Assembly: GCA_965208945.1 (NCBI GenBank)
Contig: OZ242366.1
Coordinates: 2,195,827 to 2,259,826, forward strand
Origin: Bryobacterales bacterium
Lineage (GTDB): Bacteria; Acidobacteriota; Terriglobia; Bryobacterales; UBA6623
Direction of reading: 5' to 3'
DNA length: 64,000 nt
Shown here: piece by piece, positions 1 through 64,000 of the stretch
Layout: each line of letters starts with the position of its first letter
Position numbering within the stretch: the first letter of the stretch is position 1
Made by a program: the position numbers and the translations under genes
The notes under the pieces: generated by a model
The model's input: only the letters and a program-made list of their open reading frames with translations
Told to the model about the DNA's origin: nothing
Databases searched by the model: none

Positions 1-12
1 CATTGCCTGCCG

Positions 13-3000
13 GTGCAGATGCTGGTGATCGGCTTGTTGTGGTTGGGGGTCACGGCTCTCGCGCACGCGCAGCAAGTCCGGTCGTCCCCGTCGGGAGGCG
101 GCGAGCAGCACGCTCGGCGGATGGCCCAGGGCATGGAGCTGTTCAAGCGCGAGGTGCGGCCGCTGCTCAACGAACGCTGCCTGGTCTGCCATGGCGGCGC
201 GCAGTCGCTGGGCGGCTTTGATCTCTCGAGCCGCGAGTCGCTGCTCAACAGCGGAAAAATAGGCGCATCGGCCGACTCGAGCCGGCTGTTGAAGCTGATT
301 CGGCACGAGCAGGAGCCCCACATGCCGTTTCAGCAGCCGAAGCTGCCTGAGCAGGCGATCGACGGCATCGCGCGCTGGATTGAACTCGGCGCGCCGTACG
401 ACAAGCCATTGATCGATAAGCCCGTCGAAGTCCAGCCCGCCGAAGTGACCGCGGCGGATCGCCGGTTCTGGTCTTTCCGGCCGCTCGCCCGCAGCGAGCC
501 GCCGGCCGGCCAGCAGAGCTGGTCTCGAACCCCCATCGACCGGTTCATCCTGCGGAAGCTCCATCAAAAAGGATTGACCCCGAGTCCGGAAGCCGACCGC
601 AGGACCCTGATTCGGCGGGCCTTTCTGGACGTGTTGGGCCTTCCTCCCGATCCGGATGAGGTCGACGCGTTCGTCGAGGACCGATCGCCCGGCGCCTACG
701 AGAAGCTCGTCGACCGTTTACTCTCGTCGAAACATTTCGGTGAGCGCTGGGCTCGGCACTGGATCGACATCGCGCGATTCGCCGAGAGCTACGGTTTCGA
801 AAGAGACTACGAACGGCCCTATGCCTATCACTATCGCGACTTTCTCATCAAGGCCTTCAATCGCGACATGCCCTACGACCGGTTCGTGCGCTGGCAATTG
901 GCGGGAGACGAGTTGGCGCCGGACAACCCATTGGCATTGATGGCGACGGGGTTTCTGGGAGCGGGCGCCTTCCCCACGGAGATCACCGAGCACGAGTTCG
1001 AAACCGTACGCTACGACGAGCTGGACGACATGGTGAACACGACCGGCACGGCGATGCTGGGCTTGACCATCGGTTGTGCTCGTTGTCATGACCACAAATA
1101 CGATCCCATCCCGACGCGGGACTACTACCGCCTGGCTTCGGTTTTCGGACACACGATTCGCACGGAGATCGACTACGACCCGGCGCCCGACGCTTCCCGG
1201 GCGGCGATGGAGCAATGGGAAGCCGAGCACCGTGAGCTCGTCGCCGCTCGCGGGGAATACGAGCAGCGGCGGCTGGCGGAACCGTTTGAGCGGTGGCTGC
1301 AGAACCTCGACGGCCTGCCTTCCGAAGACCCTTGGCGCGTGCTGGACTTCACCGAGTATCAGTCGAAGGAGGGCGCGACGCTCGAGAAGCTGGATGACGG
1401 GTCGATCCTGGCGTCGGGCGAGTTTCCGGACCTTGACGAGTACACCTTGACTGCGGACGTGCAGGCCCGGGACATCCGCGCGCTGCGGGTCGAGGCGCTC
1501 ACGCACCCGTCGTTTCCCAACAACGGCCCCGGACGCTCGCGCGGCCGGTTCGTCATGACGAGTTTGAAAGCGACGGTCCAACCGCTCGCCGACCCGGATG
1601 CCGAACCCGTCAAGCTGAAGTTCGTTTCTACGTGGACCACAGACCCTGCGGATCCGGACGCCGAGCCGCCGCCGGCTGGATCCGGCGCGAACGTTGCCGA
1701 CAGAGGTTGGAGACCGGGCGCGGAATCGGCCGGACGGGATCAGGCGGCCGCGTTCACGCTCGCCGACCCCGTCGGATTCGAAGGCGGCGCGAGGCTGACG
1801 ATCAAGCTGAACTTCGGCAAGCTCATCCAATGCAGCTTGGGGCGGACTCGAATATCGATCTCCGGCGAACCGAAGCCGCCGCTGCTTCTCGGCTCGGGTG
1901 TGCCGCAGCCGGTGGTCGAAGGCATGGACGTGGTCGGGCGTGAAGGCCCAAGCGGCCTCTCCGAGCCTCAGCGCACGGCTCTGCTGCGGTTCTTTGCGCG
2001 CTCCGACGCCGCTTGGCGGCAACGGGACCGGGCGGTGCAGTCGCACCTTCTCGAACGGCCGATTCCGACGAAGACCAAGATCCAGGTCACCTCCGAGGGG
2101 TATCCCATTCCCAGGCACAACTCGAATGGCAACGGCTACCCGCATTTCTACAAGCAGACGCACTTTCTCAAGCGCGGAGACGTGAGCCAGAAGGAAGCGC
2201 CGGCGAACCCCGGTTTTCTCGGAGTGCTCATGCCCGAGGGAGGTGACGCGAGGACTTGGCTCGCCGCCGCTCCCCAAGGATGGGAGCGCACGAGTTTCCG
2301 GCGAGCTTCCCTGGCGAATTGGATCACCGATGTGGACCGCGGCGCTGGCGTGCTGCTGGCCCGCGTTATCGTGAACCGGCTCTGGCATTACCATCTGGGC
2401 CGCGGGATCGTCGCCACGCCCAGTGATTTCGGACGACAGGGCGACCCGCCGTCCCATCCTGCGCTTCTCGATTGGCTGGCGCGGGATCTCATCGAACACG
2501 GCTGGCGGCTCAAGCGGCTGCACAGGATGATCATGACGAGCGCCGTGTACCGTCAGAGCGCCGCCTACGATGCGGAGAAGGCCGCGGCGGACGTGAACAA
2601 CGTCTACCGCTGGCGCTGGACCCCGCGGCGTCTTGAAGCCGAGGCCATACGCGACTCGCTGCTGACCGTCTCCGGCTTGCTCGACCGCACCATGTACGGC
2701 CCCGGGGCGATGCGTTCCGACATGCGCCGCCGCAGCGTCTACTTCTTTATCAAGCGCGCCGATCTGATTCCGATCATGATGCTCTTTGACTGGCCGGAGC
2801 AACTGGTGGGAATCGGGCGGCGGCCGTCCACGACGATCGCGCCTCAGGCTCTGATGTTTCTCAACAGCCCCCAGGCTCGACGCTACGCCGAGGGCCTCGC
2901 CCGGCGGCTGGATGGCTTCCAGGGGCGCCGCGCGGTTCAACAGGCTTACCGCATCGCGTACGGAAGGACGGCGGACGCCGATGAGCTTGCGGCTGCCGAG

Positions 3001-3123
3001 GAGTTTCTGGGCCGGCAGCGCCGGTCCTACGAGAGTGAAGGGCGGTCGGACGCCTCGACTCTGGCCCTCACGGATTACTGTCAGGCGCTGCTGGGTTTGA
3101 GCGAGTTCCTCTACATCCGCTGA
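13..3123 (+). CDS. PSCyt1/DUF1549/DUF1553 (PSD1) family secreted protein with two CxxCH motifs
   Basis: 1036-aa ORF with a signal-peptide-like N-terminus (MQMLVIGLLWLGVTALAHA). Carries CLVCHGG and IGCARCHDHKYDP motifs. Followed by a DUF1501 gene, the usual partner for this family. Confidence 0.9.
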   Translation: MQMLVIGLLWLGVTALAHAQQVRSSPSGGGEQHARRMAQGMELFKREVRPLLNERCLVCHGGAQSLGGFDLSSRESLLNSGKIGASADSSRLLKLIRHEQEPHMPFQQPKLPEQAIDGIARWIELGAPYDKPLIDKPVEVQPAEVTAADRRFWSFRPLARSEPPAGQQSWSRTPIDRFILRKLHQKGLTPSPEADRRTLIRRAFLDVLGLPPDPDEVDAFVEDRSPGAYEKLVDRLLSSKHFGERWARHWIDIARFAESYGFERDYERPYAYHYRDFLIKAFNRDMPYDRFVRWQLAGDELAPDNPLALMATGFLGAGAFPTEITEHEFETVRYDELDDMVNTTGTAMLGLTIGCARCHDHKYDPIPTRDYYRLASVFGHTIRTEIDYDPAPDASRAAMEQWEAEHRELVAARGEYEQRRLAEPFERWLQNLDGLPSEDPWRVLDFTEYQSKEGATLEKLDDGSILASGEFPDLDEYTLTADVQARDIRALRVEALTHPSFPNNGPGRSRGRFVMTSLKATVQPLADPDAEPVKLKFVSTWTTDPADPDAEPPPAGSGANVADRGWRPGAESAGRDQAAAFTLADPVGFEGGARLTIKLNFGKLIQCSLGRTRISISGEPKPPLLLGSGVPQPVVEGMDVVGREGPSGLSEPQRTALLRFFARSDAAWRQRDRAVQSHLLERPIPTKTKIQVTSEGYPIPRHNSNGNGYPHFYKQTHFLKRGDVSQKEAPANPGFLGVLMPEGGDARTWLAAAPQGWERTSFRRASLANWITDVDRGAGVLLARVIVNRLWHYHLGRGIVATPSDFGRQGDPPSHPALLDWLARDLIEHGWRLKRLHRMIMTSAVYRQSAAYDAEKAAADVNNVYRWRWTPRRLEAEAIRDSLLTVSGLLDRTMYGPGAMRSDMRRRSVYFFIKRADLIPIMMLFDWPEQLVGIGRRPSTTIAPQALMFLNSPQARRYAEGLARRLDGFQGRRAVQQAYRIAYGRTADADELAAAEEFLGRQRRSYESEGRSDASTLALTDYCQALLGLSEFLYIR

Positions 3124-3184
3124 GAGGCTTTGATGATGCTTGATGCGCTTCGAACGCTGGCGGCTATGACACAATAGGCTCGAC

Positions 3185-4654
3185 GTGAAACGATCCCCAA
3201 TTCAGTCTTCGTCCGCGGCTCTTTCTCGCCGCGCCATGCTAGAGCGGTGCGGCATGGGTGTGGGAATGCTCGGTTTGACCAGCCTTCTCCACGAGGAAGG
3301 CCTGATCGCCGCCGACCCGGCCCAGGACCGCGCTCTCGACCCGCTGGCGCCGCGGGCCGCCCATTTCGCCCCCAAGGCCAGGAGCGTCATTTGGCTGTTC
3401 ATCAACGGCGGCCCGAGTCACATCGACACCTGGGACTACCGCCCCGCGCTCGCCAGGCACCATGGTCAGGAACTGGAGGGGTTCGACAAGTTCACCGGCT
3501 TCTTCTCGAGAGAGGTCGGCGCACTGATGAAGTCCCCGTTCCGGTTCTCCCCGCGCGGCCAGAGCGGCAAGATGGTGTCGGAAATCTTCCCGTACCTGGG
3601 TGAGCACGTCGATCGGATGGCCTTTATCCACTCCGGGCACTCCGATTCGAACAACCACTCGCCGGCCCTGTTCACGATCAACAGCGGACAGATGCGCATG
3701 GGCTATCCCTGTCTCGGCTCCTGGGTGACCTACGGGCTGGGGAGCGAGAGCCGCAATCTGCCGGGTTTCGTCGTCATGTCGGATCCCAAGAACCGCGGGC
3801 TCCCCAAAGGTAGCGCCGCCAACTGGAGCGCTGGCTTCCTTCCGGGCGTCTACCAGGGGACGTGGCTGCGACCCCGGGGCGAGCCGATCGAGAATCTCGA
3901 GCGGCCCGCCGTTCTCAACGACGACAGGCAGCGCGCGCAGCTCGACTTGATGGCGCGCCTCGGCGGCCGCGACCTCGAGCGGAACCCCTACGAGGCGGAG
4001 TTGGCCGCGCGTATCGAGAGCTTCGAGCTGGCCTACCGCATGCAGACGGCGGCGCCGGAAGCGTTGGATGTCGATCGCGAACCGCCCCGCATCCAGCAGA
4101 TGTACGGATTGCACGAGAAGCATTGCGGCCACATGGCGCGCCAGTGTCTCATGGCGCGGCGGCTGGTCGAATGCGGCGTGCGTTTCGTTCAGATCTACTC
4201 GGGCGGCATGGAGAACGCGCGCTCGTGGGACGGCCACCACGACATTCACGGCAATCACACGCAGTTCGCGGGTGAGACCGATCAACCGATGGCGGCGTTG
4301 CTGACCGACCTGGAGCAGCGCGGTTTGCTGGACGAGACGCTGGTGATTTGGGGCGGCGAGTTCGGCCGCCTGCCGCTTTCCCAGATCGGCGGCGCCAAAC
4401 CGGGCCGCGACCATAACCCCCACTGCTTTACGACATGGATGGCGGGCGGCGGCGTCAAAGGCGGCGTGTCCTACGGCGAGTCGGACGAATTGGGCCATCG
4501 GGCGGCGGTCGACAAAGTCTCGGTCAACGACTTTCACGCCACGATTCTCCACCTGCTGGGGCTCGACCACGAGCGCCTGACCTACAAGTACAACGGCCGG
4601 CGGTTTCGACTCACGGACGTAGCAGGCCGGGTTCTGCACGAGATCATCGCTTAG
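3185..4654 (+). CDS. DUF1501 domain protein (sulfatase/alkaline-phosphatase-like), Tat-type signal
   Basis: 489-aa ORF. N-terminus SRRAMLERCGMGVGMLGL is twin-arginine-like. Conserved family blocks GGEFGR and RDHNP are present. Paralog of 39468-40862. Confidence 0.9.
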   Translation: MKRSPIQSSSAALSRRAMLERCGMGVGMLGLTSLLHEEGLIAADPAQDRALDPLAPRAAHFAPKARSVIWLFINGGPSHIDTWDYRPALARHHGQELEGFDKFTGFFSREVGALMKSPFRFSPRGQSGKMVSEIFPYLGEHVDRMAFIHSGHSDSNNHSPALFTINSGQMRMGYPCLGSWVTYGLGSESRNLPGFVVMSDPKNRGLPKGSAANWSAGFLPGVYQGTWLRPRGEPIENLERPAVLNDDRQRAQLDLMARLGGRDLERNPYEAELAARIESFELAYRMQTAAPEALDVDREPPRIQQMYGLHEKHCGHMARQCLMARRLVECGVRFVQIYSGGMENARSWDGHHDIHGNHTQFAGETDQPMAALLTDLEQRGLLDETLVIWGGEFGRLPLSQIGGAKPGRDHNPHCFTTWMAGGGVKGGVSYGESDELGHRAAVDKVSVNDFHATILHLLGLDHERLTYKYNGRRFRLTDVAGRVLHEIIA

Positions 4655-4801
4655 CAAGATCAGCTCTGGCCGCCCGCCCTCCGAGTTGTCTGGCTGGAGC
4701 TTGGCCCGGCGGTCTGCAAGCGAGTGTGTCGGTTCATGCCGGGCCGGTCTGCTGAAACGGAAGACACCGGGTCGAGGCGGACAGCGGTTGCATGCCACTA
4801 G

Positions 4802-4978
4802 CCTGCATTTCTCACCACCCGACGGACGAAGCACGCCATATGACCGCCAGGACTTCGTTGCGCTTGCTTGCCGTGCTCAACGTACGGTTCAAGTACGCCT
4901 GCGCGCGCCAAGCGGCTCGCGCCTCGTCCTGACGGCCCTCTCACGCACTTCGCCTCGCCACGTGGTGAGAAATGCAGG
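4802..4978 (-). mobile_element. MITE copy A (short subfamily, the only reverse-oriented copy)
   Basis: 17-bp TIRs cctgcatttctcaccac / gtggtgagaaatgcagg, with CTAG on both flanks (4798-4801 and 4979-4982). The interior is the reverse complement of the other copies. Confidence 0.9.
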
Positions 4979-5017
4979 CTAGTTTCCGTTAGAATCAGCG
5001 GGCTGCAGGGAGAGTCT

Positions 5018-5953
5018 GTGAAAAAGAATCTTGGGCCCCTGATCGGCTTGGCGGCGGTTTACCTGCTGTTTTGCCTGTGGGCGGGAGAGCCGTTCTACTC
5101 GAACTTCAACCGCGTCACGGTGTTGACGCAGAGCGTGATCGTGACGGCGGGCGCGCTGGGGATGACGCTGATCATCATCTCGGGCGGGATCGATTTAAGC
5201 GCCGGATCGGTGATTGCTCTGTCGACGGTGGTGATCGCGAAGCTGCTCGAAGCGGGCTGGTCTCCGCTTGCGGCGGCGGGAGCGGGAATCCTGATCGGCG
5301 GGGCGTGCGGCGCGGCGAACGGCTTGCTGATCACGCGCTTGAAACTGGTCCCGTTCATCATCACCCTGGGAACGTTGTTGGTGTTTCGAGGGACGGCGAC
5401 GGGGTTGGCGGACGAGCAGAAGATCGACGCGCCGATCACTTGGCTGAACACGATGTTGGCGAAGTTTCCCGAACCGGCCTGGCTGATCGTGGCGCCGGGA
5501 GTCTGGGCGACGCTGCTGCTTGCCGTCGTCGTGGCTCTGCTGCTGAGGAACACCGTGCTGGGACGGCATATCTTCGCGATCGGCTCGAATGAGAACACTG
5601 CGCGGCTGTGCGGGATTCGCGTGGAACGTGTGAAGTTGGCGCTGTACTCGCTGGCCGGGACGTTGATCGGTTTCGCGGGGTTGATGCAGTTCAGCCGGCT
5701 GACCGTAGGCGATCCAACAGCGGCGAAGGGGATGGAACTGGACATCATCGCTGCGGTCGTGATCGGCGGCGGAAGCTTGAGCGGCGGCGAGGGGAGCGTG
5801 ACGGGGTCGGTTGCGGGGGCGATGTTGATGGCGGTCATCCGCAACGGGCTGAGCATGAAGGGCGTTCCGAACTGGGTCCAGGATGTGTTGACGGGGTCGA
5901 TCATCGTGGCGGCGGTAACGATGGACCGGCTGCGGCATCGGTCCGGAGGATAG
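5018..5953 (+). CDS. ABC transporter permease, ribose/sugar (RbsC-like) type
   Basis: GTG start after gcagggagag. Multi-TM protein with blocks typical of RbsC-type permeases (GGIDLSAGS, IFAIGSNENTARLCGI). The upstream part of the ORF-track ORF (4868-5017) is MITE sequence. Confidence 0.85.
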   Translation: MKKNLGPLIGLAAVYLLFCLWAGEPFYSNFNRVTVLTQSVIVTAGALGMTLIIISGGIDLSAGSVIALSTVVIAKLLEAGWSPLAAAGAGILIGGACGAANGLLITRLKLVPFIITLGTLLVFRGTATGLADEQKIDAPITWLNTMLAKFPEPAWLIVAPGVWATLLLAVVVALLLRNTVLGRHIFAIGSNENTARLCGIRVERVKLALYSLAGTLIGFAGLMQFSRLTVGDPTAAKGMELDIIAAVVIGGGSLSGGEGSVTGSVAGAMLMAVIRNGLSMKGVPNWVQDVLTGSIIVAAVTMDRLRHRSGG

Positions 5954-6107
5954 GAATCGTAGGGTCCGTCGGATGGGCGGACGCGCGTCTGCAGGGGCTC
6001 GCGAGCCTCTCGTCTCACCCTGGCTCCCGACACGACGTTTCCCTCTTGCTGAAATCGCGGCATACTGAACATATCGCTTCTTTGGGGTTCTGGCCCCGGT
6101 TGTTTCC

Positions 6108-7118
6108 ATGGACGGCTGGCGTTCTCAGATCTTTATTGTCTTTTTGCTGATGACGGTCGTCCTCGCGGCGGGGACACTGGGCTTTCAGGCTGTGGAAGGC
6201 TGGTCGTTGTTTGACAGCTTCTATATGACGCTGGTCACTCTGACGACAGTCGGCTACGAAGAGATACACCCCTTGTCATTTCGCGGCCGCGTTTTTGCCT
6301 CGGTTCTGATGCTGGCCGGGGTGACTACGATCTTGGCGTCCATCACGATTTTGGGCGATATGATGCTGAAGCTCGAGTTGGGAGACGCCTTCGGGCGCCG
6401 GCGGAGGAGGATCATGCTCAAGAAGCTCTCCGATCACTACATTGTTTGCGGGGCGGGTCGGGTCGGCCGGAGCGTCGTGCGAGAGCTGAAGCGAAACGAA
6501 GCCGACGTGCTGCTCATCGAGTCGGATCCGGAGCGCGCGAAGTGGGGCGCGGATCAGGATGTGCCGACGCTGGTTGCGGATGCCACGCAGGACTCGACGT
6601 TGCGGACCGCTCAAATCGAGACGGCGAACGGACTCGTTGCCGCTGTGGACTCCGACGCGCAGAACGTGTACGTGACGCTGTCGGCCAGGGTGCTGAACCC
6701 GAACCTGTTGATCGCGTCGCGAGCAAGCAGTCGGGATGCGGCGGATCGGCTGCGGCGGGCGGGAGCGAATACGGTGTTCACGCCCTATGCGTTCATCGGA
6801 CATCGGCTGGCGCAATCGATGCTGCGGCCTCATGCGCTGAGCTTGCTCGATGTTGCGTCCGCGTTCGGGAACTCGACCGATCTGGACATCGAGGCTGAAG
6901 AGGTACGGGTTTCCGAATCGAGTCGCATGGTTTCCCTGACGCTCGATGAGTCGCGCATCAAGTCGGATCTGGGGGTGATCGTGCTGGCCGCCAGGAAGCC
7001 GGGCGGAGAGATGCAATTCAATCCCGCTGGAGATACGCGGATCGAAGCCGGCGGCGTGTTCATCGTGATGGGCGAGCGGTCGAACTTGAAGAAACTGGAA
7101 GAGATTCTGGAGAGCTGA
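6108..7118 (+). CDS. 2-TM K+ channel-like protein with RCK/TrkA-N domain (MthK-like), atypical filter TVGYEE
   Basis: Pore helix plus filter reads FYMTLVTLTTVGYEE. Rossmann motif IVCGAGRVG. C-terminal TrkA-C-like region. Confidence 0.85.
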   Translation: MDGWRSQIFIVFLLMTVVLAAGTLGFQAVEGWSLFDSFYMTLVTLTTVGYEEIHPLSFRGRVFASVLMLAGVTTILASITILGDMMLKLELGDAFGRRRRRIMLKKLSDHYIVCGAGRVGRSVVRELKRNEADVLLIESDPERAKWGADQDVPTLVADATQDSTLRTAQIETANGLVAAVDSDAQNVYVTLSARVLNPNLLIASRASSRDAADRLRRAGANTVFTPYAFIGHRLAQSMLRPHALSLLDVASAFGNSTDLDIEAEEVRVSESSRMVSLTLDESRIKSDLGVIVLAARKPGGEMQFNPAGDTRIEAGGVFIVMGERSNLKKLEEILES

Positions 7119-7119
7119 G

Positions 7120-8685
7120 TTGCAGCGCATATTGACGGCAGCGCAGATGCGGGAAGCGGACCGCGTCACGATTGAGGAGCGGGGCGTGCCGGGGCTGGTG
7201 CTCATGGAGAACGCCGGAGGCCGCTTGTACGAGCTGCTGGTGCGGTGTTTTTCTCCGTTGAGCGAGCAACACGTCGTCGTGCTTTGCGGCAAGGGCAACA
7301 ACGGCGGAGACGGCTTTGTGGTGGCGCGTCAAATTGCAACGCGGGTCGGCGCGGGGCGTTTGGAGGTTGTGCTGCTGGTGAACCCGGCGGAGTTGAAAGG
7401 AGACGCTGCGGCGAACTATCGGGCTCTCCGAGGGGTGGGCGTCGAGCCGAGGGTTGCGCCGGATGCCGCTGCTTGGCGCGAGATTCTACCTCGCCTCACG
7501 CCGGCTACGCTTGTGATCGATGCATTGCTGGGAACGGGGCTGCGCGGGCCGGCGAAAAGTCTCTTCGCGGAAGTCATCGCCGACGTCAACAGTGGCTTTC
7601 CGCACGCGAAGGTCGTGGCGGTGGACATCCCGTCGGGTATGCCTTCGGACACGGGTGAGCCTGTCGGGCCGGCTATGCGCGCCGACCACACGGTGACCTT
7701 TACGGCGCCGAAAGTAAGCCAGGTGTTTCCGCCGAATTGCGAGCGCATGGGCGATCTTGCCGTGGTCCCGATCGGGACGGCGAACGCGGTGCTCGATGCT
7801 TTGGAGGGTCCGTTGCTGGCGCTCGTCGAGGCGTCGGACGTTGGCGCTCTGTTCGTGCCGCGCGAGAAGTCTGCCCACAAGGGCAGCTATGGGCATGTGC
7901 TCGTGATCGGTGGGTCGAAGCCGAAGCCGGGAGCGGCGATGATGGCGGGAACGGCGGCTTTGCGAGCGGGAGCCGGCCTGGTGACCGTAGCGACGGCGGC
8001 GAGCGCAGCGCCGGCGATCGTTAGCGATAGGCCGGAGTTGATGACGCTGCCGGTCGCGGAGTTGGAAGACGGTTCGATGGGCGAGTCGGCGTTCAGAGAG
8101 AGTTGGCTTGAGGGAAAGACGGTCGCCGCTATCGGACCGGGGCTGGGGACGAGCGAGGAGAACCGCAGGCTGGTGGGCCGTGTCGTTCGCGAGGCGAATA
8201 TGCCGCTTGTCGTGGATGCGGATGGGCTCACGGCTCTGGCGGGCATCGTGGACTGGCGGGCGGCGAGTGGATTGGTCGTGTTGACGCCGCATCCAGGTGA
8301 GATGGCGAGGCTGACGGGGCTTACCAGCGCCGAAGTGCAGGGAAGGCGTGTTGAGGTGGCGCGATTGCTGGCCACCCAAAAGAAGGTCCACGTGGTGTTG
8401 AAAGGCTTTCGGACTCTGGTTGCTTCGCCCGACGGCGGTGTACTGGTGAATCCGACGGGCACGCCGGCGCTGGCCAAAGGGGGCTCGGGGGACGTGCTCA
8501 CGGGGATGGTTGCCGGTTTGCTTGCGCAATTCCCGGTGCAGCGGCCGGAGGTGGTGATCGCGGCAGCGGTGTATCTGCATGGGCTGGCGGCTGAGTTGGC
8601 GGTCGAAGAGGGCGGCGAGCAGACCTTGGCCGCAACGGATCTGTTGGACTACTTGCCGCGGGCGATTCGACGGGTAAGCTCCTGA
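7120..8685 (+). CDS. nnr: Bifunctional NAD(P)H-hydrate repair enzyme (epimerase + ADP-dependent dehydratase)
   Basis: 521 aa. YjeF N-terminal block (GKGNNGGDGFVVAR) and C-terminal carbohydrate-kinase block (GHVLVIGGS, KGGSGDVLTG). Confidence 0.9.
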   Translation: MQRILTAAQMREADRVTIEERGVPGLVLMENAGGRLYELLVRCFSPLSEQHVVVLCGKGNNGGDGFVVARQIATRVGAGRLEVVLLVNPAELKGDAAANYRALRGVGVEPRVAPDAAAWREILPRLTPATLVIDALLGTGLRGPAKSLFAEVIADVNSGFPHAKVVAVDIPSGMPSDTGEPVGPAMRADHTVTFTAPKVSQVFPPNCERMGDLAVVPIGTANAVLDALEGPLLALVEASDVGALFVPREKSAHKGSYGHVLVIGGSKPKPGAAMMAGTAALRAGAGLVTVATAASAAPAIVSDRPELMTLPVAELEDGSMGESAFRESWLEGKTVAAIGPGLGTSEENRRLVGRVVREANMPLVVDADGLTALAGIVDWRAASGLVVLTPHPGEMARLTGLTSAEVQGRRVEVARLLATQKKVHVVLKGFRTLVASPDGGVLVNPTGTPALAKGGSGDVLTGMVAGLLAQFPVQRPEVVIAAAVYLHGLAAELAVEEGGEQTLAATDLLDYLPRAIRRVSS

Positions 8686-9119
8686 TGCGGCGGCATTGGC
8701 GGACTTCTTCGCCGCGAGAGACGATGCTGGTGGGGGGCGCAATCGCCGGGGAATTGAAACCGCCTCAGTGGATTCTCCTGGTCGGGGATCTGGGCGCAGG
8801 GAAGACGACGTTCGCGAAAGGCCTGATCGGCGGTTTGGGGAGCGCTCCGGAGGATGAGGTGTTGAGTCCGACGTTTTCGTTGATTCATGAGTACGATGGG
8901 CCGCCGAAGGTGTATCACATCGACTTGTACCGGCTGGATCGCGTACAGGAACTGGAGACACTGGGGCTGGATGACATCTGGGATGAACCGGCCGTGGTGT
9001 TGATCGAGTGGGGCGAGAAGTTCGCCGATCAATTTCCGGACGAAGTGATGAGGATCGAGATTCGGGATTTGGGAGGCGATGATCGCGAAGTCGTGATCCG
9101 GAACGACGTCAACGCTTGA
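8685..9119 (+). CDS. tsaE: tRNA t6A37 biosynthesis ATPase TsaE
   Basis: 144 aa. P-loop GDLGAGKTTFAKG, SPTFSLIHEY, HIDLYRL. ATGA-type overlap with the nnr stop. Confidence 0.85.
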   Translation: MRRHWRTSSPRETMLVGGAIAGELKPPQWILLVGDLGAGKTTFAKGLIGGLGSAPEDEVLSPTFSLIHEYDGPPKVYHIDLYRLDRVQELETLGLDDIWDEPAVVLIEWGEKFADQFPDEVMRIEIRDLGGDDREVVIRNDVNA

Positions 9120-10668
9120 GGTTGTAGCGAAAGACGAACTGGAGGCTGATGTTCTCTCCTCGGAAGTCGGTCGGTAGAGGAGGCAGCGGGTTGGAGGCGC
9201 TGATGCCGGCGACGGCGGCGCGGTCGAGAGAACCGATCCCTGATGAGTTGGCGATGACGAGCTTTGCAATCGTGCCGTTGGGCACGATGCGGAGTTGGAT
9301 GGCGACGGCGCCGCGGTTCATGCCGCGGCGGGCGCTCTCCGGAATCACGGCGAACCAGTTCCGCCGCACGGTTGAAAGCACCTGCAACAGGTAGGGGCGG
9401 AAGTCGACGCCCATCGGGTCGCTGAGCAGCTCGAGGTTGCTGCCGGCGTTGCCGGGTGAGGGGGGAAGGTAGCCGCTGAGTCCGCCGGCCCCGAAATCGT
9501 CTCCGACTGCCTGTCTGGCCCCGCGGCCACTTCTGAGATTGCCGATGGCGCCCTGCACGATTTGACCAGGGCGGGCATTGAAGGCGAGGCTGCCGAGCTG
9601 GGCCGGCCCGGCTCGGCCCGGAGAACCGGTACGGGCTTCTTCCAACGTGAGCTTGGGCCGCTGGTTCGATCGAGAGGGCCGCTTCGGCATCGGCAGCTCG
9701 GATGGGCGGCCGAGGCGGCGGTCCGGATGAAACTCGCCGGGGAAGGGACTGCGGGCTGCGATGAGTGGTGGAGCGGGCTCGGGCTCGGGCTCGCGTTGCT
9801 CCGGCGGAGGCTCAGGCTCGGTTTCTTCGGGTTGTTCGGCCTGGGCTGGAGCGGGCTCGGATTCCTCTTCGGGTTCGGGTTGCGGGTTGGGCGGCGCCGG
9901 AACGATCTCTTCCGGGCGCTCCATCACCGGCACGGGAAGCTCGTCCTTGCCTTCGAGCTCGACGCTGACTGGCCCTTCGTTGGGTTCGGGCTGCGTCAGT
10001 TCCAGCAGGAAGTCCTCCGGAGGCGAGAGGAGGGTGAAATTCGGGGCTTCGACGTCCAGGGGCCGCTGCTCGAGGGGCAACATGGTTGGCTGCAGAAGCA
10101 GGGATGCGACCAGGAAAGCGTGGACGACGAGCGAAAGCGCCATCGGCTTTCGTTTCCCCGCCAGCGAAAGACTCTCGTCCCAGTGGACCTCGAGGACGAG
10201 TTCGGGCTCGTCTTCAGGAACTGCCGTCCCGGGCGAACCGGCCTCCGTCTCGGATGCTTCGGGAGCAGCTTCGGTCTCATGAGGCGCAGCTTCCCCTTCC
10301 TCCGGCGTGCTATCCGCGCGGTCGTTCGGAAGGCCTTCAGCGGGCGCTTCATTCAGCGCCAAAGGGGTTCCGCGAGCCGGCTGGTAGTCCTCGATGAGGA
10401 GGTGCAGGGCGGGTTGATCGTCGCTTGGTAGCGCCGGTGCGCGGGAGGGAGCCGCTTGGTGAAAGTCTCTCCACCAATCGTCGCGGTGACGGGAGTATTC
10501 CTGAATCAGCAGGCGGAGATGGCGCGCGGGCGCGCCGTTCGTTGCCCTTCTTGCAGGCTCTTGATCGGACCGGGGTAGTGATGCAAATCGAGTCAGCCAC
10601 TGCCGGGCTCGCAAGCCGTAGTCTTCGAGCAGTAGCCGTAGATCCGGTTCCGTCTCCGGTCGACTCAC
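9109..10668 (-). CDS. TonB-family C-terminal domain protein, Pro/Glu-rich linker
   Basis: 519 aa. One central TM (LSLVVHAFLVASLLL), a PEPE-rich spacer and a TonB_C-like end. GTGA overlap with the upstream gene's stop. Confidence 0.75.
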   Translation of the reverse strand: MSRPETEPDLRLLLEDYGLRARQWLTRFASLPRSDQEPARRATNGAPARHLRLLIQEYSRHRDDWWRDFHQAAPSRAPALPSDDQPALHLLIEDYQPARGTPLALNEAPAEGLPNDRADSTPEEGEAAPHETEAAPEASETEAGSPGTAVPEDEPELVLEVHWDESLSLAGKRKPMALSLVVHAFLVASLLLQPTMLPLEQRPLDVEAPNFTLLSPPEDFLLELTQPEPNEGPVSVELEGKDELPVPVMERPEEIVPAPPNPQPEPEEESEPAPAQAEQPEETEPEPPPEQREPEPEPAPPLIAARSPFPGEFHPDRRLGRPSELPMPKRPSRSNQRPKLTLEEARTGSPGRAGPAQLGSLAFNARPGQIVQGAIGNLRSGRGARQAVGDDFGAGGLSGYLPPSPGNAGSNLELLSDPMGVDFRPYLLQVLSTVRRNWFAVIPESARRGMNRGAVAIQLRIVPNGTIAKLVIANSSGIGSLDRAAVAGISASNPLPPLPTDFRGENISLQFVFRYNLKR

Positions 10669-11642
10669 GTGTCGGGCGTCGCCATTGTGGCCGCGACAAC
10701 GCGGGAATGGCGCTCCATTTCCTCTATTATTCTAAGCCCCGCTTCAAGTACCGCCCGGCCGTCCTTGCCGCTGATCCGTGGGCGCTTGCGGGTGGCGATG
10801 CAATCGAGGAACGCTTCGGCCTGGCGAGCCAGAGGCTCGCCCTTCTCGGCTTCGAGCTTGCGGTATGTCAACTGAAAAGCCGCATCGACTCCGGAGAGGT
10901 AACCGTCTTGCCGTGTGTAATCGATCGATACGTACTGACGGGGTTGGAAGAAGCGCAGTTTCCGAATCTTCTCGGTAGAGACGCGGCTGGCTGTGAGATT
11001 CGCTACACAACCGTTTGCAAAGATCAATCGGACACTGGCGATGTCGGCTTTCGAAGAAAGGACCGGGATGCCGGTTGCTTCGAAGCGGTCGAGCGGGCTG
11101 TCGACCAGGTCGAGAACGATATCGAGGTCGTGGATCATCAGGTCGAGCACCACGTCGACATCGAGGCTGCGCGGCGAAAAGATGCTCATCCGGTGGATCT
11201 CGAAGAAGAGCGGCAGGTTGGCGACGTCTCTTATGACCTCAACGATCGGATTGAATCTCTCGAGGTGGCCGATCTGGAGGATACGTCCGTTCTCTTCGGC
11301 TGCGTGGATCAACCGATCAGCGGACTCGAGATCCGGTGCGATCGGCTTTTCGACAAGCAGGTCGATTCCGGTGTTGAGGAGCTCGACGCCGACTTGGGCA
11401 TGGTGCTGTGTGGGAACAGCGACGACGGCTGCCTGGACACGGCCCGCGAGTTCGGCGGCGTTCCCGAGAGCCTCGCAATCGTATTCGCGGGCGATGGTTC
11501 GGGCGCGGTCGAGATCGTGGTCGACGACGGCGACGAGATGGGCGGCGGGCAGGTTGCTCAGCACGCGGGCGTGCTGCTTTCCAAACGTGCCGACACCTAC
11601 GACGGCGACTCGGGTTGGGTCGGTGGCGGGGCTTTGCTGCAT
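10665..11642 (-). CDS. Gfo/Idh/MocA family oxidoreductase in the lipid A cluster (possibly GnnA-like)
   Basis: 325 aa. N-terminal Rossmann VAVVGVGTFGKQHA and EKP motif (LLVEKPIA). Lies downstream of lpxI in the same direction. Confidence 0.85.
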   Translation of the reverse strand: MQQSPATDPTRVAVVGVGTFGKQHARVLSNLPAAHLVAVVDHDLDRARTIAREYDCEALGNAAELAGRVQAAVVAVPTQHHAQVGVELLNTGIDLLVEKPIAPDLESADRLIHAAEENGRILQIGHLERFNPIVEVIRDVANLPLFFEIHRMSIFSPRSLDVDVVLDLMIHDLDIVLDLVDSPLDRFEATGIPVLSSKADIASVRLIFANGCVANLTASRVSTEKIRKLRFFQPRQYVSIDYTRQDGYLSGVDAAFQLTYRKLEAEKGEPLARQAEAFLDCIATRKRPRISGKDGRAVLEAGLRIIEEMERHSRVVAATMATPDT

Positions 11643-11681
11643 GCTCGCGCCGTCAGCTTTTCCAGGAGCTCAAAGGCTTGG

Positions 11682-11797
11682 CCTGCATTTCTCGCCCGGT
11701 GGTGAGGCGAAGTGCGTGAGAGGGCCGCCAGGCAAGCGCAACGAAGTCATGGCGGTCGTATCGCGTGCTTCACCCGTCAGGTGGTGAGAAATGCCGG
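11682..11797 (+). mobile_element. MITE copy B1 (internally deleted, 116 bp)
   Basis: Both TIR-like ends are present and the central hairpin region is missing. Shares the CTAG at 11798-11801 with B2. Confidence 0.85.
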
Positions 11798-11801
11798 CTA
11801 G

Positions 11802-11978
11802 CCTGCATTTCTCATCACGCGGCGAGGCGAAGTGGGTGAGAGGGCCGTCAGGACGAGGCGCGCGCCGCTTGGCGCGCGCAAGCGTACTTGAACAGTACGT
11901 TGAGCACGGCAAGCAAGCGCAACGAAGTCCTGGTGGTCGTATCGCGTGCTTCGACCGTCGGGTGATGAGAAATGCAGG
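11802..11978 (+). mobile_element. MITE copy B2 (short subfamily)
   Basis: Full-length copy. The right flank CTAA (11979-11982) contains the lpxI stop codon (TAG on the minus strand). Confidence 0.9.
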
Positions 11979-12779
11979 CTAATATCCTAGCACCGCGATG
12001 TCGGCCTGATGGGCGGACCGGAGAGCTTCTTCCATGTCGACAAAAAGGGTCTTGCCGGCTTCGACGGCCAGGGCGGTGGCTTTGGCTTCGTGCATTTTCA
12101 GGAACGTCGTCAGACCGATGACGGGGACATCGAAACGCATGTCCTGATTGGGTTTTGCCATCTTGACGATGGTGAGCGGGCGGCCGTTGCTGAGGCCGCC
12201 GGCCCGGGTGATGACGTCATTGGTGCCCTCCATGGCCTCGACGGCGACGCAGGCGCGTTCGCAGATGGCGACGGTTTGGCCGATGTCGTAGCTCACCAGG
12301 GCGCGGGCGACTTCCTTTCCGTATTCGATGTCCGCCCATTCGTCAGCGGTGGGTGACCGCGACGTCAGGCAACCCTCTGTTGCGAGGAAAGGCTCCAGAA
12401 ACCGCGTCGAATCGATCAGGTGGATGTCTTCGTCTTCCAGGAATCCGGCGACGGCGCCGAGCAGCGAGTCGGTGTTTTTGCGCGGCAGCGAAGCAAGTAG
12501 CTTCAGCAGTTTCCAGTCGGGACGGATCGAAGAGTAGATCCGCGCATGACGCACGCGGCCTGCCATGACGGCTTCGGTGATTCCTTCGTTTTGGAAGACG
12601 CGGACGAGCTTGGTCAGTTCGCCGAGGGAAACCCAGTGACAGCGATTGACTTGCTCTTCGAGTTCCGGGTCGGCCTCTCCTTTGATCGCGACGGCGATGA
12701 CTTCGTGCCCTTGCTGCCGCGCTGAGGAAGCGACCAGCATCGGAAACCGGCCTCCTCCGGCGATCAGACCGAGCTTCAT
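11979..12779 (-). CDS. lpxI: UDP-2,3-diacylglucosamine diphosphatase LpxI (DUF1009)
   Basis: 266 aa starting MKLGLIAGGGRFP. ATGA overlap with the lpxA stop. The remainder of the 403-aa track ORF overlaps lpxA out of frame. Confidence 0.85.
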   Translation of the reverse strand: MKLGLIAGGGRFPMLVASSARQQGHEVIAVAIKGEADPELEEQVNRCHWVSLGELTKLVRVFQNEGITEAVMAGRVRHARIYSSIRPDWKLLKLLASLPRKNTDSLLGAVAGFLEDEDIHLIDSTRFLEPFLATEGCLTSRSPTADEWADIEYGKEVARALVSYDIGQTVAICERACVAVEAMEGTNDVITRAGGLSNGRPLTIVKMAKPNQDMRFDVPVIGLTTFLKMHEAKATALAVEAGKTLFVDMEEALRSAHQADIAVLGY

Positions 12780-13552
12780 TTGATGACGCCCCGTTTGGAC
12801 GAGGTGATGAAATCGAGCAATTGTTGGAGCGTCTCGTCCATCTCTTCTTCGCCACGGATCTTCTCGAGAGCCTGATCGGTGTTCAGATTTGACTTGGTCA
12901 GTCGCCGCAAGGCCTTGTGAAGCCGCTGAATGGACTCCTTGGAGAAGCCGCGGCGTTCCAGTCCGACCTTGTTGACCCCGAAGACTCGCGCGCTGCGGTC
13001 GGAGACGACCAGAGAGAACGGCATGACGTCTTGCGTGATGACGCTGTAGCCACCGATATAGCAATGCGCGCCGACGCGGCAGAACTGATGGACGCCGCTG
13101 TGGGCGCCGACGACGGCCCAGTCTTCGACGGTGACGTGTCCACCGAGCGTGGCGCTGTGGGCGAGGATGGTGTGGGAGCCTACATGGCAATCGTGGGCGA
13201 CGTGCGCGTAGGCCTGAAGCAGGTTGTCGTCGCCGAGCGAGGTGGTCCCGCCGCCGCCCTCTGTTCCGCGATGGATGGTGACGAATTCCCGGACGAGATT
13301 GCGGTGACCGATCTGTGTTTCGGTTCTCTCGCCGTGATACTTGAGGTCTTGTGGAGCGATGCCGACGGTGGAATAGGGCGAGAAGGTGTTGTCCTCGCCG
13401 ATGGTGATGGGGCCTTCAACGTAGACGTGGGCAAGGAGCCTGGTGCGGGCCCCGATTTCGACGTCAGGGCCGATGACGCAGAACGGGCCGATGTCCGCCG
13501 TTTCGTGGACGCGCGAGGCCGGATCGACGACTGCCGTTGGGTGTACCGCCAT
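12776..13552 (-). CDS. lpxA: Acyl-ACP--UDP-N-acetylglucosamine O-acyltransferase
   Basis: 258 aa. Hexapeptide-repeat left-handed beta-helix sequence with a typical LpxA C-terminal helical region. Confidence 0.92.
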   Translation of the reverse strand: MAVHPTAVVDPASRVHETADIGPFCVIGPDVEIGARTRLLAHVYVEGPITIGEDNTFSPYSTVGIAPQDLKYHGERTETQIGHRNLVREFVTIHRGTEGGGGTTSLGDDNLLQAYAHVAHDCHVGSHTILAHSATLGGHVTVEDWAVVGAHSGVHQFCRVGAHCYIGGYSVITQDVMPFSLVVSDRSARVFGVNKVGLERRGFSKESIQRLHKALRRLTKSNLNTDQALEKIRGEEEMDETLQQLLDFITSSKRGVIK

Positions 13553-13563
13553 GGCGGGCTCCG

Positions 13564-14064
13564 CTAAGACGCTGGGTCTTCTTTATTGGAGGCGGAACCT
13601 GCGTCGGCCGGTCGTGCGGTGGTGGTCTTGTCCGCAACGTGACACATCAGCACGGCGTCCGCCACCGGTTTGTCCTCGACCAGGGCGCGGGCGCTTACCT
13701 TCCAGACGTTACCCTTGCGCTTGAGGACTCCGAGCTCGATCCGGAGTTGGTCGCCGGGTAGAACGGGTTTTCGGAAGCGGGCTTTCTCGATGGCCGAGAA
13801 GAGTACGACCTTGTCCGCGAAGTTCTCGCCGCGCTTCGGCCCGCGGGTCAGCAGCAGAACGGCCCCGACCTGCGCCATGGATTCGATGATGAGGACGCCC
13901 GGCATGACCGGCAGTTCGGGAAAATGGCCCTGGAAGAACGGTTCGTTGGCGGTGACGTTCTTGATACCGACAATCCGGTCTTCCCCCATCTCTTCGATGC
14001 GGTCGACCAGCAGCAACGGATATCGGTGGGGCAGCACCGAAAGGATGTGATTGATGTCGTGCAT
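13564..14064 (-). CDS. fabZ: 3-hydroxyacyl-ACP dehydratase FabZ
   Basis: LPHRYPLLLVDRI and FFQGHFP motifs. The start could instead be 14112 (a 16-codon extension). Confidence 0.9.
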   Translation of the reverse strand: MHDINHILSVLPHRYPLLLVDRIEEMGEDRIVGIKNVTANEPFFQGHFPELPVMPGVLIIESMAQVGAVLLLTRGPKRGENFADKVVLFSAIEKARFRKPVLPGDQLRIELGVLKRKGNVWKVSARALVEDKPVADAVLMCHVADKTTTARPADAGSASNKEDPAS

Positions 14065-14181
14065 GGGAGCGAACCAGCGGGCCGCAGGCGGCGGTCGTTT
14101 CGTGTTCGCCAAGCGGGGGGTGGGGAGAGAGCAGGCTCATTGTACCAGAGGCTCGGCACGATACCATGGAACGATCAGCTT

Positions 14182-15321
14182 ATGGATCCCCTGCTTGCAT
14201 ACACCACCGAAAAGGTTCCCGAGATCACGGATTGGATCGAGCAACTCGTCAAGATTGAGTCTCCTTCAAGCGACCCGGCGGCGGTGAATCGGGCCGTCGA
14301 GTTCGTGGCGGACCGTCTTGCGGGCGAGGCGGAAGTGGTGCGCCATCGCGCCAATGGCTTCGGCGATCATTTGCGGTTGGAATTCCCGTTGCCGGGCCGG
14401 CGCAAGCAGGCGCAAGTGCTGGGAATCGGGCACCTGGATACGGTGTATCCGGTCGGGACGCTCGCGAGTATGCCGTTCAAGAGGGCGCAGGGGCGGTTGT
14501 GGGGGCCGGGCGTGTTCGACATGAAGTCGGGCGTGACGTACTTCGTCTTCGCTGCCCGCGCTTTGCGTGATTTGGACATCCCGGTGCGCCGCCGCTTCGT
14601 GGTGCAACTGAACTCGGATGAGGAGATCGGCAGCCCCAGTTCTCGTCGCTACACCGAGCGGGAGGCGAAGAAGAGCGTGGCGGCGCTGATTGCCGAACCG
14701 AGCGCAGGTCCCGAGGGGAATGTGAAAACCGCGCGAAAAGGCGGAGGCGGATTTCGGATTGGCGTGCGAGGGATCGCGGCCCACGCGGGTCTCGATTTCG
14801 CGGCCGGCGCAAGCGCGATTGTGGAGTTGGCGCGACAGATCGAGAGAGTCGCAGAGTGGACGGATCTCGCAAAGGGAATCACGATCAACCCCGGACTGAT
14901 CAGGGGAGGAACGGCGACCAACACGGTTGCTGAAGAGGCTTGGGCCGAGGTTGACGTACGTGTTCCGAGGAAGTCGGATGCCCGGCGGCTGGAGCGAAAG
15001 TTCGCCTCTCTGAAGTCATTCGATCGGCGGACGCAAGTGAGCGTCGAGGGCAATCTGCGGCGGCCGCCGATGGAGCGGAATCGGGCCATTCTCGGAATCT
15101 ACCGCTTGGCGCGGAAGCTGTCGCGCGAGTTGGGTTTGGAGTTGGGTGAGGCGCAGGTGGGCGGTGGGTCGGACGGGAACTTTACGGCGGCATTGGGCTT
15201 GCCGACCTTGGATGGGATCGGCGCGGTTGGCGAGCGGCCGCATTCGCCCGGCGAGTGCATCTACGTCGACCGCATCGCGGATCGTGTGGCTTTGATCGCC
15301 AAGGTGATCGCGGCGTTATAG
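14182..15321 (+). CDS. M20 family metallopeptidase (carboxypeptidase G2-like)
   Basis: Starts MDPLLAYT. Motifs GHLDTV, DMKSG, SDEEIGS. The upstream part of the track ORF overlaps fabZ antisense. Confidence 0.85.
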   Translation: MDPLLAYTTEKVPEITDWIEQLVKIESPSSDPAAVNRAVEFVADRLAGEAEVVRHRANGFGDHLRLEFPLPGRRKQAQVLGIGHLDTVYPVGTLASMPFKRAQGRLWGPGVFDMKSGVTYFVFAARALRDLDIPVRRRFVVQLNSDEEIGSPSSRRYTEREAKKSVAALIAEPSAGPEGNVKTARKGGGGFRIGVRGIAAHAGLDFAAGASAIVELARQIERVAEWTDLAKGITINPGLIRGGTATNTVAEEAWAEVDVRVPRKSDARRLERKFASLKSFDRRTQVSVEGNLRRPPMERNRAILGIYRLARKLSRELGLELGEAQVGGGSDGNFTAALGLPTLDGIGAVGERPHSPGECIYVDRIADRVALIAKVIAAL

Positions 15322-16182
15322 CTGTTGAGTTCGACACGGCTCCTGTCGCTCGGCGGCAATCGAGGCGGGAATGCCGACTTGGTACGACGGGTAGTACAGC
15401 TCGATCCCCAATTTCTCGCGGATGGCGCGGCCGTCGACACGGCGGTCGGCGCGGCGGGTTTCGTCGACTTCGTCGGAGGTGACGGATTCCGGCATCGGCA
15501 GATTCATCTGGCGGGCGCAGAAAGCAGCGATGACCCGCGACGTGCAGGGTTCCTCGTCGGCAATGGGGTAAGCGCCGGTGATGTCGGAGGAGAGCGCCTC
15601 GATCGCGTGCCGGGCGACATCGTCGCGATGGATGCGCGAGACGAAGTTGTCCCCGCGTCCGACGAGCTTGTAGCGGCCTTCCGAGAGAGCTCGATGGACG
15701 CCGCGGCCGGGTCCGTAGATGGCGGCCGGCCTCAGAATCAGCGACGGCCAAGGTCCTTGCGCAACGGCTTCTTCGGCCTCGACACGGAGATGCTGGCGGC
15801 GGGTTTCCGGCGTGGCAGGGGTTTGTTCGTCAACCTCGCGGGTGGATCCGTAGACGCCGGTTGTCGAAAAGTAGACGACGCGGGAGGGAACGTCGCCGAG
15901 CATCTCGACGATCCGCGGCGTCGGGTCGAACAGGTTGCCGTCGGCCTTGAGCGTTGGAACGGAAAGCAGAACGCGAAACTTGGGCGGTACTTGCTTGATC
16001 CATTCATTGTCGGCGTGGGTTTCGGTCAGGTCGATGCGTAGAACCGTTGCCCCGAGGGTCTCGATTTCGCGAAGACCTGCGGGATTGCGAGTGGTTGCGT
16101 AGACTTTGGTTCCCTCTTTGAGCAGGCGGCGGGCTACTTCGGAGCCCGTGTAGCCGCAGCCGAAAATGAGGACTGGCTTCAT
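15316..16182 (-). CDS. NAD-dependent epimerase/dehydratase (SDR) family protein
   Basis: 288 aa starting MKPVLIFGCGYTGSEVARRL (Rossmann fold). The longer track ORF upstream looks non-coding. Confidence 0.8.
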   Translation of the reverse strand: MKPVLIFGCGYTGSEVARRLLKEGTKVYATTRNPAGLREIETLGATVLRIDLTETHADNEWIKQVPPKFRVLLSVPTLKADGNLFDPTPRIVEMLGDVPSRVVYFSTTGVYGSTREVDEQTPATPETRRQHLRVEAEEAVAQGPWPSLILRPAAIYGPGRGVHRALSEGRYKLVGRGDNFVSRIHRDDVARHAIEALSSDITGAYPIADEEPCTSRVIAAFCARQMNLPMPESVTSDEVDETRRADRRVDGRAIREKLGIELYYPSYQVGIPASIAAERQEPCRTQQL

Positions 16183-16259
16183 GACGGTTGCGCCATCGCA
16201 AGTGAAACCGCGGCGCGATGATAATCTTGTCTGCAAGCTAAGGATACCGGGAGGATGGC

Positions 16260-17816
16260 GTGACAGCGGTGGAATGGTTTGTCCGGGATTTGCAGAAGCG
16301 GGGCGTCGAGTGGGTGGCGACGCTGTGCGGACACGGGCTCGACCCTTTCGATCAGGCCTGCCGAAAGCATGGGCTTCGGCTCGTGGATGTGCGCAACGAG
16401 CAGTCGGCGGGATACATGGCCGAAGCTCACGGACGGTTGACGAAGCGGCCCGGTGTCGTCGCTGTGTCGAGCGCGGTGGCTCATGCCAACGCCATGACGG
16501 GTGTCGTCGATGCTTTTCTCGATGGCGCGCCGATGCTCCTGTTGACGGGTGCGGCGGCTTTGCGGACATCGGGATTGGGACACTTCCAGGACATCGATCA
16601 GGTGGCGCTCGCGCAGTCCGCGACACGGTATGCGCGTTTGATGGATCGTCCGGACCGCACGCTTCAGATTCTCGACGAAGCCTGGCGTGCCGCGTCGGGC
16701 GTAAAACCCGGTCCGGTGCATCTCACGTTTCCGATGGACATGCAGCGGACGGAGGTTTCCGATCGGCGCATGCTTCCCGCAACGCGGGAGCCGGCAGCCG
16801 AAGCAGCGGCGGGCGTGGAATGGGAGCGCGCCGTGGCTGCGCTCGGCAGGGCTGAGCAGCCGTTGATTGTGGCGGGATCGGGACTGTACTACGGTGGCGA
16901 GGCCGAGGCCGTTTGCGCGTTCGCCAGGGAGTTTTCGGTCCCCTTGGCGGTTTCGATTTGGGACCGCGGTGTGGTTGACGAACCGTTGGAGGCTTTCGTC
17001 GGTGTGGTGGGCGCGGCGACGGGCGGTCCGGTGATTCTTCCTGGGGCGGATTGCGTCCTGATGGCGGGCGCCGAGCCGGACTATCGGGTCGGGTATCTGC
17101 ACACTGGTGCGATTCGGGACGATGCGGAGGTTGTGCGAATCGACCGCGGCTGGAGGGAGTTTACCGAGGCCTATCGCAATAACGGCGGGAAGCGGCACTT
17201 GGGCTGGCTCAGTGAGGCACGACGGCGCCGCGCAGTCTACCAGGAGCGCGTAAAGAGGAAAGGCGAAAGGCAAGCAGGGGGCGCGTTGCACGCGCTGCAT
17301 GTCGTCAGGGCTGTCGAAAAGACTCTGCCTGACGACGGGCTGCTGCTGCTCGACGGAGGCAGCATCGGGCAGTGGTTCCATCAGTTGCTGCCGGACCGCT
17401 ATCCGGGCCATTGGCTGACGTGCGGGCGCAGCGGCGTTGTCGGTTGGGGGCTCGGCGGAGCCATGGGGGCTCGGGCTGCTTATCCCGACCGGCCGCTGGT
17501 GCTGGTCTCGGGCGATGGAGCTTTTACGTTTACGGTTGCGGAACTGGAGTGCGCCGCGCGTCAGGGATTGGGGTTTGTGGCGATCGTTGCGGACGATGAA
17601 GCTTGGGGGATCACCGAACAAGGCCACCTGCAGCAGTTCGGTGAGGCGATTACGAGTAAGCTGGGACCGATCGATTTTGCCGGGTTGGCGGAATCCTTGG
17701 GAGCGCGTGGGCTGCGGGCGAAGAGCGGTGCGGAGTTGGAGCAGGCGTTGCGGCGAGGTCTGGCGGACTCGGGCGTGACGGTGATTCATGCCCGCATTAC
17801 GGGCGGGAACCCGTAA
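16260..17816 (+). CDS. Thiamine-diphosphate-dependent enzyme (acetolactate synthase/oxalyl-CoA decarboxylase-like)
   Basis: 518 aa. N-terminal pyrimidine-binding domain and C-terminal TPP motif VSGDGAFTF. Confidence 0.85.
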   Translation: MTAVEWFVRDLQKRGVEWVATLCGHGLDPFDQACRKHGLRLVDVRNEQSAGYMAEAHGRLTKRPGVVAVSSAVAHANAMTGVVDAFLDGAPMLLLTGAAALRTSGLGHFQDIDQVALAQSATRYARLMDRPDRTLQILDEAWRAASGVKPGPVHLTFPMDMQRTEVSDRRMLPATREPAAEAAAGVEWERAVAALGRAEQPLIVAGSGLYYGGEAEAVCAFAREFSVPLAVSIWDRGVVDEPLEAFVGVVGAATGGPVILPGADCVLMAGAEPDYRVGYLHTGAIRDDAEVVRIDRGWREFTEAYRNNGGKRHLGWLSEARRRRAVYQERVKRKGERQAGGALHALHVVRAVEKTLPDDGLLLLDGGSIGQWFHQLLPDRYPGHWLTCGRSGVVGWGLGGAMGARAAYPDRPLVLVSGDGAFTFTVAELECAARQGLGFVAIVADDEAWGITEQGHLQQFGEAITSKLGPIDFAGLAESLGARGLRAKSGAELEQALRRGLADSGVTVIHARITGGNP

Positions 17817-18849
17817 TCTCCGCCGCCGGGAACGCTTGGCGAAAACCGTTGCCGACGAGTTGCTCGAGTTCGGGTTCGGTGAATCCGATATCCGCCAGGC
17901 GCTGGAACTCGTCGTTCAGTGTGCAAGCGAAGAACGACGGATCGTCGGTGTTGATCGAGATCGGGATGCCCGCTTCGTACAATCTTCGGACCGGATGTTC
18001 GGCGTAGGATGGGTAGACCCCTGTTTTGAGATTGCTGGTCGGGCAGATTTCAAGCGGGATCCGGTTCTCGGCAAGGTGCTCGACCAGGAGCGGGTCCTCG
18101 ATGGACCGGACTCCGTGTCCGATCCGGTTCACGCCGAGTGAGCGGACCGCGTCCCACACGCTTTCAGGCCCCATGGCTTCGCCGGCGTGCGCTGTGAGGC
18201 CAAGACCATGCTCCTGGGCGAGCCGGTAGTGTTCGGCGAACTCTCGGGCCGGAACCTTGTGCTCGGAGCCGCCGAGCGTGATGCCGCAAATGCTTGCGGA
18301 TTTGCACGCGAGGCAGTCCTTCAACAAGTCGAGCGCGGCTTCCGGACCGACGTCGCGCACGAGATCGACGATCCAGCGCAGCCGTACTTCGCCATCGGAC
18401 GCGGTATCGTCCATCACTTCGATCATTTCGGGCAACTGGAGCCCTCTCCAGATGTACTCGATGAGCGAGACGGTGACTTCGGCGTAGACGATGTTTTGGG
18501 TGGCCAGCGTGTCGCGTACGGCGATGATGAGGCTGCGGAAGTCTTCGATGTCTCGGAAGAAGTAGCTCGTGAACAGGAAGCTCGTGAGGAACTGGGGGAA
18601 AGTTTGGAAGCGGAAAAGCGCATCGGCTGCTTCCGGGGGGGAGAGCAAGCCTTGAGCGAGATGTTCGAGGTGGGGAGAGGCGCGGAACAGCGCGAGATGA
18701 TGATCGGGAGCATCGGCGAGGGCTTGTTGGGGGGGGCGCTTGGCGACGAGTTCCGCGAAGAAGGCGGCCGGCATGGCGCCCCGCAGATGCAGGTGGAGCT
18801 CGGCTTTCGGTTTGGCCAGGAACTGCTCGCTGAGCGGCCGGGGTGTCAT
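17797..18849 (-). CDS. Adenosine deaminase family protein
   Basis: 350 aa starting MTPRPLSEQF. Metal ligand blocks ELHLHLRG, HAGE, RIGHG, SINTDDP. Confidence 0.85.
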   Translation of the reverse strand: MTPRPLSEQFLAKPKAELHLHLRGAMPAAFFAELVAKRPPQQALADAPDHHLALFRASPHLEHLAQGLLSPPEAADALFRFQTFPQFLTSFLFTSYFFRDIEDFRSLIIAVRDTLATQNIVYAEVTVSLIEYIWRGLQLPEMIEVMDDTASDGEVRLRWIVDLVRDVGPEAALDLLKDCLACKSASICGITLGGSEHKVPAREFAEHYRLAQEHGLGLTAHAGEAMGPESVWDAVRSLGVNRIGHGVRSIEDPLLVEHLAENRIPLEICPTSNLKTGVYPSYAEHPVRRLYEAGIPISINTDDPSFFACTLNDEFQRLADIGFTEPELEQLVGNGFRQAFPAAEITGSRP

Positions 18850-19068
18850 GGTCGTTGGCGTGAGGCGACGACTGGTTCGGTGATGATGGCCCGTGGCGCT
18901 TCGGCGGGTTCCTCCCAGTAGGGTCGTCCGTGGCAGAGCCGTGCCGGCTCGGTTGCCCTTCGAAGCGCAAGGTGTTGGCGGGCCGCGAAGCGCAGGTTCG
19001 TTCCGCATCATGTTGACACAGCTTGATACTCGCTCATCGCTGATGCCTGAAGTACAATCACCGGAGGA

Positions 19069-20193
19069 TTGAGCCGGATGGATTTCATGACAAGAGAAGA
19101 TGCGAATCGAATGCAATCATGCGTTATGCCGTTGAGAAAGTACAGGAAGTTCGTTCTTGCCGCCTTCTTGACCGGCTGGACGGTCAGTTGGGCGCAGACG
19201 CCGGCGCAGTGGAAGGCGCACGACATGGAGCGGCCGCGCCCGCCCAAGGTCACGCCGTCGCTGGCGCTTCCCGTTCCCCCGCCGTCGGACGCACAGGTGC
19301 TCTTTGACGGCAGCGGCCTTTCGAAGTGGCGCAGTCCGAACGGCGCGCCCGCCAAGTGGGTGTTGCGAGACGGCTATATGGAATCCGTGAAAGGCAGCGG
19401 CTACCTGTACACGGCGGACTCCTTCGGCGACGTCCAACTGCATGTCGAATGGGCCACGCCCACTCCGCCCGAGGGCAGGGGGCAGGGCCGCGGCAACAGC
19501 GGCGTTTTCCTCATGGGGCTGTACGAAGTGCAGGTGCTCGATTCCTATGACAACCATACCTACGCCGACGGACAAGCCGCCGCTGTCTACGGGCAGCATC
19601 CGCCGTTGGTGAACGCCAGCCGCCCGCCGGGTGAGTGGCAAAGCTATGACATCGTTTTCCGGCGTCCGCGCTTCAGCCGGGACGGTGCCTTGCTCAAAGC
19701 GGCGCGCATGACGGTGCTGCACAATGGCGTGCTGGTTCACGACAACGTCGAAATCTGGGGCGGCACGTCGTGGCTGCAGTACAATCCGTACAAGTCGCAC
19801 CCGGACCGCTTGCCGCTTTCGTTGCAGGACCACGGCAACCCGGTTCGCTACCGCAATATCTGGGTGAGGGAGCTGCCGGAATGGACCTCGGCGGGACCCG
19901 TAGACAAGCAGGCTGAGCCGGTGGTCTCTCTGGCGCCGTCCGTGCTGGAGCGCTATGTCGGCCGCTACCAGGATGCGACAGGCAGGAACATCATCATTGC
20001 CCGCGACGGCGCGAGCATGCGTGCCTCGATTCTGGGGCGCCCGAACCTCGATGTGCTGGTCCACTCGACGGAGGAGTTTTCTCTGCGTTGGACAGCGGGG
20101 CGCCTGGTGTTCGATCTCAATTCCCAAGGGGAGCCGGTGAGCGTGACTTTCCACATTGGCAGAGCCCGGTTTCCGGCGAAAAAGGTCGACTGA
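19069..20193 (+). CDS. DUF1080 (3-keto-disaccharide hydrolase-like) domain secreted protein
   Basis: Signal peptide KFVLAAFLTGWTVSWAQ. Blocks NSGVFLMG and LQDHGNPVRYRNIWVREL. The true start may be 19126. Confidence 0.8.
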   Translation: MSRMDFMTREDANRMQSCVMPLRKYRKFVLAAFLTGWTVSWAQTPAQWKAHDMERPRPPKVTPSLALPVPPPSDAQVLFDGSGLSKWRSPNGAPAKWVLRDGYMESVKGSGYLYTADSFGDVQLHVEWATPTPPEGRGQGRGNSGVFLMGLYEVQVLDSYDNHTYADGQAAAVYGQHPPLVNASRPPGEWQSYDIVFRRPRFSRDGALLKAARMTVLHNGVLVHDNVEIWGGTSWLQYNPYKSHPDRLPLSLQDHGNPVRYRNIWVRELPEWTSAGPVDKQAEPVVSLAPSVLERYVGRYQDATGRNIIIARDGASMRASILGRPNLDVLVHSTEEFSLRWTAGRLVFDLNSQGEPVSVTFHIGRARFPAKKVD

Positions 20194-20198
20194 CCTGG

Positions 20199-20373
20199 CC
20201 TGCTTTTCTCACCACGCGGCGAGGTGAAGTGCGTGAGAGGGCCGTCAGGACGAGGCGAGCCGCTTGGCGCGCGCAGGCGTACTTGAACAGTACGTTGAGC
20301 ACGGCAAGCAAGCGTAACGAAGTCCTGGCGGTCGTATCGCGTGCTTCGACCGTCAGGTGGTGAGAAATGCAGG
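20199..20373 (+). mobile_element. MITE copy C (short subfamily)
   Basis: TIRs present (the left one slightly degenerate, cctgcttttctcaccac). Flanks are CTGG and CTAG. Confidence 0.88.
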
Positions 20374-20579
20374 CTAGTCCCGCCCCCGCCCCGCTACGCG
20401 GTGCGGATCATTCGAGCAAGAAACATCCGGATCGGCGTCATGGCTGCTTGATTCGGACGATGTTTCAGGTCAGCGTTTCATTTCTTTTCTCTGAGAAACT
20501 GACAACGCCCGCAGGGGCTCTCGGCCCCAACCACTCACGCAAGCCGCCGATGTTCTATGATGTCCGTCGAAGATTCTGC

Positions 20580-21170
20580 ATGACGAAGACACTGATTGCG
20601 CTGCTTGGTTTGACTCTCGCTCCCTGGTTCGCGGCCGGCTCGGACATTGCGCCGGCGAAAGACCAGATCGCTTCGTCGATTCTCGCGGCGCCCGAGGATC
20701 GGCGAGCCGAAGCGGCCGTCTTGGGCTACAGCCCCGGCGGGAAGCTCGTCACTCTGCGCGAAGGTTCGAACGACCTCATCTGCCTCGCCGATGATCCCAG
20801 GAATGACAATTTCAGTGTCGCCTGCTATCACAAGGATCTGGAGCCGTACATGGCGCGAGGCCGTGAGCTGATCGCGCAAGGGATCACGGGCAAGCAGCGC
20901 AACGCCATTCGCTGGAAAGAGATCGCCGACGGCAAACTCGAGATGCCGCGGGAGGCGCGGGCGCTTTATGTCCTCACCGGCAGCGGGTTCGACGCCGCGG
21001 CGGGTGAAGTGACAGATCCCTATCTGCGCTGGGTCATCTACAAGCCGTATGCCACGCCGGAGTCGACGGGTCTTTCGACGACAGCTACGCCGGGTGGGCC
21101 CTGGCTGATGTCTGCCGGTACTGCCGGAGCGCACATCATGATCAACCCGCCGAAGCCCAACAAGAAGTAA
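20580..21170 (+). CDS. Hypothetical secreted protein
   Basis: Starts MTKTLIALLGLTLAPWFAAG (signal peptide). High third-position GC. No family recognised. The upstream part of the track ORF begins in the MITE terminus. Confidence 0.6.
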   Translation: MTKTLIALLGLTLAPWFAAGSDIAPAKDQIASSILAAPEDRRAEAAVLGYSPGGKLVTLREGSNDLICLADDPRNDNFSVACYHKDLEPYMARGRELIAQGITGKQRNAIRWKEIADGKLEMPREARALYVLTGSGFDAAAGEVTDPYLRWVIYKPYATPESTGLSTTATPGGPWLMSAGTAGAHIMINPPKPNKK

Positions 21171-21207
21171 GACTCCTCGGAGCTCGGAGCGCGCTGCAGG
21201 CTAGCCG

Positions 21208-22260
21208 CTACGAAGCTGTATTCGTCCTGCCGGACGCCAACTCGCGCAGTGATTCGACGTAAGGCGCCCGGGCCACTCCATGTTCGGTGATGATGGCGCT
21301 TACGTAGCGGTTCGGTGTCACATCGAACGCGGGATGCATCGCCGTCGTCCCGGGCGGTGCGACGGCCACGCCTTGGAGTTCCGTCACCTCGGCGGGACTG
21401 CGTTCCTCGATGGGGATGTCCTCCCCGGAGGCCAGCGAAAGATCAAGCGTAGAGATCGGGGCGGCAACGTAGAAGGGCACCCCGTTCTCTCTCGCAAGCA
21501 CGGCCACCGAGTAGGTGCCGATCTTGTTGGCGACATCGCCGTTGCCGGCGATGCGGTCAGCACCGACCACGACCGCGCTCACCTTGCCGCTGTGGAGCAG
21601 GTGTCCCGCCATGTTGTCGGTCAGCAGTGTGACCGGAATGCTGTCCTGCTGCAGTTCCCAAACCGTCAGCCGTGCGCCTTGCAGAAACGGACGGGTTTCG
21701 TTGGCGAGGACGGCAACGGAGTTGCCGCTCTCGATCGCCGCGCGGATCACCCCCAGCGCAGTGCCGTAGCCGCCGGTCGCGAGAGCGCCCGCGTTGCAGT
21801 GCGTCATGACCTGGGCGTTCGCGGGAAGCAACTCTGCCCCGTTACGGCCGATCGACTGGTTGATCGCGATGTCCTCCTCGAGAACTCGTTCGGCCTCGGT
21901 GGCCAACTCGTTGCGGATCGCGTTCACGCTTGCGCCGGCTGAACGCAGCTCTCGATAGCGCTTCTTCATCCTCTCGATGGCCCAGAACAGGTTGACGGCC
22001 GTCGGCCGTGTGCCGGCCAGGACCGAGCAGATCTCCTCCATCCGAGCATCGAGGTCCTCGGAGGAGGCCTGCTGGATTCCGATCGCCACACCCATTGCCG
22101 CGGCGACGCCGATCGCGGGCGCGCCCCGGATGATCATGCCGCGGATGGCGCCCGCGACTTCGAGGTAGTTCTTGCAGGTGATGTAGGTTTCTTCGGTGGG
22201 CAGCCGGGTCTGGTCAATCATCACGACGCCCTCAGGCGTCCATTCGATCGTTTTCACCAT
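21208..22260 (-). CDS. mtnA: S-methyl-5-thioribose-1-phosphate isomerase
   Basis: 350 aa starting [21 protein letters not shown]. eIF-2B alpha/beta/delta family blocks. The N-terminal extension in the track ORF is MITE D sequence. Confidence 0.9.
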
Positions 22261-22284
22261 GGAGGGAAGCGGGGTGTCCTTTAG

Positions 22285-22485
22285 CCTGTATTTCTCACCA
22301 CGCGGCGAGGCGAAGTGCGTGAGAGGGCCGTCAGGACGAGGCGCAAGCCGGGCGGAGGAAAAAGGCGCGAGCCGCTTGGCGCGCGCAGGCGTACTTGAAC
22401 CGTACGTTGAGCACGGCAAGCAAGCGCAACGAAGTCCTGGTGCTCGTATCGTGTGCTTCGACCGTTGGGTGGTGAGAAATGCAGG
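22285..22485 (+). mobile_element. MITE copy D (long subfamily, 201 bp)
   Basis: Flanked by a direct TTAG...TTAG (22281-22284 and 22486-22489). Contains the extra segment aagccgggcggaggaaaaaggcgcg. Confidence 0.9.
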
Positions 22486-23265
22486 TTAGAGCCTTTCGAG
22501 TTGTTCGCCCGCCACGGCAAAGGCGGCGAAAAGAGTTGCATTGTAGCTGGCGTGAACCAGGGTCGACGGCAGGATCGAACCGGTTCGAGCGCGCAATGTG
22601 CCGAACACGACCCCTACGCCCAGCAGCAGCAGCAGGTTCTGCCATCGCCAGCCGTACTGCGTGCCGTGTACCAGTGAGAACAGGGCGCTCGTGGCGAAGA
22701 CCGCGAAGCCCGCCCCTCGGGAGCGCTCGAATACGGGGAACAGGAAGCCCCGAAAGAAAGTCTCTTCCAATACCGGGGCGAAAAGGATGCCGAAGACGGC
22801 GAGTAGGGCCATCACCAGCGGGTCTTCGAGAAGGATTTCGAGAGGCAGTTTCTCGTCCACCTGCGGCAGCAGCATTGAGACGAGAACCACGCTAATGGCG
22901 AGAAAAGGACCCGTGGCCAGGTATTGAACGGGTGAGCCCTCATAGCGGACCCAGCCGATCGAAGGCCCGAATCGCAAGCGGTACTTGACGGCAACGATCA
23001 GATAGATGAATGCGAAGACCGCGGCCCAGAGCAACATCGAAATCGCCACATTCAGAGGTCCCTGCACGCGCGGCTCTTCCAGGTTGACCTCCCAATCGAA
23101 CACGAATCCCATCCCATAGAGGCACCCGACGGCGATCACCGAGAGCATGAACAGGGCAATCACCCCAAAGACAAGCAGGTAGAGAAGATCGAGATATCCC
23201 CAGGTTTCCGGTTGCTCGGGGTCGTCTGGAGGCAAGAGCGGGGGTGGCTCGCTGGGGTGTTCCAT
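22486..23265 (-). CDS. CPBP family intramembrane glutamic endopeptidase (CAAX protease-like)
   Basis: Motifs EETFFRGF, SLVHG, HASYN. The stop TAA lies inside the TTAG flank of MITE D. An alternative start at 23292 uses the ATG in the MITE E1 terminus. Confidence 0.85.
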   Translation of the reverse strand: MEHPSEPPPLLPPDDPEQPETWGYLDLLYLLVFGVIALFMLSVIAVGCLYGMGFVFDWEVNLEEPRVQGPLNVAISMLLWAAVFAFIYLIVAVKYRLRFGPSIGWVRYEGSPVQYLATGPFLAISVVLVSMLLPQVDEKLPLEILLEDPLVMALLAVFGILFAPVLEETFFRGFLFPVFERSRGAGFAVFATSALFSLVHGTQYGWRWQNLLLLLGVGVVFGTLRARTGSILPSTLVHASYNATLFAAFAVAGEQLERL

Positions 23266-23285
23266 CGGCGAGCGCCGGTCGCTAG

Positions 23286-23666
23286 CCTGCATGTCTCACC
23301 ACGTGGCGAGGCGAAGTGGGTGAGAGGACCGTCAGGACTAGCCTGCATGTCTCACCACGCGGCGAGGTGAAGTGCGTGAGAGGGCCGTCAGGACGAGGCG
23401 CGAGCCGCTTGGCGCGCGCAGGCGTACTTGACAGTACGTTGAGCACGGCAAGCAAGCGCAACGAAGTCCTGGCGGTCGTATCGCGTGCTTCGGCCGTCGG
23501 GTGGTGAGAAATGCAGGCTAGGCGCAAGCCGGGCGGAGGAAAAAGGCGCGAGCCGCTTGGCGCGCGCAGGCGTACTTGAACAGTACGTTGAGTACGGCAA
23601 GCAAACGCAACGAAGTCCTGGCGGTCGTATGGCGTGCTTCGACCGTCGGGTGGTGAGAAATGCAGG
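23286..23666 (+). mobile_element. MITE copy E1 (long subfamily) carrying nested copy E2
   Basis: E1 is interrupted after gtcaggac by E2. E1 sequence resumes at 23522 with gcgcaagccggg. Confidence 0.88.
23342..23517 (+). mobile_element. MITE copy E2 (short subfamily) nested in E1
   Basis: Complete TIRs, with CTAG on both sides (23338-23341 and 23518-23521). Confidence 0.88.
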
Positions 23667-23783
23667 CTGGGGTTGTCCGGTCGCAAAGTATCCATCGTAA
23701 CGCGGAATGGAGGCGTCAAAGCCCGTAGTGGCCTCGTTTTCGACGTCCGTGAGGTTTCTGAGGTCAGGCCGGATAATGGGGCT

Positions 23784-24317
23784 ATGACCCACCACGAGAC
23801 CTGTGTTCATGACTTCATTTGCATCAGCCGTCACCAGCTTCGCGAGCGGCTGCGGCGGATTGAGCTTTGCATCGGTAAGCTCGGCGACGAGCAACTCTGG
23901 GCGCGGAATCACGAAAAAGAGAACGCCGTCGGCAACTTGATTCTCCACTTGGCAGGCAATATCCGGCAGTGGATCGTCAGTGGCGTCGGCGGCGGGACGG
24001 ATGCTCGTGATCGTGACTCGGAATTTTCTCGCCGCGAACCGCTCGACCGCGGGGAGTTGATTCTCCGATTGCGCCAGGCGATCGACGAGGCGGACCGCGT
24101 GCTCGCCTCCGTCACGACCGCACAGCTAGCCCGGAAGAGGAAGATTCAAGTGTACGAAGTGACCGGGCTGCACGCGGTCTATCATGCCGTCGAGCACTTT
24201 GCTGAGCACACGGGCCAGATCATCTGGGTCACAAAGCGGCTCACTGGTGAAGATCTGAAGATCTACGGCTATCTTGACAAGCAAGGCGGAAAAGATCGAC
24301 GCGAGCTGATGCCCTGA
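23784..24317 (+). CDS. DinB/DUF1572 family protein
   Basis: Starts MTHHETC. Four-helix DinB-like His pattern (LHLAGN, HAVEHFAEHTGQI). Confidence 0.8.
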   Translation: MTHHETCVHDFICISRHQLRERLRRIELCIGKLGDEQLWARNHEKENAVGNLILHLAGNIRQWIVSGVGGGTDARDRDSEFSRREPLDRGELILRLRQAIDEADRVLASVTTAQLARKRKIQVYEVTGLHAVYHAVEHFAEHTGQIIWVTKRLTGEDLKIYGYLDKQGGKDRRELMP

Positions 24318-24386
24318 TGTGAAACCCCATGATCCTCGCCGCGGATAGGTCGAAACAAGGCCGGTGCGACGGTACGGAAGAGTTAG

Positions 24387-24420
24387 CCTGCATTTCTCAC
24401 CACGTCGTTACACAGGCAGG
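24387..24420. mobile_element. Mini-MITE F (34 bp)
   Basis: Sequence cctgcatttctcaccacgtcgttacacaggcagg flanked by TTAG and CTAA. The right flank holds the stop codon of the 24421-24912 gene. Confidence 0.7.
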
Positions 24421-24912
24421 CTAATCCGAGGCTTGCCGCGAGCGCAACGCCTTGTGGAGCAACCCCAGCCCGGCGGTGATCAGCAACAAAGGCCAGAGCC
24501 GATGGATCGAGGCGTTGAACCAGCCCAACTCTTGAAACTGGAAAATCACGCCGAGCAACAATACGATCGTTCCCGGCGTCCAGTCAAACTCTTGCCGGAC
24601 TTTCTTGCTCGCCAACAGGTTGATTCCAACGGCGATCAGGATCAATGGCCAGAACGCCAATAGGTCATGGAATCGCAAAGCGTCCAGATTGACGGCCTGA
24701 AGGCCGATCCCCAAGCAGATCGTGGCGATGCCAAACGCTCGGGATCTCGGGTCCAGAGCCCAATGCACGCCGGCCGCGATCAAGATTAACGGCCAATAGA
24801 GCCACAGGTCCCAGAGCCGCAGGACATCGAAATTGTGAAGCAGGAACAACACTCCCAGAGCCAGGACGACAAGGCCCGGGATGAAGCCTTTCGCTGAAGG
24901 GAATGACTTCAT
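24421..24912 (-). CDS. Membrane protein with repeated LiaF/DUF5668-like TM hairpins
   Basis: 163 aa. Three repeats of LWPLILIAxG-type TM segments. Confidence 0.7.
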   Translation of the reverse strand: MKSFPSAKGFIPGLVVLALGVLFLLHNFDVLRLWDLWLYWPLILIAAGVHWALDPRSRAFGIATICLGIGLQAVNLDALRFHDLLAFWPLILIAVGINLLASKKVRQEFDWTPGTIVLLLGVIFQFQELGWFNASIHRLWPLLLITAGLGLLHKALRSRQASD

Positions 24913-24926
24913 GGTCCGTTCCGCGA

Positions 24927-26162
24927 TCAGGCGGTCGCTGCCTGCTCTACCGCCTTCATGACTCGCAGCGTATTTCCGCCCAGTATCTTCGCAATGTCGT
25001 GATCCGGGAAGTCCCTGCCTCGCAGCCCCTCGACGAGATTCGGGACCTTCGAGATGTCCTCCATCCCTTCGGGGGTTTGCGCGCTGACGCCGTCGAAGTC
25101 CGATCCGAGCCCGACGTGGTTGACGCCGGCCACGGTAACGGCGTGCTCGAAATGGTCGAGAAGCCGCTCGAACGGCACGCGGCCGGTGCGCTTCAAACGC
25201 TCGAGATCGATCTTGCGAAGCTCGATCGACCGCTGCTTGCGATCATCGGCAAAGGTCTTGCGAACCGCGGCCGCCTTCTTGCTGAGATCGCTGTATTCGG
25301 GCGCATAGACGCGATGCCGGTCGTCGAGGAACTCATTGTAGAAGTTGATGTGCGCCACACCGCCGTTCTTGGCCAGCGCCCGGAGCATGTCGTCGGTCAT
25401 GTTGCGCGGGTGGTTCGACAGGGCGCGGCAGGATGAATGCGATGCGATGAGCGGGGCCTTGGCAACCGCGATCGCGTCGAAGAACGTCGGGTCGGAAACA
25501 TGTGAGATGTCGACCATCATGCCGAGACGGTTCATCGTCCGGACAACTTCGCGTCCGAATTCCGTGAGTCCCTTTGTGCGGTCCTCCTCGCCGGACGAGC
25601 CCGCCCAAGGGGTGTTCGCGCTGTGAGTCAACGTCATGTAACGGACGCCCTTCTCGAAGTGATTGCGAAGAACGTCGAGGTCCGAATCGATCGTGTGGCC
25701 GCCTTCCACGCCCATGAAGATGGCGATCTTGCCTTCGTCTTTGGCGCGGACGGCGTCGTCCGATCGAGTAGCGAGAATCAGGTCGTCGGGGTGCCTTCCG
25801 ACCTCTCGGACGACGGCTTCGATGATCTCGAACGAGCGCTGCTTTGCCGACGCGGGCGACTGGGATACGGTCGTGTAGATCGAGAAGAAAACGCCCGTGA
25901 CACCGCCTTCGCGCAGTCGGGGAATGTCGACCTCTGCGTAGTCGTGGCGCTGCCCGAGGTCGTAGCCTTCGTCAGCGATCAGCATCGGCGTGTCGCAATG
26001 CAGATCGATGACGATCGAACTTGCCGGCAGGTTTGAGGAAGGTGTTTGCGTCTCCTCGGCTTCGGGTGTTTCGGGCTCCGGGGATGATGAGCAGCCGGTT
26101 TGCTGCAGAAGCGAGGACGCGGTGCCGAGCGCGGCCGCGCCGAAACGTCGGCGGGTCAGCAT
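24927..26162 (-). CDS. Membrane dipeptidase (peptidase M19)
   Basis: 411 aa. Tat-like N-terminus (MLTRRRFGAAALG), then DLHCDTP, DISHVS, ASHSS blocks. Confidence 0.9.
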   Translation of the reverse strand: MLTRRRFGAAALGTASSLLQQTGCSSSPEPETPEAEETQTPSSNLPASSIVIDLHCDTPMLIADEGYDLGQRHDYAEVDIPRLREGGVTGVFFSIYTTVSQSPASAKQRSFEIIEAVVREVGRHPDDLILATRSDDAVRAKDEGKIAIFMGVEGGHTIDSDLDVLRNHFEKGVRYMTLTHSANTPWAGSSGEEDRTKGLTEFGREVVRTMNRLGMMVDISHVSDPTFFDAIAVAKAPLIASHSSCRALSNHPRNMTDDMLRALAKNGGVAHINFYNEFLDDRHRVYAPEYSDLSKKAAAVRKTFADDRKQRSIELRKIDLERLKRTGRVPFERLLDHFEHAVTVAGVNHVGLGSDFDGVSAQTPEGMEDISKVPNLVEGLRGRDFPDHDIAKILGGNTLRVMKAVEQAATA

Positions 26163-26402
26163 GGTCGCCTGATTATAACGGGCGGAGTGTAGCGGCTTGT
26201 CTCCGTCGAGGTCGGGAAGCAGAGAGAAAAAGGCGTCCGGTTACGGCAATCGCCGTCTCCGTTCCCGGCAAGGCGAACCTGCTGCGTCACGCTGCGGCAG
26301 GCGCCCGTGACGGCCGAAGTGGCCGCTGTTTCCTCTCGAAGCCTGGTCTGGGTTTTCGAAAACCGCTCCGGTCGGCGGGAGACTCCAACCCGCGGTCAAC
26401 CC

Positions 26403-27068
26403 TCAGCCTGTGGAGTTGAGAACGTTGGCGAGGACGGCGGGATAGTCGGTGATGAAGCCGTCGACACCCAGCCTCAGCAGTCGCTTCATGGCCGGCTCGT
26501 CGTTGACCGTCCACGCGATCACCTTGAGTTCCTCTTCGTGAACATCGGAGATCAGCTCTCGCGAAGCGAGCTTGAATTGCGGGATCACGTAGTCGATCGG
26601 CGCGTTGTGGCGTAATTCCTCGTCCTGCGTGCGGTTGTAGATGTAGCCGAGTTGCAGCTCCGGTGACAGTTCGTGGGCCTTGTTCAACGTGCCGGTGTCG
26701 AACGCCGAGATCATGGTGTTCGCCGGATCGCCGTGCTCGATGATGAGAGCGACAGCTTCTTCCTCGAAGCCCGGCGTCTTGAATTCGATATCGAGAAAAG
26801 TCTTCTTGCCGAATTCGATCAAGACGTCTTGGAGCAACGGAATCTCGAACCCGTCGGGCAGCCTTCGGATGTCATCGTAGGAACTCGACTGCACCGAGTG
26901 GTGTCCCACGACCGAGGGGTGAATGACGACCAGTTGGCCGTCGGCCGTCTTGCGCACGTCCAGTTCAAAACCGTCCGCACCCTGTTCGAGAGCTTTCCGG
27001 AAGCTCGGAACCGTGTTTTCCAACAACTCGGCGGCGCCGCGATGTCCGAAATTGAGTACCTTGGTCAC
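26403..27068 (-). CDS. Glycerophosphodiester phosphodiesterase family protein
   Basis: 221 aa. FGHRGA and ELDV motifs, GDPD fold pattern. Confidence 0.88.
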   Translation of the reverse strand: MTKVLNFGHRGAAELLENTVPSFRKALEQGADGFELDVRKTADGQLVVIHPSVVGHHSVQSSSYDDIRRLPDGFEIPLLQDVLIEFGKKTFLDIEFKTPGFEEEAVALIIEHGDPANTMISAFDTGTLNKAHELSPELQLGYIYNRTQDEELRHNAPIDYVIPQFKLASRELISDVHEEELKVIAWTVNDEPAMKRLLRLGVDGFITDYPAVLANVLNSTG

Positions 27069-27243
27069 AATCGTTTACCGACACCGTGCCCCTTCGGAGG
27101 CCCGGACAGTTGCAGCGAACGCTTGGATCACGTTCGCTGCAGATTCAAAATCGCCCGTTTCTCCGTTCGAAGCAGGTACCAGTCTCCGGCATTTTGATTT
27201 AGGAATGTTCTGCTGCCGAGAAGACGCGTGCGTCTCAGGCTAG

Positions 27244-27419
27244 CCTGCATTTCTCACCACGCGGCGAGGCGAAGTGCGTGAGAGGGCCGTCAGGACGAGG
27301 CGCGCGCCGCTTGGCGCGCGCAGGCGTACTTGACGGTACGTTGAGCACGGCAAGCAAGCGCAACGAAGTCCTGGCGGTCATATCGTGTGCTTCGACCGTC
27401 GAGTGGTGAGAAATGCAGG
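27244..27419 (+). mobile_element. MITE copy G1 (short subfamily)
   Basis: TIRs present, with CTAG on both flanks (27240-27243 and 27420-27423). Confidence 0.9.
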
Positions 27420-27515
27420 CTAGAGCTTTCAGTGCACCCGGAATCGGTCCAAGAAAATAGCTAATGTAACACATTCCGAAAACCGCAAGTGCATTGAACC
27501 ACGGTGCGTTTCTAG

Positions 27516-27692
27516 CCTGCATTTCTCACCACGTGGCGAGGCGAAGTGGGTGAGAGGGCCGTCAGGACGAGGCGCGCGCCGCTTGGCGCGCGCAGGCGTA
27601 CTTGAACAGTACGTTGAGCACGGCAAGCAAGCGCAACGAAGTCATGACGGTCATATGGCGTGCTTCGACCGTCGGGTGGTGAGAAATGCGGG
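27516..27692 (+). mobile_element. MITE copy G2 (short subfamily)
   Basis: TIRs present. Flanks are CTAG and CTAA. Separated from G1 by an 88-bp AT-richer spacer. Confidence 0.9.
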
Positions 27693-27840
27693 CTAAGCGG
27701 CTGCGGGCTGGCGGCGCGGGCATCGCACTGCGCCGGGGAACATTCCGCGAGACGAGACCTCGCTCGACGTCAACACCCCCGCTGGTGCAGGCCTGCATCG
27801 TGCCCGTCCCAGCGCGGCATCGACAACGACTTCTGAGAGA

Positions 27841-28173
27841 ATGTCGGACATGATCGTGACGAATGCGGCGGCGCGGGCGGTTTTCCGTGCCGGGAAAATG
27901 GGCAAGGCGGACTTGGCTTCAAGCGAGCATCTATTCTCGGGATTGAACTCCTTCGAGCCAGGCCAGGAGCATCAGCTTCACACGCACCCGGGTCAGGACA
28001 AGCTCTATTTCGTCCTCGAAGGGCAGGGAGATGTGACCGTAGGGTCAGACAGCAGTCGCATCGAGGCCGGGGACCTGGTGCTCGCCCGTTCGGGCGAAGC
28101 GCATGCGCTGAGGAATCCCGGGCCGGAGCGGCTGATCGTTATGGTCGTGATGGCGCCTCCGTCGCGCAAATGA
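27841..28173 (+). CDS. Cupin domain protein
   Basis: 110 aa. HTHPGQDKLYFVLEG and GEAHALRN cupin motifs. Confidence 0.75.
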   Translation: MSDMIVTNAAARAVFRAGKMGKADLASSEHLFSGLNSFEPGQEHQLHTHPGQDKLYFVLEGQGDVTVGSDSSRIEAGDLVLARSGEAHALRNPGPERLIVMVVMAPPSRK

Positions 28174-28192
28174 CATGGCCGCGTGATCGGCT

Positions 28193-29197
28193 TTACAGGG
28201 GCGGATACGCAAGACTGCCGGCGTTCATGGTACGGATTTCATACAGGTTCTTGCCGGCCGTGATGTAGAGCGTACGCAACCCCTCTCCTCCGAAGGTGCA
28301 GTTCGTGACCGCGTCCTCGGGAATGGAGATCCTCCCTGCCAACTCTCCCTCGGGAGTGATGACGTAGATCCCGGCGTGGTTCTCGGGAGGATGGTTGTTG
28401 TTTCCGGCGGCTCCATAGATGTTGCCCTTGCTGTCGATCGCCATGCCGTCAATGCCGCGGCCGCCGCCGAAGCTGTAGTGCACGCGCCCGTTGGACGGCG
28501 TGCCGTCCTCGGCGAGATCGAAAGCCATCACGCGCGCTTCCCGTGGTTCCCTGATCGTATCTGCGACGTACAGCGTTTTGCCGTCCGGGGAGATCCCGAT
28601 ACCGTTGGGCTTGTTGATATCCGGTCTTGTCAGGACGCGCCTGAGGCGGCCGTCGAGGTCAATCAGGTAGACGTCCTCGGTGTCCAGCTCCCTGTCGGCC
28701 TGATCACCGTAACGCGGATCGGTAAAGTAGATTCGGCCCTGGCGGTCGATCACCAGATCGTTCGGACTGTTGAGCCTTTTGCCTTCATACTCATCAGCGA
28801 GCACTTCGACTTCGCCGGACGTCAGGTCGGTGCGAGTGACCTGCCGTCCGCCGCCCGGGGCGGCTCCTTCGCACGCAATCAGGCGGCCTTCCTGATCGAA
28901 AGCCAGACCGTTGGCTCGTCGGCTGGGGTTCCGGAACTCGGTCCACCCGCCGCCGGGGCTGTGCTTGAGAATGCGATTGCCGCGGATTTCGCTGAAATAG
29001 ACGTTCCCTTCGGCATCCGCGGCGGGACCTTCGGTGAATACGACCGACACCGCCGTCCCCAGCTCCGCCCCCGCCTCCAGCACCGCGGTCGGAGCCGGTG
29101 TCGGAGGCGGCTGTTCCGTTGGCGCCTGAGGTGTGCATGCCGTCATGAGAAAGGCGGCCAGGAGCAGAGCAAGGCCGTCGCTGGGTCTGAGTGTCAT
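28193..29197 (-). CDS. SMP-30/gluconolactonase/LRE family lipoprotein
   Basis: Starts MTLRPSDGLALLLAAFLMTAC (lipobox). Six-bladed propeller-type repeats (NDLVIDRQGRIYFTD, PNGIGISPDGKTLYVAD). Confidence 0.85.
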   Translation of the reverse strand: MTLRPSDGLALLLAAFLMTACTPQAPTEQPPPTPAPTAVLEAGAELGTAVSVVFTEGPAADAEGNVYFSEIRGNRILKHSPGGGWTEFRNPSRRANGLAFDQEGRLIACEGAAPGGGRQVTRTDLTSGEVEVLADEYEGKRLNSPNDLVIDRQGRIYFTDPRYGDQADRELDTEDVYLIDLDGRLRRVLTRPDINKPNGIGISPDGKTLYVADTIREPREARVMAFDLAEDGTPSNGRVHYSFGGGRGIDGMAIDSKGNIYGAAGNNNHPPENHAGIYVITPEGELAGRISIPEDAVTNCTFGGEGLRTLYITAGKNLYEIRTMNAGSLAYPPL

Positions 29198-29225
29198 TGC
29201 AGTGGACCTGAGAGAACGTGAGCTG

Positions 29226-29412
29226 ACCTGTATTCTCACCACGAGGCGAGGCGAAGTGGGTGAGAGGGCCGACAGGACGAGGCGCGGGCCGGGCGGAGGA
29301 AAAAGGCGCGTGCAACATGGCTTTTAAAGGTTTTTACGAATCACGAGTCACGAAACACGAATCACGGCCTTTTTATCGCGTGCTTCGACCGTCGGGTAGT
29401 GAGAAATGCAGG
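29226..29412 (+). mobile_element. MITE copy H (heptad-bearing variant)
   Basis: Normal left arm and right TIR. The centre is replaced by ggcttttaaaggttttt plus an (A/T)CACGAR heptad array. Flanks are CTGA and TCAG. Confidence 0.85.
29334..29368. repeat. Heptad tandem repeat (W)CACGAR x5 inside MITE H
   Basis: Units read ttacgaa tcacgag tcacgaa acacgaa tcacggc. Confidence 0.85.
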
Positions 29413-29552
29413 TCAGAGCGGCTGCGATCATAACGTGCCGGACAGACTGGGTCAAGCGCCGCGGACACTTCCAAATGGAGTCGACTCGCCTTTGCGGTCC
29501 GATTTTGTTGATCTTTCCCCGAGAATGAGAGATTCTATGTAGTTTTCCTTTG

Positions 29553-30509
29553 ATGCGGGTCCGCCTGTTCTATCACGACCGTTGTTTTGACGGCGCTTGT
29601 TCGGCGGCTTTGTTCGCGGAGTTCTTTCGCCGCCGTTTCGATCCCGGCGCTGACTTCATCCTGACGGGTCTGTTCCATCGGGCCGATCAACTTTTCGATG
29701 AAGAGCTTTTCGACGGTGATGAAAACGTCATCGTCGATTTCAAGTACTCGCCTTCTGCCAAGCTCACTTGGTGGTTCGATCATCACCAGAGCGCGTTCCT
29801 GTCTCCGGAGGACGGAGAGCACTTCGAGAGGGATACCAGTGGAAAGAAGTTCTATGACCCGTCGTTCAAGTCGTGCACGAGGTTCATTGCAACCATTGGC
29901 CAGCAGAAGTTCTCATTCGATCCCACGGGGCTTGAGGAACTGATTCGCTGGGCGGACGTCATCGACGGCGCCCAGTACAGAGACGCGCGGGAGGCGGTCA
30001 AGATGGAGGCGGCGGCGATGAAGCTGACTCTCGTTCTGGAGGCGGCAAAGGAGAATCGCAGCAAGCAGATCATTCCTCTTCTCACCGAACGTTCGCTGGA
30101 CGAGATCGTTACCCTTCCTTGGGTCAGTGAGTGCTTCGAGGCGCTCTTTCAGCGTCACATGGAGTCGATCGAGCTCATCCGGGCGCGCGGCAAGCGGAGT
30201 GGCAATACGGTCTTCTTCGACCTGTCGGATACCGACCACGGCGGATACAACAAGTTCATTCCCTACTATTTGTTCCCCGAGAGCGTCTACACGGTCGCCG
30301 TTTCCGACGCTGGTTTCCGCACGAAGGTCTCGGTGGGCTCGAACCCCTGGGCTCCCGTGGAGCCTCGCCACAACCTCGCGACGATCTGTGAAAGCTACGG
30401 AGGTGGAGGCCACTCGCGTGTCGGCGCGATCAGCTATGGGCCGCAAGAGCTGAACCGGGCGCGCCGCACAGCCCGCGAGATCGTCGACAAGCTCTCAGCC
30501 ACAGGTTAG
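29553..30509 (+). CDS. DHH/DHHA1 family phosphoesterase-like protein
   Basis: YHDRCFDGACSA (motif I-like), FDHHQS (DHH) and GGGHSRVGA (DHHA1 GGGH). Confidence 0.75.
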   Translation: MRVRLFYHDRCFDGACSAALFAEFFRRRFDPGADFILTGLFHRADQLFDEELFDGDENVIVDFKYSPSAKLTWWFDHHQSAFLSPEDGEHFERDTSGKKFYDPSFKSCTRFIATIGQQKFSFDPTGLEELIRWADVIDGAQYRDAREAVKMEAAAMKLTLVLEAAKENRSKQIIPLLTERSLDEIVTLPWVSECFEALFQRHMESIELIRARGKRSGNTVFFDLSDTDHGGYNKFIPYYLFPESVYTVAVSDAGFRTKVSVGSNPWAPVEPRHNLATICESYGGGGHSRVGAISYGPQELNRARRTAREIVDKLSATG

Positions 30510-30645
30510 ACCCCTGGATCGCCCGGAACACGAACTACCGATTCTGGAGCATCGAAGCGCTCCGTCCGCGCAGAGAAAACAATCGGGATCAACGGGCCGA
30601 TCGACGAACAGGCGCTGGCAATCTGTCGGGTGTTCCGGGCTGGCC

Positions 30646-31056
30646 TCACGTCCAACTTCGTATTTGTAACCCCTCGAATCCCTGAAAGTCGCCCCTGTTC
30701 GACGTAACTAGGGTCAGCCCGTTGACGAAAGCGATCGCGGCGATCTGCCCGTCGACAAACGGCGGGGTCCTGCCTGCCGCGCTCAGCCGCGCCCGCTCGA
30801 TCGCATGCCGGTCGGCGGCTCGCTGGTCATACTCCAACACGGGAAAGCTTGCCAGCACCACATCCTCGATATAGTGCTCGATGGCTTCTCGTTGTCGTGA
30901 CGGCGCCAGTCGGGCACAGCCGAACCGCAGCTCGTGCCAGACTGGCGCCGGAATCGCAATGTCGTCCTCGTGTTGACGCAGCAGCCGCATGACGACGGGG
31001 GACGGCTTCGGCCTGAGAGGCTCCGAGATGATGTTGGTATCGAGCAGGTATTTCAC
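30646..31056 (-). CDS. vapC: Type II toxin VapC (PIN domain ribonuclease)
   Basis: 136 aa starting MKYLLDTNIISE. Conserved acidic residues. Lies 3 nt downstream of the antitoxin gene. Confidence 0.9.
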   Translation of the reverse strand: MKYLLDTNIISEPLRPKPSPVVMRLLRQHEDDIAIPAPVWHELRFGCARLAPSRQREAIEHYIEDVVLASFPVLEYDQRAADRHAIERARLSAAGRTPPFVDGQIAAIAFVNGLTLVTSNRGDFQGFEGLQIRSWT

Positions 31057-31059
31057 GAT

Positions 31060-31341
31060 TCACAACTGGATGTCGCGCCCCGCCGTTTCCGCGCGTGTCC
31101 CCGCGAACAGTTCGTCGGGGTCGATCGCAAGCTCTGTGAGGTCTCTCTCATTGGTGAAGTCCCGGTACGCCGTGACGAAGCTGCGGCGGTTTGAAGCGAG
31201 ACGCTCGAATCGCTGCAAGCCGATCAACACCGCGACGGGTTCGCCGCGCCGCGTCAACTCCACGGTCATTCCTCTCTCCGCTTCGTGAACGAGCTTCGGC
31301 AGATTGCGGCGCGCCTCGGCGATCGAATGCTTGTCGGTCAT
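31060..31341 (-). CDS. Phd/YefM-type antitoxin
   Basis: 93 aa. Contains HSIAEARRNLPKLVHEAERGMTVELTRRGEPVAVLI. Confidence 0.85.
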   Translation of the reverse strand: MTDKHSIAEARRNLPKLVHEAERGMTVELTRRGEPVAVLIGLQRFERLASNRRSFVTAYRDFTNERDLTELAIDPDELFAGTRAETAGRDIQL

Positions 31342-31353
31342 CTTCCATCCGTG

Positions 31354-31377
31354 ATGTACATGAATATGTACATTATA
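31354..31377 (-). promoter_or_regulatory. Putative TA promoter/operator: two ATGTACAT palindromes overlapping a TATAAT box
   Basis: On the minus strand the sequence reads TATAATGTACATATTCATGTACAT and ends 12 nt upstream of the antitoxin ATG. Confidence 0.6.
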
Positions 31378-31548
31378 CCCAAGGACCCTTGTGGCAGTCG
31401 CACCCGGAGCCGTCCGGTTCCACCGTGCTTGTGGGGCAGAACAGCGGGCTGTTTTGGAGTCCTTGGCCTCTGTACAGGCGTTGAAGCGTTGCGCTGAACC
31501 AACTTCCTGCCGAAGACCAGGCCGCCGGAACTTCGACTGCCGGTCTAG

Positions 31549-31749
31549 CCTGCATTTCTAACCACGTGGCGAGGCGAAGTGGGTGAGAGGGCCGTCAGGA
31601 CTAGGCGCAAGCCGGGCGGAGGAAAAAGGCGCGAGCCGCTTGGCGCGCGCAGGCGTACTTGAACCGTACGTTGAGCACGGCAAGCAAGCGCAACGAAGTC
31701 CTGGCGGTCGTATCGCGTGCTTCGACCGTTGGGTGGTGAGAAATACAGG
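31549..31749 (+). mobile_element. MITE copy I (long subfamily) with an unoccupied internal CTAG
   Basis: Flanks are CTAG and TCAG. Internal sequence gtcaggactaggcgcaag is the empty form of the site occupied in E1 and K. Confidence 0.9.
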
Positions 31750-31760
31750 TCAGGCGGTCT

Positions 31761-33017
31761 TTAGACCTCGATCCGTTCGATTCTTCGAATCAGCGCGAAT
31801 AGCGCCGCGAGCCCCAAGGTAGGCATCAGTCCGGCGGCCAGGAATACCGGCAAGTAGGAAAAGCGGTCTACCACGTACCCGGTGGCGAGCATGAGGGTCA
31901 TGTTCATGATTCCTTCGCCGAGGCCGGTCAGTCCCGCCATGCGGGCCAGCACTCGAGCAGCGAACAGGTCGCCGAGAGTTGCGATATGCGTCGGGACGCT
32001 GATGGCGATGCCGAAGGTCGCGAGGCAGATCAAGGCCATGGCCGTGACGGCGCTGGGCGCGATGGGAACACCCATGCTGCAAGCGCAGAGGGCGGCGCTT
32101 GTCAAGAAGGCCGCCTTGCGGGCACGGTCGGTCGGCCAGCCTCTGGCGATCAAGTGGCCGGAGAACCAGCCGCCGGCCAGGTTGCCGAGGCCTGCGAAGA
32201 GAAAGGGAATTCCGGCGGTCCAGCCGATCTCCTCCATGCTGAAGCCCCGCTCACGGCGCAAGTATTCGGGAAGCCAATACCAGTAGAAGTGGACGACGGG
32301 GCCGCCCAGCGCGCGAATCAGGATGGCGCCCCAGACCTGCCGGATTCGCAGCAGGGGCAGAAACGAGGTCCGCTGTTGCGCCTCGGCTGGGGCTGGCTGG
32401 CTGGTACGGTCGCGGTAGAAGGCGAGCCAGGGGATGATCCACAACAGGCCCAGGGCGCTCGGGATGATGAATGTCATCCGCCAGCCGAAGTGCGATCCGA
32501 GCGGGACGATCAACAGGGGAGCGAGAAAAGCCCCGGCCACCGTACCGCTGTTGAATATGCCGCCCGCGAGCGCTCGCTCTTTGATCGGGAACCACTGTGA
32601 GATGACTTTGATGCCTCCCGAGTAATTTCCGCACTCACCCGCTCCCAGGAAGAAGCGAAAGATCCTCAGGTGCCACAGGTTTCGCGCAATGGCGTGGAGG
32701 CCGTTGGCCACCGACCAGACGAACATGATGAGCGGAAGGCCGAATCGGGCCCCCTTGCGGTCGATCATCCAGCCTGCCGGGTATTGAAACAGTGTCAGCC
32801 CAAGCAGGAAGGCGAAGAGGATCTGGGAGTAGTCCGCGTTCGTCAGGCCCAGCTCGTCGCGGATCACGGGAGCCATTACCGAAAGAACCTGCCGGTCGAT
32901 CAGGTTGATCATGATCGAGAGGAAAAGCAGGAAGAGGATTCCCCAGCGCTTGGGCGAGGGCTGGTCGTCGACGGTTGAGAATCCGCCCGGCTCGTTCGTC
33001 GGGGACGATGCGGTCAT
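31761..33017 (-). CDS. MFS transporter (hexuronate/sugar-acid-type)
   Basis: 418 aa, about 12 predicted TM segments, DRKGARF-type loop motif. Confidence 0.88.
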   Translation of the reverse strand: MTASSPTNEPGGFSTVDDQPSPKRWGILFLLFLSIMINLIDRQVLSVMAPVIRDELGLTNADYSQILFAFLLGLTLFQYPAGWMIDRKGARFGLPLIMFVWSVANGLHAIARNLWHLRIFRFFLGAGECGNYSGGIKVISQWFPIKERALAGGIFNSGTVAGAFLAPLLIVPLGSHFGWRMTFIIPSALGLLWIIPWLAFYRDRTSQPAPAEAQQRTSFLPLLRIRQVWGAILIRALGGPVVHFYWYWLPEYLRRERGFSMEEIGWTAGIPFLFAGLGNLAGGWFSGHLIARGWPTDRARKAAFLTSAALCACSMGVPIAPSAVTAMALICLATFGIAISVPTHIATLGDLFAARVLARMAGLTGLGEGIMNMTLMLATGYVVDRFSYLPVFLAAGLMPTLGLAALFALIRRIERIEV

Positions 33018-33077
33018 GAGGAGATAGCTGACAGCTTAGCCGAAACCGGCGGCGCGCCTGCTTCGGGTTCGCCTTCC

Positions 33078-33170
33078 CGGATGTGAAACATCCTCCTGAT
33101 CAAGCGGCGTTGACGCCGATCCGGGTGTAGCCCGCTTGAACGATCCGACCACGAGCAGAGGAAAAACGGG
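33078..33170. repeat. X-module copy X1 (second short repeat family)
   Basis: Sequence gaaacatcctcctgatcaagcggcgttgac...cccgcttgaacgatcc..cacgagc..aaaaac. Similar to 44705-44803 and 34291-34416. Confidence 0.7.
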
Positions 33171-33237
33171 CCTGCATGTCTCGCCATGTGGCAAAGAGAA
33201 GTCCGTTCGCATCACGAATCAGGGCTTTCAAGTTTTT

Positions 33238-33269
33238 CACTAGCCACTGGCCACTAATCACTATCCACT
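33238..33269. repeat. CACTNNN x5 tandem heptads
   Basis: Units read cact agc cact ggc cact aat cact atc cact. Confidence 0.85.
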
Positions 33270-33282
33270 GCTTTTTTGCTTT

Positions 33283-33310
33283 TCACGAAACACGAGACCC
33301 GAAACACGGC
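33283..33310. repeat. Heptad tandem repeat (W)CACGAR x4
   Basis: Units read tcacgaa acacgag acccgaa acacggc. Confidence 0.8.
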
Positions 33311-33625
33311 CTTTTCTGTGGCTCGTTTGGTGCCCGTTGGTACTGAAGCCCTTCAGTCTTTTTTTCGGCCGGGGGACGGTTTAGGTTGAAAGTGATAACG
33401 CCGTTGTTGGGAACGAAAACCCCATCCGCGCCCGTCGGGGCCACAAGTCGGGTGGGGACGGAAGAGCCGCCCGGTCGCTACTTACCTGCGCGTTGTGGCG
33501 CGGCATGGGGCGGTTATGGCGCGGAATGGGCGGCCGCCGTCCCCCGCGCTGGCAACACGGCCTTTCCTGTTCACCAGACGTCAGATATTTCTTCTGGAGC
33601 GAACCAAGCCCCCCAACCATGGTTT

Positions 33626-33667
33626 TCACGAAACACGAAACACGAGACACGAGGCACGAATCACAGC
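33626..33667. repeat. Heptad tandem repeat (W)CACGAR x6
   Basis: Units read tcacgaa acacgaa acacgag acacgag gcacgaa tcacagc. Confidence 0.85.
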
Positions 33668-33680
33668 TTCCCTACCCACG

Positions 33681-33720
33681 ATTTCCCACCATTTCCCACG
33701 ATTTCCCGGCATTTCCCGGG
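33681..33720. repeat. 10-bp phased repeat ATTTCCCNNN x4
   Basis: Units read atttcccacc atttcccacg atttcccggc atttcccggg, with an exact 10-bp period. Confidence 0.9.
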
Positions 33721-33918
33721 CCCCCCACCCCCTCTCCGCCGATCAAGTGTCCACGAGCCGTCCGCCTTTCTTGGTCAGCCGCCCGGGACTGCCGCCCCCG
33801 CCCGGTCGCTGCTTTCCTGGGCGTTGTGGCGCGGCATGGGGCGGCTATGGCGCGGCATGGGGTGCCCCGAGCCACTGTTCACGCACCATCCTCACCAGCA
33901 ACATAACCATTCGGGTTT

Positions 33919-33953
33919 TCACGAAACACGAGACACGACACACGAATCACGGC
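33919..33953. repeat. Heptad tandem repeat (W)CACGAR x5
   Basis: Units read tcacgaa acacgag acacgac acacgaa tcacggc. Confidence 0.85.
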
Positions 33954-34290
33954 TTTTTTTCACATGCTGCGACCGTCGGGTGGTGAGAAATGCAGGCTAA
34001 CGCCCTGCTCGACGATCTGGTGGCTCAACAGCCGGCGGAAAAACGGACTAAGCGCGTCAGTCGGCAAGCCCGCAGGCTTCAAAGGGGCATGTACGAAGCG
34101 CGGGAAAACGAGTGGAAAGGACTTTTTCCGAATCCCGATTCGGTTCAAGATTCGGAATTCCCCACAATTCGTCACAATTCGTCGGAAAGATTCGGATAAG
34201 CACCTGCCGCCCATCAAGCGCCCCCGCGCACTGCGGCAACCGGGACATCGGCTTCATGGATGCATCGCGTCCCCGCCTGACCTTCCCTGG

Positions 34291-34416
34291 CCCGCAGGTC
34301 TCGCCAAGTGGCGAGGTGAATCAAGCGGCGTTGACAACGGTCTGGATATTTCCCGCTTGTATGATCCTCACACGAGCGGCCAAAAACCGAAAACTGAAAC
34401 TGATGAGAAAGGCAGG
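34291..34416. mobile_element. X-family small element X3 (126 bp) with degenerate MITE-like termini
   Basis: Left end is cccgcaggtctcgccaagtggcgagg, the interior is an X module, and the right end is tgatgagaaaggcagg. Flanks are CTGG and TCAG. Confidence 0.65.
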
Positions 34417-34441
34417 TCAGCTACGATAGACGTTCCGAGCC

Positions 34442-35296
34442 ATGAGTGGGCAGCAGGAGTTGATGCGGGTTTCGGTGGAAGAGTTGCGCGCTCGTGCTCG
34501 GACTCCTTTCCGGCTGTTGCCGGACACGAAGACTCTGCTCCACCACTTCGCGCGCTCGATCGCGGACGGGATTCAATCCCGGAACCGGCGCGGCGAGCCG
34601 AGCCGATTGATTCTGCCGGTGGGGCCGACGAAGCATTACCCGCTGCTCGTTGAGATCACGAATCGCGAGCGGATTAGTTGGCGCGATGTCCATGTGTTCC
34701 AGATGGACGAGTTTCTGGACTGGCAGGGTCGGCTCGTCCCGGAGAGCCACCCGCTGAGCTTTGTGGGTTTCATGCGCCGCGAGTTGTTCGAGCAGATCGA
34801 TCCCGCTTTGCGGATGCCGCAGCGTCAATACTGCTTTCCGCATCCGTTCCGGCCGGATGAGATTTCCGAGCGCATCGAAAAAGTCGGCGGGATCGACTGC
34901 TGTTACGGCGGGATCGGCTACCACGGCCACGTGGCCTTCAACGAGCCTCCGCTCTCCCGCTGGGGCGGCATCAGCGTGGATGCGCTCAGGAATTCGCTCA
35001 CGCGTGTCGTGCCGCTGGCGCCGGATTCGATCATCGTGCAGAGCATTCACTGTTCCGGGGGAGATGCCTCGGCGATTCCACCGCTGGCGGTGACGCTGGG
35101 GATGAAGGATATTCTGAGATCCCGCCGGATTCGGCTCTACCTGGCGGCCGGAGAACGCCACCGCGCCGTCTTCCGGATCGCGGTGGCGGGCGACGTGATG
35201 ACGGACTATCCGGCGACGCTGGTGCAAGGCCACCGTGACGCGGAGATTCTGACGGACGAGGCGACGGCCAGGCCGATCGAGTTGGAGTTGGCGTGA
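34442..35296 (+). CDS. Glucosamine-6-phosphate deaminase/6-phosphogluconolactonase (NagB/SOL) family protein
   Basis: 284 aa. Blocks LILPVGPT and HVFQMDEF are typical of the family. Confidence 0.8.
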   Translation: MSGQQELMRVSVEELRARARTPFRLLPDTKTLLHHFARSIADGIQSRNRRGEPSRLILPVGPTKHYPLLVEITNRERISWRDVHVFQMDEFLDWQGRLVPESHPLSFVGFMRRELFEQIDPALRMPQRQYCFPHPFRPDEISERIEKVGGIDCCYGGIGYHGHVAFNEPPLSRWGGISVDALRNSLTRVVPLAPDSIIVQSIHCSGGDASAIPPLAVTLGMKDILRSRRIRLYLAAGERHRAVFRIAVAGDVMTDYPATLVQGHRDAEILTDEATARPIELELA

Positions 35297-35351
35297 TCCG
35301 GGCCGGAAGCCCGTGACTTGATATCATGCGAGCGGTTTCGGAGGGTTCCCC

Positions 35352-36206
35352 ATGCACCGACGGAGTTTGATTGCCGGCATGGCCATCGCGGCGGCTGAGC
35401 GGCTGTCGGCGTTCTCGGCCGCGTCAGGCCTGGGTGTGCAGAAGTCGATTCTCATCTCGATGCTGCCCGGGGAACTGTCTTATCTCGATCGTTTCAAGCT
35501 GGCCGTCGATGTCGGTTTCAACCTGATGGAGGTCCGGTCGCTGCAAGACGACGCGGAGGCCGCCAGGATCAAGGATGCCGCCGATAAGGCCGGGCTGCGG
35601 ATTCACTCGGTGATGAACGGGATCCATTGGCGTTACCCGCTGTCGAGCCCGATTGCATCGGAGGTCGAGGCGAGCATGGCCGGGATGCGCCGTTCGCTGC
35701 GGCAAGCGAAACTCTACGGCGCGGGGGTGGTGCTCCTCGTGCCCGCCGTAGTGCGCGGCGACACGACCTACGAGCAGGCCTGGGAGCGTTCCAGCAAGCA
35801 GATCCGCATCCTCCTCCCGGAGGCCGAGAAACTGGGCATCACGATCGCGGTCGAAGAGGTGTGGAACAAGTTTCTTCTTACGGCGCGGGACTTCAACCAG
35901 TTCATCGACCAATTCGAAAGCCCCGTGGTGCGGGCCTACTTCGACGTCGGCAACATCGTTCACTACGGCGTGCCGCAGCATTGGATTCGGCAACTGGGCA
36001 AACGGATCGTGCGGGTTCACCTCAAGGATTACGTACGGCAGTCGCGGCAGTTCGTGAATCTCGGTGAGGGCGATGTCAACTGGCCGGCGGTCCGCGGCGC
36101 TCTCGCCGACATCGGTTATGCCGGGCCGGCCACGCTGGAGATCAAGGGCGGCGACCGTTCGTACCTTCAGGATGTGAGCGATCGCGTCGACCGCTTGCTT
36201 GGTTGA
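35352..36206 (+). CDS. Sugar phosphate isomerase/epimerase (xylose isomerase-like TIM barrel), Tat-like signal
   Basis: 284 aa. N-terminus MHRRSLIAGMAIAAA. Blocks IAVEEVWN and YFDVGN. Confidence 0.85.
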   Translation: MHRRSLIAGMAIAAAERLSAFSAASGLGVQKSILISMLPGELSYLDRFKLAVDVGFNLMEVRSLQDDAEAARIKDAADKAGLRIHSVMNGIHWRYPLSSPIASEVEASMAGMRRSLRQAKLYGAGVVLLVPAVVRGDTTYEQAWERSSKQIRILLPEAEKLGITIAVEEVWNKFLLTARDFNQFIDQFESPVVRAYFDVGNIVHYGVPQHWIRQLGKRIVRVHLKDYVRQSRQFVNLGEGDVNWPAVRGALADIGYAGPATLEIKGGDRSYLQDVSDRVDRLLG

Positions 36207-36225
36207 ACCCGTGGGACGGAAGCAT

Positions 36226-39200
36226 ATGATGTTCGTGCTCCTCGCTGTGTTCTCCCTGCTGTTGACCGGGCTCGCAACGGCTCAGGGACCGCAGGGCGAG
36301 GAGTTCTTTGAGAAGAAGATCCGCCCCGTCCTGGCGGCCCGCTGCTACCTGTGCCATGGAGCGGATGCGCCTCAGGTTCAGGGTGGGTTGCTGCTCGACT
36401 CCCGGCAGGGCGTGCTGACAGGCGGGAACTCCGGGCCGGCGGTCAAGCCCGGCGATCCGGACCGCAGCTTGCTGCTGCAGGCGCTGCGCTACGGCGGACG
36501 GTTGAAGATGCCGCCGGACGGTCCGCTCGGTCCCGAAGTAGTGCGGGACTTCGAAGCGTGGATTCGGATGGGTGCTCCCGACCCGCGGACCGGAGCCGCT
36601 GTCCAAACCGGCCTGCTGCCCGACGGCGCGCGCGAGCATTGGTCGTTCCAACCCCCGGAAATGCCGCCGCTTCCGTCCGCTGGCGAGCAGGATTGGGTAC
36701 GCAACCCGATCGATCGTTTCATTCTCGCCAAGCTGCGGGACAAGGGCATTGAGCCGTCGCCGGAAGCCGATAGACGGACGTTGATTCGACGGCTCAGCTA
36801 TGACCTGACGGGGCTGCCCCCGGCTTGGGAAGAGGTGGAGTCGTTTCTCGCCGATGAATCGCCCGACGCTTACGAAAAGGTGGTCGAGCGCCTGCTCGGA
36901 TCGCAGAGCTACGGTGAGCGCTGGGCGCGTCATTGGATGGACGTGTCGCGCTACTCGGACTCGTTCGACGGCTCGCGGCGCTTCGCCTTTGCGTACACCT
37001 ATCGTGACTGGCTGATTCGCGCTTTCAACGAAGACATGCCCTACGACGAGTTCGTGCGTAAGCAGATTGCTGCGGACCTGCTTCCCGGAGGCGACCGTCG
37101 GGATCTCGCGGCTCTTGGTTTCGTGACGCTCGGGCGCAGTGTGCCGAAGGGCCAGCACGACATGATCGATGACCGGATCGACGCAATTACGCGCGGCTTT
37201 CTGGGGCTGACGGTCACCTGCGCTCGTTGCCACGACCACAAGTTCGACCCCATCCTCACTCGCGAGTATTACGCGCTCTACGGTGTGATCAAGAACTCCC
37301 CTGAGCCGACCGAGTACCCGCTCGTCGCCAATGAGGACCCGCACGATCCGCTCACTCGGCAGTACCGCCGGGGGATGGAACGAAGGCTCAAGGCGATCGA
37401 CGATTTCATCACGAAGCGCCACGCCGAGTTGGTTGCGGAGTTCCGCGCGGCCGACTGGTTGGCGCGCTATCTGCTGGCAGCCGACAAGGCGTCGAAGTTC
37501 AGCAACACGCAGATCGAGCGGCTGTCTCGTGAGCGCGACTACAACTTGTTCGTGCTGAGACGCTGGCGGGACTACCTGAACCGTCTTCGCGAGACGAATG
37601 ATCCGGTCTTCGCGACTTGGAGGGCATACGCCAGGCTTGACGCCGAGTCGTTCGCGGAATCGGCCGCCAGGGTTGAGCCCGTCGGGAATGAGCACGTCCG
37701 TGCAAGCTTTGAGGCGAGGCCCCCGGCTTCGATGGTCGAAGTGGCCGCGCGCTACGGCAAGCTGCTGGCCGAGCGGGACCGGCCCGAGCCTTACGGCGAC
37801 CCCGGGAACGAAGCGTTGCGTCTCGTGTTGCGGGCCGAGGACGCGCCGACGAACGTCAAGCAGGAGGACTTCGTTGAGATTCGCGGTCCGGGAGGGGACG
37901 CCAACATCATTCGGGCTCTGACCCGAGCCGTGCGTGCATGGCAGGCGGAGTGCGCCTACCGGGGACTCGCGCCGCGGGCGATGGCGATCGAAGACGACGC
38001 TCGGCCCGAGCCGGCTTACGTTTTTGTGCGGGGGAATCACAACAACCCGGGCGCGGAGGCGCCGCGGCGCTTTCTGGCCGTGCTCTCCGAAGACCCGAAA
38101 CCGTTTGACGCCGGCAGCGGACGGCTGGCCGTGGCCGAGGCGATCTCTGCTCCGTCGAATCCTCTGACCGCGCGAGTCATCGTCAATCGGGTTTGGGCTT
38201 GGCGCTTCGGTAGGGGCCTGGTCGAGACGACGAGCGATTTCGGGACGCGCGGCGCGCCGCCAACGCATCCCGATTTGCTCGACGATCTGGCTCGCCGCTT
38301 CATGAACGGGGGCTGGTCGCTGAAGCGACTGCACCGCTGGATGGTGCTGTCAAGCACCTACCGGCAATCGAGCCGCGACCGCCCGGCCGCGCGTGAGAAG
38401 GATCCCGAAAACAGGTTGCTCTGGCGGATGCATCGGCGGCGATTGGACTTCGAAGCGTTGCGCGATTCGCTGCTGGCGGTGACGGGGCGCCTTGATCCGG
38501 AAGTAGGCGGATTGCCCTTCTCGCTCGAGGCGCAGCCGGCCGTTCCACGGCGGACCATCTACGCCTATCTCGAGCGCGGTCGGTTGCCGGGCGAGATGTA
38601 CACCTTCGATTTCGCGAAGCCCGAGGCGCACCAGCCGGAGCGCGTCCGGACGATCGTGCCGCAACAGGCGCTTTACTTGATGAACAGCCCCTTCGTGGCG
38701 GAGCAGGCCGTGCACTTGGCCGGACGGCCTGAGATTGACTCGCGGCCGACCGCGGAAGGGCGGGTCCGGTCACTGTATCGAATCGTCTATCAGCGCGAGC
38801 CCGGCGATTCGGAACTGAGGTTGGGGCTTGAGCTGGCGCGCTCTTCTGCCTCGGATACGGCTATACCTGCTGCACCCGGAGCGTGGAGTTACGGTTCCGG
38901 GTCTTTTGATGCCGCGAGCGAGCGGGTGAGGGGATTCGAGCCGTTCCGGTATTTCGAGGGGGGCCGCTGGCAACCGGCTTCGCTTCGGCCGCAGCCGCTA
39001 TTCGCGGGACTGTCGTTGTCGGCCCGGGGAGGAGCTCCGGGCGGCCGTTCCGGGCTTTTGGCGGTGCGCCGCTGGGAGGCGCCGCGGTCGGGGACGGCGA
39101 GCATCGCCGGCGCTTTCAAGCATTCCATGAACGAGCAAAGAGAATGGAGTGATGGAGTGCGGGTCTGGATTGTGCATAGCCGCCTTGGAGTTCTCGCCGA

Positions 39201-39459
39201 GGGCGTGGCTCGCAACGAGGAGTTCGAGCTCCGTGCGGAGAATATCGAGACTGGAGAAGGCGACACGATCGACTTTGTCGTCGGCGCAGGGGACGACATT
39301 GAGAGCGACGAGTTTGCCTGGGAGCCCGAGATTCGCATCGGTTCCGATACCTGGAACGCGGCGGCGGACTTCCGAGGCCCCGAGCCGAAGCAACTGGGCC
39401 GCTGGGCTCGTCTCGCTCAAGTGCTGCTGGCGGCGCACGAGTTCGCTTTTGTAGATTAG
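36226..39459 (+). CDS. PSCyt1/DUF1549/DUF1553 family secreted protein (second copy)
   Basis: Starts MMFVLLAVFSLLLTGLATAQG after ggacggaag. Carries CYLCHGA and VTCARCHDHKFDP. Paralog of 13-3123. Confidence 0.9.
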   Translation: MMFVLLAVFSLLLTGLATAQGPQGEEFFEKKIRPVLAARCYLCHGADAPQVQGGLLLDSRQGVLTGGNSGPAVKPGDPDRSLLLQALRYGGRLKMPPDGPLGPEVVRDFEAWIRMGAPDPRTGAAVQTGLLPDGAREHWSFQPPEMPPLPSAGEQDWVRNPIDRFILAKLRDKGIEPSPEADRRTLIRRLSYDLTGLPPAWEEVESFLADESPDAYEKVVERLLGSQSYGERWARHWMDVSRYSDSFDGSRRFAFAYTYRDWLIRAFNEDMPYDEFVRKQIAADLLPGGDRRDLAALGFVTLGRSVPKGQHDMIDDRIDAITRGFLGLTVTCARCHDHKFDPILTREYYALYGVIKNSPEPTEYPLVANEDPHDPLTRQYRRGMERRLKAIDDFITKRHAELVAEFRAADWLARYLLAADKASKFSNTQIERLSRERDYNLFVLRRWRDYLNRLRETNDPVFATWRAYARLDAESFAESAARVEPVGNEHVRASFEARPPASMVEVAARYGKLLAERDRPEPYGDPGNEALRLVLRAEDAPTNVKQEDFVEIRGPGGDANIIRALTRAVRAWQAECAYRGLAPRAMAIEDDARPEPAYVFVRGNHNNPGAEAPRRFLAVLSEDPKPFDAGSGRLAVAEAISAPSNPLTARVIVNRVWAWRFGRGLVETTSDFGTRGAPPTHPDLLDDLARRFMNGGWSLKRLHRWMVLSSTYRQSSRDRPAAREKDPENRLLWRMHRRRLDFEALRDSLLAVTGRLDPEVGGLPFSLEAQPAVPRRTIYAYLERGRLPGEMYTFDFAKPEAHQPERVRTIVPQQALYLMNSPFVAEQAVHLAGRPEIDSRPTAEGRVRSLYRIVYQREPGDSELRLGLELARSSASDTAIPAAPGAWSYGSGSFDAASERVRGFEPFRYFEGGRWQPASLRPQPLFAGLSLSARGGAPGGRSGLLAVRRWEAPRSGTASIAGAFKHSMNEQREWSDGVRVWIVHSRLGVLAEGVARNEEFELRAENIETGEGDTIDFVVGAGDDIESDEFAWEPEIRIGSDTWNAAADFRGPEPKQLGRWARLAQVLLAAHEFAFVD

Positions 39460-39467
39460 GAGCCGGA

Positions 39468-40862
39468 ATGTTCGATTCGAGCCGCCGTCGGTTCCTCAAG
39501 CATTGCGGGATGGGTCTGCCCGCGCTGGCCGCGGGCGCGCTCCTGAGCGAGCAGGCGCAAGCGGGGCCGCTCGATCCGAAACAGCCGCATTTCCCCCCCA
39601 GGGCGAAGCGGGTGATCCATTTGTTCATGAACGGCGGGCCGTCGCAGGTCGATACGTTCGACCCCAAGCCGGCGCTCGCCAGGTATGCCGGCAAGGAACT
39701 GCCCTTCAAGTTCAAGACCGAGCGCCGGACGGGCGCCGCGTTTCCTTCGCCTTTCAAGTTCAAGCAGCACGGCGAGAGCGGACTTCCGGTCAGCGAGATC
39801 TATCCCGCGTTGAGCCGGCATGTCGACAAGATGTGCGTCATCCGGTCAATGCACAGCCCGCTTCCGAACCACGAGCCGTCTCTGATGTTGATGAACTGCG
39901 GCGACATCAGGCAAGTGCGGCCGAGTTTCGGCTCGTGGGTCACCTACGGCCTCGGCTCGGAGAACCGGAACTTGCCGGGCTTCGTCGTGTTGTGTCCGGG
40001 CGGATTTCCGGTGCAAGGCGCGCACAACTGGCGGTCCGCGTTCCTTCCCGGAGCCTTCCAGGGTACGCACATCGACACCAAAAAGACGGATATCGACGAG
40101 TTGATCGCTCATATCCGCAATCCTTCCATCCCTCTCGAAGAGCAGCGCCGGCAGCTCGATCTGCTGGCGAAGCTGAACCGGCGCTATATGGAGGATCGCG
40201 TCGCCGATGCACGCCTCGAATCACGTCTGGAGAGTTTCGAGCTTGCCTATCGTATGCAGATGGAGGCTGCGGACGTTTTCGATGTGAGCAAAGAGCCTCG
40301 GCACATCCTGGAGGCTTACGGAGACACGCTGCACGGACGGCAGATTCTCATGGGCCGCCGTCTGCTGGAGCGCGGTGTACGCTTTGTTCAGATTTGGCAT
40401 GGCGCGGGCCAACCGTGGGATTCCCACAACGACATCGAGAAGAATCACCGCAAGCTGGCGCATGAGAACGATAAGCCCATTGCTGCCCTTCTCACTGATC
40501 TGCAGCAACGCGGCATGCTCGAAGAGACTCTTGTGCTCTGGGGAGGCGAGTTCGGACGGACCCCGACCGTGGAGTTGGCGGAGAAGGGAGCCAACAGCGG
40601 GATGGTGAATGGTCGAGATCACAATCCTCATGGATTCACGGTTTGGGTCGCTGGAGGCGGCGTCAAGGGCGGCATGGCCTACGGCGCGACAGACGAGTTC
40701 GGTTTCGCCGCCGAGCAGAACAAGGTCCATGTGCACGACTTGCACGCGACCCTGCTCCATCTGCTAGGCTTCGATCACGAGAAGTTCACGTACCGCTATG
40801 CCGGTCGTGACTTCCGGCTTACCGACGTGCACGGCCGCGTCGTGCGCGGCATTCTTGCTTAG
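39468..40862 (+). CDS. DUF1501 domain protein (second copy), Tat-type signal
   Basis: 464 aa. N-terminus SRRRFLKHCGMGLPALAAGALL. Blocks GGEFGRTP and RDHNPHGF. Confidence 0.9.
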   Translation: MFDSSRRRFLKHCGMGLPALAAGALLSEQAQAGPLDPKQPHFPPRAKRVIHLFMNGGPSQVDTFDPKPALARYAGKELPFKFKTERRTGAAFPSPFKFKQHGESGLPVSEIYPALSRHVDKMCVIRSMHSPLPNHEPSLMLMNCGDIRQVRPSFGSWVTYGLGSENRNLPGFVVLCPGGFPVQGAHNWRSAFLPGAFQGTHIDTKKTDIDELIAHIRNPSIPLEEQRRQLDLLAKLNRRYMEDRVADARLESRLESFELAYRMQMEAADVFDVSKEPRHILEAYGDTLHGRQILMGRRLLERGVRFVQIWHGAGQPWDSHNDIEKNHRKLAHENDKPIAALLTDLQQRGMLEETLVLWGGEFGRTPTVELAEKGANSGMVNGRDHNPHGFTVWVAGGGVKGGMAYGATDEFGFAAEQNKVHVHDLHATLLHLLGFDHEKFTYRYAGRDFRLTDVHGRVVRGILA

Positions 40863-40903
40863 TGAGACCGCAAGGGTTCACTTCACGGAAGGAGGTAGTC
40901 TGT

Positions 40904-41299
40904 ATGAAGGCGATAACGGAGGTAGGAATTCAAGCCTTCACGCTCAACGCGTTGCGCATCGTCACGGGGTTCCTGATTGCGCCTCATGGGGCTCAGAAGC
41001 TGTTCGGGGTCCTCGGGAAAGATCCGGTTGACTCGATCTTCTCGCTATCGGGTGTGGCGGGGGTGCTCGAGTTCTTCGGCGGCATGGCACTGATCTTCGG
41101 CATCTTTACGCGCCAAGTCGCTTTCGTGCTGTCGGGATTGATGGCGGCCGCCTATTGGATGGCGCACGGCACGGAGGCATTCTGGCCGATCGTGAACCAG
41201 GGGGAGCTGGCCGCACTCTACTGTTTCGTGTTCCTGTTCCTGTCCGCCCAAGGCGGGGGCAGGTTTTCCCTCGAGGGGTGGATTCAGCACCGGCGATAG
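40904..41299 (+). CDS. DoxX family membrane protein
   Basis: Starts MKAITEV after ggagg. Contains RIVTGFLIAPHGAQKLFG. Four TM segments. Confidence 0.8.
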   Translation: MKAITEVGIQAFTLNALRIVTGFLIAPHGAQKLFGVLGKDPVDSIFSLSGVAGVLEFFGGMALIFGIFTRQVAFVLSGLMAAAYWMAHGTEAFWPIVNQGELAALYCFVFLFLSAQGGGRFSLEGWIQHRR

Positions 41300-41337
41300 G
41301 CGGCACTGATCGCAGGCGGTCAACGACCCTGGCTCCC

Positions 41338-41533
41338 CACGCTTGGCGCGCGCAGGTGTACTTGATCGTACATCGAGCACGGCAAGCAAGCGCAACGTAG
41401 TCATGGCGGTCGTATCGCCTCCTTCGGCCCTCGGGTTACGAGACACGCAACACGGCCTTTAAGGTTTTTTACGAAACACGAAACACGGCCGTTTTATCGC
41501 GTGTTCCGGCCGTCATGTGGTGAGAAATGCAGG
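41338..41533 (+). mobile_element. MITE copy L (left arm missing; heptad-bearing right part)
   Basis: Begins within the gcttggcgcgcgcagg centre and ends in gtggtgagaaatgcagg plus CTAG. Contains two heptad arrays at 41436-41489. Confidence 0.8.
41436..41489. repeat. Two (W)CACGMR heptad arrays separated by ctttaaggtttt
   Basis: Units read ttacgag acacgca acacggc ... ttacgaa acacgaa acacggc. Confidence 0.8.
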
Positions 41534-41559
41534 CTAGCCCCCCCGACTCCCATCTCATC

Positions 41560-43638
41560 GTGCCGAATCCGATCACACGAGGAGAATTCCTCGTTGCGCT
41601 CGCAGCGGGCGGTACTGCGCTGGCGAGCCCCGCCGTAGCCCATGACGGCGGCCGCATGATGTGGGACTTCATGACCGGCTACATCCGCCTGCTCGACCAA
41701 AAACGCCGCGAGCGTTTCGACGCCATCGAAACCCCGGAGGACCTCGACGTGCTGCGGCGCAAGGTTCGCTCCAGGCTCACCGAGATGTGGGGTCCTTTCC
41801 CCAAGGAAAAGACGCCGCTCAACCCGCAGAGGCTCGGCGTGATCGAGCGACAGGGTTACCGCATCGAGAAGATCATCTACGAATCGCGGCCGCGGTTGTT
41901 CGTGCCCGTGAACCTGTACCGTCCCACCGGCGCCGACGGACCCTTTCCGGCCACCATCTTTCCTCCCGGTCATGCCGCGGCCGGGAAGGCCTTTCCCGAC
42001 TATCAGAAGTTCTGCATTCGGATGGCTCTGTCGGGATTCGTCGTTCTCATCTGGGATCCGATCAGTCAAGGCGAGCGCGTCCAGCTTTGGAACGCGAAAG
42101 ACGACAGCCCACTGGCTGGAATTGGCACCCGGGAGCACAGCGTGCTGGGGCGGCAGTGCTACCTGCTGGGTCTCAATTTGATGCAGTACCGGGTTTGGGA
42201 GTCGATTCGGGCGATCGACTACCTGGAATCGCGCTCCGATGTGGATGCCGGCCGAATCGCCATGGCCGGCAACTCGGGCGGCGGCATGGAGACGCTCCAA
42301 TTCGCTGGCTTCGAGGACCGGCTGCAGGCCGCCGTATCCACCTGCGCCGTTGCGACGTTCCGAGCAAAGACCGAGGCCTTGTTGATTGCCGACCCGGAGC
42401 AGATCCTTCACGGCACGCTGCGGCACGGTATCGATCATCCCGAATTGCTGGCCAGCTTCGGACCCAGGCCCTTGATGATCGGCGCAGCCATCCGGGACTA
42501 CGTTCCCATCGCGGCCGCCCGCAGCACATACCAGGAAGTCGCCAAGGCCTATCGTCTGCTGAACGCCTCCGGGAAGCTTGTACTGCAGGAAACGGACGAC
42601 ACGCACGGCCTCAACAGGGAATTGCGGGATGCCGCCGTGCGCTGGCTGAGTCGCTGGTTGAATCCTGATGCCCCGAAGAGCGAAGAGCCGTTGGCTGTTC
42701 TGCCGGAGGAGGATCTTCGTTGCACCTCGACGGGCCAGGTCGCGACCTCCTTCGATTCGAGCAGCGTCTTGACGCTGAACCAGGCGTACGCCGAGCAGAC
42801 GGCCCCGCAACGTTCCGTCCCCAAAACCGCGGATGAATACACCGTCTTTCGCTCTGAAATCCGCCGTCGGGTCCAGAACATTACTCGGGTCGGACCGCTG
42901 AAACGCGAGCCCGGCGTTCTCGTGCCGGACCGTGTCTTCGATACGGCGGATTTCCCCAAAGGAGACGCGATCGTCGTCTCCGATTCGGGCAAGGACGATC
43001 CGCTCATTCGCCGCAGTGTCATCGACCCGCTCATTGCCGCGGGCTACCGGGTCATCGGCATCGACCTTCGTGGATGGGGCGTCACGAAGCCCGCCCTCGA
43101 GGGTTACCAGGTGAGGTTCGACTGGGACGACTTCTTTGCCTACCGCTCCCTCGAGATCGGCCGGCCGCTGTTGGGACAGCGCATGAGAGATCTGCTCGGG
43201 GCGGCCCCGAGCCGGACCACGCACCGCACTTGGCTTGTTGTCGGCGTCGGTGCGGCGGCGCTTGTTGCGCTGCACGCTGCCGTGATCGATCCGAGAATCG
43301 ACCGGCTGGTCACGGTAGGCGGACTGCTGTCGTACCGATCGCTCATTGACGATCCGCTCGCAAGAGAACCCTTTAGCAGCTATCTGCCCGGAGTGATTCG
43401 CGCCTACGACATCCGTGATCTCTATGCGGCGTTGGCGCCGCGCCAGGTGCTGGTCGTGAATCCCATGAGCTCGCGCCGCCGGCCGGCCGGGAGGCTGCAA
43501 GCCTGGGAGCAACTTGACTGGGCGTCCCGGGTCTACGAGCTGAACGGCGCGGCCGATTCATTCCGGCTGGAGACGAAAATCAGCTCCTTGCAGATGCGGG
43601 AAAGGCTCGAAGAATGGGCCGGTGCGGTAACCTGCTAA
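41560..43638 (+). CDS. Alpha/beta hydrolase (acetyl-xylan-esterase/dienelactone-hydrolase-like), secreted
   Basis: Nucleophile elbow AMAGNSGGG. A GTG start at 41560 gives VPNPITRGEFLVALAAGG. The alternative ATG at 41527 lies inside the MITE L terminus. Confidence 0.75.
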   Translation: MPNPITRGEFLVALAAGGTALASPAVAHDGGRMMWDFMTGYIRLLDQKRRERFDAIETPEDLDVLRRKVRSRLTEMWGPFPKEKTPLNPQRLGVIERQGYRIEKIIYESRPRLFVPVNLYRPTGADGPFPATIFPPGHAAAGKAFPDYQKFCIRMALSGFVVLIWDPISQGERVQLWNAKDDSPLAGIGTREHSVLGRQCYLLGLNLMQYRVWESIRAIDYLESRSDVDAGRIAMAGNSGGGMETLQFAGFEDRLQAAVSTCAVATFRAKTEALLIADPEQILHGTLRHGIDHPELLASFGPRPLMIGAAIRDYVPIAAARSTYQEVAKAYRLLNASGKLVLQETDDTHGLNRELRDAAVRWLSRWLNPDAPKSEEPLAVLPEEDLRCTSTGQVATSFDSSSVLTLNQAYAEQTAPQRSVPKTADEYTVFRSEIRRRVQNITRVGPLKREPGVLVPDRVFDTADFPKGDAIVVSDSGKDDPLIRRSVIDPLIAAGYRVIGIDLRGWGVTKPALEGYQVRFDWDDFFAYRSLEIGRPLLGQRMRDLLGAAPSRTTHRTWLVVGVGAAALVALHAAVIDPRIDRLVTVGGLLSYRSLIDDPLAREPFSSYLPGVIRAYDIRDLYAALAPRQVLVVNPMSSRRRPAGRLQAWEQLDWASRVYELNGAADSFRLETKISSLQMRERLEEWAGAVTC

Positions 43639-43648
43639 GCTTCCCTTC

Positions 43649-44704
43649 ATGCACCGAATAGGCTTATCCGCGGTTGTGATACTGCTGGTCGCGTTAGCAG
43701 CCGGCCTAACTGCTTCCGAGCGCTATGTTGCTGTGGACAACGTCTGCGCCTGGCCGAACCTGACGGTCTTGCCGAATGGGGACTTGACGGCCGCGATCTT
43801 CAACCACCCAAGTCACGGTCTTGCCGAGGGCGACGTGGAGGTATGGGCGAGTTCGGATGGAGGCAAGCTCTGGGAGCTTCGCGGCGCCGCTACCACGCAC
43901 GACACGGGAACGAACCGCATGAACGTCGCGGCCGGCCTGGCTCACAACGGGGATCTGGTCGTGCTCGCATCGGGCTGGGGTGGGGCTGGTTTCCGCAGGA
44001 AGATCCTGCCGGTGATGGTGAATCGTTCTTCTGACGGCGGCCGGACCTGGCAGCGCTCGTTCGACGTCGAGCTCCCCGGCGGGCTTTCTTACCTCATTCC
44101 CTTCGGTGACATCGTCTTGATGGAGAGCGGCATGTTGGCGGCGCCCTTCTATCAGGAGGACCGCGACTTGTCGTCCGGCAAGCGCCCGCAGGTAAGCAAG
44201 GGCAGCGCCTACCTCCTTTTCAGCAAGGACGACGGGCGGACCTGGGGAGACGGCGTTGTTCTCGCACGCGGCGATTACAACGAGACGTCCGTCCTGAGGA
44301 TTCGCCCCGATCGCTGGTTGGCGGCGGTGCGGACCTATCGAGACGGGCACCTCGAGCTTTTTGAATCGAGCAATGAAGGGAAGACCTGGAAGAATGCCGG
44401 GCCCCTCACGCTGCCCAGCCATCATCCGGCCCACCTGCTTCAACTCGATGACGGCCGCATCCTGCTGACCTACGGCATCCGCGAGAAAGGCCACCAGGGA
44501 GTGGGGATGCGCATCAGCGAGGACGAAGGGAAGACCTGGAAAGCTCCGACGCGAGTCGTCAACCTTGAAGGCACCACCGACGGCGGCTATCCTTCCACGG
44601 TCCAGCTTCCGGACGGCAGCCTTCTCACGGCCTACTACAGCAACGGCATTCCCCAACACCGCCGCTACCACATGGGAGTGGTCCGCTGGACGTTGTCTGA
44701 CTGA
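43649..44704 (+). CDS. BNR/Asp-box repeat protein (sialidase-like glycoside hydrolase fold)
   Basis: Five Asp-box-like motifs: SSDGGKLW, SSDGGRTW, SKDDGRTW, SNEGKTW, SEDEGKTW. Confidence 0.8.
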   Translation: MHRIGLSAVVILLVALAAGLTASERYVAVDNVCAWPNLTVLPNGDLTAAIFNHPSHGLAEGDVEVWASSDGGKLWELRGAATTHDTGTNRMNVAAGLAHNGDLVVLASGWGGAGFRRKILPVMVNRSSDGGRTWQRSFDVELPGGLSYLIPFGDIVLMESGMLAAPFYQEDRDLSSGKRPQVSKGSAYLLFSKDDGRTWGDGVVLARGDYNETSVLRIRPDRWLAAVRTYRDGHLELFESSNEGKTWKNAGPLTLPSHHPAHLLQLDDGRILLTYGIREKGHQGVGMRISEDEGKTWKAPTRVVNLEGTTDGGYPSTVQLPDGSLLTAYYSNGIPQHRRYHMGVVRWTLSD

Positions 44705-44803
44705 CCTGAAACATCCTCCTGATCAAGGGGCAGCGGACACCCATCCGGATGTTTCCGGATTGAATGATCCACAGACGAGCGGAGGAAAAACTGGCATAGC
44801 AGG
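44705..44803. mobile_element. X-family small element X2 (99 bp)
   Basis: Begins cctgaaacatcctcctgatcaag immediately after the TGA stop of the BNR gene. Ends ggcatagcagg. Separated from MITE M by cgag. Confidence 0.65.
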
Positions 44804-44807
44804 CGAG

Positions 44808-44984
44808 CCTGCATGTCTCACCACGCGGCTAGGTGAAGTGCGTGAGAGGGTCGTTAGGACGAGGCGAGCGCCGCTTGGCGCGCACAGGCGTACTTGAACA
44901 GTACGTCGAGCACGGCGAGCAAGCACAACAAAGTGATGGCGGTCGTATCGCGTGCTTCGGCCGTCGGAAGCTGAGAAATGCAGG
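44808..44984 (+). mobile_element. MITE copy M (short subfamily)
   Basis: The right flank CTAA (44985-44988) contains the stop codon (TAG on the minus strand) of the aldo/keto reductase gene. Confidence 0.88.
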
Positions 44985-45950
44985 CTAACTGCCCTGATAC
45001 TCGTGTCTGCGCCGGCCTTCGAGCGCCGTGCGCGCGTCGCGCTTCCAGTCTTCCAGGTCGGGGCCGGCAAGCTCTGCGGCTCTCCCGCGCAGCTCGGCCA
45101 TCACATCCCTGTTGTACTGCGAGAACTGCTGCGCGATGCGGACATCGTCTTCGATCTGACCGATCGTCGTGCATCCGACCGCGAGGCAATGGATCGGAAG
45201 GCTCAGCACGTAGTTGATGCATTGCCCGACCCCGAATGACTGGAGCAGCTTCGAGTTGGCCGTGCTCTTCATGCCCTGGATGCCCAGGTTCTGCTTTTGG
45301 GCTTCCGGCAGCACCTTCTGTTCGAAGCTCAAATACGACGGATCGGCTGGATTGAGCGGCATCAGGATCGTGTCGAAGTCCTTGTAAAGCCGCAGCATCT
45401 CGAGATGGGCTTCCGGATCGTGATGCCCGGTAAAACCGATGTAGCGGCATTTGCCCGCTTTCTTTGCCGCCTCGAAAGCTTCGATCGCACCGCCGGGAGC
45501 GAAGATGGCTTTGAGGTCCTCATCTGACTTGACGGAGTGAATCTGCCACAGATCGAGATAGTCGGTCTTGAGTCTCTTCAGCGACTTGTGTAGTTCTTCC
45601 TCGGCTTCCTTGCGGGTTCGCTTCACGCTCTTCGTGGTCAGGAAGACCTCCTTGCGGACATCCTCGAGCGCTTCGCCGTAGACCACCTCGGAGCGGCCGT
45701 TCCAGTAGCTGTGTGCATTGTCGAAGTAGTTGAGCCCGAGTTCATAGGAGCGGCGCGTGATGGCCTTGGCCTGATCGAACGTGCAAAGCGGAAAACGCCC
45801 ACCGGCTTGTCCGACGAGCGTGAGTTTCTCGCCGGTCTTGCCGAACGTCCTTTTCGGTACGTCACCGGCTTTCAGGCGGCTCGCCCGGGTACTGCCCGCC
45901 GCGATGCTCAACCCCGCAACAGCACTGCCGAAGAAGCTGCGTCGTTTCAT
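44985..45950 (-). CDS. Aldo/keto reductase, Tat-type signal
   Basis: Starts MKRRSFFGSAVAGLSIAAG. AKR blocks (YFDNAHSY, GFTGHH). Confidence 0.88.
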   Translation of the reverse strand: MKRRSFFGSAVAGLSIAAGSTRASRLKAGDVPKRTFGKTGEKLTLVGQAGGRFPLCTFDQAKAITRRSYELGLNYFDNAHSYWNGRSEVVYGEALEDVRKEVFLTTKSVKRTRKEAEEELHKSLKRLKTDYLDLWQIHSVKSDEDLKAIFAPGGAIEAFEAAKKAGKCRYIGFTGHHDPEAHLEMLRLYKDFDTILMPLNPADPSYLSFEQKVLPEAQKQNLGIQGMKSTANSKLLQSFGVGQCINYVLSLPIHCLAVGCTTIGQIEDDVRIAQQFSQYNRDVMAELRGRAAELAGPDLEDWKRDARTALEGRRRHEYQGS

Positions 45951-46199
45951 GGTTTCCTCCCGGAGTCGACAAATAGCCGCCCCAATCATAACACCTGTCT
46001 CGGTCGTGTTGTGCCGTCAAGCACGGTGTTTCGGTCAGGAACGAGATCCACCGGGACCAAGCCCTGCACAACTGGCGCCGTGGTCTTGTTCGTAGCGGGC
46101 GTGCTGCCGCCGGAAGCAGTGTAGCCCTTCCACGGGATGCCGGCCGTACCCTGAACGGAACGTTTGCGCCGTCGTCGTTGTAGAGAACGGCAGCAGAGC

Positions 46200-46540
46200 A
46201 TGAAGCTGGAAGAGCTGCCGGCCAACGCCGCGGTGCGCGGCATCCTGTCCGACGGCCTTTTCACGGTGGTCAGCGTGCAGTGGTTCGGCTCCGAAGCGCT
46301 TGAACGGACCTGACCGGAAGGTCGCCAAAGAGCTTCTGTGCCGTACACGACGAACCCCGGCTCGAGATGGTCAAGGTCGGCCGGCCGACCATGGAGCATC
46401 GACGGAGACGGCGCGTTGTTCCTCTTGGTCTCCGAGGCGCAATGGGTCCGCCTTGCACATCTGTTCGACCCGATGATCGCCGTGCACACCTCGGTCGTCG
46501 ATCCGTTGCCACATCGGATCACTGCGGTTATACTCTTTCG
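46200..46540 (+). pseudogene. 5' remnant of a large helicase-like gene with an in-frame TGA
   Basis: Reads MKLEELPANAAVRGILSDGLFTVVSVQWFGSEALERT*PEGR...[49 protein letters not shown] and then loses similarity. From memory this resembles the N-terminus of SNF2/DEAD-type helicase-related proteins. No database check was possible. Confidence 0.35.
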
Positions 46541-46576
46541 ATCCACTGGGACCGATTGCTCCGGGGAAGTGCTGTC

Positions 46577-48673
46577 ATGAAGTGGATCAAGAAGGGGTGT
46601 CTCATCACTTGCCCGGCTGTTTTGGTCGTGTCATTCGTCTGTGCGGTCGCGCCCGCGCTGCGCGCCCACGAAGGCGCCATCACCGTCGTCTCGGGCGCCA
46701 GCTTCACCGCTGAGCAACCGGTGGCTCCGAACTCGATCGCCGCCGTGTTCGGGGGCGAGTTCGCGGAGCAAACGACGGTCTCTGGCGAGAGCGAATTGCC
46801 GGAAGAACTCGACTCGGTCTCGGTTGTGATCGAGGACAGCGCCCAAGTAGAACACCGCGCGAAAGTCTTCGCCGTCGCCAAGGCCCGGATCGACATCCTC
46901 ATTCCCGACCTGCCCGATGGCACGGCGCACATGCAGGTGGTGCGCGGCGGCGCGTCCGTAGCCGACGGGGAATTCGAGATCCGGTCCGTGAGTCCGGGAT
47001 TGTTTTCCGCCGCGAGTACCGGTTCGGGCCTCGCGGCTGCGGTTGCCGTGCGCGTGAATGCCGATGGGACCCAAAGTTTTGAACCCGTAGCGGTCTTCAA
47101 TACCGAGCGGGGGATGTGGGAACCGATCCCGCTCAACACCGCTGCCGGCTCAATCTACCTGAGCTTGTTCGGCACGGGTATCCGCAACGGCTCGGATCTC
47201 ACGGCTGCGATCGACGGAATTCCGATTGAAGTACGGTTTTACGGCGTAAATCCGGCGTTTCCGGGCCTCGACCAAGTCAATATCGGCCCCCTGCCGCCCG
47301 AGTTGAGCGGTCGGTCGGTCGTCGATCTCGTTCTGACCGTGGACGGGATCGAGGCTAACAGAGTGCAGTTCGGGTTCTCCGGCGGCGCCGGCGAGGCGGT
47401 CACCTTCAACAATCAGATCATCCGCCTGTTCCAGGCGCACTGTCAGGTCTGCCATCACCCGGGCGAGGTCGCTCCGTTCTCACTGATGGACTACGAATCC
47501 GCCAAGCCCCGGGCGCGGGGGATCAAGTGGGCGACGGCCGCACGCTATATGCCTCCTTGGAAACCGGTCCCGGGATACGGCGAATTCATCGGAGAACGCC
47601 TCCTGGACGAAACCGAGATCGACTTGATCGCGCGCTGGGTGGATGCGGGTGTCCCGGAGGGCGATCCGGCCGACCTGCCGGAGCCGCTGGTCTTCAATGA
47701 GGAATGGACTCTCGGCGATCCGGATCTGGTCCTGGAGCTTCCTGAGTACACGCCCGATCCGAACTTGGAAGACGACTACCGCTGCTTCAGCGTTCCCGTT
47801 CCGACGGAAACGGTCAAAAGCATCACGGAAGTCGAGGTGCGGCCCGGTAACCGCGGCATCGTCCATCATCTAATCTTGTTCGGGGATCCGACCGGCCAGT
47901 CGGCGGCTCTCGAAGCCGCGGCCGGCGGCGCGGCGCCGGGATACGAGTGCTTCGGTGATCCGGGGTTCGAATTTGATGGGATCGAGGGGGTGGAATCGTA
48001 TATACAGGGCGGCTGGGTGCCCGGTTACCGCCCCCAGGTCCTGCCCGAGGGTTCTGGGTACTATCTGCGGCCGGGCGCGCGCATCGCGATCCAGATCCAC
48101 TACCACGCCGACGGGAAGCAGGAAAGCGACCGCACCCGCATCGGCCTGCACTTCTCGGAAGAGCCGACCGAGGAGAACGTCCTGGTACTGCCGGTTTTGA
48201 ACCGCGAGTTCGAAATCCCGCCCGGGGCGGAAAACTACGAGGTGACCGCCGAGTTGGCCCTTGAGAACCCGCGGTACCTGGTTCTCGATACGGTTCTGCG
48301 CAGCTTGGGCAAGCGCCTCTTTCCCGTGGAAGTCATCTCCGTGCTGCCTCACATGCACCTGCTCGGACGAGAGATCCGCATGGACAAGGTATCCGCCGCC
48401 GGCGAGGAGACGCCGATGATCTATATCGACGACTGGGACTTCCACTGGCAGGACTGGTACACCTATGTCGAGCCCGTCCTTCTCGAATCCACCGACGTTC
48501 TCAAAGTGCGGGCTTGGTATGACAACTCCGCGTCCAACCCGCGGAATCCTAATAATCCGCCGCGGGCAGTCGGATGGGGCAACGGCACCAACGACGAAAT
48601 GTGCATCGTTTTCTTCCTTGTGAAAATTCCGGATCTTTGCGGTTTGCCGCTGGGTCTTTGCGGAGGGCTGTGA
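46577..48673 (+). CDS. Secreted fusion: TIGR03437-like Ig-type domain + CxxCH heme motif domain + PHM/DBH-like type-2 copper monooxygenase
   Basis: Starts MKWIKKG (signal peptide). Carries CQVCHHPGE. Copper ligand pattern is VHHL...IHYH...PHMHLLG...NDEMC, matching CuH (H,H,H) and CuM (H,H,M) of peptidylglycine/dopamine monooxygenases. Confidence 0.8.
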
Positions 48674-48814
48674 CCGGCTCGTTCCGATGCCGCTGTCCGG
48701 TCGAGAGTGCGGGGAATCGCCGGTTTTCGCGGCAGTGGCGGTGCTCCCGCGCGGATTTCCGAAAACGGCGCCGTCAAGTCAAGACTTGGTAAAAAAGAGG
48801 GCATTGACTCAGAT

Positions 48815-50512
48815 ATGCATGTGAACGCTGTTTTCGAGACCCCCTGTTTTTGGCGAAAATCGGCCGGTCCAGTCGGCAGCATCGCCGCTTTCGCCTGCCT
48901 TATGGCGGCGCTGGGCTGTAGCGGGAAAGAGGCTGTTTCATCGGCGGGCGCCGGCCTGATCCGCGCCGGCAGCATCGCCGCCCACACCCGGTTTCTCTCG
49001 AGCGACGCCCTCGAAGGACGCGGCATCGGAGGACGCGCCGAGGTGCTCGCCACCGAGTACATCGCGGCGCAGTTTGCCTTGGCCGGGGCTGCTCCGGCGG
49101 GAGATGACGGGACGTACTTCCAGGTGGTTCCGCTTGTCGGTGTCCAGACACAGCCCGATGCCATGCTGAGCTGGTCTGCGGGAGCGGGCGCCAGGCGCTT
49201 GCGCTACCTCGACGATTTCGTCGCTGTGAACCACCGCCAGCAACCGCTCGCCGAGGTGGACGCTGAAGCCGTCTATGTCGGTCACGGCATCGTAGCCCCC
49301 GAGTTCGAGTGGGATGACTACAAGGGGGTCGATGTCAAGGGCAAGATCGTCGTCCTCTTCACGAACGAGCCGGCATCCGACGATCCGGCTTTCTTCGGCG
49401 GACCGGCGCTCACCTACTACGGCCGCTGGACCTTCAAGTACGAAGAGGCGCTGCGCCAGGGCGCCGCCGGGTGCCTGATCATCCACACGACACCCACCGC
49501 CGGCTACCCCTGGCAGGTCGTCCGCAACTCTTGGAGCGGCCGCGAACCCTTCGTGGAGCTCGGCCCGGACGAAGAGGCCCTGAGCGTGGCCGGGTGGATC
49601 CATGCCGAGGCGGCCGCTTCGATGCTCGCCGCAACCGGCAAGAGCCTCGACGAGTTGCTGGCCATGTCGGAATCGCGCGCCTTCCAGCCGCTGCCGCTGT
49701 CGGTCCGCATCCGCACCCGGATTCCCAGTTCAGTCACTCCCATCCGCACGCGCAACGTCGTCGCGATGATCCAAGGCGGCAACGCTCAAAAACGGGACGA
49801 AGCCGTTCTCTATACGGCCCACTGGGACCACCTCGGCGTCGGCATCCCGGTAGACGGCGACAACATCTACAACGGCGCGGTCGACAACGCAACGGGCGTC
49901 TCGCTGCTCCTCGAATTGGCGCGTGCTTTCGGCGAGTCCGACGCTCGGCCGCAGCGCTCGATCCTTTTCGCGGCCGTCGGCGCCGAGGAGGGCGGCCTGC
50001 GCGGCTCGGAATACTACGCTCAGCATCCTTTCATCCCGGCCGGCCGGACGGCGGTGAACATCAACTTCGATGGCTTGGCCCCGCTGGGACGCACGCGCGA
50101 TATTACCCTTCCCGGTTTCGAGCGGACGACCCTGCGGCCTGTCGTCGAAGCCCTCGCCGAGGAATCGCGGCTGTCGATCCGTCCCGAAGCTCACCCCGAA
50201 CAGGGCTATTACTATCGTTCGGATCACTTCAGCCTGGCGAAGGTTGGCGTGCCGGCTTTCTCGGTGAAGCTGGGCGTCGACTACGTCGATCGACCGGAAG
50301 GCTGGGGCGTCGAGGCGCAGGAGGATTACACCGCGAACCGCTACCATCAGCCCTCCGATGAGTTCGATCCGGCATGGGATTTCTCGGGCCTCGAACAACT
50401 CGCGCGGTTCGGCTTCGAACTCGGCCTTAGCGCCGCCAACGCCCCGGACTTGCCCACCTGGAATGAAGGGGACGAGTTCCTGCCGGCGCGGCTCCAGTCA
50501 TGGGAACGCTGA
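48815..50512 (+). CDS. M28 family aminopeptidase with PA domain, lipoprotein
   Basis: Lipobox LMAALGCSG. Blocks HWDHLG, AVDNATG, EEGGLRGS. Confidence 0.85.
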   Translation: MHVNAVFETPCFWRKSAGPVGSIAAFACLMAALGCSGKEAVSSAGAGLIRAGSIAAHTRFLSSDALEGRGIGGRAEVLATEYIAAQFALAGAAPAGDDGTYFQVVPLVGVQTQPDAMLSWSAGAGARRLRYLDDFVAVNHRQQPLAEVDAEAVYVGHGIVAPEFEWDDYKGVDVKGKIVVLFTNEPASDDPAFFGGPALTYYGRWTFKYEEALRQGAAGCLIIHTTPTAGYPWQVVRNSWSGREPFVELGPDEEALSVAGWIHAEAAASMLAATGKSLDELLAMSESRAFQPLPLSVRIRTRIPSSVTPIRTRNVVAMIQGGNAQKRDEAVLYTAHWDHLGVGIPVDGDNIYNGAVDNATGVSLLLELARAFGESDARPQRSILFAAVGAEEGGLRGSEYYAQHPFIPAGRTAVNINFDGLAPLGRTRDITLPGFERTTLRPVVEALAEESRLSIRPEAHPEQGYYYRSDHFSLAKVGVPAFSVKLGVDYVDRPEGWGVEAQEDYTANRYHQPSDEFDPAWDFSGLEQLARFGFELGLSAANAPDLPTWNEGDEFLPARLQSWER

Positions 50513-50533
50513 GAAGTTTATAATTGAGACGCC

Positions 50534-51016
50534 TTGTCATACCTCGAGTGGCTTGAGAACTCACTGACGGACAAGCTCGAAGAGCAGCCGGTCGGAGAGC
50601 CTGTCGCCCTTCGCGCCTACCTGGAGCTGAGCGACGATCACGGGCACCTGGTTCCGACCGCCGGGGCGATGGCGGCTGTCGCAGGCGCTTGGTTCGGTGC
50701 GGGATTGCCCAAGGTCTATGCTCTCGGCGGAGCCGACCAGGGATACGTTTCGGTCACCGCGACGTATCCTGGCGGACAGACCGCTCTGATCGTCGCCGAG
50801 TCCTTGAGCGCAGCCGCCGGTGAGCGGCCCTCCGTGCGTCTCTTGCTGATCGGCAACCATGGCACGATGGAGTTCGCTGATTCGCCGGGTGCGGATTTCC
50901 GCACGGTCGATCGAACGCCGCCTGCCGGCGCGAGCAGCGAGGCTCTGAGCCGGGCGATAGCTGAGTCGCTCCGGTCCAGCGCCCCCGTGGAAGGGAGCAC
51001 GCACAGCCGTGGCTAG
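50534..51016 (+). CDS. Hypothetical protein (resembles a Gfo/Idh/MocA C-terminal-type domain)
   Basis: 160-aa ORF with a TTG start. Its stop TAG lies inside the left CTAG flank of MITE N. Start and function are uncertain. Confidence 0.45.
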   Translation: MSYLEWLENSLTDKLEEQPVGEPVALRAYLELSDDHGHLVPTAGAMAAVAGAWFGAGLPKVYALGGADQGYVSVTATYPGGQTALIVAESLSAAAGERPSVRLLLIGNHGTMEFADSPGADFRTVDRTPPAGASSEALSRAIAESLRSSAPVEGSTHSRG

Positions 51017-51192
51017 CCTGCATATCTCCCCGCGTGGGGACGTGAAGTGCGTGAGAGGGCCGTCAGGACGAGGCGCGCGCCGCTTGGCGCGCGCAGGCGT
51101 ACTTGATCGTACATCGAGTACGGCAAGCAAGCGCAACAAAGTTATGGCGGCCGTATCGCGTGCTTCGGGTGTCAGGCGGTGAGATATGCAGG
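51017..51192 (+). mobile_element. MITE copy N (short subfamily, variant centre gtacttgatcgtacatcgag)
   Basis: Flanks are CTAG and CTAA. The ATG in the right TIR (51186) opens the downstream ORF. Confidence 0.88.
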
Positions 51193-52340
51193 CTAAACCT
51201 TCGTTCGGCGTTCTGCTCGTAACGGGCGGGATGACCCACCAGGAGAACTACGGAGAGGGATTCCTCGCCGACCCGCGCGCAAGAGTCGTCGGCCTTACCG
51301 ATGAACCCGATGTCGACGAACGCCGCGACCGCCTGAACCGCGGATTGGCCGATCAGTTCGGCATCCCCTTCCTGCCGGATATCCGCGAGGCGCTCGCGCG
51401 GTCCGATGTGCACCTCGTCTCCGTCTGCTCGGAGTTCGAGCGGCGCACCCGCGTCTCTCAAATCTGTGCGGAAGCCGGCAAGCATCTCTACGTCGACAAG
51501 CCCATGGTGACGAAGATGGCGGAGGCCGACAAACTCGTGGCGACAGCCGGGCGGCGTGGTTTGCGCGGGCAGATGTTCACTCAGGTCGGCGCGCCGTACG
51601 CGAGGCGGCTGAAAGGAATCGTCGATTCCGGTGCTTTGGGCGAGATCAAGTCGATCCAGTGTGACCTCATGTTCGCGAAGGGTTTCACCGGCGGCGCTCC
51701 GCTTGGCGTGCCGCGGCGCGAGCACGATCCGCCCAGGCGGTTCACGTTCCCGGACGCCAAGCGTGAGATCTGGACGACCGCGGTCTATTCGCTCACCTTG
51801 ATCCGCTGGCTCCTCGGCGGACCCCGCTTTCGTAGCGTCTACGCCACGAGCGCCAACTACTTTTTCGAGGAGCACTACAAACGCGATGTCGAGGACTTCG
51901 GCACGCTTGCTCTCACGCTCGACAACGGCGTCACGGCGTCGCTGATCGCCGGCCGGATCGGTTGGCACAGTCACCGCAGTTCCGGCCCGAACTTCACGCG
52001 CATCATCGGTAGCAAGCGCAGCTTCCTTCTTGACGCGCACAGCCCGCGCTTCGAAATCTCGTCCGACCGAAAGTGGGCGCCGCCGGCGAAGGACCCCATC
52101 GATCCCATGGGCTTCTGGTCGAGCACCATGGAGCGTGGGAACGCTCAACCCAAGCCCTTTTGGCATGAGCCGCCGACCGCGCCCGGGCAATCGGATCAGG
52201 CTCTCTTCCTCGATTGCCTCGAACAGGACAAAGAGCCGGAAGTCACGCTGGACGATGCCGCGCAGGCATCCGAGGCCATGCTGGCCGCCTACCGGTCCGC
52301 TGCGACAGGGCAGGTGGTGGCGTTGCCTCTGCCGCGCTAG
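51186..52340 (+). CDS. Gfo/Idh/MocA family oxidoreductase
   Basis: 384 aa. Rossmann beta1 plus Gly-rich loop FGVLLVTGG begins at codon 7. The only in-frame start after the upstream TGA (51179-51181) is the ATG inside the MITE N terminus. The stop TAG lies in the CTAG flank of MITE K. Confidence 0.8.
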   Translation: MQAKPSFGVLLVTGGMTHQENYGEGFLADPRARVVGLTDEPDVDERRDRLNRGLADQFGIPFLPDIREALARSDVHLVSVCSEFERRTRVSQICAEAGKHLYVDKPMVTKMAEADKLVATAGRRGLRGQMFTQVGAPYARRLKGIVDSGALGEIKSIQCDLMFAKGFTGGAPLGVPRREHDPPRRFTFPDAKREIWTTAVYSLTLIRWLLGGPRFRSVYATSANYFFEEHYKRDVEDFGTLALTLDNGVTASLIAGRIGWHSHRSSGPNFTRIIGSKRSFLLDAHSPRFEISSDRKWAPPAKDPIDPMGFWSSTMERGNAQPKPFWHEPPTAPGQSDQALFLDCLEQDKEPEVTLDDAAQASEAMLAAYRSAATGQVVALPLPR

Positions 52341-52396
52341 CCTGCATTTTTCACGACGTGGCGAGGCGAAGTGGGTGAGAGGGCCGTCAGGACTAG

Positions 52397-54120
52397 CCCG
52401 GAAATCTCACCAGGGGGTAGGAAAAGGGCTGCCTGGTGTGGCATAAAACATTTATGTCCAAAACGTTAGCGCCACAAGCCGAAAGCAGCCCTCTGTCAAC
52501 AGAGTGTATCCAATCCAGCTTCACCTTTGCCAAGCATTTTCGACGCCAGGTGAGCGCTCGCTTTGACGGCGGGGTGATCAGTTCCGACGGCGGCGCGCTG
52601 CTGTTACGGGAGGTGGACCAGCGCATCAACCTGCTGCCGCGCTTGGCGGGCTGCTTCGAGGATGGCCGCGATTCGCGGCGCATCGAACACCTGGTGGGGG
52701 AGTTGGTCTCGCAGCGGGTCTACGGGCTGGCGCTGGGATACGAAGACCTCAACGATCACGACGAGTTGCGGCGCGATCCGGTGCTGGCGCTGCTGGCGGG
52801 CAAGAGCGACGTGTCCGGGCAGCGCCGCCGCCGCGAGCGTGACCGCGGCCAGCCGCTGGCGGGCAAGAGCACGTTGCAGCGACTGGAACGAACGACCGAT
52901 GGCGTGGATCGTTACCAGAAGGTCCGCTGCGTCAGCGAAGCGATCGACCGCCTGTTGGTGGACGTGTTCGTGGAAGCGCACTCGCAGGAGCCGGCCGAGG
53001 TCCTACTCGATATCGACGCCACCGACACGCCTTTGCACGGGCAGCAGGAGGGACGTTTCTTTCACGGCTACTACAGACACTACTGCTACTTGCCGCTGTA
53101 CATCTTCAGCGGCGAGCACGTGTTGTGCGCGCGGCAGCGGGTATCGAATCAAGACGCGGCGGCGGGCAGCGTAGCGGAGTTGGAGAGGATCGTGGCGCAG
53201 CTCCGGGCCGCGTGGCCGGAGGTGAAGATCATCCTGCGTGGGGACTCGGGGTTTTGTCGGGACGAGTTGCTGAGTTGGTGCGAAGAGAACCGGGTGGACT
53301 ATGTGGTGGGGCTGGCGCGCAACGAGCGGCTGCAGTCGTTGATCGAGGAGGCGCTCGAAGAGGCGGCCAGCAGGCAGCAGCAAACGGGCCGGCCGGCGCG
53401 GGCCTACAGCGAGTTCGAGTATCGGACGCTTGAGAGTTGGAGCCGGGAGCGGCGGGTGGTGGCGAAAGCCGAACAGTTGGTGGGCAAGCAGAACCCGCGC
53501 TACGTGGTGACGTCGCTGGACGGGGAGCGCTGGCCGCCGCGGCGGTTGTATGAACAACTCTACTGCGGGCGCGGGGAGGCGGAGAATCGCATCAAGGAGC
53601 AGTTGAGTCTGTTCGCGGATCGCATGAGTACGGAGACGCTACGGGCCAATCAGTTGCGGCTGCATCTGTCGTCGCTGGCGTATGTGTTGCTGGTGGGACT
53701 GCGGCGGCTGGGGCTGAAGGGCACGCAGTGGGCGCGGGCGCAGACCGAGACGATCCGGCGGGGGCTGTTGAAGATCGGCGCGCTGGTGAAGGTGAGCGTG
53801 CGGCGGGTGCATCTGTCGCTGGCCAGCGGCTACCCCGATGAGGAGGCGTTCGCGGCGGTGTATCGGGCGCTGCGTCCGCCGGGACCAGCAACTGTTTGAC
53901 AACAGTGAGCGAACCGAAAAACGGGGCCGTCGGCAGCCTCAGGGGCGAAGTGTTTCTCAAATCGGCCACAACCCGAAAAACGAACATTCGCGAGCCGCTA
54001 AGGGCAGCGCAAAACGCCCCGTAGAGGCCTTCACTCACCCTCGCCGCGAAGAATACCGTGTTTCAGACCCTATTTCGGCCTCCCTCAACCCATCGCGAAG
54101 CCGCTGGTGAGAAATGCAGG
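52397..54120 (+). mobile_element. IS1380-family insertion sequence (1724 bp), probable autonomous partner of the MITE
   Basis: Bounded by CTAG direct repeats (52393-52396 and 54121-54124). IRL is cccggaaatctcaccagg and IRR is gctggtgagaaatgcagg. IRR matches the MITE TIR at 16 of 17 positions. Confidence 0.85.
52436..53899 (+). CDS. IS1380 family DDE transposase
   Basis: 487 aa. N-terminal FDGGVISSDGGALLLREVD and the blocks LDIDATDTPLHGQQEGRFFHGYY and RGDSGFCR are typical of this family, identified from memory. Confidence 0.85.
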   Translation: MWHKTFMSKTLAPQAESSPLSTECIQSSFTFAKHFRRQVSARFDGGVISSDGGALLLREVDQRINLLPRLAGCFEDGRDSRRIEHLVGELVSQRVYGLALGYEDLNDHDELRRDPVLALLAGKSDVSGQRRRRERDRGQPLAGKSTLQRLERTTDGVDRYQKVRCVSEAIDRLLVDVFVEAHSQEPAEVLLDIDATDTPLHGQQEGRFFHGYYRHYCYLPLYIFSGEHVLCARQRVSNQDAAAGSVAELERIVAQLRAAWPEVKIILRGDSGFCRDELLSWCEENRVDYVVGLARNERLQSLIEEALEEAASRQQQTGRPARAYSEFEYRTLESWSRERRVVAKAEQLVGKQNPRYVVTSLDGERWPPRRLYEQLYCGRGEAENRIKEQLSLFADRMSTETLRANQLRLHLSSLAYVLLVGLRRLGLKGTQWARAQTETIRRGLLKIGALVKVSVRRVHLSLASGYPDEEAFAAVYRALRPPGPATV

Positions 54121-54281
54121 CTAGGCGCAAGCCGGGCGAAGGAAAAAGGCGCGAGCCGCTTGGCGCGCGCAGGCGTACTTATGGGATGGTTCGCTCCCAC
54201 TTCCGCTGCGTCGTCGAGTTCGGCCATGCTGGTAGCAACGGCCGTCCCCGGCCGCAGTTCACGAACCGAGAGGAAACCATC

Positions 54282-55355
54282 ATGGCAACGACCCAGCGAT
54301 CATCCCGCAAGAGCGTATGGAAGGAGGTCGTCACGATCGGCCTCGATCTAGCAAAACACAACGTCGACTTGGTCGGCTTGGACGCAACCGGCCGGGTGCT
54401 CACCCGTCGCCGCTACTCGAAGGGCAAGCTGCTGGAGGTGACCGCCCAGATGCAGCCCTGCCGTATCGGCATGGAAGCCTGCTGCGGCGCCCATCACCTG
54501 GGCCGCCAACTGCTGGCCCAGGGGCACGACGTGAAGCTGATGCCGCCCAAATATGTGAAGCCCTTTGTGAAGCGCGACAAGAACGACTCGACGGACGCCG
54601 AGGCCTGCGCGGAAGCCTGTCTGCGGCCGAGCATGCGCTTCGTGGCGGTCAAGAGCGAGCAACAACTGTCGATGCAGTCGCTGCACCGCTATCGCTCGCG
54701 GCTGGTGGGCAACTCGACGCAGTTGATCAACCAGGCGCGCGCCTTTCTGCTGGAACGCGGCATCACCCTTCCACAGGGCAAGCGTTGGTTTGTGGTCCGT
54801 CTGCCGGAGATCCTCGAGGACGCCGATAACGGCCTGTCCGACGAAATGCGGGCGCTGCTGGCGGGCATGTTTGCCGAATGGCAAGTGCTGGCAGAGAAGA
54901 TTCAGCAAGTCAACACCTATCTGCTGAGGAAAGCGCAGGCGAGCGAGGCCTGCCGGCGGCTCAGAGAGATCCCCGGCATCGGCGTGCAGACAGCGACGGC
55001 CTTGGTGGCGACGATCGGCAACGCCGAGGCCTTCGAGAAGGGGCGCGACGTCGCTGCTTGGTTGGGTCTGGTGCCGAGAGAGTACTCCAGCGGAGGCAAG
55101 CAGCGCTTGGGAGGCATCAGCAAGCGCGGCAACCGCTACGTCCGGACGCTGCTGGTGCACTGTGCCCGCTCGAGCCTCGACGTGCTCGCGAAGCGCAGCG
55201 ACCAACTCGGCCAGTGGCTGCGGCGGATGCTCCTGAACAAAGATCGGCGGGTCGTGATCGTGGCGCTGGCGGCACGGCTGGCGCGCATCGCATGGGCCTT
55301 GCTGAGCAGCGGCCAGCGCTTCTCTCAACAGCGGCAACCAGCCCCGGCGGGTTAA
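54282..55355 (+). CDS. IS110 family DEDD transposase/recombinase
   Basis: 357 aa. Blocks IGLDLAK, GMEAC, KNDSTDAEA, and C-terminal GISKRGNRYVR. Confidence 0.9.
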   Translation: MATTQRSSRKSVWKEVVTIGLDLAKHNVDLVGLDATGRVLTRRRYSKGKLLEVTAQMQPCRIGMEACCGAHHLGRQLLAQGHDVKLMPPKYVKPFVKRDKNDSTDAEACAEACLRPSMRFVAVKSEQQLSMQSLHRYRSRLVGNSTQLINQARAFLLERGITLPQGKRWFVVRLPEILEDADNGLSDEMRALLAGMFAEWQVLAEKIQQVNTYLLRKAQASEACRRLREIPGIGVQTATALVATIGNAEAFEKGRDVAAWLGLVPREYSSGGKQRLGGISKRGNRYVRTLLVHCARSSLDVLAKRSDQLGQWLRRMLLNKDRRVVIVALAARLARIAWALLSSGQRFSQQRQPAPAG

Positions 55356-55618
55356 CCGCCCTGCGGTCCGCCGTAGCACTACCAGGAGCTCACAGTTTGT
55401 CTGCTTACTCCCGATTGATGGACAAAACGGTCGTACCGGCGTCACCGAATCCTGTTACTGTTCATGGCCCTCACAGGTCGGCGTACTTATGAGGAGCGGG
55501 ACGTGCGGACCCCATCATGGCCCGGAACCAGCGCGGTTCCACCTAGAGGTCGGATATATTGGCGCAGACCAACGTTCAGCAAGAAGGAATAGGTGGACAT
55601 CCCGGGAGCGAACCATAT
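55356..55618 (+). ncRNA. Candidate guide (bridge/seek-type) RNA region in the IS110-family right end
   Basis: Contains tactgttca (55456-55464), the reverse complement of the right target flank tgaacagta. Also contains ggcgtactt (55480-55488), identical to the left target flank. A hairpin ggaacc-agcgc-ggttcc is present. No fold model could be run. Confidence 0.4.
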
Positions 55619-55864
55619 ATTGAACAGTACGTTGAGCACGGCAAGCAAGCGCAACGAAGTCCTGGCGGTCGTATCGCGTGCTTAGACCGCCGGGTGGCGA
55701 GAAATGTAGGCTAGTCGCTCCCGGAACGGTTCCCTGCCATCCCGCGCGCCAAGAGCGCCGGGCGATCGCTTGACGTAGGTGAGCCCTGAGCCGCTATCGA
55801 AGATCAGAGCGGTGTGATAACCTGACAGCAGCTCGACCCGCATACTCATTTGGGAGGAACGAAC

Positions 55865-56752
55865 ATGTCCATCGAGAGACGCCATTTTTTCCGCCACGGA
55901 CTCGCCGTCGGCGCGGCGCTTGCGACCGGCTTGGATCGAAACCGCGCGCACGCCGCCGCACTCCCTCGCAGGTACGCCAACGACGTGGTCGAGTTGGGGC
56001 CCGACAAGGTCAAGCTCTCCCGTCTGGCGATGGGCACCGGCACCAGCGGTTTCGGCGGGTCTTCGAATCAGACGCGCCAGCTCGGCGTCAAGGGCATGGT
56101 CGATTTGGTTTGGTTCGGCTACGACAACGGCGTTACGTTTTGGGATTCGGCGGATCAGTACGGAAGCCATCCGCACCTGAAGGGCGCGCTCAAGCACATC
56201 CCGCGCGAAAAGGTCGCGATCATGACCAAGACCCACGCCAAGACCTACGAAGAGATGCGGCGCGACCTCGACCGCTACAAAAAGGAACTCGGCACGGACT
56301 ACATCGACATCGTCCTGTTGCACGCCATGCGCGAAGTCGATTGGCCCACGCAACGCAAAGGCGCCATGGAATACCTTTCCGAGATGCGCGAGAAGGGTGT
56401 GGTCAGGACGCACGGGGTCTCCTGTCACTCGCTGCCGGCCTTGAAGACCGCCGCCAAGACACCATGGGTGCACGTTGACCTCGCGCGCATCAACCCGATG
56501 GGCGTCGCGATGGATGCCGACCCTGCCACCGTCAAAGACGTCCTGCGCGATATGAAGAGTCAAGGCAAGGGCATCATCGGCATGAAGATTCTGGGCGCGG
56601 GCAAGATGCGCCGTCGGGTCGACGAGATGCTCTCCCACGCGCTTGCGATGGACTTCATCGACACCTTTACGATCGGCGCCGAGAGCGTCCAGGAGCTTGG
56701 CGATCTGGTTCGCCGCATCCCGCAAGCGTCGCAGCGCGGCTGGCCGAGCTAA
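55865..56752 (+). CDS. Aldo/keto reductase, Tat-type signal
   Basis: Starts MSIERRHFFRHGLAVGAALATG after gggagg. AKR blocks are present. Confidence 0.88.
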   Translation: MSIERRHFFRHGLAVGAALATGLDRNRAHAAALPRRYANDVVELGPDKVKLSRLAMGTGTSGFGGSSNQTRQLGVKGMVDLVWFGYDNGVTFWDSADQYGSHPHLKGALKHIPREKVAIMTKTHAKTYEEMRRDLDRYKKELGTDYIDIVLLHAMREVDWPTQRKGAMEYLSEMREKGVVRTHGVSCHSLPALKTAAKTPWVHVDLARINPMGVAMDADPATVKDVLRDMKSQGKGIIGMKILGAGKMRRRVDEMLSHALAMDFIDTFTIGAESVQELGDLVRRIPQASQRGWPS

Positions 56753-56804
56753 GGCTCGGGTGCGACAAGTCACTTTGGTCTCCGGCGCAGCGTCCGCCGT
56801 TCAG

Positions 56805-57533
56805 ATGTCGTCACTCCCCAGTCTGCTTTCCTCGAAGGACATTGCTCCGTCCGAGCGGCTGATTTTCGCCCTGGACGTCCCGACGACCGACGAGGCCCGC
56901 CGGCTTGTCAGGCGCCTCGGCGATGCTGTCCGCTTCTACAAGCTGGGCCTGGAACTCTCCATGGCCGGCGGTTACTTCGAGTTGGTCGATGACCTGCTCG
57001 CTCAAGACAAGAAGGTCTTCGTTGACCTCAAGTTCTTTGACGTTCCCCAGACGGTTCAACGAGCCGTCGCGCGCCTCGACGGACGCGGGATTTCCTTCAC
57101 GACCGTGCACGGCAACGAGAACATCCTGGAAGCGGCATGTTCCGCGAAAGGAGACGTGAAGGTCCTCGCCGTGACCGTGCTGACGAGTCTCGACGAGGGA
57201 GACTTGCGCGACCTGGGATTCCAGTGCAGTCCCAAGGAACTCGTTCTATCGCGCGCTAAACGCGCTATCGCTGTCGGCTGTGACGGCGTTGTCTCGTCGG
57301 GACTCGAAGCGCCGGAGCTGCGGCGCGGGCTGGGCGAGAACTTCCTGGTCGTTACCCCCGGCATCCGCCCGGTGGCCAACGTCGACGACCAGAAGCGGAC
57401 GGTCAACGTCGAGCAGGCTTTTCACAACGGCGCTGACTACATCGTCGTCGGACGGCCGATCAAAGAAGCGCCCGATCCCCGCGAAGCTGCGGAGGCGATC
57501 CAGCAAACGATCTCGGACGTCTTCAGCGGATAA
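56805..57533 (+). CDS. pyrF: Orotidine 5'-phosphate decarboxylase
   Basis: Starts MSSLPSLL. Blocks FALDV and FVDLKFFDVPQT. Confidence 0.9.
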   Translation: MSSLPSLLSSKDIAPSERLIFALDVPTTDEARRLVRRLGDAVRFYKLGLELSMAGGYFELVDDLLAQDKKVFVDLKFFDVPQTVQRAVARLDGRGISFTTVHGNENILEAACSAKGDVKVLAVTVLTSLDEGDLRDLGFQCSPKELVLSRAKRAIAVGCDGVVSSGLEAPELRRGLGENFLVVTPGIRPVANVDDQKRTVNVEQAFHNGADYIVVGRPIKEAPDPREAAEAIQQTISDVFSG

Positions 57534-58101
57534 GGCGGCCTTGGTCCGGCACATCACCGCCGCTGAGGGGGAACTCCTCGATCTTGTGGTACACCGCCCC
57601 GCTCGGCCGCAACTCACTGGTGAAGAGCACGAAGCGATCCACGATCTGCAAGCCGAACTCACGGCCGTGCTCGTCGATGGCCCGCTGCAACTTCGCCGGC
57701 CGGATTCTGCCTTTCACCCGGCCCAGGGTCACATGGGGCCGGTAAGCCCGCCGCTCCCGTTCGATCCCCAACGGAGCCAACGCCTCGTCGACCTTCGCGG
57801 CGAGTCGCGGCAAGTCGTCGACGTGCCGCAGTCCGGCCAGGAAGACCCGAGGGGAGCGCAGATTCGGCAAGACGCCCAATCCGGTGACGGTGAAGCGAAT
57901 CGTACCGGACCTCAACCGGCGAAGCGCCTCGACCACTTCATCGCAACGCCTCTCGGGCCACTCGCCGATGAACTTCAGGGTCAGGTGCTGGTTCTCCTGC
58001 CTCACCCACCGCATGGGCAGTCCGGGCGGCATGGCATCGATGGCCTCCTGCAGAGCTTGCCGGCAGCCTTCGTCCAGTTCGATCGCCGCAAACAAACGCA
58101 T
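57523..58101 (-). CDS. thpR: RNA 2',3'-cyclic phosphodiesterase (2H family)
   Basis: 192 aa. Two HxTxx motifs (HLTLKF and HVTLGR). Confidence 0.85.
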   Translation of the reverse strand: MRLFAAIELDEGCRQALQEAIDAMPPGLPMRWVRQENQHLTLKFIGEWPERRCDEVVEALRRLRSGTIRFTVTGLGVLPNLRSPRVFLAGLRHVDDLPRLAAKVDEALAPLGIERERRAYRPHVTLGRVKGRIRPAKLQRAIDEHGREFGLQIVDRFVLFTSELRPSGAVYHKIEEFPLSGGDVPDQGRLIR

Positions 58102-58105
58102 CTAG

Positions 58106-58139
58106 CCTGCATTTCTCACCACGTGGCGAGACATGCAGG
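58106..58139. mobile_element. Mini-MITE O (34 bp)
   Basis: Sequence cctgcatttctcaccacgtggcgagacatgcagg with CTAG on both flanks. It abuts the thpR start codon. Confidence 0.75.
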
Positions 58140-58204
58140 CTAGCAGTTCCCACAAGAAGTTTCGAAGGAAATAGGCCGCTGTGTTGTAAACTGTCTCGTC
58201 GTCC

Positions 58205-59257
58205 ATGGCTACCGACCGGCATCGGCTCATCCAGGGGTTGCTTCAGCACTACCCCTTCGTGATCAAGAACTTCAGCGCCTACTTCAGGAATCTCTATCGT
58301 CGCAATATTCTCAAGACAACGGTCGTAACGCCCTACTCGGCGATCTTCTACGCCACGCACAAGTGCAATCTCGATTGCGGCTACTGCACCCAGAAGAACC
58401 CGGAAGTCTTCAGCGAGGAGCTCGATACCGAAACGACCATCCGCCTGTTCCGCAACCTGCGCAAGGATGTCGACACATTGTTGATTACGGGCGGCGAGTG
58501 CACCGTCCGCCCCGACATTGAGGAACTCGTCCGTGCGGCCCGGCAGGATGTCAAGTTCCGGTCTGTGCTGGTGGTGACGAACGGCGTGCTGCTCGATAAA
58601 CGCCGGGCGATGCTGCCGCACCTGAGCGGGCTGGTTTGCAGCCTCGACGCGATCTCGCACGACCCCTCCGATCCGATGTCGAAGTCGGCCGCGGTGCCGC
58701 GCGTGCTCGAGAACCTCATGATGGCCAAGCAGATTCTTCCGCCCGATGCCATCACACTGAGTTGCGTTCTCGAATTGTGGAACATCGAAGAAGCCGAGAA
58801 GATCCTGGCGTTCTGTCAGGAGCACGGTTTTTACTTCTCGGTTCAGTCCGCTCAGAACAACGGCAAGTATCCGAACTTCACGTACCTGAAGAATGAGCGC
58901 TACCAACGCTTCGTGGACAAACTCATCTCGATGCGAAGGAACCGCGAGGCGCGTATCAACGGTACGCCCAAGCTGCTCTCGACCGTGCTGCGGTTCGAAG
59001 AGTTCAAGTGTTATCCGACCATGTTCCCGCGCGTCTACCCCAACGGCGACATCTTTTATCCCTGCGAGGTTCTTCGGAAGATCGCCGGGAATGTGCTGGA
59101 GGACGGATCGATCTCCGCGGCGTTCGCCCGCGGGCGCCGGATCTACGGCGAAACCCCGCAGTGCAAGAATAACTGCTTTTTGTTCGGGAACGTCTTATCT
59201 TCCTATTACGTGGAAGACTTCTGGGGATTGGCTGCCGACACCGTCCGGCCCGCCTAG
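58205..59257 (+). CDS. Radical SAM protein with Cys-rich (SPASM/twitch-like) C-terminal region
   Basis: 350 aa. Cluster motif CNLDCGYC. C-terminal CYPTMFPRVYPNGDIFYPCE and CKNNC. Confidence 0.85.
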   Translation: MATDRHRLIQGLLQHYPFVIKNFSAYFRNLYRRNILKTTVVTPYSAIFYATHKCNLDCGYCTQKNPEVFSEELDTETTIRLFRNLRKDVDTLLITGGECTVRPDIEELVRAARQDVKFRSVLVVTNGVLLDKRRAMLPHLSGLVCSLDAISHDPSDPMSKSAAVPRVLENLMMAKQILPPDAITLSCVLELWNIEEAEKILAFCQEHGFYFSVQSAQNNGKYPNFTYLKNERYQRFVDKLISMRRNREARINGTPKLLSTVLRFEEFKCYPTMFPRVYPNGDIFYPCEVLRKIAGNVLEDGSISAAFARGRRIYGETPQCKNNCFLFGNVLSSYYVEDFWGLAADTVRPA

Positions 59258-59971
59258 CCGCTTGAAGCTGTAGATCGCGTGTGCCGCCGTTTCGGCCAGG
59301 TGGGTATGGAACGCGCCGGCGTATTCGAACCGCAGCGCTCTCCCATCCTTCAGGAACAGCTCCATGGGCGCAGTCGCTGTTTGATCGACGTGGGTCTCGC
59401 GCACGGGCGGGTCCTTGGCTTCCGAGACGTAGACCGGTACGTAGGGCTTGCCGTGCACATGGATGTCTTCGATCTCCGGCACGGCAAGGACGCCGGCCAA
59501 GTCGACACCGTCTGCCGGAACGAACAATAGTTCTTGATCTTTCAGCAGGATGTACAGCGGCTCTCCGGTCGGGACGCCGGGAAATCGGCCCGCTGTCAGC
59601 TTCCCGCCGTTGAGAAGGTAGCCCGACTGGTAACGAGCTTGCAGCTTGCGCTCGTGCTCCGGGTCGCGCACGCCCCTGACCAGCAGGGCGAGCAGAACAA
59701 GCACGCTCCCGGGAATCACGAGCCAGAGTTTCGAGAAGCTCATTCCGAGTGCGGCGGCCGCCAGGCCCAATCCTGCTGCGAGAAGCCGCACCCGCCACCA
59801 ATCCGGTCGGCGCCGGCGTCGGCGGACGGTGGGCACGAGCAGGATGACCCAGAAGAAGGCGTACAGAAACGACTCGATCCACTTTGATGGCCGGGCTGGC
59901 CGGTGTGATCTCTTCTTGTCGCCTTCTTGCTGTGCGGGGTCCGACGGAGAGGGTCGGGGGCGCTCCCTCAA
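59195..59971 (-). CDS. Hypothetical membrane protein
   Basis: 258 aa, two TM segments, high third-position GC. ATGA overlap with the glmM stop. The 3' end overlaps the radical SAM gene by about 63 nt in a convergent arrangement. Confidence 0.65.
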   Translation of the reverse strand: MRERPRPSPSDPAQQEGDKKRSHRPARPSKWIESFLYAFFWVILLVPTVRRRRRRPDWWRVRLLAAGLGLAAAALGMSFSKLWLVIPGSVLVLLALLVRGVRDPEHERKLQARYQSGYLLNGGKLTAGRFPGVPTGEPLYILLKDQELLFVPADGVDLAGVLAVPEIEDIHVHGKPYVPVYVSEAKDPPVRETHVDQTATAPMELFLKDGRALRFEYAGAFHTHLAETAAHAIYSFKRLGGPDGVGSQSPEVFHVIGR

Positions 59972-61311
59972 GCCCCTAGCTCCTGCTGAAAGAGTTCCAC
60001 GAGTCGGCGAGTGTGCTCGTCCACCATCGCCTGTGTCTCGGCTTCCACCATCACCCGCGCCAATGGCTCCGTCCCGGAGTAGCGCACGACCACGCGCCCT
60101 CGGCCGTTGAGTTCGTGGCGGCTGCGATCAACGGCGTCAGCAATGGCCGGGACTTCTTCGATAGGAGGTTTCCGGGTCACGCGGACGTTCTCGAGTTTCT
60201 GGGGAAACTCCGCCAGCCGCGTCCTCAGCTCGCTCAAAGGCTTGTTCTCCGCCGCCAGGATCCGCAACATCATCAGGGCCGTCAGCAAGCCGTCGCCCGT
60301 CGTGGCATACGACCGGAAAATGATGTGACCGGACTGCTCGCCGCCCAACTCGGCGCCAACGCGCAACATCTCTTCCAACACATACTTGTCGCCCACTGAA
60401 GTGCGCAACATCGATAGGCCTCTCTCGCCGAGAGCCTTCTCCAAGCCCATGTTGGCCATGACCGTGGTCACGATTCGGTCACCGGGAAGCCGGTCGCGGC
60501 GCGCCAGGTACTCGGCCGCCAACAGCAGGATCACATCGCCATCGACGACGCTGCCATCCTCGGCTACGAACAGTACCCGGTCTGCGTCGCCGTCGAACGC
60601 GACGCCGACGCGGCCGTCGCTTTCGGAAACGCGCTGCCGCAGATTCTCCAGGTGGAGTGAGCCGCATCCCTCGTTGATGTTGCGGCCGTTGGGCTGATCC
60701 CCAATGATCTCTGCATCGACGCCCAGCCGCTCGAAGACTTTGGGAGCGAGTTGTGAGGCGGCCCCGTTAGCGCAGTCGACGATCACTCTGGTGGCGGCGA
60801 TGTCCGGTTCCTCCGCCGCTACCGAGAGCAAATAGTTCAGGTAGGTTTCCTGCAGCGCTTCTTCCGCGTTCAGCCTCTTTGTTTCAGTCCCTCGTCCATC
60901 TTCGCGAAGGAACGCAATCTCAGCCTCGAGGTCTTCTTCTTGACGGTCCGGCAGCTTCATGCCCGACGGTCCGAATACTTTGATGCCATTGTCATGAAAG
61001 GGATTGTGGGACGCCGAAATCATGATGCCCGCCGCGAGACTCCGGGACCGCGTCAGGTAGGCTACACCGGGAGTCGTGATGATACCCGCGGAACGTACCG
61101 CTACGCCCTGGCTTGCAAGACCGCCGGCCAGCTGGGCGGCGATGTGAGGTCCTGATTCGCGGGTATCCATTCCGATCACCGCTGTGGCGTCCACGGTCGC
61201 CCGCAGGCTTTTTCCCAAAGCCGATCCCACCGCAAACACAGTGTCGTCGTCGAGAGGCGGCTCGCCCGCCACGCCGCGGATGCCATCGGTCCCGAAAAGT
61301 TGCTTTGCCAT
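59968..61311 (-). CDS. glmM: Phosphoglucosamine mutase
   Basis: 447 aa. Starts MAKQLFGTDGIRG. Active-site block SASHNP. Confidence 0.93.
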   Translation of the reverse strand: MAKQLFGTDGIRGVAGEPPLDDDTVFAVGSALGKSLRATVDATAVIGMDTRESGPHIAAQLAGGLASQGVAVRSAGIITTPGVAYLTRSRSLAAGIMISASHNPFHDNGIKVFGPSGMKLPDRQEEDLEAEIAFLREDGRGTETKRLNAEEALQETYLNYLLSVAAEEPDIAATRVIVDCANGAASQLAPKVFERLGVDAEIIGDQPNGRNINEGCGSLHLENLRQRVSESDGRVGVAFDGDADRVLFVAEDGSVVDGDVILLLAAEYLARRDRLPGDRIVTTVMANMGLEKALGERGLSMLRTSVGDKYVLEEMLRVGAELGGEQSGHIIFRSYATTGDGLLTALMMLRILAAENKPLSELRTRLAEFPQKLENVRVTRKPPIEEVPAIADAVDRSRHELNGRGRVVVRYSGTEPLARVMVEAETQAMVDEHTRRLVELFQQELGA

Positions 61312-61857
61312 CAGCTTCGCTGCCTTGCGAGAAGCATTCGCACCTGAACCGTCACGTCCGCTCTGTCCTTAAATTGCATGCAAAGATCTGACGCGTGAGT
61401 TGCCCTGAGGAAAGCCCCTTCCGGCGGCGGCTTGACGCAAGCCGATGCGGTCGATCGTCACCTTCCCGCGTGAGCTTGCTCGGATTTCCGGTCCTATGAC
61501 AGTGCGCCGGGAGGTTGACTGCGTGGGAGTCGATGGGTAACCGTTGACGGCTACAGCCGTAAGAGCCTCCCGACATCTCAACGAGTCTGTGGCGAAATCT
61601 TCTTCAGTGTAACGAAAACGCCTGTGACGCCCCCTTCGCCGCATCGTCCGGCACGAAGCTGCCGCAAACCCGTTCCTCAGGATCATGGAGAGGCGACATG
61701 CCTCCGAGCAAGGCCGGCTCTCGATGAGTTGCGCGCCACGGCGCGGCGTCGCGCGGCTGTTACGTCCGGGCCGGACAGGTGTTGCCGAACCCGGCCCAGA
61801 AGCGTCGAATCTTACAGGGAAATGCGCGTGCCTAACCTGAGGTTCGCTGCTTCCAGG

Positions 61858-62640
61858 CTAATCCACGATGTTGGCTTGGAGGACAAGGAAAATGCCATCG
61901 ACCACTCCCTGGACTCCTGCCTTGCCGACCACAACGGTCTTGCCCGCCGGGAGATCCATTTTGGTTTGTATCTGTATGTGCGAGTAGGTAATAGATCCGT
62001 CTGATGTTCGAACGGGAATTTTCCCTTGGAGCCAAACGTAGTTAGCCGAGATGGTATGTCCGCTCGTCGTCGGCTGAATCGCGTTCAAGCGGACAGAGAA
62101 TTCATAAGAAGCGGTAGCAGACCCTTCGACAGCGAGGTCAGGTATCAATCCAGAAATGCGGCTGGGCTCCTGCTCCCGCGAGCGCAAACGCAACGATGCC
62201 GTTTCCAGAAGCTGGTATCCCTGATAGGGGAACCGCTCTCGCAGTTGTTCGACGACGGGCCGGAGCAGGGGTGCCACTTCACTCCCGGAATCGCTGGCGC
62301 GGCTAGCTCCCACCAAATGGGCGGTGATTTCCACGTTCCGGCTAGTGGACCGCCCCGTCGGCGCATCAATTTGCTTGACGCTTTTCTCCACGAATTCCAC
62401 TGTGCTCGGAGGGCCATGGATGACCAGGAGGCCAAGTTCGGAATCCGACCGCAGACGGACGGGGAGGTGACCCAATAGCTTGGGAACACTGTCGGGGTCT
62501 ACATGCTCCAGCTTGACTATCCTCGTGACCGGATCACTTTCCGGTGTTTGTTTTTCTTCACCGAAAGCGCCGCTAGCGCACAACACCAGGGCCGCCATGA
62601 TGATGGTGGTACGAATCCAGAGGGTTGCTTGTCTCTGCAT
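61858..62640 (-). CDS. Hypothetical secreted protein (N-terminal secretin-N/NolW-like segment)
   Basis: 260 aa. Has a signal peptide. Lies 2 nt downstream of the anti-sigma gene. Confidence 0.6.
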   Translation of the reverse strand: MQRQATLWIRTTIIMAALVLCASGAFGEEKQTPESDPVTRIVKLEHVDPDSVPKLLGHLPVRLRSDSELGLLVIHGPPSTVEFVEKSVKQIDAPTGRSTSRNVEITAHLVGASRASDSGSEVAPLLRPVVEQLRERFPYQGYQLLETASLRLRSREQEPSRISGLIPDLAVEGSATASYEFSVRLNAIQPTTSGHTISANYVWLQGKIPVRTSDGSITYSHIQIQTKMDLPAGKTVVVGKAGVQGVVDGIFLVLQANIVD

Positions 62641-62642
62641 GA

Positions 62643-63359
62643 CTATTCTCCGTTCCGGCCCACGAGCCAGTAGATGGTGATATCGGGGTCGCTTGATGCC
62701 ACTTGCAGGACGGCGTCCTGCTTTTCTTCGGGATTGCCGGTGTCCACGTCGGGTAGCGAGACAACGGTGATTACGGGTTCGGGGATCGCCGGCGCCGGCG
62801 CGGCGGCCCGAATGGGCCGTTCCTCGGCTTTGTCGTGACGCGGCGGAAGAGCCGGCGGCGCGGCAGGCTGTTCGACGGATACGGTTCTCTCTTTATCTCT
62901 CTCTTCATCGGGTGAGGGGATCGGCTGCTCCGGCTCTTCCGGAAGCTCACTTGCCTCGCTCGGGAGAGCCGGTTTCGAGGCCACGATGTTTTCCTGCTGG
63001 TCCTGGTTTGCCGACCGAGAGTTCCAGAACGCGATCGTCACCGCCAGCGCCATCGCGAGACCGGCCGCGGCCCAGCGAGGAGCAAGCCATTGCACCGTGA
63101 TCCATCGCCGCCAGTTGGACGAGGCGCCGCCGGTCCGCAGTTCCGCCAGCACCGTAGCGCGCACGGCGTCCAGGCGTTCTTCCGTCACTGAGGATCGATG
63201 GAATGTACGCAACGTTGCCAGACTTGCACGCAATTCCTCGGCGGCGCGGCGACAGTTGCAGCACTCGCTCATGTGGCTCGAAAGCTCGGCAGCCTTTTCG
63301 GGAGGCAGGTCGCCGCCTGCCTCCAGCGCCAACCACTCCTCGTATCGCCGGCAGCTCAC
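62643..63359 (-). CDS. Anti-sigma factor (zf-HC2 type), single TM
   Basis: HMSECCNCRRAAEEL motif. TM segment WAAAGLAMALAVTIAFW. A GTG start at 63359 gives a GTGA overlap with the sigma stop. The track ORF extends to 63416. Confidence 0.75.
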   Translation of the reverse strand: MSCRRYEEWLALEAGGDLPPEKAAELSSHMSECCNCRRAAEELRASLATLRTFHRSSVTEERLDAVRATVLAELRTGGASSNWRRWITVQWLAPRWAAAGLAMALAVTIAFWNSRSANQDQQENIVASKPALPSEASELPEEPEQPIPSPDEERDKERTVSVEQPAAPPALPPRHDKAEERPIRAAAPAPAIPEPVITVVSLPDVDTGNPEEKQDAVLQVASSDPDITIYWLVGRNGE

Positions 63360-63997
63360 GTTTTCCCTCCCAACAACTTCCTCCGCAAATCTCGCAAGCG
63401 CAGCCGCGCCCGGCATACGTGAGTTCGCACCGTCGCTTGCGAAATTCCCAGTATCCGCGCCACCGATTCTTCCGGCAGACCCTCCAAGTCACGCAACACA
63501 ATCGAGGCCTGCTGTTTCTCGGGCAGCGCCGAGAGCGCCCGTGACATGATACGCCACTCTTCAGCGTCAGCCGTCTGCTGATGTGGGCTTGGCGCCGGAT
63601 CGCGCGGTTCAAGGCCCGGCCACTCCGACATCGTCAGAGAAGCCGCCGCCGACCGCTCCCGCCGCCGGTTCATGTCACGGCATACATTCATGGTGACTCG
63701 ATAAAGCCAAGGCATCAAATCCTGGTCCTGTTTGAGCCGGCCCAAGTGCTTGTACAAGCGCAGGTAGACTTCTTGGGCGGCGTCCTCCGCGTCTTCCGCT
63801 CTGCGCAGCAGCCGCAGCGCCGTTCGAAACACGCGCCGCTCGTGCTGCCGGATCAATTGTTCGAAGGCGTCAAGATCGCCGGTTCTGGCGCGATACAGCA
63901 GGGCGGCCGTTTCTCGCATCGATTCCGCTTGCTGATCGGGTTCCACAATCACCAATCCGAGACTTTCGCCGCGCAGAATCGATTCGTGGCCGGCCAC
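63356..63997 (-). CDS. ECF (sigma-70 family group IV) RNA polymerase sigma factor
   Basis: Region 2 (DAEDAAQEVYLRLY) and region 4 (LRDLEGLPEESVARILGISQATVRTHVCRAR). The start could be an internal Met. Confidence 0.88.
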   Translation of the reverse strand: MAGHESILRGESLGLVIVEPDQQAESMRETAALLYRARTGDLDAFEQLIRQHERRVFRTALRLLRRAEDAEDAAQEVYLRLYKHLGRLKQDQDLMPWLYRVTMNVCRDMNRRRERSAAASLTMSEWPGLEPRDPAPSPHQQTADAEEWRIMSRALSALPEKQQASIVLRDLEGLPEESVARILGISQATVRTHVCRARLRLRDLRRKLLGGKT

Positions 63998-64000
63998 ACC

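Follow-up and report, generated by a model that had tools for sequence, protein, structure and literature searches.

The insertion sequence (IS) at positions 52397-54120 of the window (the whole 64-kb stretch of Bryobacterales DNA analysed here) shares a terminus with about 19 short repeated elements in the same window. The question raised by this locus is whether the IS is the autonomous element that moves these MITEs, and whether the MITE was derived from it.

The IS is 1,724 bp long (+ strand) and is apparently intact, as judged from its ends, from profile searches and from like-ended copies elsewhere. Its structure is CTAG (52393-52396), CCCGGAAATCTCACCAGG ... GCTGGTGAGAAATGCAGG, CTAG (54121-54124), with the boundaries and direct repeats that the first-pass annotation had given; the uninterrupted form of the target, GGACTAGGCGCAAG, is present in a MITE copy at 31549-31749. 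The IRL (CCCGGAAATCTCACCAGG, 52397-52414, +) occurs once in the window, and the IRR (GCTGGTGAGAAATGCAGG, 54103-54120, +) has the reverse complement CCTGCATTTCTCACCAGC, which is identical to the IRL at 13 of 18 positions. The single ORF (52454-53899, +; alternative GTG start at 52436) encodes a transposase of 481 residues. It matches the NCBIfam profile NF033539 (transpos_IS1380) with 383.9 bits, against a cutoff of 180, over profile positions 2-418 of 419, and Pfam PF13701 (DDE_Tnp_1_4) with an E-value of 6.4e-147. Every column that is invariant among 15 homologues (58-95% identity) is retained, including DIDATD, RGDSGF and RGEAENRIKE, and D186/D188, D264 and E377 are candidate DDE residues, assigned by motif only. 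Members of the IS1380 family in ISfinder are about 1.55-2.0 kb long, with imperfect terminal inverted repeats starting with CC and direct repeats of 4-5 bp. The full-length profile match, single ORF, DDE core, size, CC-start ends and direct repeats of the element all agree with the family to which it had been assigned.

Copies of the element with identical ends and 88-96% nucleotide identity are found in other assemblies. At least six identical copies lie at separate sites in GCA_965243455.1 and three in ERZ21830300, each with its own duplication; among close copies, the duplication is 4 bp (CTAG or TTAG) in 12 of 13 and 5 bp in one. The best match in a genome scan (95%) was on a 2.3-kb contig binned as Gammaproteobacteria. 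An exact-sequence look-up of the transposase with either start returned no identical database record, and a profile search of PDB sequences gave no match to any solved structure, piggyBac included. The IS is a member of the IS1380 family, apparently intact and probably active.

The IS belongs to a clade mostly of Acidobacteriota, with ends CCYGNATTTCTCACC and 4-bp duplications at YTAR, mostly CTAG. About 30 relatives (56-95% protein identity) have ends CCCGNATTTCTCACC and 4-bp YTAR duplications; the clade ends begin CCC...GGG, and the targets include TTAA (loci L010 and L016). The IRL reads CCCGGA(TC/TA/AA)TCTCACCAGG in the close relatives, and the IRR in the relatives reads CCCGCATTTCTCACCAGC, which agrees with the MITE terminus at 15 of 17 positions. 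CTAG is about six-fold depleted in the genome; here, 35 are observed where 217 are expected.

The MITE is about 176-201 bp long and non-coding, with a terminal repeat of 17 bp. Across the fetched loci, 107 full-length copies were found, which are 83-97% identical (median 93%); the flanks conform to YTAR in about 63-64% on each side and are identical to each other in only 32 of the 107. The whole length of the MITE folds back on itself (z=-11.5), its arms being inverted copies of each other. The hairpin contains eight fixed G.U pairs, all on one strand. The element is a MITE in being short, non-coding and multicopy, with terminal repeats and duplications, an empty site, and termini that match a co-resident IS; it is not one in the strict sense of a deletion derivative whose interior comes from the autonomous element.

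The MITE copies in the window lie on the + strand, with the sole exception of a 177-bp copy with CTAG on both sides at 4802-4978 (-). Other copies are at 20199-20373 (175 bp), at 27244-27692 (two copies, 27244-27419 and 27516-27692), at 44808-44984 (177 bp, among more diverged copies) and at 51017-51192 (176 bp), where the left CTAG overlaps the stop codon of a gene ending at 51016. At 11682-11978, a 116-bp deletion variant (11682-11797) and a 177-bp copy (11802-11978) stand in tandem with one common CTAG. The long variant is found intact at 31549-31749, with its internal CTAG unoccupied, and at 22285-22485, with TTAG flanks on both sides and an internal site, GGACGAGG, that has no CTAG. A variant at 29227-29412 shares the MITE termini, but its right half differs and contains ACGAAACACG repeats, and a truncated or rearranged copy with an uncertain left boundary (41330-41533) has a CTAG after its right terminus. 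Termini of this type also bound unrelated interiors at 33171-34416 (+; 33171-33996, 826 bp, and 34291-34416, 126 bp; boundaries approximate), and a 34-bp mini-element at 58106-58139, flanked by CTAG on both sides, consists of two abutting termini; a second mini-element is at 24387-24420.

The IS is inserted in the internal CTAG of a 201-bp MITE, a point absent from the first-pass annotation, as are the second element in this MITE and the empty site described below. The host MITE (+) is split into a left piece ending at the internal CTAG (52341-52392; 53/56 identical to 31545-31600), a middle piece between two nested elements (54125-54180; 57/58 identical to 31601-31658) and a right piece that includes the right terminal repeat (55622-55710; 86/95 identical to 31659-31753). 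Its own left CTAG duplication (52337-52340) overlaps the TAG with which the upstream gene (51186-52340) ends, and its right duplication (55711-55714) is identified from the sequence and from a syntenic empty site. This orthologous site, with a single CTAG, is present in a near-identical metagenome contig, MKWU01015262.1 (L127), which also carries a MITE at a site without one in the window, which means that of these two strains, 95-97% identical, each has an insertion that the other lacks. A second nest is found at 23286-23666 (+), where a long-variant MITE contains a 176-bp MITE (23342-23517) at the internal CTAG. The insertion points of the IS (52396/52397) and of the nested MITE (23341/23342) both correspond to 31600/31601 of the intact copy, the reference empty site for both nests. 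The claim that the IS and the MITE have the same CTAG target and 4-bp duplication is thereby borne out down to an identical CTAG in two MITE copies. At three other loci (L005, L083 and L087), the IS occupies the same MITE-internal CTAG, in both orientations, and at three more (L001, L004 and L085) it adjoins the terminal CTAG of a MITE.

The second element nested in the host MITE is an IS110-family, IS1111-group-like element (54181-55621, +) at the target GCGTACTT^GAACAGTAC, with an ambiguous TT at either boundary. It encodes an IS110-family transposase (54282-55355, +; NCBIfam transpos_IS110, 335 bits) and contains 11-bp subterminal inverted repeats (54188-54198 and 55604-55614), a left end of 101 nt and a right end of 266 nt. 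Guide-like segments in the right non-coding end (55456-55488, +) match the target flanks: TACTGTTCA complements the right flank, GGCGTACTT reproduces the left flank exactly, and the two 9-mers occurred together in none of 2,000 shuffles. An Rfam scan of the whole window, the IS110 right end included, gave no family match, and the fold of this end is not significant (z-score +0.84). Elements of the IS1111 group have subterminal inverted repeats of 7-17 bp and a right-end bridge RNA, and use repeats as targets (PMC11208160). The neighbour resembles this group (IS4321/IS5075, IS621-type bridge-RNA elements) in its DEDD/IS110 transposase, its short left and long right ends, its insertion in a repeated element and the guide-like flank matches in its right end; it differs in having inserted at the centre of an IS1380-type MITE. 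It appears to be an IS1111-type element that is RNA-programmed against the MITE. Three unrelated mobile elements are thus stacked in one 201-bp repeat.

The reverse complement of the IRR (CCTGCATTTCTCACCAG) agrees with the MITE terminus (CCTGCATTTCTCACCAC) at 16 of 17 positions, or at 21 of 22 with a 1-nt gap; this count and the 13 of 18 between IRL and IRR are as the first-pass annotation reported them. The terminal 18-mer has 31 matches with up to three mismatches in the window, where 0.07 are expected. For the IRL, agreement with the MITE terminus is limited to about 12-13 of 17 positions, and IRL-type ends are absent from the MITEs of the window. At positions 5, 7 and 8, which distinguish the IRL from the IRR, both MITE ends are of the IRR type. 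IS5 also makes 4-bp YTAR duplications, but a derivation of the MITE from the IS5 family was rejected because the MITE termini match the IS1380 clade instead.

Given the common terminus, duplication and target, the use of an identical CTAG and the co-occurrence of the two elements, the best reading is trans-mobilisation of the MITE by this IS lineage, and we put the probability of the full account, nest and landing sites included, at about 0.68. On this account, a MITE first inserted at the CTAG that overlaps the upstream gene's stop codon, and the IS then landed in the CTAG inside this 201-bp foldback copy. A transposase from the IS lineage, acting in trans, would bind both MITE termini and move the MITE like a miniature IS; we infer that it is this transposase, and not that of a relative, that catalyses the movement. 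Each insertion duplicates its CTAG, and the long MITE variant offers a further, internal one; such self-made sites in a CTAG-depleted genome would explain the nests and tandems. Consistent with a common end, several families with unrelated interiors bear the terminus, including the termini-only mini-elements, and IS1380-family transposases such as those of ISEcp1 and ISPme1 accept imperfect right ends (PMC9330008). Counted against the mobilisation reading are the short extent of the likeness (about 17-22 bp), the clade-wide fit of the terminus, the poor IRL match, the greater age of the MITEs and the presence, in another genome, of an unrelated 256-bp MITE at the same CTAG site. CTAG is also so rare that a common CTAG target is weaker evidence than it appears.

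The IS and the MITE occur together in at least five assemblies; the IS was the route by which these were located, and common ancestry is a confounding factor. Around every examined IS copy with at least 88% protein identity (the window, two ERZ21830300 contigs, GCA_965243455.1 and OZ241991.1), there is about one MITE per 3 kb, and no MITE was found in 60 kb around the IS relatives that are 81-84% identical. In 120 MITE-bearing metagenome contigs (643 kb), no transposase gene was found; since short-read assemblies break at multicopy IS elements, this absence is weak evidence. Within a genome, the IS copies are identical and have intact duplications, and the MITE copies have diverged; the bulk of MITE amplification is therefore older than the present IS copies.

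This difference in age is one of several observations favouring the movement of the MITE by a different member of the IS1380 clade, past or present, with both ends CC(C/T)GCATTTCTCACCAC; the window IS would then be only a co-resident that lands in MITEs, since these offer scarce CTAG sites. The MITE terminus fits the clade about as well as it fits the window IS: the ends of L066, a relative with 58% protein identity, match it at 15/17 and 16/17 positions, and distant members such as L066, L010, L016 and L064 have symmetric consensus ends. The IRL of the window sub-lineage departs from the consensus at positions 3, 5, 7 and 8, and looks like a diverged end given that the MITE terminus fits the whole-clade consensus. 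Diverged relatives of the MITE in CBDDCT01 adjoin an IS that is only 58% identical, and no clear covariation was seen there between MITE termini and local IS ends. However, the loci fetched from MITE-bearing genomes, about 2.4 Mb in all, showed no better-matching member of the clade. The first-pass annotation had raised the prospect of MITE-rich genomes that lack the IS, but every MITE-dense assembly examined contains the close IS lineage. Moreover, the presence/absence differences between strains indicate recent MITE activity alongside this lineage, and IS1380 transposases tolerate divergent ends (PMC9330008). We therefore consider it unlikely that another clade member is the mobiliser.

It is considerably less likely that the MITE arose from this IS, with both arms copied from the right end through internal deletion or inverted duplication. 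The first-pass annotation had proposed that internal deletion left the MITE with two ends that both come from the IS right end, and the IRR-type residues at positions 5, 7 and 8 and the foldback, by which both arms come from one sequence, speak for a model of this kind. However, the IRR type is the clade consensus, two like ends are explained by the foldback alone, and two right ends cannot come out of a single internal deletion. The alignment of the IS ends with the MITE that the annotation called for gave the 16/17 terminus and no significant likeness past about 17-22 bp. The longest exact match between the two interiors is 11 nt, a length reached in 18.5% of shuffles; local and chained alignments of the subterminal regions gave p=0.1-0.9, and with the IS ends (terminal 120 and 260 bp) as BLAST queries, only the 16-bp terminus was found in the MITEs. 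The subterminal resemblance reported at 54032-54048 does exist in the form of a 10-mer (CGCGGCGAGG), but it is no better than chance would give. The IS right end and the MITE left arm, aligned from their ends, gave a marginal result (37 of 48 columns; p about 0.02-0.03, uncorrected for about 24 tests). As there is no significant homology past the terminus, the MITE has only its termini in common with the IS.

The least probable explanation, that the terminal likeness is coincidental or convergent and that the MITE spreads by, for example, a single-stranded, replication-linked hairpin or an unrelated CTAG-targeting transposase, would suit the whole-length hairpin with its one-sided G.U pairs, the co-orientation of neighbouring copies (see below) and the unrelated MITE at the same CTAG, but we regard it as highly improbable given the precise 4-bp duplications and clean empty site (a signature of DDE staggered cuts), a 16/17 match to a family with exactly this target and duplication, which is very unlikely by chance, and the lack of any HUH/RAYT-type gene in a non-exhaustive search of the window.

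Of 61 pairs of neighbouring MITEs, 52 (85%) share one orientation, and this co-orientation extends over tens of kilobases; it is unexpected for DDE transposition with symmetric ends and counts against trans-mobilisation by the IS lineage. The orientation of the IS is random relative to the MITEs. No association of MITE orientation was found with GC skew or with the coding-strand majority (70/127 in each case); an association with AT skew, selected after the fact, is exploratory only. One tentative and rather doubtful explanation of this pattern and of the one-strand wobble pairs is that the MITE is not a passive DDE passenger and is subject to a strand-specific constraint, such as replication-linked insertion or the retention of one hairpin orientation, or serves as a structured RNA in 3' UTRs at stop codons. 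If true, this would be an uncommon property for a symmetric-ended MITE.

The IS resembles other members of its family (IS1380, IS1247, ISEcp1 and ISPme1) in its one-ORF DDE transposase, its size of about 1.7 kb, its imperfect CC-start repeats, its 4-bp duplications with one 5-bp case and its asymmetric left and right ends. IS1380-family elements are chiefly known as movers of CTX-M beta-lactamase genes, which they mobilise by loose recognition of the right end, and ISEcp1 makes 5-bp AT-rich duplications. In contrast, the clade of the window IS is strongly sequence-specific for YTAR (mostly CTAG) and is tied to a very abundant MITE. IS1247 is 1,672 bp long, with repeats matching at 13/16 positions and a 5-bp duplication (PMC3281130), and relaxed right-end recognition is a property of the IS1380 family itself (PMC9330008). 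Like classical IS-MITE pairs (IS630/Tc1-like, IS5-related, Correia and Tn3-derived TIMEs), the MITE is short, non-coding, intergenic, multicopy and found in nests and tandems, with the terminal repeats and duplication of a co-resident autonomous element; TIMEs also have only their termini in common with the autonomous element (PMC4133298). The present pair differs from these in its IS1380 partner, near-perfect foldback, strand-asymmetric wobble pairs, co-oriented neighbours and internal target site. Nothing was found in the searchable literature on an IS1380-family MITE or a CTAG target.

The eukaryotic-type comparison is with piggyBac, which targets TTAA and has CCC/GGG termini. The clade likewise makes 4-bp YTAR duplications, TTAA included, and has CCC...GGG ends, but its main target is CTAG and its transposase has no sequence match to solved structures. 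IS1380 transposases have been used as the prokaryotic outgroup of piggyBac (PMC10813416).

The IS1380/MITE pairing is well documented and of an ordinary kind, with the transposase probably moving the repeat, and it leaves current concepts unchanged. MITEs make up about 5-6% of the local sequence, and a genome may, by extrapolation from the densities seen here, hold upwards of 1,000 copies. The IRL, the IRR, the MITE termini and the 34-bp mini-elements are ready-made substrates for studying end recognition in the IS1380 family. In a GC-rich genome starved of CTAG, a strict palindromic target (CTAG/YTAR) directs insertions towards stop codons and self-made sites. Combined with this target and the CCC...GGG ends, the strand-specific behaviour suggested above could, if true, make the clade a useful bacterial model for piggyBac-like target choice and for self-made landing pads in a tetranucleotide-starved genome.

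The IS1380-family element (the IS, 52397–54120) is 1,724 bp long and is bounded by CTAG on both sides, with the layout CTAG, CCCGGAAATCTCACCAGG ... GCTGGTGAGAAATGCAGG, CTAG. Its sole ORF (52454–53899) encodes an IS1380-family transposase of 481 residues, which matches the NCBIfam profile transpos_IS1380 over the full model with 384 bits (cutoff 180) and the Pfam profile DDE_Tnp_1_4 with an E-value of 6e-147. All columns that are invariant in 15 homologues (58–95% identity) are kept, including the motifs DIDATD, RGDSGF and RGEAENRIKE, and every testable feature of the family is present. The left inverted repeat (IRL) agrees with the reverse complement of the right one (IRR) at 13 of 18 positions. 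The latter, CCTGCATTTCTCACCAG, agrees at 16 of 17 positions with CCTGCATTTCTCACCAC, the terminus of the abundant non-coding foldback repeat (MITE) of the window; the terminal 18-mer, allowing up to three mismatches, occurs 31 times in the window versus 0.07 expected. The first-pass annotation had described such an element, with the same length, direct repeats and end matches, and a terminus, 4-bp duplication and CTAG target in common with the MITE. This description is therefore correct.

About 19 elements in the window carry the MITE terminus. They comprise copies of 176–177 bp, a long variant of 201 bp that has an additional 24 bases, a deletion form of 116 bp, variants whose interiors are unrelated (29227–29412, 33171–33996 and 34291–34416) and two 34-bp elements consisting of the two termini and nothing else (24387–24420 and 58106–58139). 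Twelve full-length copies are 83–97% identical in pairs (median 93%). Over all fetched loci, from other assemblies and metagenomes, 107 full-length copies were found. Their 4-bp flanks read YTAR in 63–64% of cases per side, most frequently CTAG, and are identical on both sides in only 32 of the 107. CTGG and CCAG are frequent decayed forms, a change from CTAG that is the expected outcome of very-short-patch-type repair.

The MITE folds back over its whole length into a hairpin of 65 base pairs (27244–27419 aligned with 22 other copies). As RNA, one strand has a minimum free energy of -114.7 kcal/mol (z = -11.5) and the other of -88.5 kcal/mol (z = -6.7); for DNA folding it is -66.5 (z = -9.4). 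The first strand folds better by 26 kcal/mol because all eight fixed wobble pairs are G.U there and none is A.C. Among the 23 copies, which come from several genomes, seven pairs have changed on both sides in a compensatory manner, and copies of separate genomes resemble each other (95% mean column identity) as closely as those within one genome do. Of 61 adjacent MITE pairs (window, L005, L083–L089 and L090–L209), 52 point the same way (p = 2e-8), including 13 of 14 in the window and all copies in each of L083–L087; on independent metagenome contigs, 19 of 24 pairs do so. MITE orientation follows neither GC skew nor the majority coding strand; a weak association exists with the direction of the upstream gene (99 vs 64) and, in an exploratory comparison only, one with AT skew (81/127, p = 5e-4). 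The IS is oriented randomly relative to the MITEs (four same, six opposite).

A single MITE continues from the 56 bp preceding the IS into the 56 bp following it, a nesting that is absent from the first-pass annotation. Alignment of 52337–55714 to an intact long-variant copy with its CTAG flanks (31545–31753) gave three blocks, 52337–52392 (53/56 identical), 54121–54178 (57/58) and 55620–55714 (86/95). Therefore, the host MITE (52341–55710) is interrupted twice, by the IS at the MITE-internal CTAG and by a 1,441-bp IS110-family element (54181–55621) at GCGTACTT^GAACAGTAC. Another long-variant MITE (23286–23666) contains a nested 176-bp MITE at the same point, between reference positions 31600 and 31601, such that the IS and a MITE used an identical insertion point in two different copies. 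The intact copy (31549–31749, GGACTAGGCG) represents the unoccupied site for both nests.

The IS110-family element matches NCBIfam transpos_IS110 with 335 bits and resembles the IS1111 group in layout, its left end being 101 nt, its right end 266 nt and its subterminal inverted repeats 11 bp long. Two guide-like 9-mers in the right non-coding end, TACTGTTCA and GGCGTACTT (55456–55464 and 55480–55488), match both target flanks; no shuffle out of 2,000 contained the pair. They suggest a bridge RNA directed at the middle of the MITE, in keeping with the described bridge-RNA system (PMC11208160). A promoter-like site (55594–55621) points outward across the end of this element, and no further copies of it were found in the fetched loci.

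Relatives of the IS are widespread. Transposases with 95–96% identity are common in metagenomes and metagenome-assembled genomes (MAGs); a 5.63-Mb contig of ERZ21830300 carries three identical copies, each with CTAG duplications (IRL CCCGGATCTCTCACCAGG; reverse complement of IRR CCCGCATTTCTCACCAGC), and in GCA_965243455.1 a 91% relative is present in at least six copies, all identical. A scan of representative genomes, which did not include the window's own, returned 558 relatives, the closest in Bryobacterales MAGs. The ends were read in about 30 relatives (56–95% identity), and almost all have CCCGNATTTCTCAC(C) with 4-bp direct repeats of CTAG, TTAG, CTAA or TTAA. Thus, the MITE terminus matches the clade consensus; the ends of L066, a locus whose transposase is 58% identical, match it at 15 and 16 of 17 positions. 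Judged from these ends, the one that appears to have diverged is the IRL in the sub-lineage of the window, CCCGGA[AA/TC/TA]TCTC..., and no IRL-type end is found among the MITEs of the window. The T at IRR position 3, which gives the 16/17 match, is peculiar to the window's copy; in close relatives this position is C, and the match is 15/17. The YTAR/TTAA target (TTAA in L010 and L016) and CCC...GGG ends of the clade may represent a likeness to piggyBac. IS1380 has been placed as the prokaryotic outgroup of piggyBac (PMC10813416). A profile search of PDB sequences with the IS transposase gave no match. A further copy (96.5% nucleotide identity, CTAG duplications) lies on Ga0326859_1002620 (L210/L211; also in Logan contigs), a 7,109-bp contig that encodes RepA_C and a MobA/MobL relaxase and carries no MITE. 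The contig probably represents a mobilisable plasmid, by which the IS may have spread, and such carriage may account for IS matches in contigs binned as Gammaproteobacteria.

The proposal that both MITE ends derive from the IS right end by internal deletion is not supported, since nothing beyond the termini is significantly alike. When the outer 120 bp on the left and 260 bp on the right of the IS were searched by BLAST against the window with the IS masked, the 16-bp terminus was the only match in MITEs, and local alignments of the subterminal regions gave p = 0.1–0.9. Chained alignment of the 260-bp right end with the two MITE orientations gave p = 0.39 and p = 0.02, and end-anchored alignment with the MITE left arm gave p of about 0.02–0.03 without correction for about 24 comparisons. 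Between the interiors, no exact match exceeds 11 nt, a length reached in 18.5% of shuffles. Therefore, the resemblance of 54032–54048 to a MITE arm, noted in the first-pass annotation, is at chance level; alignment of the IS ends with the MITE upheld the 16/17 terminal match and nothing significant beyond it. An origin from the right end is also not needed, as the IRR-like character of both MITE ends is most simply explained by a foldback origin together with divergence of the IRL. The repeat conforms to the operational definition of a MITE, except for an origin as a deletion derivative.

Evidence for a functional link between the IS and the MITE includes their common terminus, duplication length and target and the identical insertion point. 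Among 13 close IS copies, four (window, L087, L005 and L083) occupy the MITE-internal CTAG, the latter two inverted relative to the former two and all four with non-homologous outer flanks; three (L001, L004 and L085) adjoin a MITE terminal CTAG; two (L002 and L003) lie in another repeat; and that of L086 lies in a different MITE, of a 256-bp type also present at L002, with a 5-bp CGTAA duplication. Contig MKWU01015262.1 (L127) is 95–97% identical to window 51191–59788 and reads ...GCCGCGCTAG/CCGCTGTCGG, with a single CTAG, at the position of the whole 3.4-kb nest. It also contains a 177-bp MITE flanked by CTAG on both sides where window 58205–58215 reads GGCTACCGACC; the CTAC there may reflect either a SNP or a footprint of excision. 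Thus, presence and absence differ in both directions between close strains, which establishes mobility.

About one MITE per 3 kb surrounds every IS copy of at least 88% protein identity (window, L001–L005 and L083–L089), none occurs within 60 kb of relatives of 81–84% (L006–L008), and diverged MITE relatives number just three in about 1.3 Mb elsewhere and come from a single MAG. The loci that show this co-occurrence were found by way of the IS, and common descent is a confounder. In CBDDCT01, MITE relatives and the local IS of 58% identity do not vary together. The 120 MITE-bearing metagenome contigs (643 kb) contain no transposase, which is weak evidence because short-read contigs break at multicopy IS elements. 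Their only IS-related sequence is a 319-bp hybrid seen once (L194, 3691–4009). An IS-type IRL and the 123 bp at the start of the IS (84% identity) are followed there by 86 bp of unassigned sequence and a MITE right half that ends in its terminus and CTAG, so the hybrid is a remnant of a deletion or else a non-autonomous chimera. The MITE copies predate those of the IS, since the former are diverged with decayed duplications and the latter identical with intact ones. The IS1380-family transposases of ISEcp1 and ISPme1 use imperfect right ends (PMC9330008). Mobilisation of the MITE by this IS lineage is a plausible hypothesis, to which we assign a probability of roughly two in three. Such pairs are well known, for example the Tn3-derived TIMEs (PMC4133298); in the searchable literature, none was found with an IS1380-family partner.

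CTAG is about six-fold depleted in the window (35 observed versus 217 expected from base composition), as are TTAA, TTAG and CTAA, and 22 of the 35 CTAG sites lie next to a MITE or IS end. Reuse of MITE-borne CTAG is partly forced by this depletion; an unrelated 256-bp MITE (terminus CAGCCCGTGTC; L002, 5023–5282) occupies the same internal site. The YTAR duplications frequently overlap an adjacent gene's stop codon (TAG or TAA, either strand), as at 51013–51016 and 52337–52340 (genes ending at 51016 and 52340) and, for minus-strand genes with stops at 22486, 24421 and 44985, at 22486–22489, 24421–24424 and 44985–44988. Several ORFs run into the outward-facing ATG of the MITE terminus (GGTGAGAAATGCAGG), as happens at 41527 and 51186.

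Under the proposed mechanism, the DDE transposase of this IS1380 lineage would, to judge from its family, bind the terminus of about 17 bp and make 4-bp staggered cuts at YTAR, and would then integrate the IS or, in trans, any DNA between two such termini. Each insertion would double its CTAG and the long variant holds one internally, which would account for the tandems (11682–11978) and nests (23286–23666 and 52341–55710). In the GC-rich genome of the window, YTAR sites are scarce and frequently overlap stop codons; insertions therefore fall at gene ends, where the duplication keeps the stop codon.

What the first reader, a model, noticed from the sequence alone, without database searches (positions are those of the whole stretch)
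54181..55618. IS110-family (IS1111-like) element in the loop of the MITE central hairpin, with target-matching 9-mers in its non-coding right end
The uninterrupted MITE centre reads aggcgtacttgaacagtacg, a hairpin of cgtact / agtacg. In copy K it is split as ...aggcgtactt | IS | (tt)gaacagtacg.... The IS has subterminal inverted repeats GGTTCGCTCCC about 7 bp from each end and a long 3' non-coding end, which is the IS1111-subgroup layout. Within that end, tactgttca (55456-55464) is the exact reverse complement of the right target flank. Sixteen nt later, ggcgtactt (55480-55488) is identical to the left target flank and continues as atg, like the IS left end. Two exact 9-mers addressing opposite strands of the two flanks are what the recently described IS110 bridge RNA / IS1111 seekRNA target-binding loop would encode. 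If correct, this IS is RNA-programmed to land in a MITE present in many copies, a parasite-of-a-parasite arrangement. The MITE family then supplies a ready set of natural target sites. Copies N and L carry a variant centre and would be predicted non-targets.
Basis: partly seen in the sequence, partly recalled or inferred. Interest (0 to 1): 0.8.

Follow-up and report, generated by a model that had tools for sequence, protein, structure and literature searches.

The report
RNA-guided IS1111-type element inside a MITE
This is an intact insertion sequence of the known IS110/IS1111 "bridge RNA / seekRNA" kind. Its own non-coding RNA spells out the exact site, in the central hairpin of a small repeated element, where it has landed; this is a clean natural example of an already described mechanism, not a new one.

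Summary

**The element.** Window 54181-55621 is a 1441-bp IS1111-group element.
- It has an intact 357-aa DEDD transposase.
- It has perfect 13-bp subterminal inverted repeats.
- Its 3' non-coding end is 266 bp.
- A TT core is present at both junctions.

**The site.** It sits in the apical hairpin of a ~185-bp MITE that has at least 12 further copies in the window.

[quoted passage not shown] It is also detectable in IS4321.
- The two 9-mers lie on opposite strands of an internal loop.
- That loop is closed by helices with many compensatory changes.

**Guide-to-flank matching.** Over 62 distinct insertion events, these two blocks track the flanks at the exact junctions.
- Bottom-strand block: 4.6 of 6 variable positions match, against 1.6 in mismatched controls.
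- Top-strand block: 7.7 of 9 match, against 4.7 in controls.

Sister elements occupy the same MITE position at five other genomic sites. A second arm carries blocks that match the element's own ends.

**Caveats.**
- RNA expression and transposition activity are not shown.
- One relative (L007) does not match its flanks.

**Verdict.** This is a new member of a known kind, of moderate interest.

The parts
54181..55621 (+). Whole IS1111-group insertion sequence, 1441 bp, counting the shared TT core once at the right. The equivalent span is 54179-55619.
   Evidence: Junctions were compared with 8 uninterrupted MITE centres. Relatives align exactly to these ends.
54179..54180 (+). Left copy of the core dinucleotide TT. 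The right copy is at 55620-55621.
   Evidence: The empty site has a single TT and the occupied site has one at each junction. TT is invariant at the end of the bottom-strand guide in the family.
54181..54198 (+). Left end: ATGGG followed by the 13-bp subterminal inverted repeat ATGGTTCGCTCCC (54186-54198).
   Evidence: the repeat finder I12, 100% complementary. The end is conserved in relatives.
54282..55355 (+). Transposase gene: 357 aa plus stop, a DEDD/RuvC-like domain plus Transposase_20, with GLVPREYSSG at aa 262-271.
   Evidence: Pfam PF01548 (E 9e-18) and PF02371 (E 6e-27). NCBIfam NF033542 'IS110 family RNA-guided transposase', 335 bits against a cut-off of 140. Motif found.
55428..55571 (+). 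Conserved structured non-coding RNA core of about 145-150 nt, the candidate long seekRNA or bridge RNA. Closing helix CGGUC (55428-55432) pairs with GACC(A) (55567-55571).
   Evidence: [quoted passage not shown] Pair counts are. An HMM of the family hits the IS4321 non-coding end, E 3.4e-12.
55436..55508 (+). Target-binding arm. Basal helix 55436-55453 pairs with 55492-55508. Distal hairpin UGGCC (55465-55469) pairs with GGUCG (55476-55480). The internal loop between them holds both guides.
   Evidence: RNAalifold on 58 sequences: 13 of 19 pairs have compensatory changes. Helices are 94-100% paired, against 29-46% when partners are slid.
55456..55464 (+). Top-strand guide UACUGUUCA, complementary to T+GAACAGTA of the right flank.
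   Evidence: Exact 9 of 9. The family mean is 7.74 of 9 against 4.69 in controls.
55480..55491 (+). Bottom-strand guide (G)GCGUACUU, identical to the left flank plus core. It is followed by AUG, which matches the first bases of the left end (a junction-like extension).
   Evidence: Exact match to 54172-54183. Family per-position match is 0.79-1.0 for the last 7 positions and 0.19 for the first of the 8 scored positions.
55509..55563 (+). Donor-binding arm. CCCAU (55511-55515) is complementary to the left end ATGGG. It also holds helix UGGCC/GGUCG, hairpin GGAACC/GGUUCC, then AUAUAUU (55554-55560), which equals the right end ATATA plus TT.
   Evidence: Both blocks change together with the ends across lineages: CCCAT/ATGGG and ATATATT here; TCCAT/ATGGA and ATACGTT in Alphaproteobacteria; ATACATT in L008 and L047; CTCAT/ATGAG and ATAGATT in IS4321.
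55594..55621 (+). Outward-facing sigma-70-like promoter TGGACA-16 nt-TATATT at the tip of the right end. In a circular form it would read across the junction into the transposase gene.
   Evidence: It is the only promoter-like site in 54000-55800, 10 of 12 matches, against 0.2 expected. Its function is inferred.
55604..55619 (+). Right subterminal inverted repeat GGGAGCGAACCAT plus terminal ATA.
   Evidence: (I12).
54125..54180 (+). Left remnant of the host MITE copy, 5'-truncated and abutting the right terminal repeat of the IS1380-family element.
   Evidence: Alignment with other copies.
55622..55714 (+). Right half of the host MITE copy, up to its terminal inverted repeat at 55694-55714.

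Best explanation
Window 54181-55621 is an intact IS1111-group member of the IS110 family. It chooses its insertion site with an RNA encoded in its own 3' non-coding end.

**The RNA.** It is about 150 nt (about 55428-55571) and has two arms closed by one helix.

- **First arm (target).** An internal loop carries two guide strands.
  - UACUGUUCA pairs with the top strand of the right half of the target.
  - GCGUACUU pairs with the bottom strand of the left half.
  - The two overlap at the TT core.
- **Second arm (donor).** It carries the analogous pair for the joined ends of the element.
  - CCCAU is directed at the left end ATGGG.
  - AUAUAUU is directed at the right end ATATA plus TT.

**The inferred reaction.** The transposase-RNA complex brings a circular copy of the element and the target together and recombines them at TT, without a target duplication.

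**The target.** Here the programmed site is GGCGTAC-TT-GAACAGTA. It is a small hairpin at the apex of a ~185-bp MITE derived from an IS1380-family element, so every MITE copy is a potential landing pad.

**Shown here**
- The anatomy of the element.
- The conservation and covariation of the RNA.
- The correspondence between guides and flanks, and between guides and ends, across relatives.
- Repeated use of the same MITE site.

**Inferred from the published family mechanism**
- That the RNA is made and binds the transposase.
- The circular intermediate.
- Transcription from the promoter at the right end.
- Current activity of this copy.
For: **Family features**
- Pfam and NCBIfam hits.
- The GL-P----SG motif.
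- A perfect 13-bp subterminal repeat.
- 266 bp of non-coding sequence after the gene against 101 bp before it.
- About 41-42% identity over 87% of the protein to IS4321 and IS5075 transposases.

**Guides**
- Exact 9-mers abut the junction, with the top-strand match 5' of the bottom-strand match and the two overlapping in the target. This is the order reported for IS1111 seekRNAs (PMC11187229).

**Structure**
- The guides lie in an internal loop between covarying helices.
- Overall 89% of cells are paired, against 29-46% when partners are slid.
- The covariation score is 0.321 against 0.166 in shuffles; 0 of 500 shuffles reach the observed value.

**Natural reprogramming**
- In close relatives with the same scaffold and the same ends, the two blocks differ and match their own flanks: L002/L003, L005/L006, L084-86, L090, L093, L094, L095.
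- Over 62 unique events, 30 have at least 5 of 6 and at least 8 of 9 matches, against 0.5% of mismatched pairings.

**Same site reused**
- Five other distinct genomic sites carry a sister element at the same MITE position.

**Homology to a characterised group**
- The RNA model hits the IS4321 3' end (E 3.4e-12).
- IS4321's blocks read out the flanks of that copy, which I recognise from memory as a Tn21-family terminal repeat.
Against: - No transcript data are available.
- Rfam 15 has no matching family.
- The single-sequence fold is no more stable than shuffles: z = +0.44 to +0.57. Within it the two guides partly pair with each other, because the target is itself palindromic.
- No closing basal helix was found for the donor arm.
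- The three bases after AUAUAUU match the right flank only inconsistently.
- Relative L007 has guides that match neither flank. L091 matches on one side only.
- Only one copy of the element is present in 64 kb, although at least 4 perfect empty sites are there. Activity may therefore be low or nil.
Confidence: 0.9

Rival explanations
1. The two 9-mers are chance matches, or a duplicated fragment of the left junction (ggcgtacttatg) carried into the right end. They play no part in targeting.
For: The 12-nt ggcgtacttatg is literally identical to the left junction. A 9-mer in both orientations somewhere in the 38-nt site arises in 0.25% of shuffles.
Against: The same two alignment columns hold different sequences in relatives, and each matches that relative's own flanks within an otherwise conserved scaffold. 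The trailing A(UG) is a conserved scaffold feature in nearly all 58 sequences.
Confidence: 0.02
2. Site choice is made mainly by the protein recognising a DNA hairpin or the MITE structure. The RNA matches would then be secondary or only fine-tune the choice.
For: The target is a small hairpin at the apex of a strongly folding palindromic MITE, z = -8. A 2026 preprint reports that a target stem-loop adds specificity for ISPpu10 (10.64898/2026.03.19.712850).
Against: Relatives with near-identical proteins and ends insert at unrelated sequences that follow their guide blocks. A structural contribution is not excluded, but it cannot explain the correspondence between guides and flanks.
Confidence: 0.05
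3. The element was RNA-guided when it arrived, but this copy is now inactive. The arrangement would then be a fossil, not a working parasite of a parasite.
For: There is a single copy in 64 kb despite at least 4 perfect and several near-perfect empty sites. Related genomes show only 1-2 copies in the loci retrieved.
Against: The open reading frame is intact with its catalytic motifs, the subterminal repeats are perfect, and both guides match 9 of 9. This copy fits the MITE consensus better than its sister elements do, which is not what decay predicts.
Confidence: 0.15

Closest known systems
IS1111-group seekRNA elements (ISEc11, ISPa11, ISKpn4, ISPst6; Siddiquee et al. 2024, PMC11187229)
   Same: - DEDD transposase with the GL-P----S(t)G motif.
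- Subterminal inverted repeats.
- Long non-coding region downstream of the gene.
- The top-strand match is 5' of the bottom-strand match, and the two overlap in the target.
- Long RNA form of about 145-170 nt and short form of 70-100 nt. Here the structured core is about 150 nt and the target arm about 73 nt.
- The targets of those elements are folded repeats (REP, attC).
   Different: - The transposase is distant: about 41-42% identity to IS4321 and IS5075. ISEc11, ISPa11 and ISKpn4 were not compared directly.
- The host is probably Bryobacterales (Acidobacteriota).
- The target is the central hairpin of an IS1380-derived MITE.
- There is no experimental evidence for this element.
[quoted passage not shown]
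   Same: - It is also an insertion sequence that lands at one position inside another mobile element.
- The HMM of the RNA found here detects the IS4321 3' end (E 3.4e-12).
- The IS4321 blocks match its flanks and its own ends in the same layout.
   Different: - Different target, ends and host.
- IS4321 targets the end of a transposon, whereas this element targets the middle of a non-autonomous MITE.
- That the IS4321 flanks belong to a Tn21-type repeat rests on my memory, on reference titles seen, and on the adjacent Tn3-family transposase gene.
IS621 bridge RNA (IS110 group; Durrant et al. 2024 PMC11208160; Hiraizumi et al. 2024 PMC11208158)
   Same: - Two-part RNA with a target-binding and a donor-binding region.
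- Each region reads one strand on each side of a 2-nt core.
- Recombination at the core without a target duplication.
- Bases next to a guide match the recombinant junction, as the handshake guides do.
   Different: - The RNA is in the right end, after the gene, not in the left end.
- The order of the strand matches is reversed.
- Long subterminal repeats are present.
- The core is TT, not CT.
- The donor strands appear to sit in a three-way junction, because no closing helix was found.
- The protein shows only distant similarity to IS621 (E 4e-13, C-terminal domain).
ISPpu9 / ISPpu10 / ISPa11 in REP elements (PMC12288879; Tobes & Pareja 2006, seen here only as an entry in a reference list)
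   Same: An IS110-family element uses a high-copy palindromic genomic repeat as a reservoir of safe landing sites.
   Different: REP elements are mobilised by a different mechanism from MITEs. That statement is my background knowledge, not tested here. The host repeat in this window is a classical MITE with 21-bp terminal repeats, and its IS1380-family parent lies next door.

Membership tests
IS110 family, IS1111 group | [quoted passage not shown] | tested here: met
   PF01548 E 9.4e-18, residues 19-157. The D/E/D/D positions align with ISCro4 in the PDB alignment.
IS110 family, IS1111 group | C-terminal Transposase_20 domain (PF02371) with the conserved Ser in GL-P----S(t)G | tested here: met
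   PF02371 E 6.2e-27. GLVPREYSSG at residues 262-271. The motif is as defined in PMC11187229.
IS110 family, IS1111 group | Subterminal inverted repeats of 7-17 bp, set a few bases in from each end | tested here: met
   A perfect 13-bp repeat lies 5 nt from the left end and 3 nt (plus TT) from the right end. The length range is from PMC11208160.
IS110 family, IS1111 group | The longer non-coding region lies downstream of the transposase gene | tested here: met
   266 bp downstream against 101 bp upstream.
IS110 family, IS1111 group | Site- and orientation-specific insertion at a short core, with no target duplication beyond the shared core | tested here: met
   The empty sites have one TT. The same position and orientation are used at 6 distinct sites, counting the window copy but not the truncated L004.
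IS110 family, IS1111 group | Transposase related over its full length to established IS1111-group transposases | tested here: met
   41-42% identity over residues 9-320 (87%) to annotated IS4321 and IS5075 transposases. IS1111 itself was not compared.
seekRNA / bridge RNA systems | [quoted passage not shown] | tested here: met
   Generalised over 62 events.
seekRNA / bridge RNA systems | The guides sit in an internal loop of a conserved, covarying RNA structure | tested here: met
   for the target arm. The distal helices of the donor arm are supported, but no basal helix was found.
seekRNA / bridge RNA systems | A second region of the RNA matches the element's own ends (donor recognition) | tested here: met
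   CCCAU pairs with ATGGG, and AUAUAUU equals ATATA plus TT. The blocks covary with the ends across four lineages.
seekRNA / bridge RNA systems | The RNA is transcribed, binds the transposase and is required for transposition | not testable with these tools
   No expression or biochemical data. Only a promoter-like site at the right end.
seekRNA / bridge RNA systems | A circular double-stranded intermediate with a right end-core-left end junction | not testable with these tools
   No read data are available and no circle junction is present in the loci.
Rfam-curated RNA family | A match to any Rfam 15 covariance model | tested here: not met
   Only two chance-level hits, E about 7-9, in 53900-55900. 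This bears on whether the RNA is catalogued, not on how it works.

The most novel reading that the evidence does not exclude
A Bryobacterales lineage of IS1111-type elements keeps identical ends and donor-recognition blocks. It has nevertheless diversified into at least about 10 natural guide alleles.

One allele is dedicated to the apical hairpin of an IS1380-derived MITE. That would be a true hyperparasite, whose number of landing sites grows as its host MITE amplifies.

Because the ends are shared, RNA from one allele could mobilise copies of another in trans. This would explain the copies whose guides do not match their flanks (L007 and the left side of L091).
Probability: 0.3. Interest if true: 0.5.

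Novelty: new member of a known kind. Interest (0 to 1): 0.35.

Why it matters
**Mechanistic value**
- It is a well-documented natural example of RNA-programmed site choice in the IS1111 branch, which has been studied less than IS621.
- The set of close relatives has the same scaffold and ends but different guides, each with known natural targets. Such a set can be used to work out guide length and register for IS1111-type RNAs.
  - The first base of the bottom-strand block is unused.
  - The register of the top-strand block varies by 0-2 nt.

**Biological value**
- It shows one mobile element specialising on another mobile element's repeated hairpin, in a poorly studied soil phylum.

**Limit**
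- It does not change the current picture of how these elements work.

Tried and rejected
- **Rfam scan** of 53900-55900 at E up to 10: nothing relevant.
- **Single-sequence folding** of 55356-55618 and of 55424-55573: no more stable than shuffles, z = +0.57 and +0.44. Thermodynamic stability is therefore not evidence either way, and I relied on covariation.
- **Exact-protein look-up** of the window transposase: not on record.
- **First loose guide-to-flank test**, which searched for the guides anywhere in the flanks: enriched but noisy. It was replaced by the junction-anchored test. Two regular expressions had failed before that.
- **Donor-arm helix 5** as first drawn on alignment A2 was only 60% paired, because the Bryobacterales rows are one base shorter there. 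Corrected by hand.
- **Closing helix under the donor strands:** looked for, none found.
- **Handshake-like match** between the three bases after AUAUAUU and the right flank: present in L003 (3 of 3), L093 and L020 (2 of 3), but absent in most. Not claimed.
- **Metagenome scan** with the 18-mer right end: 17 loci, of which about half are matches in unrelated AT-rich contigs, as expected by chance for an 18-mer in a collection of that size.
- **Nearby GGGAGCGAACC at 14065:** an isolated 11-mer, not an element end.
Full report
**1. The observation**

- The left junction reads ...gcgcgcaggcgtacTT|ATGGGATGGTTCGCTCCC.
- The right junction reads GGGAGCGAACCATATA|TTgaacagtacg.
- Eight further copies of AGGCGTACTTGAACAGTACG lie in the window with at most 1 mismatch, against 0 expected. 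They carry a single TT where the occupied copy has one TT on each side.
- The element is therefore 54181-55621 (1441 bp) with a shared TT core.
- The repeat finder gives a perfect 13-bp subterminal inverted repeat, ATGGTTCGCTCCC / GGGAGCGAACCAT.
- tactgttca (55456-55464) is the reverse complement of T+GAACAGTA.
- ggcgtactt (55480-55488) equals the left flank and is followed by atg, as at the left junction.
- These are the longest matches between the 266-nt non-coding end and the 38-nt reconstructed empty site. tactgttca occurs nowhere else in the 64 kb.

**2. The protein and the host repeat**

The protein:
- The ORF 54282-55355 encodes 357 aa with Pfam DEDD_Tnp_IS110 and Transposase_20.
- It hits NCBIfam NF033542, 'IS110 family RNA-guided transposase', at 335 bits against a cut-off of 140.
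- It carries the IS1111-type motif GL-P----SG (GLVPREYSSG, aa 262-271). The motif is as described in PMC11187229.
- It is 41-42% identical over 87% of its length to annotated IS4321 and IS5075 transposases.
- It is only distantly related to the solved IS621 and ISCro4 proteins.

The host repeat:
- It is a real MITE of about 185 bp with 21-bp terminal inverted repeats (CTAGCCTGCATTTCTCACCAC).
- There are 14 left-end and 18 right-end hits in 64 kb.
- It folds as a long imperfect hairpin, z = -8. The target forms a small apical hairpin.

**3. Relatives**

- A genome scan returned 80 loci.
- The nearest, at 76-90% protein identity, are all from Bryobacterales MAGs. This suggests the origin of the window.
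- The rest, at about 50%, are alphaproteobacterial.
- Further close relatives came from protein look-ups and a metagenome scan.
- L001, L010 (the same locus as L098), L081 (the same locus as L083) and L082 carry a sister element at exactly the same position and orientation of the same MITE. The sequence outside the MITE differs in each.
- L004 is a 5'-truncated copy in a MITE centre that lacks one A.
- That gives six distinct full insertion sites, counting the window copy, plus one truncated copy.

**4. The RNA**

Aligning the 3' ends of the close relatives shows a nearly invariant scaffold interrupted by two short hypervariable blocks.

The blocks follow the flanks:

| Locus | Top-strand block, read as its complement | Bottom-strand block | Own flanks |
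|---|---|---|---|
| L002/L003 | TTGCCTGGT | GTTGAATT | ttgaaTT / TTtgcctgg |
| L005/L006 | TCGGTGACG | ACAAAGTT | ccaaagTT / TTggtgacgg |
| L090 | TTGTGTGTG | AGAAAGTT | gaaagTT / TTgtgtatg |
| L093 | TTCGAGCGG | CAAGCGTT | taagcgTT / TTcgagcgg |
| L084-86 | TTGACAGCG | CCATGTTT | catgtTT / TTgac... |

- RNAalifold on 58 distinct sequences places both blocks on opposite strands of an internal loop. The loop lies between a basal helix of about 14 bp and a 5-bp distal hairpin. 13 of the 19 pairs show compensatory changes.
- On a structure I specified, 89% of cells pair, against 29-46% when the 3' partners are slid. The covariation score is 0.321 against 0.166 in shuffles, and 0 of 500 shuffles reach it.
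- A closing helix (CGGUC / GACC) switches between A-U and G-C in 13 sequences.
- In this window the structured core spans about 55428-55571 and the target arm spans 55436-55508. These sizes fit the published long form (145-170 nt) and short form (70-100 nt) of the seekRNA.

**5. Quantifying the guide-to-flank correspondence**

I anchored on the left and right ends in 74 loci. This gave 62 unique insertion events, which I compared with all pairings of guides and junctions from different elements.

| Measure | Observed | Mismatched control |
|---|---|---|
| Bottom-strand block, matches in 6 variable positions | 4.61 | 1.60 |
| Top-strand block, matches in 9 positions | 7.74 | 4.69 |
| Events with at least 5 of 6 and at least 8 of 9 | 30 of 62 | 0.5% |

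- Position 1 of the 8-nt bottom-strand block is not used (0.19 match). The other positions match at 0.79-1.0.
- The window copy scores 6 of 6 and 9 of 9. It is the only one of the 62 events to reach the maximum on both guides.
- The register of the top-strand match relative to the core varies by 0-2 nt among relatives. I cannot explain this.

**6. Donor recognition**

A second arm has a conserved helix UGGCC/GGCCG around a hairpin that always forms but whose sequence varies. It is flanked by two blocks that match the element's own ends:
- CCCAU is the complement of the left end ATGGG.
- AUAUAUU equals the right end ATATA plus TT.

These blocks change together with the ends across lineages:

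| Lineage | Left-end pair | Right-end block |
|---|---|---|
| Bryobacterales (this window) | CCCAT / ATGGG | ATATATT |
| Alphaproteobacteria | TCCAT / ATGGA | ATACGTT |
| L008 and L047 | not read for these two | ATACATT |
| IS4321 | CTCAT / ATGAG | ATAGATT |

The layout mirrors the target arm: the complement of what lies right of the core comes first, then the sense of what lies left of the core. This is the logic of the two binding loops of bridge RNAs (PMC11208160, PMC11208158). I found no helix closing this loop at its base.

**7. Link to characterised elements**

- The RNA HMM detects the 3' end of an annotated IS4321 copy, E 3.4e-12.
- There the top-strand block reads TTCCGTTTT against the right flank TT+CCGTTTTCTGAGACGACCCC.
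- The bottom-strand block reads TATATTTT against the left flank ...GCTTTATTT.
- From memory I recognise these flanks as a Tn21-family terminal repeat. This agrees with the adjacent Tn3-family transposase gene and with the title of Partridge & Hall 2003, cited.
- The RNA here is therefore homologous to that of a canonical IS1111-group element, not merely analogous.

**8. Mechanism: shown and inferred**

Shown: the anatomy, the conserved and covarying RNA structure, the guide-to-flank and guide-to-end correspondence, and reuse of the same site.

Inferred from the published work on ISEc11, ISPa11, ISKpn4 and IS621:
- The RNA is transcribed with the transposase gene and processed.
- It binds the transposase and pairs with both strands of the target and the donor.
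- Recombination takes place at TT between a circular copy and the target.
- The AUG after the bottom-strand guide, which equals the first bases of the left end, acts like a handshake guide.

The only sigma-70-like site in 54000-55800 is TGGACA-16-TATATT (55594-55621) at the tip of the right end, facing outward. In a circle it would read into the left end and the transposase gene. That agrees with the published idea of a promoter that becomes active once the ends are joined. Here, however, both hexamers lie within the right end.

**9. What does not fit**

- L007 has a frameshifted transposase gene. Its guides (complement TTGCTTTTG; ATTTGGTT) match neither flank (cagcTT / TGtggaatag).
- L091 lies inside a sulfatase gene and matches on the top-strand side only.
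- Possible explanations are mobilisation in trans by a sister element with the same ends, recombination between copies, or off-target events. None was tested.
- The window holds at least 4 perfect empty targets but only one copy of the element, so activity is probably low.
- Rfam has no model for this RNA, and single-sequence folding energy is uninformative.

**10. Comparison with what is known, and verdict**

- Bridge RNAs were predicted in 93% of IS1111 elements, within the right end (PMC11208160).
- seekRNAs have been shown experimentally for four IS1111 members (PMC11187229).
- Family members are already known to target REP elements, attC sites and transposon terminal repeats.
- This element meets every family-defining feature that sequence analysis can test.
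- What is new is the particular element, its probable acidobacterial host, and its target: the apical hairpin of an IS1380-derived MITE whose autonomous parent lies immediately upstream.
One mismatch per guide is common in natural events, and L004 occupies a variant centre.

This is a new member of a known kind, of moderate interest.

Noticed in passing
window 52337-54124: A complete IS1380-family element lies immediately upstream. Its transposase is at 52436-53899 (NF033539, 384 bits; PF13701). Its terminal repeats, and the first ~59 nt of its left end, are the same as those of the MITE. It is the likely autonomous parent of the MITE family, and it directly abuts the truncated MITE copy that hosts the IS1111-type element.
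   Followed up: partly
window 23282-23670, 27240-27696, 54104-54160: MITE copies occur in tandem or nested arrays. A recurrent junction GGCTAG|GCGCAAGCCGGGCG(G/A)AGGAAAAAGGCGCGAGCC appears after a right terminal repeat at two places. The same 24-nt segment is an internal insertion in copies at 22387 and 31651. This suggests self-targeting or a length variant of the MITE.
   Followed up: no
window 55594-55621, then 55865-56752: The outward-facing promoter-like site at the right end of the element points through the remaining MITE half towards an aldo/keto reductase gene (PF00248) about 240 bp downstream. The insertion could alter that gene's expression.
   Followed up: no
L007 (CBDCLH010000008.1), about 1400-2823: A relative with a frameshifted transposase gene has guide blocks (CAAAAGCAA / ATTTGGTT) that match neither of its flanks, and its right core reads TG, not TT. 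It is the one clear exception to the guide-to-flank rule among the close relatives.
   Followed up: partly
L091/L092 (JAJEHF010000151.1): A relative sits inside a sulfatase gene, with PF00884 fragments on both sides. Its top-strand guide matches 8 of 9 but its bottom-strand guide matches only AGTT. This may be an off-target insertion tolerated on one side.
   Followed up: no
family-wide (62 events): The register of the top-strand guide relative to the TT core differs among relatives. The best offset is 0, 1 or 2 in 33, 23 and 6 events. The scaffold alignment shows no matching insertion or deletion. Unexplained.
   Followed up: partly
L100 and L103 (metagenome contigs MKWU01009393.1, Ga0209021_1004765): An isolated right-end fragment of about 50 nt of the L003-type element (...GACCAACGTCCGTCGGGTCGGCTGCTGTAGACAACTCGGGAGCGAACCATATATT) has no RNA or transposase gene upstream. 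It is flanked by tttgccc, which resembles that element's target. It may be a deletion remnant.
   Followed up: no
L084 2894-4071; L094 3501-3983: Two relatives have reverse-transcriptase genes directly downstream. L084 has RVT_1 plus GIIM, which is group II intron-like. L094 has RVT_1. These may be co-located mobile elements.
   Followed up: no
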